From Eledone cirrhosa (lineage: Eukaryota): a DNA stretch of 64,000 nt. The stretch is taken from contig OZ024748.1 of the NCBI GenBank assembly GCA_964016885.1, forward strand, positions 39,680,001 through 39,744,000. Direction: 5' to 3'. The translations under genes and the position numbers were made by a program. Numbering within the stretch: the stretch's first letter is position 1; each line of letters starts with the position of its first letter. The notes under the pieces are model-generated. The model saw nothing but the letters and a program-made list of their open reading frames with translations, searched no databases and was not told the origin of the DNA. Positions 1 through 64,000 of the stretch are shown in pieces.

Positions 1-13824: not shown

Positions 13825-13862
13825 GCCAACAATGTTTCGTCCTATTAAGGACTCATCAGGGC
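13825..13862 (-). ncRNA. Minimal type I hammerhead ribozyme (Penelope-type)
   Basis: Minus strand: GCC CTGATGA GTCC ttaata GGAC GAAAC att GTT GGC. Confidence 0.75.
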
Positions 13863-15534
13863 AAATAAAACAACAAGAAGTATTATCGGCCAATACAAGC
13901 CAGAAACTCCGAAGAATATGGAGTGTACATACACTAAAGTATTGCAAGATTATGGGTAAAAATATATAATAAAAATTACCAAGGAGGAGTATAACATTTA
14001 GAACCATATTACAAATATAGTCCAAAGCAAAAACAATCCTAGAGCTAAACAAAGGTGGTTATATAGAGCAGGTATTATATATAATACAATATAATATAAT
14101 ATAATATAATATACCAATATTAAAATTACAATAAAAATCAAAAGGTACAATATACATATGTATATATATACGCACACGTACGCACATATACACATACATC
14201 AATACACATATCCATCTTCAACAGCACAAATTAAACCTTATTAAGAGTTTAAATATAAATAAGCATGATAGGAATAAAAATAATAATAATAATAATACAT
14301 ATACCCAATATACATGAGGTAATAATATGATATTATTATAAGTAGCACATATAATATATAATAAGCTATACAATTATATACTATATAATATAATATAATA
14401 GAATAGATAGTCTCCGGTTAATTTACACAAACAATATAGATGTCACAATAATACTATAATAATAATATAATATAATAACATATATAATATACAATATATA
14501 ATGGCATTGAAGTTAACAAATCAATTCATATAGAGTTACAGAGTAGGTGAGGAAAATAAATTGTACAATATCCAAAATTATGATGGTACAAAAATATAAA
14601 CATCGTACATGGTATATAAAGTTTAACATATCACATTGTTACATATAATCAACGGTAAGTAATAAGGATCGATGGTCCTATAACCAATACAATATAAAAT
14701 AATTAACATAATATAATATATAATTACTTATAATTACAAGGTTGGTAAACAGACAAAAATATATGTGGATGAGTGAGTAAGGGCCAGACAGTAAATATAA
14801 AGCACAGTAGTATTACAAATAAAATAAAATAAAATAAAATAAATAGATAGAATCAGCCGGAAATTAAAAAACAAAAACAAAAGTATACATTCAGGTCTCA
14901 CATGCCGTTAAGTAAAAACTTAGGAAATAACCCCGGTAAATGACTCGAAAACCCTATTTGATAAATTAATATTAAAAAATGCTTCAAATATCCAATAAGG
15001 CAATACTATATTAGCTATGGTTTAAGTAATCAAAGTTTATAAACGTTAATATTTCATTACAAATATTTACAAAAAGGAATGACATTTTTTACTATCATAT
15101 ACATAACGATATCTAAAAAACTGACTTAAGCAGAATTATGGTAGGCTAATAGGGACAGAAATAGAGAAATATATGGAGGATACAAAGGGGCATAAAATCA
15201 TAGTCCATATACTATATTAAATATTAGAAAGGAGCGTAAAAGATGGGGGAGGATTAAATATAATTATAATCAATTTGGAGGGGTTGACAATAAGTTTATG
15301 TGCGCATGGGGGGAGGGGGGGGGGGTTATCCAAAGAAGAATCCAAATAAAAATAAAAATAAAATAAAATAAAATAAAGAAAAGTGAAATAAAATAAAATA
15401 ATGTAAAATATATAATCAGATATATACTCATAAGGTGTTAATAGTGAAAATTTAATGCGTAAGAAGATAGATATGGTATAGTAGCCAAAAGATTATGAGA
15501 GCTAGAATAAAGAGTTGTCAAAAACCAATGATAA

Positions 15535-15672
15535 TAATTGTTTCTACTTTTTGGCACAAGGCCAGCAATTACCCAGTACATTACTGGTACTTTATTTTAT
15601 CGACCCCGAAAGGATGAAAGGCAAAGTTAACCTCGGCAGGATTTGAACTCGGATCAGAAAGGGGCGTAACTC
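15535..15672 (-). mobile_element. Octopus-type tRNA-derived SINE (family A), partial
   Basis: Reverse complement of gagttcaaatcc..gccgaggttaactttgcctttcatcc..ggggtcgataaaataaagtaccagt. Confidence 0.8.
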
Positions 15673-16089
15673 GGTACTAAAAACCAATGATAATAATGAT
15701 GATAATAATGGTGGTAAACAAAAAACAAAAAGATCTAAACTAAAAAATAAGTAATGGAACATATCAGCTAACGGATAAAATTTATAGTACTAGAACCTTT
15801 AGGTTTATAATAAAAGTAAGAATTAGAAATAGCGTGGGGGCAAGAAGAGAATATCTCAGACTTTCTATTAAGTAAGGATTCGCTAGAGAAAATTATAGAG
15901 TGTGTCTCGAGGATACAGAGATTACAAAATTTAGTATATATATATAGTAATAAGCAGCGATTCTTTGCTTAAACTTTTGTATATATATATAGAGAGAGAG
16001 ATACATATAGATATAGATATATGTATATGTGTATATATGTGTGTGTATATGTATATATGTGTGTATATATATATGTATATATAAGTTTA

Positions 16090-16357
16090 ATCTAACCCTA
16101 ACTCTAAACCTAACTCTAACCCTACCTCTAAATTTAAGTTTAATTTCTAAACCTAACCCTAACCCTAACTCTAACTCTAACTGTAACCCTAACCCTAACT
16201 CTAACTCTAACCCTAACTCTAACCCTAACTCTAAACCTAACTCTAACTCTAACTCTAAACCTAACTCTAGCCCTACCTCTAACCCTAACTCTAAATCTAA
16301 CTCCAACCCTACCTCTAACTCTAAACCTACCTCTAACTCTAACCCTACCTCTAACTC
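16090..16357. repeat. Degenerate telomere-like (TAACYC)n array
   Basis: CCCTAA/CTCTAA hexamers. Confidence 0.85.
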
Positions 16358-16359
16358 TC

Positions 16360-16767
16360 CGGCCATTCCCTGGTTAACTTTTTCAAGTTTCACTTGAAGA
16401 GGAAAATCAAGGTGGAGAGGCAAGTGCTGTCTTCTAGTAAGTTTGTTGAAAGGTGGGTGAAAGTGGCGAGTCTAGTCCGAGTGAACGGGCCCGCTCTGAG
16501 GATGCACCTGTGAACTGAGGAGTGGGAAAACTGAGAGAGGGCGCTTGCCCTGGTGGTCAGGGTGGCCGTGATCTTTTGTGTGGTTTTCGCCACGAGTGAC
16601 CCTCTGAGATTTCCCCCTTTTGGGGGAATTTTTGTTGTTTGAATTTTTTTTTTTCTAACTTGTTATAACCTTTTTACACGGCCAAAACCCACTTTGTATT
16701 GTCGTGTACTGTTCTGTGCCGTCTGTAATGTTTTTCTTCCTGTTAGCCCTTGTGGCCAATAAAGAAA
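16360..16767 (+). mobile_element. 3' fragment of a Tx1 element
   Basis: Encodes HLKRKIKVERQVLSSSKFVERWVKVA..VNGP, homologous to the ORF2 ends above; ends tgtggccAATAAAGAAA. Confidence 0.85.
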
Positions 16768-16776
16768 CCATTATTA

Positions 16777-17170
16777 AGGGTCGGACACCATGCTTTGACG
16801 CATAGTTACGGCCCTTGCCATTCTGAGTTCAAATCCCGCCGAGGTTAACTTTGCCTTTCATTCTTACGGGGTCGATAAAATAAAGTACCAGTCACGCACT
16901 GGGGTCGATTTAATCGACTTTCCCCTCCCCCAGAATTGCTGGCCTTGTGCCTATAGAAGAAATCATTATTATTATTGTTCTGGGCGGTGGATTGGCAGTA
17001 TCGGTAGAGGGTCGGACGCCATGCTTTCCAGTTAAGTTACGTCCCTTTACGATCTGAGTTCAAATCCCGCCGAGGTTGACTTTGCCTTTCATCCTTACGG
17101 GGTCGATAAAATAAAGTACCAGTAATGAACTGGATAATTTCTGGCCTTGTGCCTAAAGTAGAAACAATTA
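16777..17170 (+). mobile_element. Two tandem family-A SINEs
   Basis: B-box-like gagttcaaatccc plus conserved body; (ATT)n tails. Confidence 0.85.
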
Positions 17171-17174
17171 TTAT

Positions 17175-18830
17175 TATTGTTCCTTGAGACTCAGTCATTG
17201 ATGTTATTTAACTGGAAAGTTTGTTGAAATGAATATCAAGCCGCTACCTGCAGCCTCAGATATTCAGGACGTATTGGAGGGTTCTTGCTGTTCCCAGCAA
17301 GCATGCCTTTTGAAGTGTTCCAAAAAGCGGGGCTGGACTAATCTTCTTTAACCATCCTTGGAAACTCTTTGAGATAGTACCTAGTGCGCCTATGACAATC
17401 GGGACGACCTTGATTTCATGGCAGTTCCAAATCCTTTTTAACTCTCACTTTAAGTCCTGATATCGGTTAATTTTCTCCCTCTCCTTTTCTTGTACTCTCG
17501 TGAAAAATGGGCAGGCTACATCTACAATCAGGCACGATCTTTTTTCCTTGTCCAAAACCACCAGGTCAGGTCTATTGTGTTCTAATTTCTTGTCCGTCTG
17601 TATCCTAAAATCCCACAGCACCTTCACCTGATCGTTTTCTATCACCGACTCTGGCTTATGCTCATGCCACTTCTCAGAATGTGGTAAATTGTTTCCTTTG
17701 TATAGATGCCAGTGGATCACCCTGCCCATCACATCATGTCTCCAGCCTTTATAGTGAGTCTGGGCTTGGTGTTTACACTCGGATACAATGTGAGTCTCAG
17801 TCTCCTCTCTCTCCACAGATCCTACACATTGGACTAGCCTCCTTGTAAATATGGCGTTTCACCCACTTCGTTCTGAGGGCCTGCTCTTGCGCAGCCATTA
17901 GCATTCCTTCTGTAGCTTTTTTAAGGTCTCCTCTTTTTAACCAGTTCCATGTCTGTGGATCTCTAAATTCAGTTTTCCTAAAGAAGGTACTATGAAGGGA
18001 TATTTCATGAAGGTTGCTCTTCCTCCTTGTTGTTATTTCCTCCTTGGACATCCCCTGGTCTATTGTCTTCTCCTTCAGTACAATTTTGAGCATTGGCTCC
18101 TTACTGTCAGTCGCGTATTTGTGCTAGTCTTTCTATCCATTTCTTTTTGTTCAGCAACATTCTATTTCAGAATAGACACAGCTCGGGAATTCACTGCACT
18201 TATGACATTCCTACTGTTCAGGTGTGACTTTAATACGCTCCTTACTCTCCTTATGTACTCAGATCTTATCAATTCCTTCATTTTTTTGTTCTTGATGTCA
18301 TCTGCCTCCCGAACACCTAAATATTTGTATCCTTCTTCAGTGTCAATTTCCTTTATCATCTCATCTGTTGGTACATGGATTCCGTTGCTTCTGCTCAATT
18401 TACCCCTCTTCATCACTAGGACTCCACACTTATTAATACCAAATTGCATACATATATCATTGCTGAAAATACGGACAGTGTCAACAAGCACATCCAACTC
18501 CTTCTCACTCTTCCCGAAGAGCTTAAGTTCGTCCATGAAGAGGAGGTGATTGATGGTAAGCTCTCCTTTTCCCAACTTGTATCCTGCTCTCACTTTTCGC
18601 AATATAATGGTCAGGGGTATCAAGGCAAGGACAAACAGCAGAGGGGACAAACTCTCTCCCTGGAAGATACCTCTCTTGATCTTCACGCCTCCCAAGGATT
18701 CTCCACTCGATGTTAACTCTGTTTCTCAGGACTTCATACTTTTGCTCAACAACTGTCTGATGTTATCTGCCACCTTGAAGATCTCTAGGCTTTTGGTGAT
18801 CCAAGAATGAGGTACCATGTCGAATACCTT
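17175..18830 (-). mobile_element. R4/Dong-like RLE non-LTR retrotransposon, 5'-truncated, frameshifted
   Basis: RT (RGIFQGESLSPLLF, HLLFMDELKL, YKYLG), CRIC..ET.HIVSEC, RHD, PDLVV..IVDVACP restriction-like nuclease; 3' end abuts (TAA)n. Confidence 0.85.
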
Positions 18831-18867
18831 TTAGCAGTAGCAGTAGTAATGTTATTATTAAAATTGC

Positions 18868-19058
18868 CAGTGGATTGGCAGTATCGGTAGAGGGTCGGAC
18901 GCCCTGCTTTATAGCAAAGAGTTACGGCCCTTTATGTTCTGAGTTCAAATCCCGCCGAGGTTAACTTTGCCTTTCATCCTTACGGGGTCGATAAAATAAA
19001 GTACCAGTAATACACTGGGATAATTGCTGGCCTTGTGCCAAAAGTAGAAACAATTATT
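18868..19058 (+). mobile_element. Family-A SINE
   Basis: Same head and body as 16981-17170. Confidence 0.85.
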
Positions 19059-19394
19059 AAAATTGCCTTTTCTATATCCTACACTGTTACGTAAACCCTC
19101 CCTTTTCTATCGCCTCTCTCTCTTTCTTTCTGCCTCAATACATACATACAGACAGACACACACACGCTATCTATCTAGGACATAATTATTCCACGATCGA
19201 CAAGTAACAGTACACAATAGCGCACTTATGACAGGCCAGAGATTTGCGTGGGAGGTGATCTACCATAAATAACATCAATTCTACGAAACATCTGCCAAAC
19301 CAACAAGAAACAGCCATGGACTTCTCCGATCTGTAAGAAAATCTTCTTTTCAATATTTTTTTCGAAATTATATATATGTGTATATATATATATG

Positions 19395-19476
<82 letters not shown>

Positions 19477-19562
19477 TGTATATATATATATATAGCGGCG
19501 ATGAATTAGTTTTGCGAGGTTTTTTATATGAAATCGTGTGTCGAAACAAATATTGTTATACT

Positions 19563-20328
19563 TGGGGAGGGTCATATTTGTGTAACATTGCCAGAATTAA
19601 TAACAGAACACACTCACTGTTTGGTTGGTTTTCGCTTCTCGCTGTCTTTTATATCGGTAATCTAACTTACTCGGTCCTCAATGCTGCCATTGACTGACCG
19701 ACGGTCAAAAATAATACAGATACAATATAGACACAAACACATATATATAGTTTATCATAAATCTTTCGTTGCACATCTGCAACATCGTTAGTGGTGTTAT
19801 ATTTTCCTCCTGTTGTGTTGTATGTCTACGCCATTTTTATTCAGTCTGTCTATATATTTATTTATTTATTTGCTTGTTTGTTTATTTTATTTCGTCTTCT
19901 TTGCGCATGCGTTTGCGTGTGTGTATAGTGTTATGTTTGCTGTGTGATGGGTGACTAGTGTGTGTTTATGTGCTTGTTGTTATTGTGCTTGTGTATGTAT
20001 TTATTTATTTATTTATCTTATTTTATTAACTTATTTATACTTCTCTTAGGTCAGTATTGTTTGTTTGGGTGTTGTTGTTATTCCATTCATTCTTTCTGTT
20101 TAGCTTTGGTCTTCTAATTTCTATTTCACTGGCCTCTCTGATTTGCCTATCTGCTGGGTCATTTCTATGTTTAGATATTATTCTAATTTCTATGTTGTCT
20201 ATGTTACCGTCATGTTGTTGTCTAGCATGTTCGTATAGTACTGAGTACTATACGAACATGCTAGACATCAACATGACGGTAACATAGACAACATATTCTG
20301 GCAATATTACACAAATATGACCCTCCCC
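19563..20328. mobile_element. Non-autonomous element with ~33-bp inverted ends, flanked by TA-rich sequence
   Basis: ggggagggtcatatttgtgtaacattgccagaa ... ttctggcaatattacacaaatatgaccctcccc; inverted partial copy at ~60310-60900. Confidence 0.7.
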
Positions 20329-20388
<60 letters not shown>

Positions 20389-20403
20389 GTATATATGTAT
20401 ATA

Positions 20404-20599
<196 letters not shown>

Positions 20600-20607
20600 C
20601 ATACATA

Positions 20608-21246
20608 CGGGGGTTGGACAAAATAATGGAAACACCTAGCATCATAGAATCATAATTTTGAAATATCTATAAAACCGTCAAAAGCTTGTTTATTTTTATT
20701 GTTCTCGAGGTGGTCATTAAGTTTGGTAGTAATTTTGGTAGTAATTTTGGTAGTAATTTTGGTAGTAATTTGGCAGTAATTGTGGTAGTAATTTGGCAGT
20801 AATTTTGGGAGCTGTACTTTTGTGATCCTTTCTAACAATTCGCGTAAGAGTCCCACGGTATCTATCTGAAAGTTTTGGTTTTCTTCCGGAGTTTTGTTTC
20901 GACGAGGAGATTTTTCCCTCTTTCTCAAAGACTGTCATTACTTTCGAGACAGTACTTCTTGATACACCAAACATTTCGGCTGTTTTCGTTACGCTAGCGC
21001 CTGCCATACGAGCACCAACAATTTGACCTCTTTGAAAGTCCGATAGATCTGTCATTTTAATGAATTTTAATTACCTTTTTCTGATGATATCTGGAGAGAA
21101 ACAGCAATTTTAACAAATCATATTAAGCAACACTAATAATAAATATAAAAAAACATAAAAATAAACAATCTTTTGACGGTTTTATAGATATTTCAAAATT
21201 ATGATGCTATGATGCTAGGTGTTTCCATTATTTTGTCGAACCCCTG
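20608..21246 (-). mobile_element. Internally deleted Tc1 transposon
   Basis: ~80-bp TIRs (C(A/G)GGGGTT..), TA flanks, N-terminal transposase HTH (LSDFQRGQIVGARMAG..FGVSRSTVSKV..SGRKPKL) at 20800-21055, 12-bp internal repeat expansion. Confidence 0.9.
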
Positions 21247-21291
21247 TATATATATATATATATACATAATGTATAATATATATACATAATG

Positions 21292-21362
<71 letters not shown>

Positions 21363-21416
21363 ATATATATAGTGACGAAACATAAGTCAATTGCATGAAC
21401 TTATAATCCTTTATTT

Positions 21417-21472
21417 ACTGCTATGTATATTTCGATGATAGCCATTGAGTGGCTATGACCTCATCAGGCAGT
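21417..21472 (-). ncRNA. Type I hammerhead ribozyme (Penelope-type)
   Basis: Minus strand: ACTGC CTGATGA GGTCATAGCCA ctcaa TGGCTATCATC GAAAT atac ATA GCAGT. Confidence 0.78.
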
Positions 21473-21540
21473 TAGTAAGTTCTTAGATATGCCAGCTCTG
21501 TGCTTATGGTGTTGATTGTATCAGAGCCTTGGAGCACATC

Positions 21541-21586
<46 letters not shown>

Positions 21587-21639
21587 ATGTATAATATATA
21601 TATATAATGTATAGCTATACACTGTATATATAATCATAC

Positions 21640-21683
<44 letters not shown>

Positions 21684-21719
21684 CATATTCCAGCATAGCT
21701 ACGTCCGTTAACGATCTTA

Positions 21720-21832
21720 GTTCAAATCCCGACGAGGTTGACTTTGCCTTTCATCCTTACTGGGTCGATAAAATAAAGAAGCAGTAATGTACTGGGTAAT
21801 TGCTGGCCTTGTGCCAAAAAGATGAAACAATT
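21720..21832 (+). mobile_element. Family-A SINE, partial
   Basis: ttcaaatcccgacgaggttgactttgcctttcatcc body. Confidence 0.75.
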
Positions 21833-22128
21833 ATATATATATATAATATATAATATAGATATGTATATATATAATGTAGTGTGTGTTAGTGTGTATATAT
21901 GTATGTATATATATATACATGTGTGTGTGTGTAACAATTGTTCTCGGTATGGTGAACTAACTGTTGTGTTAAAGGGTGAAAGCAGCGATTCTTTGCTTAA
22001 ACTTTAATCTGTTATTTTAATAAATATTTCCTCTAGGGTTCTTATATATTTGATATATATTTATCCTTATCGAGCCCTCTTTGGATTTTAGTCTTCATAT
22101 TTATTATTATTATTACTATATATATATA

Positions 22129-22952
22129 CTAGCTGAGGTACCCGGTTATACCCGGGAGCGGGAGCATTCCCAGTTCCCATTAAAATGCCCAATGCCTCTC
22201 AGACTAAAAATGAAATACAAATATACGACAGATAATCAAAAGCGAAGACAAATTCATTTACGAAACAATAATACAAACAAATATTGTTGATTACATTGGT
22301 CAGGTGAAAATATGTTCGTCAGAGAAGTTGAGTGTTGCTATAAATAAACAAATAGAACCCCATTAGGGTGTCTCAATATTATTGACATTTGCTGAAATTT
22401 TGTGAATAAGTATCATATCTTGTCATTTACCTATGATTTAAATTTCATATAAATCGAAGGGAAAACATTTTCAGTGGGGGTTTTCAACGGGGTTTTGTGC
22501 CCCTAGGGACCCTTTGATTAAAATGAAATATACTTATCGAAGTACCCTGGGCAATGTAGTTTTAAAATATATATGGTTATGGGGGTCTATCTCCAAAAAG
22601 CATAGGAGGAGTTCGTGAAATCTTGTTCCATTTATTGGCCAAAATGTTCACTATAGGGGGTTTAACCCCCAAAAGGGTGTCTTAATATTATTGAAATTTG
22701 CTGAATTTTTGTGAATAGGCATCATATCTTGTCATTTACCTATTGTTTAAATTTCTTATAAATCGATGGGAAAAAATTAAGCGGGGGTTTTCAGCAGAGG
22801 TTTGAACACCCGGGGAACCCTTTGATTAAAATGAAATATACGTAAGAAATCAAATGGGCATGAGCCCCCACACACGTGTCAAGCTACATCAAGATCCGTT
22901 TGTTAGTTTTTGAGTTTTAGGTTCACAAACAAACAAACAGACAGACATTGCC

Positions 22953-22960
<8 letters not shown>
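22129..22960 (-). mobile_element. Non-autonomous Helitron
   Basis: Minus-strand 3' end hairpin cccgggtataaccggg then CTAG-T; internal ~190-bp duplication; 5' part also at 34262-34513. Confidence 0.7.
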
Positions 22961-22997
<37 letters not shown>

Positions 22998-23001
<4 letters not shown>

Positions 23002-23888
23002 ACACCTTTCTAGTGGGTCCGGGTATGATTTTACATTCATTTAAATTATTGATGTATTGATTTATTGATATTTTTTATCTGATTGTCCCGAATCTTCTAT
23101 TATCGATTTTTTATCGTATCGTTGATTTTAGACTTGTTCTATGTGTGACGGTATTTTAACGATAGTTATAGCTCTGATTCATCTGAATTATTGAGCCCTC
23201 TCCCGCTCATTTCGAATTTTGTTTATCGTGAACTCGTGCGCCGATTTTTCGATACTCGATCATTCTAATATTTTTAGCTCTGGACATAGCTATCCACCAG
23301 TTAATTTTATTGCTCATTTTTTGTCGATTCTATTGAGTGATGAATAGCTCCTGTTTTATTTTAACATGTCTATTGAGCACTTTTATTCGATATGTGTATT
23401 TCCACATTTCCTCGAATAGTTTTCGCGGATGTAGAGGTTATCTCCCTTGCCGGATTCCATGTGCGTATTTTGCTTGTAGTTAGCCTCTTATCCGCTAGGA
23501 CGAAGCTCGTTGAAGAAGTAAACTTCCAGTCCGCTTGCTCTAGAAGTCTTATATATTTATATGTGAGCTGATAGAGTACAGTCTAAGGATTTACAGAAAC
23601 CCAAGAAGCTAGATTTTACACCTTTCTAGTGGGTCCGGGTATGATTTTACATTCATTTAAATTATTGATGTATTGATTTATTGATATTTTTTATCTGATT
23701 GTCCCGAATCTTCTGTTATCGATTTTTTATCGTATGGTTGATTTTAGACTTGTTCTATGTGTGACGGTATTTTAACGATAGTTATAGCTCTGATTCATCT
23801 GAATTATTGAGCCCTCTGCCGCTCATTTCGAATTTTGTTTATCGTGAACTCGTGCGACGATTTTTCGATACTCGATCATTCTAATATA
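22998..23888. repeat. Direct repeat (~270 bp at 22998 and 23615) within a TA microsatellite; Penelope pseudo-LTR-like
   Basis: tttacacctttctagtgggtccgggtatg... occurs twice. Confidence 0.6.
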
Positions 23889-24409
23889 TATATATATATA
23901 TATATATACTATAAAGCTAACGGCCGTATGTATGTAACAAACTTTTCGCCAAACGGCTGGACCAAACAGCACCAAATTTGCACTATAGATGTAACTTTTT
24001 CCAAGTAAAAAAGTGAGGGTATTTTTGTCTACTGAATTTTGTTAAAAGATTAAAGACATTACTTAAATATTCACTTCTTTAAAATTTCAAATGTCAACAC
24101 TTCCTGTTATACGACATTCCTCACTTTTTTTCGTCGCACAACATTCCCCTCTTTTTCTTAGTCTGTCTTTTTAGATAGATATAGGGCTATAACGTAGCGT
24201 CTTTATAATATGTCTCTGTATGTCTGGCTGTCTGTATTAGATAACGTTTTTCGAAATATTTACTTCTGGGTTCACAGATTGATATTTTTTAGTTTCAGAA
24301 GTTAAGGGTGAAAGCCTTTGCTTAAACATTGTTATTTTAATATATATATTCGTGTACAGATATTTTGCATACACAAAAACAAAAACCTATTTATTTCACT
24401 AAAGCACAG

Positions 24410-24860
24410 ACGGCTTATCGTCATTGTTACTGTTCGAGGTTAGAGGCCCACAGTCTATCCAAGATCTGAGAACCATCAATAGCCAACAATGTTCCACTTA
24501 CCGTTTGGCTTGCCAGATGCGTGGTTTGTTACACGATGACACCTATTGGCACCTCACACTGCAAGAAGCAGCAACTGCTAAAGTCCCTTCTCAGCTGCGA
24601 AAACCTTTTGCTATTATGCTGCACAACTGTGATCTCGCCACCCCGAAAGTCTAGCTGAGGACATCCTCCACCGCACACGCAGACACAATCCGAGCGTAAG
24701 ATACGATGTCTTTTTCAATGAGGCGCTCATCTGTCTTGAAAACAGTGTCCTGGAGATTGGTGGTAGGCTTCTAAGTCACTACAGCTTACCTGCTCCTGAC
24801 AGGAGTGTCCTGAGGTCAATGTCTACAGAGCTTCTCCGCGAGACGAGCTACGAGATCAGT
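24410..24860 (+). pseudogene. Helitron RepHel fragment
   Basis: LLFEVRGPQSIQDLRTIN..TYRLACQMRGLLHDD.YW..TLQEA..LR..F..ML..C matches the Rep-helicase linker region; stops and frameshifts. Confidence 0.8.
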
Positions 24861-25214
24861 GCTTCTCCAGTGGTCAATTGTATGTAGGATGCTGAAAGAA
24901 AAAGAGAAAAATTTCAAATCTTTTATGTGGGATATGCAAATGAAGTAGAAGAGTAGACTGAAAATATCGTTATATTTAGACGCCAGGTACATTTAAATAA
25001 TTATTAGGATACTTTATAAAAGAAGATGAAGCAGAAGAAGGAAGAAAGATAGGCTCATATTATTATTAGGGTGCAAGTAGATTTAAAAATTTAAAATGTG
25101 TTGAAGTGGTAGAATACTAAAGCAAAAAGTGTTCAATATATAACCAAATCATGAGTTATAATATATATATAATGTATATAATTATATTTTAAGGAATTAA
25201 GGTTGTAGGTACAC

Positions 25215-25328
25215 TTTAGCTTATTATATTGCAACCAGTCAATTTAGCTTATTATATTGAAACCAGTCAATTTAGCTTATTATATGGAAACCAGTCAATT
25301 TAGCTTATTATATTGCAACCAGTCAATT
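25215..25328. repeat. 28-bp tandem repeat x4
   Basis: tttagcttattatattgcaaccagtcaa. Confidence 0.85.
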
Positions 25329-25599
25329 ATATACATATTTATATAAATAGATAAAAATATATACATGCTGTTATTAATTCAAATATAATTTAAGGGTTAC
25401 GAAGGATATGTGTTTACATTTTCAATATATAGTTAAGAAAAAAAAGTCCAAGATGGCACGGATGGGGTGGGCAGGAAGGAGACGTCCATACCATAATGCC
25501 AATGTAAGACAGTAGCTATTGTCATTTTATCGTGTCAGTTGATATTACGTTAAATATAATTCCGGTTTTATCTGTGATTTACTGATATAGCTTACGTCA

Positions 25600-25990
25600 A
25601 TTGTTTCTTCTTCGTCCAGTTATTTCTGAGAGGGTCGTGGGGGTCAGAGTCCTCCAACACTCCTTCCAGCAAGTCATGTCAGAAGCAACCGTTTCCAACT
25701 GATCCGGCTGGATCTCCCAAGCATGACCAGCCAAGCTCATGGATCTTAGCAAACCATCTTACTCAGGGTGGGTCGATCCCTGGGTTTCTTGTCGGTTTGT
25801 TTTGCCCGTAAAATCTGTCCGGTGATTCTTTCCTGAGACATTCTAACCACATGTCCATAGTATCAGAGCTGTGATCTCTCAATTCGGAGAAGTAGCGGCT
25901 CTACCTGGAGTAACTCTCTGATCTCAGAACTACGCACCCTATCGAGTAACATTACTCCAAAGACCCTTCAGAGGAATCCCATTTCGGCCG
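25600..25990 (-). mobile_element. RTE-clade LINE 3' fragment
   Basis: Homologous to 29280-29680 and 35400-35640; minus strand encodes AAEMGFL..RSSEIRE..IERSQL.YYGHVVRM. Confidence 0.75.
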
Positions 25991-26062
25991 CTTGTATTGT
26001 TTCTATTTACGAAATAACACAACTGAGGATTTTAATAGTGTCAAATTTTCGTTTCCTTTCAG

Positions 26063-27560
26063 TTCCGACTTTATCGAACCATTTAAAATACATATTGTAG
26101 AGAACATAAAGATCAATAACCGTAACGACAGATTAATTGCTCTCGAGAAAGCTGACTACAACATTTTTAAATTACAACCTGAAGATGTCATGATCGATTT
26201 CCTTACAGATGCTGGCACTAATGCTTTCAGTCTTGAACAAAACGCAAGAATATGGATGGGTGATGAAAGTTATGCCGGATCTACTAGTTATGAAACTTTG
26301 AAAGACACGGCAACATATATTTCTGGTTTTGAAAACATTCTGCCAGTTTTTTCTGAATGCATCAGCGAAGAGATTGTCGCTTCTTATTTCACAAAAGCTG
26401 GAGATAAGGTTATTGGGAATACTTTTACTTATTCACTTGAGAAGCATATAAAGGATCTTCATGCTGAAGCGATTTCTTTGTTAGATTGGTCAGATAATAA
26501 TTTTGCAGGAAATCTAGATGTTCAAGCACTCAAAAACTTATTGGCAGAAAATGATAAAAAATCAATTTCCTTTCTTATAATGAATGTACCAGCAAAAAGT
26601 AGTGGTGGCCAACCAGTTAGTATGTCAAACATGAAAGCAGTTTCTGATCTCTGTCGCGAACATTCGATTCCGATATACATCGAAAGTAGTATGTATGGTG
26701 AGAACTGTTGGCTCAATAAAATGTACGAAGAGGCTTACTTCAATAAATCGTTAGTTGAGATATCGCAAGAAATGTTTTCTTTTTTCGATGGCTGCATTAT
26801 TTCTGCTAAAAGAGATGGTAGAAGTGAGATTGGAAGTGTCATTTGTCTTCAAGACAAAGAAATGACTCGAAAATTGGGCACTGTTATTACTCTTAAAGCA
26901 GGTTTCATAACTTATGGTGGGATGGCTGGCCGAGATATGGAAATGGTAGCGGTTGGCATGCGAGGTGCTTTGGATGAACAACTGCAAGACTATCGACAAA
27001 AACAATTGGCATTTTTCAAAAGATCCCTGAAGGAATTTGGTGTTCCGATTGTGGAGCCAGTCGGTTGTAATACCATCTTCATTGATGCCGAAAATGCTTT
27101 TCCTAACTGTAAACACGCGTTTTATCCAGCCTGGTCTTTATCTTGTGCTGTTTATATCGTCGGGGGTATCCGATGCGCAGAGTTTGGTCAAGTTACTCGT
27201 CCAACAAGCAGCTTACCCACTAATCATTTTCTGAAAGACCGAGAATTACTAAAGCTTGAGATACCTCGTTTCATCTATACGACTTGTCACATTTTCTATG
27301 TTGCCTATGTTTTCGCTCAGCTTATTTCACATGAAATGCTTTCTGGAATGAAACTTATTGCCTGCTCCGAAGACCAAATAAAACTCGTGAAAATAAAAAT
27401 GAAACCAAATCATTCTCTGGAATATGACGATATCCAACTCCTTCCGGTACAAGACTGTGAACACATTCACTTCTTTAAAAACATATATAATCAAAGAGTT
27501 ATGAAAAGAAATTCAATCGCCGAGGCATCTTCTATATGGTCAGTCGACATTCCTTCTTAA
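26063..27560 (+). CDS. Tryptophanase/tyrosine phenol-lyase family protein, paralog A (lacks PLP lysine; keeps trans-acting Tyr); spliced exon, 5' exon not certain
   Basis: Uninterrupted ~500-codon frame: EPFKI, IDFLTDAGT, GDESYAGS, GGQPVSM, SAKRDG, GFITYGGMAGRD, GIRCAE, LEIPR. Acceptor ttttcgtttcctttcAG at 26061-26062. The TTG start at 25992 is not credible. Confidence 0.85.
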
Positions 27561-27754
27561 AAAGTGGACAAACACGTTAGATAATGTAATCGTAGACACA
27601 AAAAAGACGTGGTAGTCATGATTGGAACGTCCCTGATCATAGAATTGCTCTGTCAATGTTCACCTGAACTTAAACAACAGCAACAACAACACAGAGATTT
27701 TTTTTGTTGCACCCAAACAGGATTCTGTAAATTCTAGATTGTACATTCTTTTAT

Positions 27755-27897
27755 TCTTTTACTGGTTTCAGTCATTAGACTGTGGCCATGCTGGGGTACT
27801 GTTCTTTTACTGGTTTCAGTCATTAGACTGTGGCCATGCTGGAGCAGTGGTCTTTTACTGGATTCAGTGATTCTACTGTGGCCATGCTAGGGCACCA
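27755..27897. repeat. ~48-bp tandem repeat x3 (fragment of a dispersed repeat)
   Basis: ttcttttactggtttcagtcattagactgtggccatgctgg repeated. Confidence 0.75.
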
Positions 27898-28092
27898 ATT
27901 GATTGTTAGTTTGTTTTTTTTAATTGGTTTTATTCCCAACAATTAAACTATTGAACATGATTTTGAATAGAAAGTAGGGGAAAACATTGACAGTCTTGTC
28001 AAATATAGTTTTAATATTATGTTAACAAAAAAAGGAAATAAAATATCTTTGGAAACTTAAATATATTTCTTGTGATGTTCTTTTACAATTAT

Positions 28093-28375
28093 TTCACCAA
28101 TATATAATTAATATCAAACATTGTGATGTATGTTTCACCAATATATAATTAATAACAAACATTGTGATGTATGTTACACCAATATATAATTAATATCAAA
28201 CATTGTGATGTATGTTACACCAATATATAATTAATATCAAACATTGTGATGTATGTTTCACCAATATATAATTAATATCAAACATTGTGATGTATGTTTC
28301 ACCAATATATAATTAATATGAAACATTGTGATGTATGTTTCACCAATATATAATTAATATGAAACATTGTGATGT
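28093..28375. repeat. 41-bp minisatellite x~7
   Basis: caccaatatataattaatatcaaacattgtgatgtatgttt. Confidence 0.9.
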
Positions 28376-29279
28376 GGTTGTGATAATTCGGGGAAAGATG
28401 GTACAACGAATATTAGATAAACTAAGGTGAAAAGATACAACAAATCAGCATTTTAAACTTTCGTCTTATATTTCTTGATGTTTTGAGGTGAGAAACTTTT
28501 TTCAAAAGAAAGAAATGGAGTCTGGTCTTGTCAACGCCCAAAGAAATGTTGATAAACGATTTATTTACATCAACTTATTATTGATGGTGACATGCTTTTG
28601 TTTCACTTTAAAAAAATATTATAATAAGGTGACATACTAATATAAATATTATTTTAAAAATAAAAAACAAATCTTGAAACATCTTATGACTGTGGCAGTG
28701 GCAAGGTTTATAGAGTTAAGAAGCCTCACAACCATCTGATTTCCGGTTCCTTTAGACTACATGGCATCTTAAAGAAGTGTCTTTCTGCCATAGGTTCGAG
28801 TCAACAAAACGGACAGTTTGCCCTTTTCGGCTTGGCGGGCAGCAGGGCCTGGACTGGTGGTGGAATGCACCAGGTTGGCACTTGCAATTAATTGTAATAT
28901 AACTGATAGATGTTGTTTCAATTCTGTGCCATTAATTGTAGATCAACGACAACATTGTTGCAGTAGTTATTTCAATTATGTGCCATTAATAATCTGTGTT
29001 ACGAACACTACATAAATAGTCTACAGGTGTTACCTTGATTTCACCAGATGGAAATATCAAAATCAAAATTGATTATGTAATTGTTCCAAACAATATTCTC
29101 GAAATGGTGAAAAACTGCCATGTGTATATTTCTACAGATATTGGTCTAGAATATTTCAACTTAGAGACTGGAAAACACAAACGTTATTATCATAAATGTA
29201 CTGTGATTGTGTGAGGCTTAATTATTAAAGATTGTAAAATCCATTCCCTGTGAATTATATCCAAGAATTTTCTTTTTCT

Positions 29280-30080
29280 TCCTTCACTTATTCCTGAGAA
29301 GGTCGTGGGGGAAGAGTCTTGAAACACTCCTTCTAGCAGGTCCTGTCAGAAGCAACCATCTCGAACTGATTTGGCTGGATCCCCAAGCGATACCTGCCAA
29401 GCTTATGGATGTTATCCAACTATCTTGCTCAGGGTCTACTCCTGGGTCTCCTGCTGGTTGGTTTTGCCAATAAAATCTGTCCAGTATTTCCTTGGACATT
29501 CTAGCCATATAATATGTAATATCAGAGCTATGATTTCTCAATTCGGAGAAGTATCAGTTCTACCAGGAGTGATTCACAAGTCTCCAAGCTACACACACTA
29601 TCGAGTAATGATACTCCAAATACCCTTTTGGAGGAACCCCATTTTGGCCACTTGTATTTGCGATTGTATTCTTTCAGTCATTACACAAGATTCATGACCA
29701 TAGGTAAGGGTTGGCACGAAAATCGAATTGAAGATAGTGAGTTTGGTGTTTACACCTACCTCCCTTCTTCTGATTACCAAATGCCAAAGCTGTCACATTA
29801 CTGCAGCAGCTCCTGCAATTATTGCACTTAATTCGGCCTCCTGCCTTCCATCACTCGTGACCATGGCCCTGAGATACTTGAACTTCTCTACCAACTTCAG
29901 TAGAACTCCTTTCGCATGTAGAATGCACTGCGCAGGCTTCCTTTAGAAGACGAGTGTCTCAGTTTTCACAGCACTGAATTTCATTCCAGCCATGCATCAC
30001 TCTGCATCAAACCTATCAAGTGCAAGTCAGAGATCACCTTTTGTTGAGTTTGTAACACCATGTTGTCTGCAAATTCCAGC
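29280..30080 (-). mobile_element. RTE-clade LINE 3' fragment
   Basis: KLTIFNSIFVPTLTYGHES..IQVAKMGFL; FKYL motif; degenerate. Confidence 0.8.
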
Positions 30081-30163
30081 CACAAATTGCTGGCCATGTG
30101 CCTAAATTAGAAAACCTTATTCCTGCAAAAGGTCCTGTTAATCCTTAATTATTATTAAATATA

Positions 30164-30568
30164 ACATATATACAAACTGGAGCTGTGTCAGGGACCAGTC
30201 CGCAAACATATATACAAACTGGAGCTGTGTCAGGGACCAGCCTGCAAACATATATACAAACTGGAGCTGTGTCAGGGACCAGTCCACAAACATATATACA
30301 AACTGGAGCTGTGTCAGAGACCAGTCCGCAAACATATATACAAACTGGAGCTGTGTCAGGGACCAGTCCGCAAACATATATACAAACTGGAGCTGTGTCA
30401 GGGACCAGCCTGCAAACATATATACAAACTGGAGCTGTGTCAGGGACCAGTCCGCAAACATATATACAAACTGGAGCTGTGTCAGGGACCAGTCCGCAAA
30501 CATATATACAAACTGGAGCTGTGTAAGGGACCAGTCCGCAAAAATATATACAAACTGGAGCTGTGTCA
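30164..30568. repeat. 42-bp minisatellite x~10
   Basis: acatatatacaaactggagctgtgtcagggaccagtccgcaa. Confidence 0.95.
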
Positions 30569-30916
30569 GTGACAATGTCTGCAAACAATGAGTTGAACAT
30601 TTTAACACCAAGAAATATATGATAAATAAAAACTACAGTTAACAGATTTTTGTGTTTTGAATTACTAAAGTGACTCGTGTACAATGTAATTGGTATATAT
30701 ATATATATATATATACTCACTCTATATGTATGTGTTTTTATATAAATATGTAAATATTTGTGTATATATATATATAGTTGTTATATAGTAAGGTGTATTA
30801 TTGGTTGTGTCATACGGTCCAATAAACTTTTGTTAGCAATATTAAGTTCTCCACGCTTTTGTATATCTCCAATTCCATTTAAGGGAACAGCTAGATGATG
30901 TAAAACGGAGTATTTG

Positions 30917-32515
30917 TATCAAAATAAAGATCCGAAAGCATGGTATAAATTTCCAATCATTTTAATCACAACACGTTTCAATAAGGGATAGATCGATCGT
31001 GTGGTCATGATCGATTATCACTGATTTCATCATTCTTAACTGAGCGTGTAATACGTCTATTTACTAACTGAGAGAACTCTATGGTTAGGGTATTCTAAAC
31101 CTTCCTCAGGATTTTTGGAAAGTAACCTACCACTAACTCCCCCCTTTTTACCTTAGCCATAGAGTTCTCTCAATTAGCAAAAAATAGACAATCACATACT
31201 CAGGTAGTAGACAGCTAAGATCGTTTGCGCACTTACACACTGTACTCGGTATGTTTCCACAGAGTTCTCACAGTTGAGTGCATATTTACCATTACTTTAG
31301 AATACCTAGTTAGTAAATAGTTAGAACAATTACACTCGCAGTTAAGACCGATTACGCGCATTCACCATTACTTTAGAATACCCTAACCATAGAGTTCTCT
31401 CAGTTAGTAAATAGACGTATTACACACTCAGTTAAGAACGTTACGCTCTTTATACATAATTCTACACAGTACCCGGTTTCTTTAGACACAGAGTTGCCAC
31501 AGTTATGACCAGTCATGATCTTGTCGATTGAATACTACACTAGGTTTTGGTCTGTGATCCTCTAACCAAGGAGTGCTCACAGTTTGCTGAATGGACAATA
31601 CTACTTACACGCCATCAATGGACTTACACACATCCCCGGGGTTTTGTTATTTTATTTTGTGTTGGGTAACACACCTCCACCACTCAAACACTTATCTTAA
31701 AGGCCCGAGGGCCCATTTGACGGGAAAACGCACACACTGACACCTTAACTCAAATACCCAACCCTACATGGAGCCCCTTGTTGGCCTACATGGCAGGTGC
31801 TTGCACGCACAGACTCGGGGACCCAGATTCTCAACGGGACAACGGCACATATAGAGTTCGATACGAGCTGACTACTTGCTCTACACATGGATGTGTATAT
31901 ACCAAAACATACACTATTTAGACGATACAGATGTTACAATTCAATCGATACACGTATAGCAGAACGTTGAAGGGAATTTACTTGCGTGTGTATAGTGTTG
32001 TGGTTGACCCAATTTTTTTCTAATTTACATCGTGAAAATTGAGATTTGACCAATATAACGTTTGTTGTTTTGTAACCTAACTTTTGGTGCATACTGTGTT
32101 GCTGTGTATATTTTTTTTTCTCTGACCTCGCGTCGGTGTGTGTGAGTGTGTGTGCACTCAATAACACTAATTGTGACGGACCAAAATTCTACAGATCTGG
32201 TGCTGAGATTAGACCTGTCCAGCGTCTTTTACAGCTATTGAGAGATAGAGACTTGATAGATTTATGACCCTGACTGAAGACAATAGCAGTTGTCGTGTTT
32301 TGGCTGCTGATTATTCATATGGGGAACAAAACTCCAGTGAGTGAACATCGTTAGTTTTTCCTCCCTCATATCAAAGATTTGAAGACATTTCATTATTCAC
32401 CTGATGAGATCAGTGATAATCGATCATGACCACACGATCGATCCCTTATTGAAAAATGTCTCGTGATTAAAATGATTGGAAATGTATACCATGCCTTCGG
32501 ATCTTTATTTTGATA
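30917..32515. mobile_element. 1.6-kb non-coding element with ~115-bp inverted ends and nested internal inverted repeats
   Basis: tatcaaaataaagatccgaa..tcatca (30917-31032) is inverted at 32402-32515; internal IR 31035-31098 / 31372-31438. Confidence 0.75.
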
Positions 32516-32562
32516 TATATATATAAAACTGAATTTACATTTTTTTTTCCAGTCTCCAAGCA

Positions 32563-33942
32563 ATGGAACCTTACAGGATTAAGGTATTTTATCCAGTCAA
32601 TTTAATCCCCAAGTCTGACCGTATTGCATGTCTAAAAGCTGCCAACTACAACCCCTTTCTACTTAAATCGAAAGACATATTTATAGATTTGCTAACAGAT
32701 TCTGGTACAGGAAGTCAAAGCAGTGCCCAGTGGTCGGCTATGACTAAAGCCGGCTATTCAACTATTAATTCCGAATACGTTAAGGAATTTGTACGTACAA
32801 TTCAACACATTACCAATTTCAAACATGTATTTCCAGTTCATCAAGGTCGAGGAGCCGAAGGTTTGTTGGCAAAACTCCTACTGAATAAAGAGAGTGTTGT
32901 ACTGAGTAATTCTCTCTTTGACACAACACGAGCACACGTTGAGTCATCTGGTGCAATTGGAATAGATTTGGCAACAAAGTCTTCAAAATTCTTAGGTGAT
33001 GCCGATGTGGAAAAATTTGAAGAAACACTGGATGAATATGGTTCTAGAGTTCATCTTGTAATAATAACCTGCACCAATAATGTGGTAGCCGGAGCTCCTG
33101 TGAGCATGCAAAATATAGAAATCATAACAAAATTATGTCGAAACAAGAATATCCCAGTTATAATGGACGCATGCCGTTTTGTTGAAAATGCTTATTTTAT
33201 CAAGACCTTAGACGAAAAATATTCTAAACACACAATCTTAGATATTGCCAGCGAAATGTTTTCTTATTTTGATGGTGCAACTATGTCTTTAAAGAAAGAT
33301 GGTATGAGCAATGAAGGTGGGTTTATAGCTTTCAACAACGACAAATGGGCCACCAAAATATTTGACATAATCGAATATAAAAGTGGTTATTCAACTTACG
33401 GGGGAATAACTGGATCAAATCTTGTAGCATGTACTGTCGGAATTTCTGAGGCTATGAACGAAAATTACCTCCGATCAAGAATCTATCAGGCTAAATTACT
33501 GGCTGATTTCTTGGAAGATAATAATATTCCCGTATTTAAACCAGTAGGGGCCCATGCCGTCTACGTGAAAGCAAACAAAGTCTTGCCACACCTTGATTTC
33601 TTGAAGTATCCAGCATGGTCCCTTAATTGTGCCGTATATATCGAAGGTGGTATTCGATGTGCAGAAATTGGCAATATAATGTTTGGTGAAAATTCAGATG
33701 GAACAAAACAAATTCATCCCTTTGAATATGTGCGTTTGGCTTTACCCAGAAGAACCTATACGGTCAACCATCTGCATTTTGTGGCCAAAACTTTTGGTTT
33801 TGTTGCCAAAAAAGCCCATTTAATCCACGGAATGGAAATTGTCAAATCTTCGCATCTCCTAAGACATTTCACAATTTGGATGAGACCATTAAATGAATAC
33901 CACCTTGAAAAGAATAATAATCAGAAAAAAATAAACTGTTGA
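32563..33942 (+). CDS. tnaA: Tryptophanase-like PLP-dependent beta-eliminating lyase, paralog B (PLP Lys intact; catalytic Tyr replaced)
   Basis: 459-aa intact ORF: EPYRI, IDLLTDSGTG, HQGRGAE, FDTT, TNN, DACRFVENAYFI, MSLKKDG, AEIG, VRLALPRRTYT, LRHFT. FDTT/EIG/RHF are tryptophanase-type rather than TPL-type. Acceptor ttttttttccAG at 32551-32552. Confidence 0.92.
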   Translation: MEPYRIKVFYPVNLIPKSDRIACLKAANYNPFLLKSKDIFIDLLTDSGTGSQSSAQWSAMTKAGYSTINSEYVKEFVRTIQHITNFKHVFPVHQGRGAEGLLAKLLLNKESVVLSNSLFDTTRAHVESSGAIGIDLATKSSKFLGDADVEKFEETLDEYGSRVHLVIITCTNNVVAGAPVSMQNIEIITKLCRNKNIPVIMDACRFVENAYFIKTLDEKYSKHTILDIASEMFSYFDGATMSLKKDGMSNEGGFIAFNNDKWATKIFDIIEYKSGYSTYGGITGSNLVACTVGISEAMNENYLRSRIYQAKLLADFLEDNNIPVFKPVGAHAVYVKANKVLPHLDFLKYPAWSLNCAVYIEGGIRCAEIGNIMFGENSDGTKQIHPFEYVRLALPRRTYTVNHLHFVAKTFGFVAKKAHLIHGMEIVKSSHLLRHFTIWMRPLNEYHLEKNNNQKKINC

Positions 33943-34261
33943 AGTTTGCCATAAATTACAATGTCAGTTATCTCTTGTGTACAGAAGAAGTTCATTAGAA
34001 GTATATATCACACTGGCCAAATTACCCACACCTTGCTGCGTTTCACACTTTTTTTTTTTTAAAGAAAATGATGAATGATTTTAAATCAGCGATATAATTT
34101 ATGGAGAAAAACTCTGCATTTCAATATTACTCAATGTAAAATGTAATGCATGAAAAATTGGAAAACATTATTTTTTGTTATATATCAAATCAAAATTACA
34201 TTATTAAATCTGATTCTTATTTTGTTTCTTGTAAATAATTTTTTTCAAAATATCAATTCAA

Positions 34262-34513
34262 AACTTTTGTGAATAGGGCATCATATCTTGTCATTTACAT
34301 ATGGTTTAAATTTCATATAAATCGAAAGGAAAAAATTTTCAGCAGGGATTTGTGCCTCCGGGGAACCCTTTGATTAAAATGAAATATACTTATCCAAGTA
34401 ACCTGGGAAATGTAGTTTCAGAATATATATGGTTATGGGGATCTAGCTCCAAAACTATAGGAGGAGTTCATGAACAAACAAACAGACAGGAACGACAACT
34501 TTATATATATAGA
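34262..34513 (-). mobile_element. Helitron 5' fragment (same family as 22129-22960)
   Basis: Shared catcatatcttgtcattta..ccctttgattaaaatgaaatatac; minus strand begins TCTATATAT. Confidence 0.65.
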
Positions 34514-34644
34514 TTACTACCTACGTTTAAATGGGTTTTATATAAATGAATTTAAATGGCTTTTAATGGGTACATGTGTGTGCTTATATTAGTGAAGAAG
34601 TGCTTGCTTAAGAACTATGACATATGACTTCATAACACATATTA

Positions 34645-34835
34645 TTGTGGTGGATTGGCAGTATTGGGAGAGGGTCGGATGCCATGCTTTGACGTATAGA
34701 GTTACGGCCCTTGCCATTCTGAGTTCAAATCCCGCCGAGGTTAACTTTGCCTTTCATCCTTACGGGGTCGATAAAATAAAGTACCAGTAATGCACTGGAT
34801 ATTTGCTGACCGTGTGCCTAACTTAGAAACAATTA
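34645..34835 (+). mobile_element. Family-A SINE
   Basis: Same head and body as other copies. Confidence 0.85.
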
Positions 34836-35399
34836 TAAAGAGAAATTCGTATTTTCTTGCATGTTTACATGCCTACATATTAAATATATGTATAGTTCTA
34901 CACACAGTCTCAGCTACACACTCTGTATTTATACAGATATAATTTTATCATTCACTATGGCTGTTAGCATACTTCTTAATATATATATATTAAATAAGTA
35001 CCAATACAAACGCTAATTAAATGCAAATTAATTTCATTGGTACAAGAGATTTCAACACATTCTGCTTTTCAACTCGGCAAAAATACAGAGAGTTTGGCTA
35101 ATATAGCAACATAGCTACACACACTTGCTAACCCTAACCCCTGCCGAAATTGAAACTAGCTGAGTTTGCTTCACAGGTTACTAAATATCACGACTATGTA
35201 TTCTACAATTGCACACACAATATACTGCATGTATACTTGCACCTTTTTCTGTTTTCATTGCTGCACCTTAACAACGAAGTAAATCATTTTATAAATAAAA
35301 ATATTTAAATTAGCAGTGTCTTGTTTATTTGTTAATTCTTATCCACGTGATTTGGAAAAATCATCTTACCCAGGGTAATATCACTTCACAGTACACATC

Positions 35400-35960
35400 A
35401 GGAGTGGTTTATTTGACCAATACGGTCAAACTTCTCTGGACTCGCAGACATACTTGGCATTGCTTCACCAACATAGTAAAACCAACCAGCAGGAGTCCCA
35501 GGGGTAGACCCCAAGCAGGATGGATGGATAACATCCATGAGCTTGGCTGGTCTTGCTTGGGGATCGAGCCAGATCAGTTGGAAACGGTTGCTTCTGACAG
35601 AACCTGCTGGAAGGAGTGTCTGAGGATTCTGCAACAGCATTTGGAAGATTATACTGAAGACTTGGGCATGTGGAAGAGCTGCATGAAGCTACTTAATGAT
35701 GAGCAGAAAGAGCGACATGTGCAGGTGCGTAAGCACATCCTCAAGCATTTTGAAATCAAACCAGACATTTTCCTTTTCCCCAAGCTGAAGAGGGTCATCA
35801 GAGGAACCTGAGGTAGAAGCCATGAAGAGGGCTATATTAGCAGAGCTATGGAGAATTCTGGGTGAATCCATCCAAGAGTGCAGGGAGAAGAAAGATGGGA
35901 AATTGTGTTTGACCCAAGGGGGATTATTCTGAAAAGGAAAACTTCTAGTTCGGATTTAAA
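35400..35960 (+). mobile_element. RTE 3' fragment followed by mariner-like remnant
   Basis: PRGRPQAGWMDNI (RTE); LLNDEQKERHVQ..PD.FLFPKLK (mariner). Confidence 0.6.
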
Positions 35961-36008
35961 ATATTTTATTTTGCAACTTCTGTCCTGTTTCTTTTCATAT
36001 ATATATAT

Positions 36009-36340
36009 ACATGGCTTAGTGGTTAGAGCATTTGCCTTGCAATCGAAAGGTTTGAGTTCAATTCTCAGACCGGGTGATGTGTTGTTTCCTTGAGCAAGAC
36101 ACTTTATTTCACATTGCTCCAGTTTACTCAGCTGTAGAAATGAGATGATAGGGACTGGGGTCCCTATCATTCCACTGCAAAGTGGTCATGGAGGTGCCAC
36201 GGCAAAAAAGCACCCAGCACTCACTGTAAATGAGGTTGGTGTTAGGAAGGGCATCCAGCTGTAGAAATCAAGCCAGAATCAGTTCCCGTCCTACCCTTGC
36301 AAGCAGGGAAAAGTGGACGTAAAATGATGATGATGATGAT
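36009..36340 (+). mobile_element. tRNA-derived SINE (family B)
   Basis: A box tggcttagtgg, B box gagttcaattc, ccttgagcaagacac body, aggaagggcatccagc, (ATG)n tail; near-identical copy at 45320-45660. Confidence 0.85.
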
Positions 36341-37099
36341 ATATATGGATAATAGGATAAATTTGGTACAACCAATAAATTATAAAGGCAACAAATATTT
36401 TCTTGTTTTAATATTGCAGTTTATACATATCTTAAGAAGCAGTATAAGAAAAGCTTACATTTCATTTTCAAACTTAAGTAAAAAATAAAATATATATTTA
36501 TTTTCAATTTTTAAAATGCGAGCAAAAACATAAAATCGATTTGAATATTCATCACACATACATATATATACATGTATATTATTTCGAAAAAAAAGGGGGT
36601 GGGGTAAAGTTTTATACAAAAAAATGATGACCAGTTCGAATATTTGAGAGAAAACTCAAGTATATTCGAACTGCTCAGATATTAAAAAAATTTCTTTTAT
36701 TAATATTCAATATTTAACATCTAATATTTGATAAAATTGTTTTACCAATCGAAACCAGTTATATTTAATGCAACAATTATAAAATTATTCATTCTGTCAG
36801 ATTAAAGAAAAAATAATCTTTTAATATTCCCTGGACATTGGCAATTTCAACCCCCTACCAACAGTACTGCTGGTTCACTCTGGGTCACAGCGTCTGAGAC
36901 AAGTCAGAGCGTAGTGTCCAAATAATTATTTTAAATTATTCTATGAAAAATAAAAATTAATTACAGGTATCTAAATATCACAATTTGTTTTGTTGGATGA
37001 TCTACCAACTTTGCCATCAACCAGTCATTTCTATCAAATAATTTCCAATAATATTTGTGAATATGAAAAGGTAAAGAAAGATCGATATATGTGCGTGTA

Positions 37100-38671
37100 T
37101 ATATAACGTCTGAATAGCTCAGGCTGTCATACCTGACAGTCCTCAGTGAAATATGTATAACGTCTGAAGAGCTCAGGCTGTCATAACTGATAGTCCTCAG
37201 TGAAATATGTATAACGTCTGAAGAGCTCAGGCTGTCATAACTGATAGTCCTCAGAGAAATGTGTATAACGTCTGAATAGCTCAGGCTGTCATACCTGACA
37301 GTCCTCAGAGAAATGTGTATAACGTCTGAAGAGCTCAGGCTGTCATAACTGATAGTCCTCAGTGAAATGTGTATAACGTCTGAAGAGCTCAGGCTGTCAT
37401 ACCTGATAGTCCTCAGTGAAATATGTATAACGTCTGAAGAGCTCAGGCTGTCATACCTGATAGTCCTCAGAGAAATGTGTATAACGTCTGAAGAGCTCAG
37501 GCTGTCATACCTGACAGTCCTCAGTGAAATGTGTATAACGTCTGAAGAGCTCAGGCTGTCATACCTGACAGTCCTCAGTGAAATGTGTATAACGTCTGAA
37601 GAGCTCAGGCTGTCATACCTGATAGTCCTCAGAGAAATGTGTATAACGTCTGAAGAGCTCAGGCTGTCATAACTGATAGTCCTCAGTGAAATATGTATAA
37701 CGTCTGAAGAGCTCAGGCTGTCATACCTGATAGTCCTCAGAGAAATGTGTATAACGTCTGAAGAGCTCAGGCTGTCATAACTGATAGTCCTCAGTGAAAT
37801 ATGTATAACGTCTGAAGAGCTCAGGCTGTCATAACTGATAGTCCTCAGTGAAATATGTATAGCGTCTGAAGAGCTCAGGCTGTCATACCTGATAGTCCTC
37901 AGAGAAATGTGTATAACGTCTGAAGAGCTCAGGCTGTCATAACTGATAGTCCTCAGTGAAATATGTATAACGTCTGAAGAGCTCAGGCTGTCACAACTGA
38001 TAGTCCTCAGTGAAATATGTATAACGTCTGAAGAGCTCAGGCTGTCATAACTGATAGTCCTCAGTGAAATATGTATAACGTCTGAAGAGCTCAGGCTGTC
38101 ATAACTGATAGTCCTCAGTGAAATATGTATAGCGTCTGAAGAGCTCAGGCTGTCATACCTGACAGTCCTCAGTGAAATATGTATAACGTCTGAAGAGCTC
38201 AGGCTGTCATAACTGATAGTCCTCAGAGAAATGTGTATAACGTCTGAAGAGCTCAGGCTGTCATAACTGATAGTCCTCAGTGAAATATGTATAACGTCTG
38301 AAGAGCTCAGGCTGTCATAACTGATAGTCCTCAGTGAAATATGTATAACGTCTGAAGAGCTCAGGCTGTCATAACTGATAGTCCTCGGTGAAATGTGTAT
38401 AACGTCTGAAGAGCTCAGGCTGTCATAACTGATAGTCCTCAGAGAAATATGGATAACTTCTGAAGAGCTCAGGCTGTCATAACTGATAGTCCTCAGTGAA
38501 ATATATATAACGTCTGAAGAGCTCAGGCTGTCATAACTGATAGTCCTCAGTGAAATGTGTATAACGTCTGAAGAGCTCAGGCTGTCATAACTGATAGTCC
38601 TCAGTGAAATATGTATAACGTCTGAAGAGCTCAGGCTGTCATAACTGATAGTCCTCGGTGAAATGTGTATA
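37100..38671 (+). repeat. 54-bp satellite (~29 copies), each unit a minimal hammerhead ribozyme motif
   Basis: Unit ACGT CTGAAGA GCTCAGGCTGTCA taac TGATAGTCCTCAGT GAAAT atgt ATA; period 54 (CTG at 37110, 37164, ...). Confidence 0.85.
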
Positions 38672-38911
38672 GCAGAGTTTTAAATAAATCTGAATTGACT
38701 GGTAATGGCCTCCAACCTTTTAATAGTGTGTGTGTGTGTGTATACATATGAGATTGTTTAGCCTTATATACCTTTCCACAATAATATATATATATATATA
38801 AGTAAAAGTGGTATTTAATTTGTTGGAAGTCCGACAAACATAGATGTTTATAACTGATTTAGAGCACTCAACAAATTACTGGAGTAAATATTCAATGATA
38901 TTAAATAAATG

Positions 38912-39562
38912 GAAACTATATTTATAAAAGTATATTTATAAACTATAGTTTTATAAATATAGTTTTTTAAATATAGTTTTATAAATATAGTTTATAAATA
39001 TAGTTTTATAAACTATATTTATAAAACTATATTTATAAAACTATATTTATAAAACTATATTTATAAAACTATTTTATAAGACTATTTTATAAAACTATTT
39101 TATAAAACTATATTTATAAATCTATATTTATAAAACTATATTTATAAAACTATATTTATAAAACTATATTTATAAAACTATTTTATAAAACTATTTTATA
39201 AAATTATATTTATAAAACTATATTTATAAAACTATATTTATAAAACTATATTTATAAAACTATATTTATAAAACTATATTTATAAAACTATTTTATACAA
39301 CTATTTTATAAAACTATATTTATAAAACTATATTTATAAAACTATATTTATAAAACTATATTTATAAAACTATTTTATAAAACGATATTTATAAAACTAT
39401 ATTTATAAAATTATATTTATAAAACCATATTTATAAAATTATATTTATAAAACTATTTTATAAAACTATATTTATAAAACTATATTTATAAAACTATATT
39501 TATAAAACTATATTTATAAAACCATATTTATAAAACTATATTTATAAAACTATATTTATAAA
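38912..39562. repeat. AT-rich ~14-bp satellite (aaactatatttata) with an inverted block
   Basis: Direct reading; lies inside inverted repeat 38873-38928 / 39705-39747. Confidence 0.9.
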
Positions 39563-39638
39563 ATTCCCTATCCAGTGAATTTCCAACCGATAAGGTATGC
39601 TTTTCGTGGGTATGTCTCTATTTATAAAACAAACTTTG

Positions 39639-39703
39639 TATTTTATCTGATGAAAGCATACCAATGTAGTCTTGGTTACCCTTGAAATATATATAATAAA
39701 ATA
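39639..39703 (+). ncRNA. Type I hammerhead ribozyme (Penelope-type)
   Basis: TATTTTAT CTGATGA AAG..CCAA..TTGG..CTT GAAAT atat ATA ATAAAATA; 8-bp stem I. Confidence 0.78.
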
Positions 39704-39764
39704 AATATGGTTTTATAAATATAGTTTCCATTTATTTGATATCATTGTATATATATATATATAT

Positions 39765-41676
39765 ATATTCATTAGTTAAGCAAAACAAGACAACAAATTT
39801 CACAAGGAAGACATTATTAAAAGATTGTCAACATATTTTAGTTTGATGTAAGGAATGTAGAGAATAATAATAATTTCATCTTTAGGCACAAAGCCAGCTA
39901 TTACCCAGTACATTACTGGTACTTTATTTTATCGACCCCGTAAGGATGAAAGGCAAAGTTAACCTCGGCGGGATTTGAACTCAAACCGTAAAGGGACGTA
40001 ACTATGCTAGAAAGCATGGCGTTCAACCCTCTGCCAATCCACCGCCCTTTTATATAATAATATTAATAATAATAATGTCCGTTTACAATTGTTTCGCTAC
40101 TCCATATAATATTTCTGGATCAAATGATTATATATCATTATTGATCTGGTTCAGTTGAAAATAATTACTATAGGTAAAGATAGAGCAGCTCATCGGAACT
40201 TCAAAAGGAATATAAATTAAAATAAGGAAAGAATGTTACATAAATGTAATGTTCCATATATTGGTATTTCACTATGGTGACCTGGGTATATCAATTGTCT
40301 GCCATAGTCGAGCAGTATTCTTCTGTCGAGGCTGCATTGTGTGAGATCTGCCTATGGGTAACAAGATGGCCGCCAATGTACATATTTACCTTACTAATTA
40401 GAGGGTGGTTTCAGGGGAAGTAACTCCTCGAGAGATTAGAAATTGTGGGTAGTTTATAGTTAAGTGCTAATTTTTTTTATTTTGAGACAATGTAAGGGAG
40501 GTAACTTATAATTATTTAAGTTAGTTATAGCTATTTAACTTATTAGCTACAAGTAAAAATGGGGCTAGATGACTATGTTGGCGAAGGAATTAGCCCTTCG
40601 ATGTTGACAGCTAATAGTTACCTTCGTTCTATCATTAATCAGTAGAGGTTGTGATAGAGTTATGTAATATGCTTCGGTAAGACAGAGGTCACAAGATTTT
40701 CTTCGTCCATTGAACGGTTGGGCCCTGAGTGTTAGTGAGTGTTCAATGTTGGTTAATTTAAGGTTTTTAATGAGCCTAGCTAGAGATGTCGAACATCTGT
40801 TGTTAGGGTCTCAGAAGGAAAAAGAGTGCGCGTTATAGCGTACCTTAAAAGGGTTAGAGGTAGACCCAATATAGGAGCTGGTATGCGAAGCAGTTTTAAC
40901 TGTGCACCTATAGACTATGTTGGGTGTCAGGCAATGTCCATTTAGTGGGCATGCATTAGGGTAACGGCAGTTGCAGTTACTTCTGCGGTTAGTGAGAGTA
41001 GGGTTGTTTAACCTAAGCGGTTGGTCAGTGCTAGAAGGATTAGATGGGGGAGGTGTGCTACTAGAGTAAGTATTGGTGTAGTGGCGTGATGTATCCGATG
41101 GGGGGTGGTGGTACCGCGGTGTGGGAGTTATACTGTCTTAGTTTATCATGGTTACTGAATGTGATGTGGCAAGCTAAGTTAGGTATTGTGGAGAATGAGA
41201 TTTTAATGTTATTTTTATTAAAGAGTTTGTAATATCTATGGTGGGGGAGGGGTTTAGATAGGATAGACAAGAAGCATTTAGGGATATTAGTGGCTAGATT
41301 AGATGAGAATGGGGGGTTAAGCCAGGTGATATTTCTAGGCATATTCCTTCTAGGGGTTCTAGTGGAGTTGGAACATTACATTTATGTAACATTCTTTCCT
41401 TATTTTAATTTATATTCCTTTTGAAGTTCCGATGAGCTGCTCTATCTTTACCTATGTTAATTATTTTCAACTGAACCAGATCAATAATGATATATAATCA
41501 TTTGATCCAGAAATATTATATGGAATAGAGAAACAATTGTAAACGGACATTATTATTATTATTATTATTATTATTAGTCTCTACATTCCTTACATCAAAC
41601 TAAAATATGTTGACAATCTTTTAATAATGTCTTCCTTGTGAAATGTGTGGTCTTGTTTCGCTTAACTAATGAATAT
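39765..41676 (-). mobile_element. Penelope-like element remnant with inverted pseudo-LTRs; SINE inserted in the left arm (39875-40048)
   Basis: GIY-YIG fragment CNCRYPNACPLNGHCLTPNIVY..YIGST..FKVRY at ~40830-40980; WLNPPFS motif; ~310-bp arms (39765-40256, less the SINE) / 41369-41676. Confidence 0.85.
40081..40199 (-). ncRNA. Hammerhead variant (CCGAUGA core, long stem II loop); degenerate copy at 41425-41543 (+)
   Basis: GTT CCGATGA GCTGCTC ...~85 nt... GAGTAGC GAAAC aatt GTA AAC. Confidence 0.6.
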
Positions 41677-41830
41677 TTCCAGCTCTGTGCACCTAACCTC
41701 TGCATGAAACCAGCCACCTAGCTGCTTTCTACTGCATATTGCACATTGAGCACATGCCTTTACGCTTTGGCTTCTAACTAATTCACCAATCTCTCCTTTA
41801 TCTCTCTCTTTAAGATTGGTTACTCTTGAA

Positions 41831-41868
<38 letters not shown>

Positions 41869-42564
41869 TCGTTCACAGAATACATAAAAAAAATGTTTAA
41901 TATTTCATATTTATTAAGATTGTTATACTAATCGAAACTGATTATAATAAATGTAACAATTATAAAATTATTCCTTCCGTCGGATTAAAGAAAAAAGTAT
42001 TCGGCGGCGTCGTCGTCGTCATCGTCATCTATATATATATATATAATAGAAAAAATGAGGAAGTTTCATTTACATATGAAAATATATATAAATAGGGATA
42101 GAGAGAGGTATGTAGATAGATAGAGAAACACATTATATATATGTATATATATATATATATACTAAGACAAAATACAGGTCTGTACCAGCAAGACATGGTC
42201 TCCTGACCCAAGTTATCTCATAACGCAACAAGCCATCTAACATCCAACACATGCATGTGTGGAAAATGGACCTTAAATGATGATGATTGTAATGATGACA
42301 CACACAGACACACAATTTAACATCTGTCTTATGAAAACATGTTAAAGGGTTAGTATGCAATCACTTTGATGTCTTTGAAATGCACAAAACAGGATTATAT
42401 AATTTTGTTATTAAAATAATGTTATTTCTCTGAGGAACTGGAATCATATGATTCCAGTTCCTCTAAGAGAAATAACAACCCAACCAGGAACTGGGCATAT
42501 CGGAGTATTGACAGAGTTAAACACCTCAACAACATGTGTACCCGTCTCTACCACACCAATTCGG

Positions 42565-42619
42565 ACTGCCTGAAGAGGTCACAGCCAAAGATGGCTGTCA
42601 CCAAAATATATATAGCAGT
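42565..42619 (+). ncRNA. Hammerhead motif with G12A core mutation (probably inactive), inside a small inverted-repeat element 42338-42814
   Basis: ACTGC CTGAAGA GGTCACAGCCA aaga TGGCTGTCACC AAAAT atat ATA GCAGT; same family as 21417-21472. Confidence 0.65.
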
Positions 42620-42672
42620 ACACCGTTAATAAACGAAGCCAAATTTTAAATATTTGACTAATTTATTTTGTT

Positions 42673-42713
<41 letters not shown>

Positions 42714-42881
42714 CAAAGAGAGACGGTTTTATGTATACACCCTCTGTTTATTATATAATCCTGTTTTGTGCATTTCAAAGACATCAAAGTCATTGGATAA
42801 TAACCCTTTAACATATATATATATACATATATATATAGAGATATATATATATATATATAATGAACCAGTTGTCCAAGGGAG

Positions 42882-42999
42882 TTAATTTATTTCAGGTAAG
42901 ATATCATAGTTAATTTGGACCAAGCCGTTACTATCAAACATGTGATCAAAATCATATTCATAGTTGGGAGAAAAGTCTTCTAAATTCAGATCCGCAATG
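42882..42999 (-). CDS. Terminal coding exon of a host gene, probably STAT-family (acidic tail)
   Basis: Long pyrimidine tract ttttcttccatacttttcAG; phase-2 entry; IADLNLEDFSPNYEYDFDHMFDSNGLVQINYDILPEIN*; AATAAA downstream at 42662-42667. Confidence 0.6.
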
Positions 43000-43379
43000 C
43001 TGAAAAGTATGGAAGAAAAACACAGAAAAAAGACAAATCAATGTTTATGAAGGAACAAGAAAATAAGAGAGGCAAGTTAAAACAATTATATTTCAAAGAC
43101 TCAATGTATAGTCATGACACAAGTATTATAACGAGGAATTGGTAGACACATTTACTCTTAACGCCTGTTTTACATGAAACCACATTAGTAGGACACTCTT
43201 GAAAAGTTCAAAACAAGACTATGACTGCATCATATTAAGTATTCAAGTCTTTAGTTTACAGCAAATTTTCACAACAGTGTGTCCAATTGTAAAGACACTA
43301 TAAACATTAGAATAAACAAAACAGTTTTTAGATATTTTCTATTGAAGAATTGCAAGATGTTAAGAGTTCAATGTCAGCT

Positions 43380-43900
43380 TAATTCATTACCATATTTCTC
43401 ACAAAAGATACTGTATGTCATTAACCCTTTCATTACCTTATTTTGAATGAAAGACAAAGTCTATGTCATTAACCCTTTCATTACCATATTTATAATGAAA
43501 GACACTGTCTATGTCATTAACCCTTTCATTACCATATTTCTAATGAAAGACACAGTCTATGTCATTAACCCTTTCATTACCATATTTCTAATAAAAGACA
43601 CTGTTTATGTCATTACCATATTTCTAATGAAAGACACTGTCTACGTCATTAACCCTGTCATTACCATATTTCTAATGAAAGACACTGCCGATGTCATTAA
43701 CCCTTTCATTACCATATTTCTGACACTGTGTATTTCATTAACCCTTTCATTACCATATTTCTAATGAAAGACACTGTCTATGTCATTAACCCTTTCAATA
43801 CCATATTTCTAATGAAAGACACTGACTATGTCATTAACCCTTTCATTACCATATTTCTAATGAAAGACACTGTCTATGTCATTAACCCTTTCATTACCAA
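43380..43900. repeat. 48-bp minisatellite
   Basis: gtcattaaccctttcattaccatatttctaatgaaagacactgtctat. Confidence 0.9.
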
Positions 43901-44009
43901 ATATGCCAATAATAATAATCTATACTATAAAAGAGAAGCTGTTTGTCCCTCTGTCTGTCCGTCACAACATATAGGTAGAAGTGAAATGGGAAGAAGTGGA
44001 TTGTTGTTG

Positions 44010-44071
<62 letters not shown>

Positions 44072-44319
44072 AAGAGTATGTGAAATAAAGATAAATAGTT
44101 TAAAGTGTAATTCAAGGATTATGATGAGAATAAATTAACATATTTCAATATCTTTCTTTAGGAAATATTTTCTCTCGCGTTTATTTGCTTAATAATATTC
44201 AAAGTGTTATTAAAGTTCAGCAAGAAAGTCAATCTATTATTTGAACAATTTATAAAGGTAAGTACATGATGATTAACAAATACTTTTACTGGCAGTGTAG
44301 CAACAATATAATAATAACA

Positions 44320-44462
44320 GCAATTTTGGAGGAGGGGAAAGTTGACTAAATCTACCCCAGTGTGTTACTGGTACTTTATTTTATCGACCCTGTAAGGATG
44401 AAAGGCAAAGCTAATCTTGGCAGGATTTGAACTCAGAACATAAAGGGCCGTAACTCTATGTC
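44320..44462 (-). mobile_element. Family-A SINE
   Basis: Reverse-complement body. Confidence 0.75.
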
Positions 44463-44525
44463 GCGAATACTTATATACATAAATAATAATAATAATAATA
44501 ATAATAATAACTACGTAGTACTTAC

Positions 44526-44591
44526 TGTGGCATAGGGCTATCTTCACACTCCATTCTATCAGTGTCATTCTGATAAATGTTTTCGTCCATT
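44526..44591 (-). CDS. Internal 66-nt exon of the same STAT-like gene
   Basis: tttAG acceptor, GTAAGT donor, phase 2-2, MDENIYQNDTDRMECEDSPMP. Confidence 0.6.
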
Positions 44592-45076
44592 CTAAATTGT
44601 GAGATAAAGCATCGAGATTAGATTCAAGTTACTATAGGAAGAATTAAACTGTCTAAAAGTTGCTTCAAATGTATTGAAACTACCTTGGCCAGAAAATAAC
44701 GCACAACATATATAGAAATAATTCTTTTACTGATTCCAGTAACTGCAGCCATGAAATATACTTAATCATATCAACTCCAGTACTAATTTTTAGTCAACCA
44801 TAACACCAATCTATACAATTAGAAATATACCCATTTGAAACTTGTCCCAATTTACCTGTCACACCCTGTGTGTGTAGAGAGAGAGAAATTGCTGTATATG
44901 TGTTTACTCATCTCTTAATGAGCAAAGAGAGATCGATAAAATATGTTACTTGACTTAAAACTAAGTACTGGGATCAATATGATTGACTTAACATTTCTAG
45001 GTTGTGCCCCAGTATGAGCAGTTTCATGGCCGAAAGCAAGAATAATGAAATAAGAAATAAAATACATTTTCCTTAC

Positions 45077-45140
45077 CCAGGTACGCTATCAATAAGGGTA
45101 TTTGGTACATAGCCATGCAGCATCATCTGTCCATTGTCCT
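45077..45140 (-). CDS. Internal 64-nt exon with a STAT-like phosphotyrosine segment
   Basis: ttttttttcttgtgtttcttcAG acceptor, GTAAGG donor, phase 1-2, DNGQMMLHGYVPNTLIDSVPG. Confidence 0.62.
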
Positions 45141-45319
45141 CTGAAGAAACACAAGAAAAAAAATTAATTAATGAAGAATTTTGAGTTATTTACTAAAATT
45201 ATTAATTATTTCATTACTAAGACAGTAACGTAACCCTTTCATGGCCACATTTCTAATGAAATACACTATTTTAATTAACTAATGAAGTATTTCAAGTTAT
45301 TTACTAAAATTATTAATTA

Positions 45320-45660
45320 GGCACATGGCTTAGTGGTTAGAGCATTGGCTTTGCAATCGAAAGGTTGTGAGTTCAATTCTCAGACCGGGTGATGTGTTGT
45401 TTCCTTGAGCAAGACACTTTATTTCACATTGCTCCAGTTTACTCAGCTGTAGAAATGAGATGATAGGACTGTGGTCCCTATCATTCCACTGTAAAGTGGA
45501 CGTGGAGGCGACACGGCAAAAAAAAAGCACCCAGCACTCACTGTAAATGAGGTTGGTGTTAGGAAGGGCATCCAGCTGTAGAAATCAAGCCAGAATCAGT
45601 TCCTGTCCCACCCTTGCAAGCAGGGAAAAGTGGACGTAAAATGAAATGATGATGATGATT
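45320..45660 (+). mobile_element. tRNA-derived SINE (family B)
   Basis: Near-identical to 36009-36340. Confidence 0.85.
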
Positions 45661-45858
45661 TCATTACTAAGATAGTAACTTAATGTAAGGTTCTTATATA
45701 AAATTATGTTGGGAGATTTTAATTTAAATTGGAAACATTAAAAATGGGTTTTATTTTATAGAATCAGCAGCAGTTTTGGCCGTGACGAGGGTTAGTAACT
45801 AAAGGGTGGGAGTTGGTAACTAAAGGGTGGGGGGTGGTAACTAAAGAGAGAGAGAGAG

Positions 45859-48800
45859 ATTAATAAAAACAATGAATAAAAACAAAGAAACAGTTCCTTA
45901 TATTAACAAATTCATCATTTTACGATCGTTTCTAGGATATATATGTGTGTGTTGGTATGTATATCATATAGATCTATGTAAACATTTTACAAAGTATCAG
46001 AGGAATTATACATACCTACACATATATATGCTGAATATATGAAATAATGATATTTGTTTATTGAAAAACACCAACAAAGATTTAATATAAGTCTGTTTGG
46101 GAACAGGTTTTTAATTGACCAATAGAAGAGTAGTAAGTGGTCAAGTTGATAGAATAGTAGTAGTAGAAATTTAATTTAGGGGTAGAGGAATGCAGACTTC
46201 AGTTTTGAATGGAAATAATACTTTGAATGAAAAGATTACTTTGGGGATGAAAAGAGGTCAAGCCGGTGAAAGGTACACGAAAATTTTATGTTATTAAAGA
46301 ATAATGCTAATGTTAAAATCGAAGGAGAATAAAATTTTAGGATAAATGTGTTAGTGAGAAATACCAATCTTATTAAAAACATAAGGAATTTAGATCTATA
46401 AAAAGAAATTAAATTAATTAATAGGTATACTTATAGGGATAAATTTATATTAATTCATATAGATGTGATAAATAAGAGTTAGATGTTATTAAAGAATGTT
46501 GTTAAAAACGAAGGAAAAAAATTGGGGGGGGGGGGGATAAATGTATTAGTGAGAAATAACAAACTTATATAGACTACAAGGAATTTAGATTCATAACAGG
46601 AAATTAAAATAGTTTATATGTATACTTATAGGTATTAATTTTAGGAAAAGATAGCTGTAACAGGGAAATAAAATTATGAAGTTCTCAGTAGTAAAATACT
46701 AATTATAGGTTAACTAAATTTAAAAAAAGCTAATTATAAGAATTTGTAATATAAAAGTGTATATTAATTAGGTTTATAATATTTGAAAGTTCTTCTAATT
46801 CTATGATTGCACGATATAATTAATTCTTGTTGCTTATTTAATAGGATATCCTTAGATTTCATTATTTCGAAAAGTTCCTGGGAACATAATCTACACTCAT
46901 ATCTGTTATTTTGATAAGGGATGGCCCTTCTGAGCACACTCCAGGTCAGGTTATAATTGATATACTTTTTTCTATAATTATTAATTATTTCAGCCAAGGA
47001 TGTTATATTAGCTAATGCGGCATTTCTAAACTGTGTTTGTGGGTATTAAATCTTACTTTAAATTCGTTAGAAGTAGCTCCTATATATGAATAAGTTGAGT
47101 CCTTAGTGCTAATTTTACATTTATATACTATGTTATTAATAAGGCAATTTCCTTTTAATGGGCAATTTGCATTGTTTCTCAAGGATCAATTTCCCCCTCG
47201 TCCTTCTGCATATGAAAGTCTGCTGTCCAGGTTGGTTGTTTGCGACTTCTTTGCGATCTCCGCAGTGTTGGGGCGGCACTTTGGGTTTCCTCTTCCTCGG
47301 AGTCCGTTGACACAGTGATTCTACGGACATCCAGGACATGACGTGGTACTCCGTCCAAGGACACATTGTTCTGGGAATTTATGGCCGTCACCGTTCCCCT
47401 TCCCCATTGAGATGTGCAACGTGCATATGGGGGCTTAACCCAGACTTCTTCGCCCACCTGCACGAATGCACTCTCTCTCCCCACTGGCCGTTGTGATGGC
47501 GTGCACGGGTGCCGCCACTCGTATCTGAATACTGCTCTGTGTGGCACCGATTCCTCGACCTGTCTCACCCGAGGGGACATGTTGTACCAGAACACTGCCT
47601 CCATTGATGAGATATGACCCCGCTCCACCATTGCCTTGATCGTCCGGTGGTGTCGCTCTACAATTCCATTCCCGCTCGGCCTGTGCGCTGCTCTGAAGAA
47701 ACGGTCCACCTTCCATCCATCGAGCATCTCCCTCAGCGCCTCCGAGCGCAACGCTGCGCTGTTGTCCATCAGCAGTTCGTCCACAGGGCCCCGCTCCAAG
47801 AACACTTCTCTCAACGTCCGCATGATTTCCTCGGCCCTTCCAGTCTTCATCTGCCTCCATATCGCCATCCGTCCTGATCCACAGTCGACCATCGAGAGGT
47901 ACGTTCCCTGTCGATAGTGCGTTACATCCACCGCCAATCGCTTCCAGTCGCGATCCACCGAGAGGCTTCCCGTTTCGTGCACACCCGGGGCGGGATCAAT
48001 GGACTGACATCGGACGCAGCCTCTAACCACCCTTTGAACACTGTGTCTGTTAACGTCCGAGTCGATTCTCCTGGCTAGGAACAGGCTCCTATCCACTCCC
48101 ATGTGGTGCATGTCATGCAACCCTTTCAGATCCGACTCGGTCAGCCGACACACGGCAGCTATCTCATCATCTACCTCCTCCGGTGCTTCCATCCAGGCTT
48201 TATTCACCCTAGTTAAGACGTCCGCCCTATTTTTCTCTGAGAGCACGAAAACTACACTCAGCTTCGGGTCGAACTCGGTGGCCAGCTCTCCTAAAGTTCC
48301 CAGGCGGCGCTTTATCAGCATCTCCGCCGCCCCTCTCGTTCGCACTCTCTTCTCACTGGTGAGCACTGATATCACCCATCCGAGTACAGTAGCCGAGTCG
48401 GTGCGTATCTCGATGGATGCGCATTCCCCACCTCAGGGCGAGGTTCACCCCTCTCAACACTGCGTCCAGTTCGGCTACATTGATGTGGTTGCAGTCGTCC
48501 TTCTTCCTAAGCCAGGCTGCATCCTCGACCTCAACACCTCCTATCTCCAACGTGACACCCAGCGCTATGCTGCTGGCATCGCACCATACGGTCCCGCTCT
48601 GTGATTTGGGAACATACCACCCTCCCCACGAACTCCTGCATCGTGACCATCTCTTGACATAGCTGCATGCCGTCCGGAGCCACCCAGCAATCGGGTAGTC
48701 ACCCACCAACTTTCCACACACCGAGAAAAGCTCCCGCCTACTCATACTTGGGCCCAGTTCTGGAACTTCATTTCCCCTCTGGAATACCAAGACGCCCGTC

Positions 48801-51648
48801 CTGTCTCGCCGTAGCCTAAGTCCCAGCACGGCTCCTCCCTCCAACGCTTCTGACGGTTTCGCAGCCAGTCCATACCCCTGTAAATGGCTCCTGACCTCCG
48901 CCGCCGACACCACAAACTCGTCCACTAGGATGTCGTCATGTAGGAGTTAGTGGCCCTCTTCATCTTGTCGGCCTTTCCCAGAATGGCCTTGAGGACCACC
49001 ACCGCCATGATCTTCGGTGCGGAGCTCAGCCCGAAACCGAGCCTGGTCAGGCAATGTGTCCGGCCCTTATACCTGACCAGCTGATACTGCCAGAGCTTCT
49101 CATCTATATGCAATTGCAAGTATGCCGACTTTAGATCTACGATTGCGTCTCCACTCACGCAGGGTTTCCCCCACAGACATCCGTGACCTCGCCACTCGTG
49201 TGGCATGACACGTGCTCGTTCAGTTCCCGAAGGTCCAGCACCGGCCTCACCTTGTTCTTCGTGGGTTGCGCCACCGCCATTAACGGCAATACTCCGCACT
49301 TCACCTCCTCTTTCCAGGGAAGCAGTATGCCCTCCTCAATCCATCTCTCTACCTCTCGCTCGAACTCGCCCCTAATGTTTCCCTTCAATGTGTGTTGATA
49401 GCAGCCCACTTTGGTCTTCAGTGTTGGTGGTTCTCTCTTCCAGTACCACTCAACAACCCATCGCTGCCTATCGAACACGGCCTTGAAGTCTTTGTCCTGC
49501 ACAGTGTAAGCGGGGTATTTCTCCTCGTGGGCCTTCTGGTTCTCCTGTCGCGTACTCACAGCGCATACCGATGCAGCGGCACCAAACGACACACCGACGT
49601 TGTTCACTGTGACGCCTCCTAGACGGCGAATTGCGTCCATGCCCATAACCACGCCGATCCCATCCACCACGCTGTCTACTACGATGGCAGAAAGCCTTAT
49701 TTTCCTTCCCCGTACCGCTATTTCCATCTCGCTGCGATCTCGGCATTCAATTTTCGTGCCATCGACTGCCCTTACGCTGCTCTTCCCTCTTCACCTCTGC
49801 GCCACCCCCGCGATCACCAGTGTCGTCGTACAACCCGTGTCCACGAGGGCTCGCTGTGGCTTTCCCCTCACGAAGACACCCACCACGGAGAGCGCCTCTA
49901 CTCGTAACGGGCAACTACCGGCGCAGTAGTTCCTCTTGGATCGTTTCCCTGGTCGCAGTTAGTAGCGATGTGGCCTGGTCGCTTACACCGGTAGCATATT
50001 ATTTCCGGCCTTGACTCTCTGCAGTCTCTAGCCATGTGCGGGCCCTGGCACCGAAAACAGCGACCTCTAAACGTTCGCGGGCGACCGCGTGCCGTGGTTG
50101 CCTACCTTTCACCATTTCGCTGCCAGCTGTCTTGAGCCTCTGTAGTTGCTATCGCCGCGACACTCTTCTTGGCATCTTCTGCTATGATCCGGGCTATTTC
50201 CACCAGTGAACGCATTTCCATTTCTTTGTAACCCGGGACTTGCTGCAGTTTCACCGCTATCTCGTCTGGAAATCCATTTATGAACGCCAACCGCACCGTG
50301 CGTTCGCATTCCACCTGATATCCAGCCAACATGGCCAATCGCCGTATTTCCGCTGCGAAAAGGTCAACGCGTTCACCGTTCCATCTAATTCTTGCCAGGT
50401 TAGCGAAAGCGGCTAACGGTCCCTCTGCGAACGCTTCCATCATGCGCCTCTCAATCTTTTGCGCATCTCTTTGGCTGTGTTCGTCCAACTCAAGGAAGAG
50501 TACCAACGCGTCCCACTCGACGTACAGTGCCATGAGGCCAGCCACATCTTCTATCTTCTGCAAGCTTGCGACCAGCCGGACTTTTCGCAGCCAAGCGACA
50601 ACATCACTTTCACCGGTAAATGCCCTCTTCTAATTAGTCTTGCGGTACGTGATAAACAAAAACAACAGACTCCTCTCTGTTTTCCAGCTGCTTTTTTTTT
50701 TTTTTTTTTTCAATCACATCTCAGTTTCCAGTGCCGAAATAGCTTGTGGTTAGAAAAAGCTATCTCACCGCTTTTCATAGGCGCAGCTAAATCCCACTGC
50801 TGGTTTCTCTTCTTCCACGTGCGTCCAACTCCTTAACACCGGGAGCTGCCAAAACTCGCGTCCACACCGTTGCTGGTCACCACTAGAGAAATGCCGATCT
50901 GCTGGCCCTTCCGGTCGAGCATCCTTCCGGCCAAGCACCCTTCCGGTCGAGCACTCCCCCGCTTCCGGCCACCGCACGCCACACCATACCCACATCAATT
51001 AAATCTTTAATAACATCTAACTCTTATTTATCACATCTATATGAATTGATATAAATGTATCCCTATAAGTATACCTATCAATTAAATTAATTTAATTTCT
51101 TTTTATAGATCTAAATTCCTTATGTTTTTAATAAGATTGGTATTTTTCACTAACATATTTATCCTAAAATTTTATTCTCCTTCGATTTTAACATTAGCAT
51201 TATTCTTTAATAACATACAATTTTCGTGTACCTTTCACCGGCTTGACCTCTTTTCATCCCCAAAGTAATCTTTTCCTTCAAAGTATTATTTCCATTCAAA
51301 ACTGAAGTCTGCATTCCTCTACTCCTAAATTAAATTTCTACTACTACTATTCTATCAACTTGACCACTTACTACTCTTCTATTGGTCAATTAAAAACCTG
51401 TTCCCAAACAGACTTATTATATTAAATCTTTGTTGGTGTTTTTCAATAAACAAATATCATTATTTCATATATTCAGCATATATATATGTAGGTATGTATA
51501 TTCCCTCTGATAGTTTGTAAAATGTTTACATAGATCTATATGATATACATACCAACACACACATATATATCCTAGAAACGATCGTAAAATGATGAATTTG
51601 TTAATATAAGGAACTGTTTCTTTGTTTTTATTCATTGTTTTTATTAAT
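45859..51648 (-). mobile_element. Penelope-like remnant with ~640-bp inverted arms enclosing a Gypsy internal region
   Basis: Arms 45859-46495 / 51004-51648; GIY-YIG fragment CPLKGNCLINNIVY..YIGATSNEFKVRFN..CRLCSQE..LLNKQQE..CNH at 46764-47175. Confidence 0.8.
47179..50640 (-). mobile_element. Gypsy/Ty3 LTR-retrotransposon internal region (gag-pro-RT-RH-INT), frameshifted; LTRs not seen
   Basis: Gag knuckles CFRCQGPH..C and CYRCKRPGHIATNC; protease ALVDTG; RT DLKSAYLQ/RLGFGL; RNase H WCDASS; integrase HHCC, AVD, MDN, GNGIVER (ORF 47179-48375). Confidence 0.92.
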
Positions 51649-51777
51649 TTATCTTGACTCTGTTTTCCTGTGATTTTCATTGAAAACATTTTTGAATACA
51701 TCTTTTCTTTTCATGATATTTTGATTACATTGAGTTCTTCATACGGATTGGACACTACCGTATATTTTGGTAGATTT

Positions 51778-51856
<79 letters not shown>

Positions 51857-51904
51857 TAAGTAAGTTTTGAAACAGTGAGCAAGTTTGAAATTAGAAATAT
51901 AAGT

Positions 51905-64000: not shown

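Follow-up and report, generated by a model that had tools for sequence, protein, structure and literature searches.

We conclude that A and B, two tryptophanase-like reading frames of Eledone cirrhosa, belong to a single octopod gene, as its alternative last exons, and are not two genes, a shared first exon being close to certain, and that their predicted products are reciprocally broken, with neither chain holding a complete active site. The window in which we describe them is the whole stretch of 64,000 nucleotides that was analysed. The best overall explanation, in which one gene yields two half-enzyme isoforms that form an A/B heteromer, is on balance probable.

We located the first exon from the leader of the Octopus proteins. 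No other ATG+17 nt+GT site of the window scores as high as its coding part, which reaches 27 where the runner-up reaches 12, and the first-exon pattern has 9 matches genome-wide, all within the array on contig C8 to which the window belongs, with 0 in the control. The initial annotation had offered a micro first exon for A at 25496 instead; this proved to be one of 6 chance-level ATG..GTRAG sites in 14000-26062, and 19316-19332 takes its place. With one donor, two acceptors of the same phase and a splice seen to the distal exon, the locus has the structure of an alternative-last-exon gene. As had been claimed, the two acceptors share position and phase: the Glu-Pro codons begin at 26076 in A and 32566 in B, each 13 nt past its acceptor. 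The equal phase follows from the splicing of both exons to one first exon. The AG is intact in 10/10 full A copies and 9/9 B copies of the array, and both acceptors are among only 6 sites in 19333-32552 with at least 12 pyrimidines in the 14 nt before a YAG. Past the acceptors lie single open frames of 498 (A) and 462 (B) codons with a GC content of 37% and a GC3 of 32-34%, resembling the surrounding DNA, in agreement with the earlier description of intronless bodies as AT-rich as the host. We propose that one promoter would give a pre-mRNA with a 17-nt coding first exon; joining of this exon to the proximal acceptor would produce isoform A, ending at A's own poly(A) site, and joining to the distal acceptor, with A skipped, would produce isoform B.

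Table 1 Features of the A/B gene in the window, with protein positions where codons are given.
Feature	Position	Strand	Detail
One unit of young 55-60 kb segmental duplication	1547..64000	+	G000 C8, 39.1-40.15 Mb
TATA-like box, speculative promoter element	19264..19271	+	45-52 nt upstream of ATG; read from sequence
Shared first exon	19304..19332	+	Transcribed part seen; coding 19316-19332 = MDFSD + 2 nt (leader MDFSD-L)
Phase-2 donor GT of shared first exon	19333-19334	+	
Proximal acceptor of exon A (pyrimidine tract + AG)	26046..26062	+	AG at 26061-26062
Alternative last exon A	26063..27560	+	Tryptophanase-like chain; no Met of its own before codon 43
A Tyr70 codon (= TPL Tyr71 / P. vulgaris Tyr72*), GDESYAGS loop	26271..26273	+	Alignment to solved TPL
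A Arg250 codon replacing Schiff-base lysine (TPL Lys257)	26811..26813	+	Alignment to solved TPL
AATAAA, candidate poly(A) signal for isoform A	28037..28042	+	ATTAAA also at 27942
Distal acceptor of exon B	32539..32552	+	AG at 32551-32552; X4 contig match starts at 32553
Alternative last exon B, coding part	32553..33942	+	Tryptophanase-like chain; in-frame ATG at 32563
B Thr70 codon replacing catalytic tyrosine	32761..32763	+	Alignment to TPL
B Lys248 codon, Schiff-base lysine	33295..33297	+	Alignment to TPL

Splicing to B is seen in a 1537-nt contig of the public run X4, in which 29 nt of the first exon (19304-19332) are joined directly to 32553-34060 and A is skipped; these 29 nt, the loose end of the contig, are unique in the window. 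The match begins at the very junction that the initial annotation had proposed for B, showing that this acceptor is functional. That run X4 is RNA we infer from the exact splice and not from the run's record. Among the runs with the sequence, none was listed as RNA, a result with no bearing on expression. The contig shows 13 differences from the window, exactly those of array copy L007 (C8:39.13 Mb), so the alleles of the spliced contig point to L007 and not to the window's own copy. RNA editing as the source of these differences was rejected on their one-for-one match to this genomic copy.

The splice from the first exon to A in E. cirrhosa is predicted from the leaders of A-type Octopus proteins. 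In O. bimaculoides and O. sinensis, RefSeq names A-type and B-type proteins as tryptophanase isoforms X1 and X2, and the X1/X2 pairs (XP_014791032.1 / XP_014791033.1 and XP_036366181.1 / XP_029647098.2) begin with an identical six residues. Each pair appears to represent one locus, judging by the names, the common leader and the equal-sized contigs. The two-isoform structure is already present in the automatic annotation, under names that treat both as whole enzymes. A matches isoform X1 of O. bimaculoides at 75% and B matches isoform X2 at 82%. In P0407, a distant protein of the A type, the leader is equally long but has other letters, and the common first exon is therefore established in Octopus only.

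The A and B isoforms have six residues in common and are 30% identical over the remainder, and the two probably descend from one duplicated exon. To this extent the earlier proposal of one duplicated ancestor stands, whereas its two genes with separate 5' introns give way to one with a common first exon. The sequence it had called shared and derived also survives in part. Both motifs are cephalopod-type only among the sequences counted, K.G..TYGG occurring in 9/14 cephalopod-type and YPAWSL.CAVYI.GGIR in 5/14, each with 0/11 in other animals and 0/120 in bacteria, but the adjoining RCAE is partly chance: L007 differs from the window's B at the Ala, and both Octopus B proteins read RCGE.

Both chains fall in the TnaA/TPL family by the model PRK13238 (397.6 bits for A and 494.5 for B; cut-off 285) and score below the cut-offs of TIGR02617 (279 and 349 bits; cut-off 826), NF053783 (328 and 390 bits; cut-off 750) and the tyrosine phenol-lyase (TPL) model TIGR02618 (320 and 382 bits; cut-off 721). 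As a baseline of conservation we used the 140 columns whose invariance is 95% or more across the 120 bacterial homologues sampled. Both chains keep 59 of them, 33 are lost in A only, 13 in B only and 12 in both, and 23 are mixed. The P. vulgaris residue numbers used below are mapped via TPL, an equivalence that we assume. The tyrosine lent to the neighbouring chain is present in 7/7 A-type and 0/7 B-type proteins, and the PLP lysine in 7/7 B-type and 0/7 A-type proteins, the latter reading Arg in 7/7; 120/120 bacterial and 10/11 other animal homologues have both. PMC11301627 gives Tyr72* as the proton donor, supplied by the other chain, and PMC2770544 has Tyr74 and Tyr307 binding the neighbour's PLP, with negligible activity of Y74F.

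Among the positions lost in A only are the equivalents of Phe132, Asp133, Asn194, Asp223, Lys266, Arg414 and Phe459, all named as ligand contacts by PMC11301627; among those lost in B only are six from the region of the GDESYAGS loop. This loop is the best-conserved 8-mer of A between A's two deep clades (0.94; mean 0.46), while its position in B is below average (0.42; mean 0.55). A-type proteins also have Tyr284 (7/7), and their dead site carries fixed substitutes (Arg, Glu, Met, Lys) in 7/7. None of the PLP and carboxylate contacts checked is missing from B, and B-type proteins have Asp123 (7/7), His438 (7/7) and Phe439 (6/7), the equivalents of Asp133, His458 and Phe459, whose roles in indole binding are described in PMC11301627. 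An abalone paralogue, P0365, also lacks the lent tyrosine, so this loss does not always imply a heteromer.

The tryptophanase active site is formed between two subunits, one binding PLP and substrate and the other lending the tyrosine that protonates the leaving indole. In the mechanism that we propose, with the PLP/substrate set retained by B and the lent set by A, an A/B dimer would be left with a single complete site, against two in the ancestral homodimer, and the assembly is probably an A2B2 tetramer. As each chain lacks the opposite half of the site, A and B probably work only as a pair. We regard an obligate heteromer as quite likely, and tryptophan as its substrate as an even call; co-expression of A and B in one cell, their binding and their activity are predictions from sequence. 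All 23 matches to B in the genome search lie within the array, and the rest of the genome yielded no complete tryptophanase, the best 25 candidates being scored in each search. The only other PF01212 gene found, on C20, was rejected as a third partner, as it is a threonine aldolase.

A different function for the same gene is unlikely but deserves the most weight among the alternatives: B would be a homotetrameric beta-lyase acting on cysteine, S-substituted cysteines or serine derivatives, with no need of a tyrosine acid, and A a pseudoenzyme that regulates or dilutes B or binds a ligand of its own. All checked PLP and carboxylate contacts are present in B, which has its own in-frame ATG and could act alone on substrates with good leaving groups, and the conserved substitutes in A's dead site could mean a function of its own. 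Tryptophanase itself accepts S-ethyl-cysteine, and an Asp133 mutant is still active on good leaving groups, according to PMC11301627. However, a B homotetramer leaves unexplained both the fact that A's top-conserved stretch is a loop working only in the partner's site and the indole-specific Asp/His pair retained in B.

The window is one of about 10 tandem copies of 55-60 kb each on C8, a 60.6 Mb contig, and orthologues occur in three Octopus species and Argonauta, bearing out the initial view of host chromosomal genes and not contamination. The host repeat flanks it described were also found: B is flanked by high-copy host repeats, LINE remnants lie in the window and, apart from repeat-derived ones, no long ORF adjoins A or B there. 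The array holds 10 copies of A, 9 of B and 6 of the complete first exon in forward orientation. Collinear pieces are 96-100% identical to the window in the stretches compared and the exons of the copies 98.9-100% identical, B in L004 being identical to the window's. Synonymous and non-synonymous differences from the window (4/8 for B of L007, 4/7 for A of L010) are too few to show selection. Contig depth over B is 69-81 in runs X1-X3, three rows of one sample that is possibly the source of the assembly, and was not taken as copy number. It is improbable that the array is an assembly artefact and the window copy a false duplicate, as the near-identity of the copies, extending to the B of L004, and the fit of the sole transcript seen to the outlying copy L007 might suggest; the copies show nested common variants, private frameshifts, inversions and differing insertions, ten versions cannot be two haplotypes, and Argonauta too has more than one B model beside A.

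More improbable still is the model of separate genes for A and B, in which each would have a promoter and a 5' intron to itself. The join of the first exon to B would then be minor read-through, a reading that draws on B's own ATG, on the differing leader of P0407 and on an A junction that in this species is taken from Octopus. Against it, the sole X4 contig that spans the B exon begins with the first exon, no second first-exon copy lies between A and B, and the same leader stands on both isoforms in two Octopus species.

A and B fall in one clade with homologues from chiton, abalone and bivalves (support 96-98 in three trees), within which they are sisters in two trees (support 88 and 71) and unresolved in the third. 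The gene is also found in corals, Priapulus and Gordionus, and a single animal clade is not rejected (AU p 0.25). Trees were made with FastTree or quick IQ-TREE, the 45-row tree being drawn from 120 rows, and the AU tests used 29 of those 45 (16 left out). A similar split site occurs in fused bacterial TPL-like lyases (P0126, P0139, P0356-P0359, P0362, P0375), in which the N half retains YGG and the DExYAG loop but not the lysine, and the C half retains the lysine but not the tyrosine (8/8 pairs). These, however, are one polypeptide, and the trees and AU tests suggest convergence with the octopus A and B: the tests reject A joined to the fused N half (p 0.007) and B joined to the C halves of these fusions (p 5e-55). 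They also reject A+B joined to a set of three near bacterial rows (p 0.0004) that was chosen after seeing the tree. The gene appears to be neither contamination nor a recent transfer but old in molluscs, possibly pan-animal, and an older transfer into early animals may have taken place. A recent transfer from bacteria to cephalopods, a form of the horizontal acquisition that the initial annotation had offered alongside patchy retention, whether of a plain tnaA or of a fused lyase later cut into two exons, is the least probable reading of all and already largely refuted by these AU tests, by the mollusc clade and by fused C halves that are TPL-type (Thr, Arg) where B is tryptophanase-type, even though the bodies are intronless, bacterial matches dominate the search lists (with the chiton protein as query, nearly all matches were bacterial or unnamed), the fused lyases are split in the same order with the lent half first, and Gordionus falls among molluscs in one tree and two bacteria among animals in others.

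Among known enzymes, TPL (EC 4.1.99.2; C. freundii 2EZ1) gives the best or near-best PDB scores for both A and B, and some A proteins carry TPL-like database names. B nevertheless lacks Thr124 and Arg381, which we take to be the TPL specificity residues, and has Asp123, Ile372 and the tryptophanase-type Asp/His pair (His438). Tryptophanase (TnaA, EC 4.1.99.1; P. vulgaris 1AX4, E. coli 2C44) is of the same family, and A and B jointly hold its named catalytic residues; known tryptophanases, however, are homotetramers with a full site in each chain (PMC12980246), whereas neither octopus chain is complete. A parallel in design is serine palmitoyltransferase-type SPT1/SPT2 (LCB1/LCB2), a PLP homodimer in bacteria that became a eukaryotic heterodimer with presumably one site, one chain lacking the PLP lysine and both being required (PMC6148460). 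Similarly, A lacks the PLP lysine and B keeps it, and the lysine-less A conserves the lent residues (GDESYAGS, Tyr284), but SPT1/SPT2 belong to another family and reaction and come from two separate genes, while the octopus chains come from one gene and their complex is predicted only. As for gene structure, calcitonin/CGRP is an alternative-last-exon gene, and the protocadherins and UGT1A are variable-exon clusters. The octopus gene likewise splices a common exon to one of several mutually exclusive exons; it differs in having a common part of six codons, in the coding of an entire enzyme subunit by each alternative exon, and in products that are predicted to be partners.

Octopus tnaA has been listed with its origin left open (PMC8537960), and a literature search outside subscription journals turned up no description of either the isoforms or the split site; within that search, paired half-enzymes from one gene have not been reported before for tryptophanase. 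Since each isoform is predicted to be incomplete alone, the database enzyme names mislead. If true, our reading would show cleanly, and in a form open to testing, how reciprocal loss turns a homomeric enzyme into an obligate heteromer, here in the unusual setting of two partners that remain alternative last exons under one promoter, and it predicts that either octopus isoform alone fails on tryptophan. For animal tryptophanase, the issue moves away from contamination or a recent transfer, towards a gene that is old in molluscs and possibly pan-animal. Tentatively, and with a little less than even confidence, we extend this to a fuller picture in which cephalopods make indole via an obligate half-of-sites heteromeric tryptophanase, octopod splice and poly(A) choice fixes the ratio of the subunits and serves as the on switch of the enzyme, fused lyases of bacteria evolved the split separately, and the locus was recently amplified about tenfold here. 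This raises the possibility that octopuses produce indole themselves.

The frames of exons A and B are uninterrupted and have a host-like base composition, as the initial annotation had claimed, and a Glu-Pro pair lies 13 nt downstream of each acceptor AG, confirming the acceptors at the positions first proposed. A family profile search places both exons in the tryptophanase/tyrosine phenol-lyase family, with 30% identity between them; the first Met of A is codon 43. The window occupies 39.68-39.74 Mb of a 60.6 Mb host contig in a 3.0 Gb genome, and the closest named proteins are those of Octopus bimaculoides (82% to B, 75% to A) and Argonauta, so contamination is excluded, in agreement with the earlier view. 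A is ~23 codons longer than its Octopus orthologues (27490-27560), apparently through loss of a stop codon, and the other full copies share this tail.

Features of the window around the two exons
Feature	Position	Strand	Remarks
Exon A frame	acceptor 26061-26062 to 27560	+	uninterrupted ORF
AATAAA after A	28037	+	seen in sequence
Exon B frame	acceptor 32551-32552 to 33942	+	uninterrupted ORF; in-frame ATG 32563
Broken LINE elements	4118-13317, 18162-18725, 61372-64000	-	endonuclease, reverse transcriptase and zf-RVT matches; duplicated with the unit
Broken LTR-retrotransposon-like remnant	47179-50629	-	integrase-core match below Pfam cut-off
Minisatellites	28092-28375, 30163-30587, 36961-38679, 55864-58173		41- and 42-bp units in the A-B interval; 27 bp and multiples beyond

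In O. bimaculoides, isoform X1 (XP_014791032.1) is A-type, that is, orthologous to exon A, and isoform X2 (XP_014791033.1) is B-type. Their first six residues are identical and O. sinensis shows the same pattern, from which we infer that each Octopus pair derives from a single locus. A search of the window for phase-2 micro-exons encoding the Octopus leader identified exon 1 at 19316-19332, followed by GTAAGA (score 27; next best 12), and a degenerate exon-1 pattern has nine genome matches, each of them close to an A/B copy, against 0 for the control. A 1537-nt contig from the public run X4, which is not recorded as RNA, spans 32553-34060 and carries a loose 29-nt 5' end equal to window 19304-19332; this joins exon 1 exactly to B by a splice that spans 13 kb and leaves A out. 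The contig shows 13 differences from the window, each shared with the genomic copy L007, so the transcript comes from L007 or a similar allele. Taken with the Octopus isoforms, A and B appear to be alternative last exons of one gene, with exon 1 presumably spliced to A in E. cirrhosa too, and the acceptors share a phase because they share a donor. The initial annotation was thus right in its observation and only partly in its interpretation: A and B are not two separately spliced genes, and its candidate first exon of A at 25496 is a chance site, not the exon used. The B-type proteins P0003 and P0241 have similar six-residue leaders and the A-type P0407 a different one; evidence for the shared exon is thus confined to Octopus.

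The gene is part of a tandem array. Our census, from genome searches, the window and 580 kb of fetched DNA on either side of the 400 kb that separates the first copy from the cluster, found 10 full A and 9 B copies at 39.12-40.13 Mb of the contig, along with exon 1 (six complete and two truncated forward, three inverted) and two inverted half-A copies. Units measure ~55-60 kb and their collinear pieces are 96-100% identical. A has 497-498 codons in 8/10 copies; B is full length in 6/9 and broken in three. Exon 1, full A and full B occur together in four units including the window, and a fifth differs only by a changed A tail. Among the genomic pieces (L001-L029 and the L030-L087 region), B is frameshifted in L008 and L009 and has a stop in L006, and A is frameshifted in L019 and L014. 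Lesions and insertions private to single copies suggest that the duplications are genuine and recent. Two units carry an inverted exon 1 and half A behind B, which could yield antisense or hairpin RNA. Each unit has roughly one or two blocks of degenerate telomere-like (TAACCC)n sequence, lying in either orientation (window 1-1000, 54000-55000; L043, L050, L060, L067, L070-L073, L079-L081 and L085); they may have been carried along passively or may mark where the duplication recombined. Length variation in minisatellites may account for part of the variable A-B spacing. In Argonauta hians, the consecutive loci P0005, P0121 and P0244 are B, B+A (probably mis-joined) and B models; local exon duplication is therefore not unique to the E. 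cirrhosa genome.

In a 120-row FastTree, A and B (7 rows each) are sisters (support 88) within a 21-row clade (support 96) whose named members are a chiton, abalone and a bivalve. Quick IQ-TREE runs kept the mollusc clade (support 98, with Gordionus inside, and 96) and gave A+B 71 or left it unresolved. Homologues are present in corals, Priapulus and Gordionus; an all-animal clade has support 97 in one quick IQ-TREE run, is mixed with two bacterial rows in another, and remains compatible with the AU test (p 0.25). The same test rejects a grouping of A+B with three near bacterial rows (p 0.0004). The gene therefore goes back at least as far as molluscs, and may have entered animals by a still earlier transfer. 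Unnamed proteins of A-type (P0124, P0407) and B-type (P0002, P0003, P0241) show the same split and are sister to those of octopods; judging by tree position they are probably other cephalopods, and the A/B split would then be old. Several tryptophanase-like paralogues in abalone (Haliotis: P0371, P0365, P0391 and other cluster members) have diverged: they retain the lysine but are changed at the Asp133, Arg414 or RHF positions, and P0365 has no lent tyrosine. Their substrate or partner may have diversified separately.

Where PMC8537960 lists octopus tnaA, its origin is called unresolved and introns are not mentioned; PMC4962025 records O. bimaculoides without a KEGG tryptophanase match; PMC12980246 describes known tryptophanases as homotetramers, with Octopus absent from its main text. 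We found no description of the isoforms or a split site in the literature searched, supplements and subscription journals being outside its scope. Automatic annotation already carries the isoform structure; no earlier account of the reciprocal half-sites or the array seems to exist.

In tryptophanase, one subunit lends residues to its partner's active site. Tyr72*, the proton donor to indole, is supplied by the other chain of the catalytic dimer, and the PLP/ligand site is lined by Thr50, Ser52, Phe132, Asp133, Asn194, Asp223, Ser263, Lys266, Arg414, His458 and Phe459 (PMC11301627); in E. coli, the PLP of one subunit is bound by Tyr74 and Tyr307 of its neighbour, and the Y74F mutant has negligible activity (PMC2770544). 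The alignment comprised 7 A-type, 7 B-type and 11 other animal proteins, 8 fused bacterial pairs, and a random sample of 120 bacterial homologues. The bacterial sequences are at least 95% invariant at 140 columns; of these, A and B both keep 59, A only has lost 33, B only 13 and both 12, and 23 are mixed. Arg replaces the PLP lysine in 7/7 A-type proteins, which also lack equivalents of Phe132, Asp133, Asn194, Asp223, Arg414 and Phe459, whereas B retains these. B lacks Asp67, Glu68, Tyr70, Ala71, Gly72 and Ser75, with Tyr in 0/7; in 3/7, Phe also stands in for the second lent tyrosine. Between the two deep clades of A, no 8-mer is better conserved than the lent loop (0.94; mean 0.46), which in B falls below mean conservation (0.42; mean 0.55). 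Both Tyr and Lys are present in 120/120 bacteria and 10/11 other animals, the exception being an abalone paralogue. A genome search, with the best 25 candidates scored, found no complete tryptophanase elsewhere; the sole other PF01212 match is a multi-exon low-specificity threonine aldolase gene on another contig (L088, C20 27.77-27.78 Mb).

Two-lyase-domain proteins of 840-930 aa, bacterial or unnamed, also occur (P0126, P0139, P0356-P0362, P0375, P0387, P0389, P0395); P0360, P0361 and P0389 branch apart and may be a second fusion family. All 8 examined retain the lent loop in the N half and the PLP lysine in the C half, the same split as in A/B but with both halves in a single polypeptide. 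Descent of A/B from them is rejected (p 0.007 for A with the N half; 5e-55 for B with the C halves). The simplest reading of the reciprocal losses is that A and B would form an obligate enzyme with half the sites. The predicted A/B complex would resemble eukaryotic serine palmitoyltransferase, a heteromeric enzyme that presumably has half the sites (PMC6148460). Asp123 and His438 of B point to tryptophan, not tyrosine, as its predicted substrate.

Follow-up and report, generated by a model that had tools for sequence, protein, structure and literature searches.

Reciprocal active-site losses in two probable alternative last exons of a tryptophanase-family gene in octopods suggest an obligate heteromeric enzyme

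Introduction

The two proteins treated here, A and B, are encoded in one window of the Eledone cirrhosa genome (the whole stretch of 64,000 nucleotides analysed; GCA_964016885.1 OZ024748.1:39680001-39744000) and are of the same family and fold as tryptophan indole-lyase (tryptophanase, EC 4.1.99.1; P. vulgaris 1ax4, E. coli TnaA 2c44, B. thetaiotaomicron 8sbg). Tyrosine phenol-lyase (TPL, EC 4.1.99.2; C. freundii 2ez1) has the same fold and shared-site architecture, and supplies their best PDB matches by sequence and by structure. Tyr72*/Tyr74 and Tyr307 work from the opposite chain (passages of PMC11301627 and PMC2770544), Tyr307 of the E. coli enzyme being named as cross-subunit in PMC2770544; Y74F is described as having negligible activity. 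In the P. vulgaris enzyme, roles are given for Asp133, His458 and Phe459, and Asp133 binds the indole NH (PMC11301627). Each chain of the known tryptophanases, which are homotetramers, carries the full set of residues. Neither A nor B does, and a further difference is that both chains appear to derive from a single gene via alternative last exons.

Passage from homodimer to heterodimer, with one PLP lysine per pair, is known from other fold-type-I PLP enzymes, namely serine palmitoyltransferase (SPTLC1/SPTLC2) and the alpha/beta glycine decarboxylase P-protein. These belong to other subfamilies with other reactions and, unlike A and B, have subunits from separate genes or a fused chain. Trypanosome deoxyhypusine synthase (DHSc/DHSp) went from homo-oligomer to obligate heterotetramer, as proposed here for A/B, and DHSc is activated 3000-fold by its dead paralog (PMC3663545); the reference list of PMC10216422 holds a title on shared active-site complementation in this enzyme. 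Unlike A/B, DHSc/DHSp is an unrelated NAD enzyme from two separate genes and is experimentally proven.

No description of the A/B split or of the isoform pair was found in the literature searched. In the passages covered, PMC8537960 includes tnaA of O. bimaculoides and O. vulgaris in a phylogenetic tree with no comment on the active site, and PMC4962025, a KEGG-based comparison, gives no tryptophanase match for O. bimaculoides. That comparison probably missed an indole-making enzyme; judged from the proteins below, octopuses probably make indole-type products with an enzyme of their own, and it is probably a mistake to annotate A or B by itself as an active enzyme.

If our reading is correct, this is a clean natural example of complementary loss turning an enzyme into an obligate heteromer; unusually, a single animal gene would supply both subunits, as splice forms. 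Splice forms of one gene are guaranteed a shared promoter, so that the losses would be tolerable. The ancestral state could be taken from whole chiton and bivalve relatives and a bacterial fusion would be an independent repeat, which makes the homomer-to-heteromer question testable with three purified proteins.

Results and discussion

Complementary residues in two open frames

A preliminary description of the locus had reported two frames with complementary active-site losses. Both are present and open, with 498 aa from 26064 for A (P0001) and 459 aa from 32563 for B (P0002); the four codons it named (Tyr 26271, Arg 26811, Thr 32761, Lys 33295) are correct, and alignments to C. freundii TPL bear out every motif change that it listed. 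From Glu to Tyr the distance is 65 in both A and TPL; in B, Thr stands at position 65.

The reciprocal pattern recurs in all orthologue rows, 10/10 for A and 9/9 for B. In every A row the equivalents of cross-subunit Asp68, Glu69 and Tyr71 (TPL numbering) and the second Tyr are retained and the PLP lysine is absent (0/10); B is the mirror image (Lys present in 9/9, Tyr in 0/9). GDESYAG is invariant in the 10 A rows, its Asp, Glu, Tyr and Gly being found in 0/9 B rows. The equivalents of Tyr, Asp68, Glu69 and Gly73, and the Arg/Glu after YGG, are missing from B, which retains every own-chain catalytic residue; the Asn185 column, for example, is Asn in 9/9 B rows and Lys in 10/10 A rows. Such reciprocal and conserved loss, of own-chain residues in A and of cross-chain residues in B, is what marks shared-site heteromers of the DHSc/DHSp type. 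Each row set comprises named octopods and a sister lineage, with identities of 42-46% (A) and 51-57% (B), and the rows are non-independent, three A rows and two more falling in shared 90% clusters. Fragments (P0007, P0235) and near-duplicates (P0237, P0240, P0241, P0243, P0245-P0248 and most of P0354-P0367) were excluded from the residue table.

Among 108 columns conserved to at least 97% in 317 single-chain relatives, 11 are kept by A only, 18 by B only, 47 by both, 29 are mixed and 3 are kept by neither, the Glu of the EG(F)xxYGG loop being one of these last; the single-chain controls (310) are top search hits, not a random sample. On these alignments the reciprocal column pattern is not chance, and the losses are real and old. 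B keeps the fold without the Tyr segment, which argues that A retains this segment not merely for folding.

Two caveats raised earlier, that B has a Tyr two residues before the expected position and keeps YGG, lose weight: the former residue is unconserved (Phe in 4, His in 3 and Tyr in 1 of the 9 rows shown), which rules out Tyr65 of B as a substitute for the lost Tyr, and the Tyr of YGG is Phe in 5/9 B rows.

A probable single gene with a shared first exon

The preliminary description called A and B tandem paralogs; at the level of the gene this has to be revised, as A and B are best read not as two genes but as parts of a single one, in which a common first exon precedes two alternative last exons (Table 1). 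Frames A and B each start at a splice acceptor (26063; 32553), one upstream exon serving both. Frame A lacks its own start codon, and the in-frame ATG of exon B (32563) is codon 10 in the spliced form. One donor is in phase with the two acceptors, and each last exon closes with its own stop. Searched for with a degenerate pattern (two substitutions permitted), the coding first exon is the only hit within the window; it yields MDFSDL, in frame with both acceptors, and this N-terminus is identical in isoforms X1 and X2 of O. bimaculoides and O. sinensis. According to RefSeq annotation, the Octopus orthologues of A and B are isoforms X1/X2 of one gene in two species. N-termini of the A-record and B-record of the sister lineage differ, and the evidence for a shared first exon is thus confined to the octopod records.

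Table 1 Features of the A/B gene in the window (residues of A and B as named in the text)
Feature	Position	Strand	Remark
Upstream block with 5' untranslated part of shared first exon and probable promoter	19060..19315	+	sequence
Shared first exon, coding part: start codon, MDFSD, 2 bases of codon 6, then GTAAG donor	19316..19332	+	
Intron before exon A, GT...AG, phase 2	19333..26062	+	
Intron before exon B, skipping A	19333..32552	+	predicted joint
Exon A, coding: putative 'donor' subunit, full fold, without PLP site	26063..27560	+	
GDESYAG of A, equivalents of Asp68, Glu69, Tyr71 (TPL numbering), predicted to be lent to partner site	26259..26279	+	
Arg replacing PLP lysine in A	26811..26813	+	Arg in 10/10 A rows
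YGGMAGRD loop of A: second cross-subunit Tyr, then Arg/Glu	26913..26936	+	Tyr, Gly, Arg in 10/10 A rows
Candidate poly(A) signals of isoform A: ATTAAA 27942, AATAAA 28037	27942..28042	+	
Exon B, coding: PLP-bearing subunit	32553..33942	+	
AGYST of B in place of GDESY	32749..32763	+	replaced in 9/9 B rows
HQGR phosphate loop of B	32839..32850	+	9/9 B rows
Asp120 of B (P. vulgaris Asp133, indole NH binding; tryptophan-type mark)	32920..32922	+	
PLP lysine of B, Lys245	33295..33297	+	9/9 B rows
RHF of B (His458/Phe459 of P. vulgaris enzyme)	33862..33870	+	Arg 9/9, His 9/9, Phe 7/9 B rows

The block 19060-19360 is found again 5' of most units genome-wide (11 matches, DNA search), and exon 1 also precedes the L009 and L015 units, plus others by DNA search. 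Both splice joints in Eledone cirrhosa are predicted. In run X4, which is RNA by likeness rather than by record and whose reads were placed over 25400-28080 (the exon A region), contig 32 begins at the A acceptor (26063) with 29 letters unplaced upstream; these and one base common to both acceptors make 30, which fits a contig starting at the A/B branch of a 31-mer graph, and the contig edge may well be the splice branch between A and B. X4 contains 0.61 of the sampled words from the B stretch. Its coding differences (n=11) agree with L009, the copy at C8:39127689, and not with the one in the window. Depth drops from 56 to below 2 past about 27920, and the true 3' end of isoform A may lie before the candidate poly(A) signals.

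Copies in the genome

The genome has about ten duplicates of this unit, 98-100% alike, of which that in the window is one, so the earlier remark that the frames are stop-free amid decayed repeats is weak evidence of function. Several copies carry frameshifts or a stop, and pN/pS among them (unique sites over 10 copies and two partial ones, window copy as reference) is 0.57 for A and 1.29 for B, neither differing from 1. The window copy looks like a young duplicate with coding changes that are neutral or nearly so among copies. Such near-neutral change in near-identical, partly broken copies is what functionless decaying duplicates or an assembly artefact would give; this could apply at most to the extra copies. 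For the A/B design itself, decay is refuted by the open, conserved frames that both subunits have in four named octopods and the sister lineage; the DNA-like runs X1-X3 contain the stretch, with variants common to several copies. Decay or artefact is accordingly very improbable, and the real evidence of selection, as read from the orthologues, is cross-species conservation, not the open frames. Bacterial contamination was ruled out by the chromosome-scale contig, the splice signals, the orthologues in named octopods and an animal clade in the tree.

Family, substrate type and phylogeny

Both proteins pass the tryptophanase subfamily model NF009709 (NCBIfam; A 397.6 and B 493 bits, cut-off 285) and fail all three equivalog cut-offs, namely TIGR02617 (A/B 279/348 vs 825.8), NF053783 (328/390 vs 750), these being set for bacterial proteins, and TIGR02618 for tyrosine phenol-lyase (320/382 vs 720.7). 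A is a fold type I family member by whole-chain profile match and by its model (pLDDT 85.4), with TM 0.8-0.9 against TPL/TnaA and TPL 9j3u as best Foldseek match (TM 0.83/0.90). Summed, A and B have all the catalytic residues of tryptophanase and of the whole animal enzymes.

The substrate type can be narrowed, on residue identities, to tryptophan rather than tyrosine. Thr124, Arg381 and Phe448 of TPL are Asp, Ile and His in B, and equivalents of the indole-binding, tryptophan-type Asp133, His458 and Phe459 are found, as in tryptophanase, and only in B (9/9, 9/9 and 7/9 rows; Asp120 in 0/10 A rows). Some A records are labelled 'tyrosine phenol-lyase-like' in RefSeq, which these residues do not support.

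The relatives in chiton (XP_064603801.1), bivalve and corals each consist of one whole chain; among the candidates scored with the chiton enzyme (23/23), no whole single-chain copy was found in the genome. A and B group together in the tree (SH-aLRT 87 and 82 only, not starred), and are nested in a mollusc clade (98, 99) whose remaining members are whole. As in the DHSc/DHSp type, the two descend from one homo-oligomeric enzyme, the sister pairing having support of 87 and 82 only.

Proposed heteromer and complex model

The A/B complex model scored 0.81 (best of three controls 0.00), a mark reached by 51/78 solved and 2/108 mismatched pairs (eukaryotes 39/65 and 2/126). Homodimers of the tryptophanase/TPL family have been solved and may underlie the prediction, so that this pass shows likeness only. 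The runs concur in at least 92% of contacts, with partner pLDDT of at least 88. The Tyr of A is placed at the site of B in this model. Modelled contacts join Tyr70 of A to Thr45 and Gly48 of B, Glu68 of A to Gly48 and Asn250 of B, and the YGGMAGRD loop of A to residues 93, 250, 251 and 283-286 of B.

We consider it likely that A and B form an obligate heteromeric tryptophan indole-lyase, each dimer having a single site. In a molluscan tryptophanase gene, the one large coding exon would have been duplicated downstream of exon 1, and one promoter would give both splice products, which would co-assemble; each would then be free to lose the half-site supplied by the other. B would bind PLP and substrate (Lys245, HQGR, Phe119/Asp120, Asn173, Asp202, Arg205, Arg391, His435/Phe436), and A would lend across the dimer its general-acid Tyr70, Glu68, Phe281 and the Tyr284 loop. 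The dimer, probably within A2B2, would have one working and one dead site, and would most likely split L-tryptophan or a ring-substituted tryptophan into indole, pyruvate and ammonia. Heteromer formation, activity and substrate are all predicted. The earlier proposal of complementary half-sites, with A lending the Tyr and B holding PLP, thus stands as a prediction favoured by orthologues, literature, model and bacterial parallel, but not on its tandem-paralog basis.

B might instead act alone, as a Tyr-independent beta-lyase homo-oligomer on S-alkyl-cysteines, cysteine or serine derivatives, with A a separate or modulating pseudoenzyme. B does have all own-chain catalytic residues, and 15/149 diverse representatives are stand-alone chains of <500 aa that lack the Tyr and bear the Lys, which means that Tyr loss per se needs no partner; 9cen, a thiocysteine lyase domain, is distantly related. 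Family mutants often stay active on good leaving groups, Tyr71Phe among them. Asp133Ala also retains such activity (PMC11301627). Against this, B has the Asp133 and His458 equivalents for indole (9/9) and has lost, beyond the Tyr, Asp68, Glu69, Gly73 and the Arg/Glu after YGG, and the presence of Tyr, never Phe, in 10/10 A rows would go unexplained. We regard B acting alone as unlikely.

Seven pocket replacements in A (Arg250, Glu207, Met210, Lys178, Asn336, Lys397, Thr122) are invariant in 10/10 rows, for which pure decay is an insufficient explanation. Given also the full fold in the model, A could be non-catalytic, its remodelled pocket binding a small ligand and Tyr70 serving an A/A site or allosteric control; B would then be left with no general acid, the invariant replacements may just plug an empty cofactor pocket, and a sensing site in A fits the heteromer equally, so that we hold a purely non-catalytic A to be quite improbable. 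For the heteromer, a broader scheme is conceivable and decidedly tentative, in which last-exon choice sets the amount of active enzyme in coleoid cephalopods, the dead pocket of A is a ligand-sensing site, and the same split arose separately in bacteria.

A bacterial parallel

A double TPL fusion of about 890 aa (P0249; Gemmatimonadota, Myxococcota, Acidobacteriota and others), on which no publication was found, shows the same reciprocal split. Its N-half keeps GDExY and YGG and is missing the lysine in 79/79 rows, the C-half being the mirror; 3/80 loci were without an open frame >820 aa, and L021 duplicates P0249. The fusion differs from A/B in being one chain rather than two splice forms, in the TPL type of its catalytic half, and in the Asp214/Arg217 of its N-half, missing in A. 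Such a split between covalently tied halves is left unexplained if B works alone; if the heteromer reading is right, the fusion is a natural replicate for shared-site splitting after duplication. Where a single side keeps a column in each of the two systems, they agree in 16 of 18 cases (Fisher p 0.0025). Common origin is rejected by the AU test (LG+G4, 40 rows), both for A with the N-half (p 0.002) and for B with the C-half (p 7e-36); the bacterial split has a separate origin, unrelated by descent to A/B.

Two frames of the tryptophanase family

Two open frames lie on the forward strand (features with coordinates are collected in the table below), A translating from 26064 into 498 aa (P0001) and B from 32563 into 459 aa (P0002). 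Both match tryptophanases and tyrosine phenol-lyases (TPL) along their whole length (best PDB E-values 7e-85 for A and 4e-99 for B); in profile scoring both passed the NCBIfam tryptophanase subfamily cut-off, and both failed three NCBIfam equivalog cut-offs. In its predicted structure A is a complete fold-type-I chain (pLDDT 85.4; TM 0.83/0.90 against TPL 9j3u). The preliminary description had proposed tandem tryptophanase paralogs with complementary active-site losses, forming a candidate obligate heteromer; the four codons it named were correct when the window sequence was re-read, and each motif change it listed is legible in the alignments of A and B to C. freundii TPL.

Features of the window (window coordinates)
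Feature	Position	Strand	Basis
Degenerate telomere-like (AACCCT)n arrays, in and around the amplified unit	1-758; 16091-16358; 53950-54879		
Broken LINE-like retroelements and an LTR-like element	4118-13317; 61372-63627; 47179-50629	minus for the last two	judged by eye from ORF translations
Candidate first exon, followed by a GTAAG donor	19316-19332		degenerate pattern search, single match in window
Short interspersed repeat of very high depth, directly 5' of the A acceptor	25620-26030		
Open frame holding A	25950-27560	+	ORF scan of window
Exon A	26063-27560	+	start behind pyrimidine tract and AG
Alignment of the 1740-letter X4 contig	26063-27771		29 letters unaligned upstream of acceptor
Replaced residues of A (122, 178, 207, 210, 250, 336, 397)	26427-27254		invariant in 10/10 rows
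Open frame holding B	32533-33942	+	ORF scan of window
Exon B	32553-33942	+	start behind pyrimidine tract and AG

A probable single gene with alternative last exons

The A frame has no start codon. The N-terminus of both the A and the B orthologue in O. bimaculoides reads MDFSDL, and the candidate first exon is in phase with both acceptors, its splicing yielding MDFSDL for A and B alike. The RefSeq annotation gives the O. bimaculoides pair as isoforms X1 (XP_014791032.1) and X2 (XP_014791033.1), and the O. sinensis pair likewise as isoforms X1 and X2. The B stretch is present in four public sequencing runs (X1-X4), an RNA origin being on record for none of the four. X1-X3 cross the A acceptor uninterrupted, like DNA; in X4 cover is absent from the two most upstream bins of the A region, and its contig stops aligning at the acceptor. 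Exons A and B share an identical first base and then diverge. With this base the 29 overhanging letters of X4 make 30, the number that a 31-mer contig would carry if it started where A and B part after a common exon; we infer that the contig edge is this splice branch. Read together at the sequence level, these observations point to A and B being splice forms of one gene, with a common first exon and two alternative last exons, and the earlier view of two tandem genes gives way to this reading, as one exon fits both acceptors and RefSeq lists isoforms.

Conservation of the reciprocal pattern

Relatives were collected with three queries (B, A and an alignment of A sequences) and by cluster look-ups. 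A-type and B-type proteins were found in O. bimaculoides, O. sinensis, O. vulgaris and Argonauta hians; further A-type (42-46% identity) and B-type (51-57%) records sit in the tree on sister branches that mirror each other, and our guess is that they are from squid or cuttlefish. In the joint alignment, whose A and B rows are partly non-independent, Asp68, Glu69, Tyr71, Gly73, Arg297 and Glu300 (TPL numbering) are present in 10/10 A rows and 0/9 B rows, Tyr291 in 10/10 and 4/9; Gly99, Phe123, Asp124, Asn185, Asp214, Arg217, Lys257, Asn262, His343 and Arg404 are present in 9/9 B rows and 0/10 A rows. The reciprocal pattern extends over 10 A rows and 9 B rows, drawn from named octopods and the sister lineage. 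Two earlier reservations, that B has a Tyr two residues upstream and that it keeps YGG, lose weight: for Tyr65 of B most orthologues carry Phe or His, and FGG stands in 5/9 B rows.

Across 317 single-chain relatives, 108 columns reach at least 97% conservation; A alone keeps 11 of them, B alone 18, both subunits 47 and neither 3, and the remaining 29 are mixed. The three columns lost by both subunits, one of them an invariant Glu, speak against a working heteromer, as do the seven new, invariant residues in the dead pocket of A, which may plug the pocket or bind a ligand. Also against it, a set of 149 diverse family representatives contains 15 single chains shorter than 500 aa that have the PLP lysine but no catalytic Tyr, often with Phe in its place (P0409, P0410, P0418, P0421, P0425, P0434, P0450 and others); these may have partners or a new chemistry.

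Tyr and Lys are both retained in all seven chiton, bivalve and coral relatives. In a genome search with the chiton enzyme all 23 scored candidates were A or B copies, none whole.

Extra bivalve paralogs of Sinanodonta woodiana (P0320, P0368) retain Tyr and Lys, the RHF motif being gone from P0320. Three adjacent gene models of Argonauta hians (P0007, P0123, P0383) comprise two B-type models and one of 847 aa, in which a B N-part is joined to a whole A; they suggest repeated A/B units there as well, the fused model probably being a mis-joined annotation. In one B-type cluster of the sister lineage the C-terminal third has diverged in some records (P0006, P0244 vs P0242, P0243; PRR to PNR, RHF to RHL), which may point to a second B exon that is diverging.

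Residues acting across the dimer

Glu69 has a cation role, together with Gly52 and Asn262. Tyr72*, contributed by the partner chain in the catalytic dimer, protonates indole C3, the indole ring being held by Asp133, His458 and Phe459 (PMC11301627); the PLP phosphate of each subunit is bonded by Tyr74 and Tyr307 of its neighbour, and Y74F has negligible activity (PMC2770544); the TPL residues are Tyr71, Arg381, Thr124 and Lys257 (PMC10170061).

Modelled together as one complex, B, PLP and A gave a score of 0.81 (best control 0.00), above a mark reached by 51/78 solved and 2/108 mismatched pairs (39/65 and 2/126 in eukaryotes); at least 92% of contacts agree between runs, and partner pLDDT is at least 88. 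Modelled contacts join A Tyr70 to B Thr45 and Gly48, A Glu68 to B Gly48 and Asn250, and A 286-291 to B His93, Asn250 and 283-286. In the model the A tyrosine reaches the B site, as had been proposed; since homodimers of the family are solved, the score indicates that the canonical arrangement is accessible and is no evidence that A and B bind or prefer each other.

Proposed mechanism and substrate

A whole molluscan tryptophanase would have had its coding exon duplicated downstream of its first exon; a single promoter would then have given both splice forms, which assembled together, and each would have lost the half-site supplied by the other. A and B would work as a dimer, probably as A2B2, in which Lys245 of B carries PLP and Tyr70 of A serves as the general acid. 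We consider this course, from exon duplication to A/B dimer, the most likely. Given such a heteromer, the balance tilts towards a substrate that is tryptophan itself or a substituted form of it, because B has Asp120, His435 and Phe436 and lacks the Thr124, Arg381 and Phe448 of TPL.

Serine palmitoyltransferase and glycine decarboxylase are further examples of the same principle. Trypanosome deoxyhypusine synthase is a known one (accessible parts of PMC3663545 and PMC10216422). A literature search, most subscription journals being outside its scope, turned up no publication describing either a split tryptophanase or the octopus isoform pair; in the available portions of two papers, octopus tnaA appears in a phylogeny only (PMC8537960) and O. 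bimaculoides has no KEGG tryptophanase match (PMC4962025). What appears to be new is the split in the tryptophanase/TPL family in an animal and its conservation, the origin of both subunits from one gene through a choice of last exon, and the convergent split in a bacterial fusion.

Bacterial fusion proteins

The search with A gave two double-length bacterial proteins (P0128, P0141). A search with P0249, an 890-aa double TPL fusion, kept 80 of 131 loci, 77 of the 80 with a full frame; they span Gemmatimonadota, Myxococcota, Acidobacteriota and others, and the fusion is widespread. Like A, the N-half retains GDExY and YGG and has lost the lysine (79/79 rows); the C-half is its mirror and TPL-type, and the half order is the same in more distant fusions. 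Of 18 columns that are one-sided in both the cephalopod and the bacterial system, 16 agree (p 0.0025). The fusion halves sit apart from the animal clade in trees. AU tests under LG+G4 rejected a common origin for both pairings, A plus N-half at p 0.002 and B plus C-half at p 7e-36, trees and tests including long branches. Judged by sequence, the cephalopod split and the bacterial fusion appear to be convergent and independent.

Amplification of the unit

On contig C8 (39.12-40.13 Mb) the exon 1-A-B unit is amplified about ten times: A is matched over its full length at 10 places and in part, in inverted orientation, at two more, and B is present at 9 loci; spacers are 98-100% alike. Exon 1, an open A and an open B are present in five units (window, L009, L014, L015, L016). 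In two units B is frameshifted and the coding exon 1 is absent from the stretch examined; in the other broken units A is frameshifted (one), B carries a stop (one) or B is absent from the stretch examined (one). Coding differences among copies show no departure from neutrality, and none touches a diagnostic residue. At each of its 11 coding differences from the window copy, the X4 contig agrees with L009, the only matching unit, so the transcript-like evidence belongs to L009 or to another individual's allele and not provably to the window copy. The telomere-like arrays may have helped the amplification.

Follow-up and report, generated by a model that had tools for sequence, protein, structure and literature searches.

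In-place repetition of a Penelope-type minimal hammerhead in Eledone cirrhosa: a 54-nt array of likely slippage origin

A tandem array of 29 minimal hammerhead motifs in the genome of Eledone cirrhosa is, in the reading that we favor, one hammerhead of a dispersed parent element multiplied on the spot to 29 copies. The likely mechanism is DNA slippage across the hammerhead's own stem I, and the array is likely functionless; to this reading as a whole we assign a probability of roughly two-thirds (0.68). The array lies in a stretch of 64,000 nucleotides, here called the window, corresponding to positions 39,680,001–39,744,000 of the forward strand of contig OZ024748.1 (assembly GCA_964016885.1), and window positions are used unless a chromosome is named. 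To judge from its sequence, the array expanded within a non-coding, dispersed element of Penelope type and is not a free-standing satellite; of the free satellite proposed in an earlier, sequence-only reading, the tandem repetition is real, but the tail of the parent element is still attached at 38672–38724. The repeat likely behaves as a minisatellite whose unit is a minimal hammerhead of Penelope type, as a drifting repeat and not as a factory of RNA circles.

The array and its hammerhead units

TRF described the array as a repeat of period 54 with 29.1 copies, 95% matches, and no indels, and splitting it at the predicted cut site yielded exactly 29 units on the plus strand (37106–38671), each one a minimal type I hammerhead motif according to the motif scan; in this register the predicted cuts fall after each ..GUAUA, at 37159, 37213, and so on to 38671. 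Every unit runs through ACGT, the core box CTGAAGA, an interrupted stem II of 31 nt, GAAA, a self-complementary stem III region of 8 nt, and the AUA triplet, so that the head-to-tail minimal hammerheads of Penelope type announced in the sequence-only reading are borne out as 29 × 54 nt, with a dispersed family of parent elements behind them. The core box reads CTGAAGA in 27 units and CTGAATA in the other 2, and those 27 of the 29 also conform to the minimal type I core (CUGANGA, GAAA, NUH); GAAA itself is present in all 29, preceded by T in 21 and by A in 8. The damaged units that had been claimed are therefore present, as is the stem II pairing with its variants (TGACAG in 5 units, GGT in 2). 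ACGT is found in 26 units, with GCGT in 2 and ACTT in 1, and the stem III loop is ATG in 16 and GTG in 13. In shape, with a stem I of 4 bp and a stem II of 12 interrupted pairs, the unit is that of the minimal hammerheads of Penelope-like elements; the 10.1–11.1 position holds G-U in 21 of the 29 units and G-A in 8, G-U being also the family majority, instead of the G-C pair expected of that type. Both the core and the 10.1–11.1 pair are intact in 20 of the 29 units.

A search with the Rfam models, of the kind that the sequence-only reading had recommended, gave no match within the array in a scan of the whole window and none at E ≤ 10 in 37950–38200; since these covariance models match nothing in the array, it is the scan for motif and pairing that carries the hammerhead call. 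Reversed-pattern controls returned 0 genome matches versus 531 for the exact junction between units, so that the junction repeat is not a product of chance.

Upstream the array abuts a TA/TG microsatellite (37080–37105) whose terminal TATA is identical to the end of a unit, which identity leaves the 5′ breakpoint uncertain by 4 nt; the 5′ part of the parent element, some 140 nt, is absent from this copy. Downstream comes the parent's 3′ tail (38672–38724, plus strand), common to all the tandem loci and to the dispersed monomers, with the 3′ arm GCAG, an AATAAA, and an ATGGCC; the arm GCAG, which follows the last unit, pairs poorly, and the tail is of the short 3′ end register and resembles that of subfamily B. 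A (GT)n/TA microsatellite (38725–38746), variable in length among the duplicated copies of the region, closes the sequence and likely represents the second half of the target site. The copy as a whole thus consists of a microsatellite, 29 hammerheads, a short tail, and a microsatellite. A stop-free frame on the minus strand (36961–38679) was rejected as coding, being a by-product of the 18-codon repeat.

Folding was assessed through secondary-structure energy estimates, a model that excludes core contacts stabilized by Mg2+ and co-transcriptional folding. The minimum free energy of a single unit was −12.3. In the minimum-energy structure of the whole array none of the 29 units kept its own proximal stem II or its stem I, and G8 was paired in 26 of them: G8 and A9 belong to a palindrome, GAGCUC, that was predicted to pair between units, and multimers are accordingly predicted to misfold through it. 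The classic double hammerhead is impossible for neighbors because one ACGU cannot serve two units at once. The active-like array folds cost 5.0–15.0 kcal/mol above the ensemble, the cheapest being a half-dimer (5.0 kcal/mol), in which the core of one unit, n, cleaves at the end of the following unit, n+1, followed by a cis fold in a 2-mer (11.9 kcal/mol) and a full dimer of units 1 and 3 (15.0 kcal/mol); the active-like fold of the parent monomer costs 5.7 kcal/mol. These estimates do not support a favorable active fold in multimers, and a transcribed array would be expected to cut weakly at best, by way of the half-dimer.

The parent family and its tandem sites

Genome searches with the flank and the tail alone recovered the dispersed family. 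The 110 monomers that we aligned carry one hammerhead each, with CCGT/ACGG as the majority stem I and a mean of 3.4 changes per 50 letters. A 20-nt tail word had 203 exact matches and occurred in 20 of the 83 loci that other queries had recovered, from which two figures the family is estimated at some 800 copies, nearly all with a single hammerhead. The element, 260–370 nt in length, spans from about −200 of the cut site to about +60 or +170, according to whether the 3′ end is short or long; 55 of 123 informative arms extend to between −190 and −200 and the remainder are truncated, a second, inverted arm is present at 32 of 128 loci, and the ends adjoin microsatellites. Two 3′ end registers in the tail, inverted paired arms, microsatellite targets, and 5′ truncation are together the marks described for Penelope-like insertions (PMC11167929). 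Of 30 monomers taken in order along the genome none starts at the cut site, and of the 123 informative arms 1 does; two monomers (L162 and L288) break off at the foot of stem I, next to a microsatellite. The idea that the whole parent element served as the unit of a tandem retrozyme was abandoned, a second copy on the same strand occurring in only 2 of 128 loci (297 and 878 nt apart). At two loci (L152, at G000:C1:209.3 Mb, and L088, at C1:424.87 Mb), 8 nt are duplicated across the parent's predicted cut site, possibly a second hotspot at stem I.

As autonomous partner, with a linked reverse-transcriptase (RT) and GIY-YIG reading frame, we considered two neighboring Penelope-like frames, and among these no coding partner of the parent element was found. 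A GIY-YIG-like fragment by the trimer at C8:35.9 Mb was set aside because it carries a different hammerhead of its own, and a decayed RT frame by a pair of monomers on C2 because its family carries the parent element in 0 of 29 further loci. Pfam had no match for either the RT-like or the GIY-YIG-like fragment, and what we take to be RT and GIY-YIG are so labeled from their motifs. The decayed Penelope-like RT/endonuclease frame of L226 (G000:C2:217.599–217.602 Mb) has at least 150 relatives in the genome, at 73–93% identity. Inserted back to back with the 5′ end of the parent element is a further family of Penelope-like elements (L022:4232–5300 and L039), whose C-terminus is GIY-YIG-like and which has a hammerhead-like motif of its own.

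The exact junction had 531 matches in the genome and 1,094 at up to 3 mismatches, almost wholly accounted for by at least six separate sites, so that the genome-wide search that had been suggested for further arrays uncovered more than a single locus. These sites are a dimer at C1:11.4 Mb, whose units share T25C and C36T; a dimer at C1:424.9 Mb, whose units share A40T and T42C; a trimer at C8:35.9 Mb (35.92 Mb), with a native first unit and later units like those of the cluster around the window; a 12-mer at C7:8.26 Mb; the cluster itself, nine co-duplicated arrays on C8 beside a lyase gene, that of the window included, with 12–93 units each and 322 in total; and an array of 757 units (G000:C1765:34–40911; L117, L023, L118, L119, and L024) that covers at least 40.9 kb and runs off the start of its contig. 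The C7:8.26 Mb and C8:35.92 Mb arrays have a common 5′ flank ending in CC(G/A)T and, in common with the window, the 3′ tail. The parent tail is kept at all six tandem sites found, and the parent's 5′ flank at the four sites, apart from the C8 cluster, whose 5′ end is visible; tandem sites occur on both tail subfamilies. On the reverse strand 15 matches were obtained at up to 3 mismatches, versus 13 from known sites. A gap-tolerant search, covering C1 to C8:39.6 Mb plus the whole reverse strand, disclosed no other junction length (free gap of 0–30 nt) among the 100 of 335 matches listed. A search for the ancestral allele gave 52 matches, of which three were the known junction, and the four candidates inspected were monomers.

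The C8 cluster belongs to a segmental duplication (G000:C8:39.1–40.1 Mb; 1–2726 and 54088–58173 of the window) with a period of some 50–65 kb, which region also contains telomere-like tracts of the (AACCCT)n type and a 27-nt minisatellite. Two pairs of its copies are near-identical and may be either very recent or assembly duplicates.

Origin of the junction and movement of units

The ACGT between units is the parent's 3′ arm ACGG and 5′ arm CCGT joined at their common CG, with 54 nt as the resulting period. Any such join of the two arms is a palindrome, for which reason a "shared stem" requires no selection: the ACGT that had been read as a stem I shared by neighbors can indeed serve as either arm, but it is a duplication junction and not a design. 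Because both stem I arms contain CG, a slip between them would duplicate exactly 54 nt and create a palindrome usable as either arm, and each new unit would be a complete motif by geometry. The window array was likely founded by a copy whose truncation point, at stem I, adjoined the TA microsatellite, which would have extended the repeat at both unit ends to TATAACG and so primed the slip; the array may then have grown and shrunk as a minisatellite, to the 12–93 units of the nine co-duplicated copies. That the duplication took place in DNA after insertion is suggested by the two C1 dimers, in each of which both units share private or rare changes—the pair A40T and T42C, for example, in 0 of 110 monomers. 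For a slip that recurs, a microhomology of two letters is scant, which counts against the slippage reading. The window also contains minisatellites with periods of 41–48 nt (27754–30587 and 43383–43899); by its sequence, the genome would appear to expand short stretches readily, which tendency forms the background for the hammerhead array.

The units, furthermore, appear to have traveled. A21G, present at 5 of the 6 tandem sites, is fixed in the C8 cluster and at C7, and occurs in 2 of the 3 units at C8:35.9 Mb, in 1 of the 2 at C1:11.4 Mb, and in 48 of 757 in C1765; among the monomers it was found in 8 of 119, and in 0 of 23 belonging to the subfamily with the cluster's type of tail. The last unit of the C8:35.9 Mb trimer has A21G, A40G, and a terminal G as in the window cluster and is followed by a tail of the other subfamily; since cluster variants stand there beside a foreign tail, units must have moved between sites. 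The simplest reading of the shared variants would be ectopic conversion from the end of an array, through which units probably reached one or more further copies of the element. The cluster units are nearer to the family majority (1 change in 50) than is their tail (14 in 60), 4 of whose 14 changes lie in the microsatellite and 2 at subfamily sites; this difference counts against the reading as a drifting repeat. A-to-I editing as a source of the A>G variants was dropped, T>C changes occurring as well.

The variants did not support selection for catalysis, core changes not being depleted in the arrays: with 20% expected, the core contained 7 of the 36 distinct variants among the 322 units of the C8 cluster and 12 of the 58 among the 757 units of C1765. 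Structure-tolerant variants numbered 14 of 36 in the C8 cluster (p 0.12–0.62). In favor of selection, on the other hand, the cluster's three commonest variants all preserve the structure, a G-C pair lost through A21G is regained with T32C, and in C1765 the structure tolerates 8 of the 11 common variants, all transitions (p 0.003–0.024). In C1765, A13G is present in 491 of the 757 units, the core is kept in 254 (65% having a core change), and in most units the distal stem II is broken. The monomers had 60 core changes versus 80.5 expected, a deficit that may reflect either selection during the spread of the family or the way in which the copies were found.

The strongest competitor of the slippage reading, though an improbable one, is a mini-retrozyme: a transcript of array and tail would trim itself, be copied by a Penelope RT, and be inserted with its 5′ end at the cut site, while RNAs or circles of 54n nt would carry units into other copies of the element. 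That the window array begins on the cut-site register, within 4 nt, is the best hint of such a route, but the TA microsatellite explains the register too. The single junction type among the matches listed, the derived variants common to unlinked tandem sites, the 272 of 322 cluster units that keep both core and 10.1–11.1 pair, and a half-dimer fold no costlier than that of the parent monomer (5.0 vs 5.7 kcal/mol) would all accord with it. Against it, cleavage and ligation cannot yield the first junction from a parent that has one cut site, no array devoid of the parent tail was found, the C1 dimers are of local origin, none of the 30 monomers begins at the cut site, and the terminal G common to the cluster and the C8:35.9 Mb trimer lies beyond the end of a cut unit; moreover, insertion of a lizard Penelope element proceeds, in the account given by PMC11167929, with no need of cleavage and with no RNA ends seen at the site. 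The full chain that would make of this array the smallest retrozyme—a chain joined at the CG of the arms, half-dimer self-trimming, insertion by RT, and 54n-nt circles converting single parent copies—is slightly less probable still.

No better placed is a single origin followed by spread in DNA only, pieces of an array (conversion tracts or extrachromosomal DNA circles) having recombined into monomers that kept their native flanks. The junction is identical everywhere, even where the terminal arms have no CG (C7 and C1:11.4 Mb)—as is today the case for 6 of the 10 terminal stem I arms visible at the tandem sites—and the trimer, with its native first unit and cluster-like later ones, has the composition to be expected of such spread; each C1 dimer, with private changes common to its two units, would nevertheless require further local conversion, and the 41-kb C1765 array has fixed changes of its own, G17A and T22C.

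A use by the host is less credible than either. According to this proposal the array, tuned by its copy number, would cut or destabilize read-through RNA of the lyase gene, a beta-eliminating, tryptophanase-like reading frame (32533–33942, plus strand; PF01212, E 5.7e-53) in the co-duplicated region, whose position on the same strand some 3 kb upstream, as the sequence-only reading had it, was measured at 3.16 kb. The array and the same flank accompany this gene in nine duplicated copies, and the 5′ junction recurs in a second sample whose lyase ORF differs at 13 of ∼1,500 letters (the contigs of runs X1 and X4 cover SINEs and intergenic DNA and are hence read as DNA). The co-occurrence, however, follows from the segmental duplication, in which the flanks of the nine copies show 1–8 differences in 350 nt, whereas those of the other five tandem sites are unrelated; 8–10 of the 29 window units carry damaging variants; and 12 poly(A)-signal-like hexamers, of which AT-rich DNA gives many by chance, stand between the stop of the lyase ORF and the array. 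An assembly artefact, with repeats collapsed or wrongly multiplied, could draw on the near-identity of two pairs of cluster arrays (between the window and C8:39.855 Mb, 27 of 29 units are equal in order), by which the count of nine may be inflated; but the patterned variants of the units, and the contigs from two sequencing runs that span the flank as far as the array or enter it, render this explanation very improbable.

Relation to known elements and surroundings of the array

The nearest relatives are the minimal hammerheads described in the pseudo-LTRs of Penelope-like elements (Cervera and de la Peña, 2014; PMC4209133), reported there to cleave weakly even as dimers or trimers. The present units resemble them in the short 4-bp stem I, the long stem II, the palindromic stem III region (AUAUGUAU), the occurrence mostly as single dispersed copies, and the low activity to be expected; they differ, as far as that account describes its motifs, in having G-U instead of G-C at 10.1–11.1 and in that here the motif alone is repeated, with neither spacer nor any coding partner found. 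Tandem hammerhead repeats from 51 bp upward are likewise already on record: the preprint of Li, Clavereau, and Pollet (bioRxiv 10.64898/2026.07.22.740005) reports non-LTR retrozyme families of 51–972 bp in animals, 8 of 9 tested dimers of which did not cleave, and its discussion proposes local amplification after insertion. Type I hammerheads in consecutive units and a derivation from a Penelope terminus are common to those families and ours, and by the operational definition of that preprint as worded, though applied here with a descriptor other than the authors' exact one, the array would count as a retrozyme, with hammerheads in at least two consecutive units and a fold below −5 kcal/mol; the sections of it on which we draw give neither a mechanism for the junction nor a mollusc.

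The non-LTR retrozymes of coral, mussel, and axolotl (Cervera and de la Peña, 2020; PMC7229834), for their part, are described as having units of 170–400 nt, canonical ribozymes, thousands of loci, and abundant circular RNA. Ours have in common with them a type I hammerhead per unit, multimers, and a low GC content; unlike them, the present units are of 54 nt—outside the ∼150–450 nt of retrozymes—are known from DNA alone, and occupy at least six sites, the six found all being embedded in the parent element with the tail attached, as opposed to the dispersal of a retrozyme. The Penelope-like element PAc of the anole, as characterized in PMC11167929, has two 3′ end registers in its tail, extension of both strands, and AT-rich targets, and the short and long ends and inverted pairs of the parent family match it; PAc, however, codes for RT and endonuclease, whereas for the parent element no linked reading frame was found among the two neighboring candidates. 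Our literature searches found no paper on a hammerhead-only repeat of cephalopods, and in the octopus repeat paper PMC13282606 the words "hammerhead" and "ribozyme" occur 0 times.

What is new here, then, is the rule of the junction, the complete range of copy numbers within a single genome, and the signs of exchange between sites. By that rule a slip between the stem I arms at their common CG would give complete ribozyme motifs for free, and all the steps by which a Penelope terminus is proposed to become a tandem hammerhead repeat—monomer, dimer, trimer, 12-mer, 29–93-mer, and 757-mer—are present in that genome. Pipelines that call any tandem repeat of intact hammerheads an "active retrozyme" will count such minisatellites among them. 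If, on the other hand, the RNA route were true, the array would represent a ribozyme-only mobile unit of 54 nt.

The window contains, besides, two intronless tryptophanase-like lyase frames (25950–27560 and 32533–33942), and dispersed hammerhead-like motifs of other families were located by the motif scan at 39647–39695 (plus strand, with a weak stem II) and at 21422–21467 (minus strand); although they belong to different families, both end in GAAATATAYATA, in agreement with the likeness that had been noted between the unit end and nearby dispersed hammerheads. A tRNA-derived SINE-like repeat (36012–36340, plus strand) lies ∼0.8–1.1 kb upstream of the array, with a T5 run at 36508 between the two. 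A further hammerhead-like motif of another family (13822–13865, minus strand) gave a weak match to the Rfam model Hammerhead_1 (25.4 bits, E 0.078).
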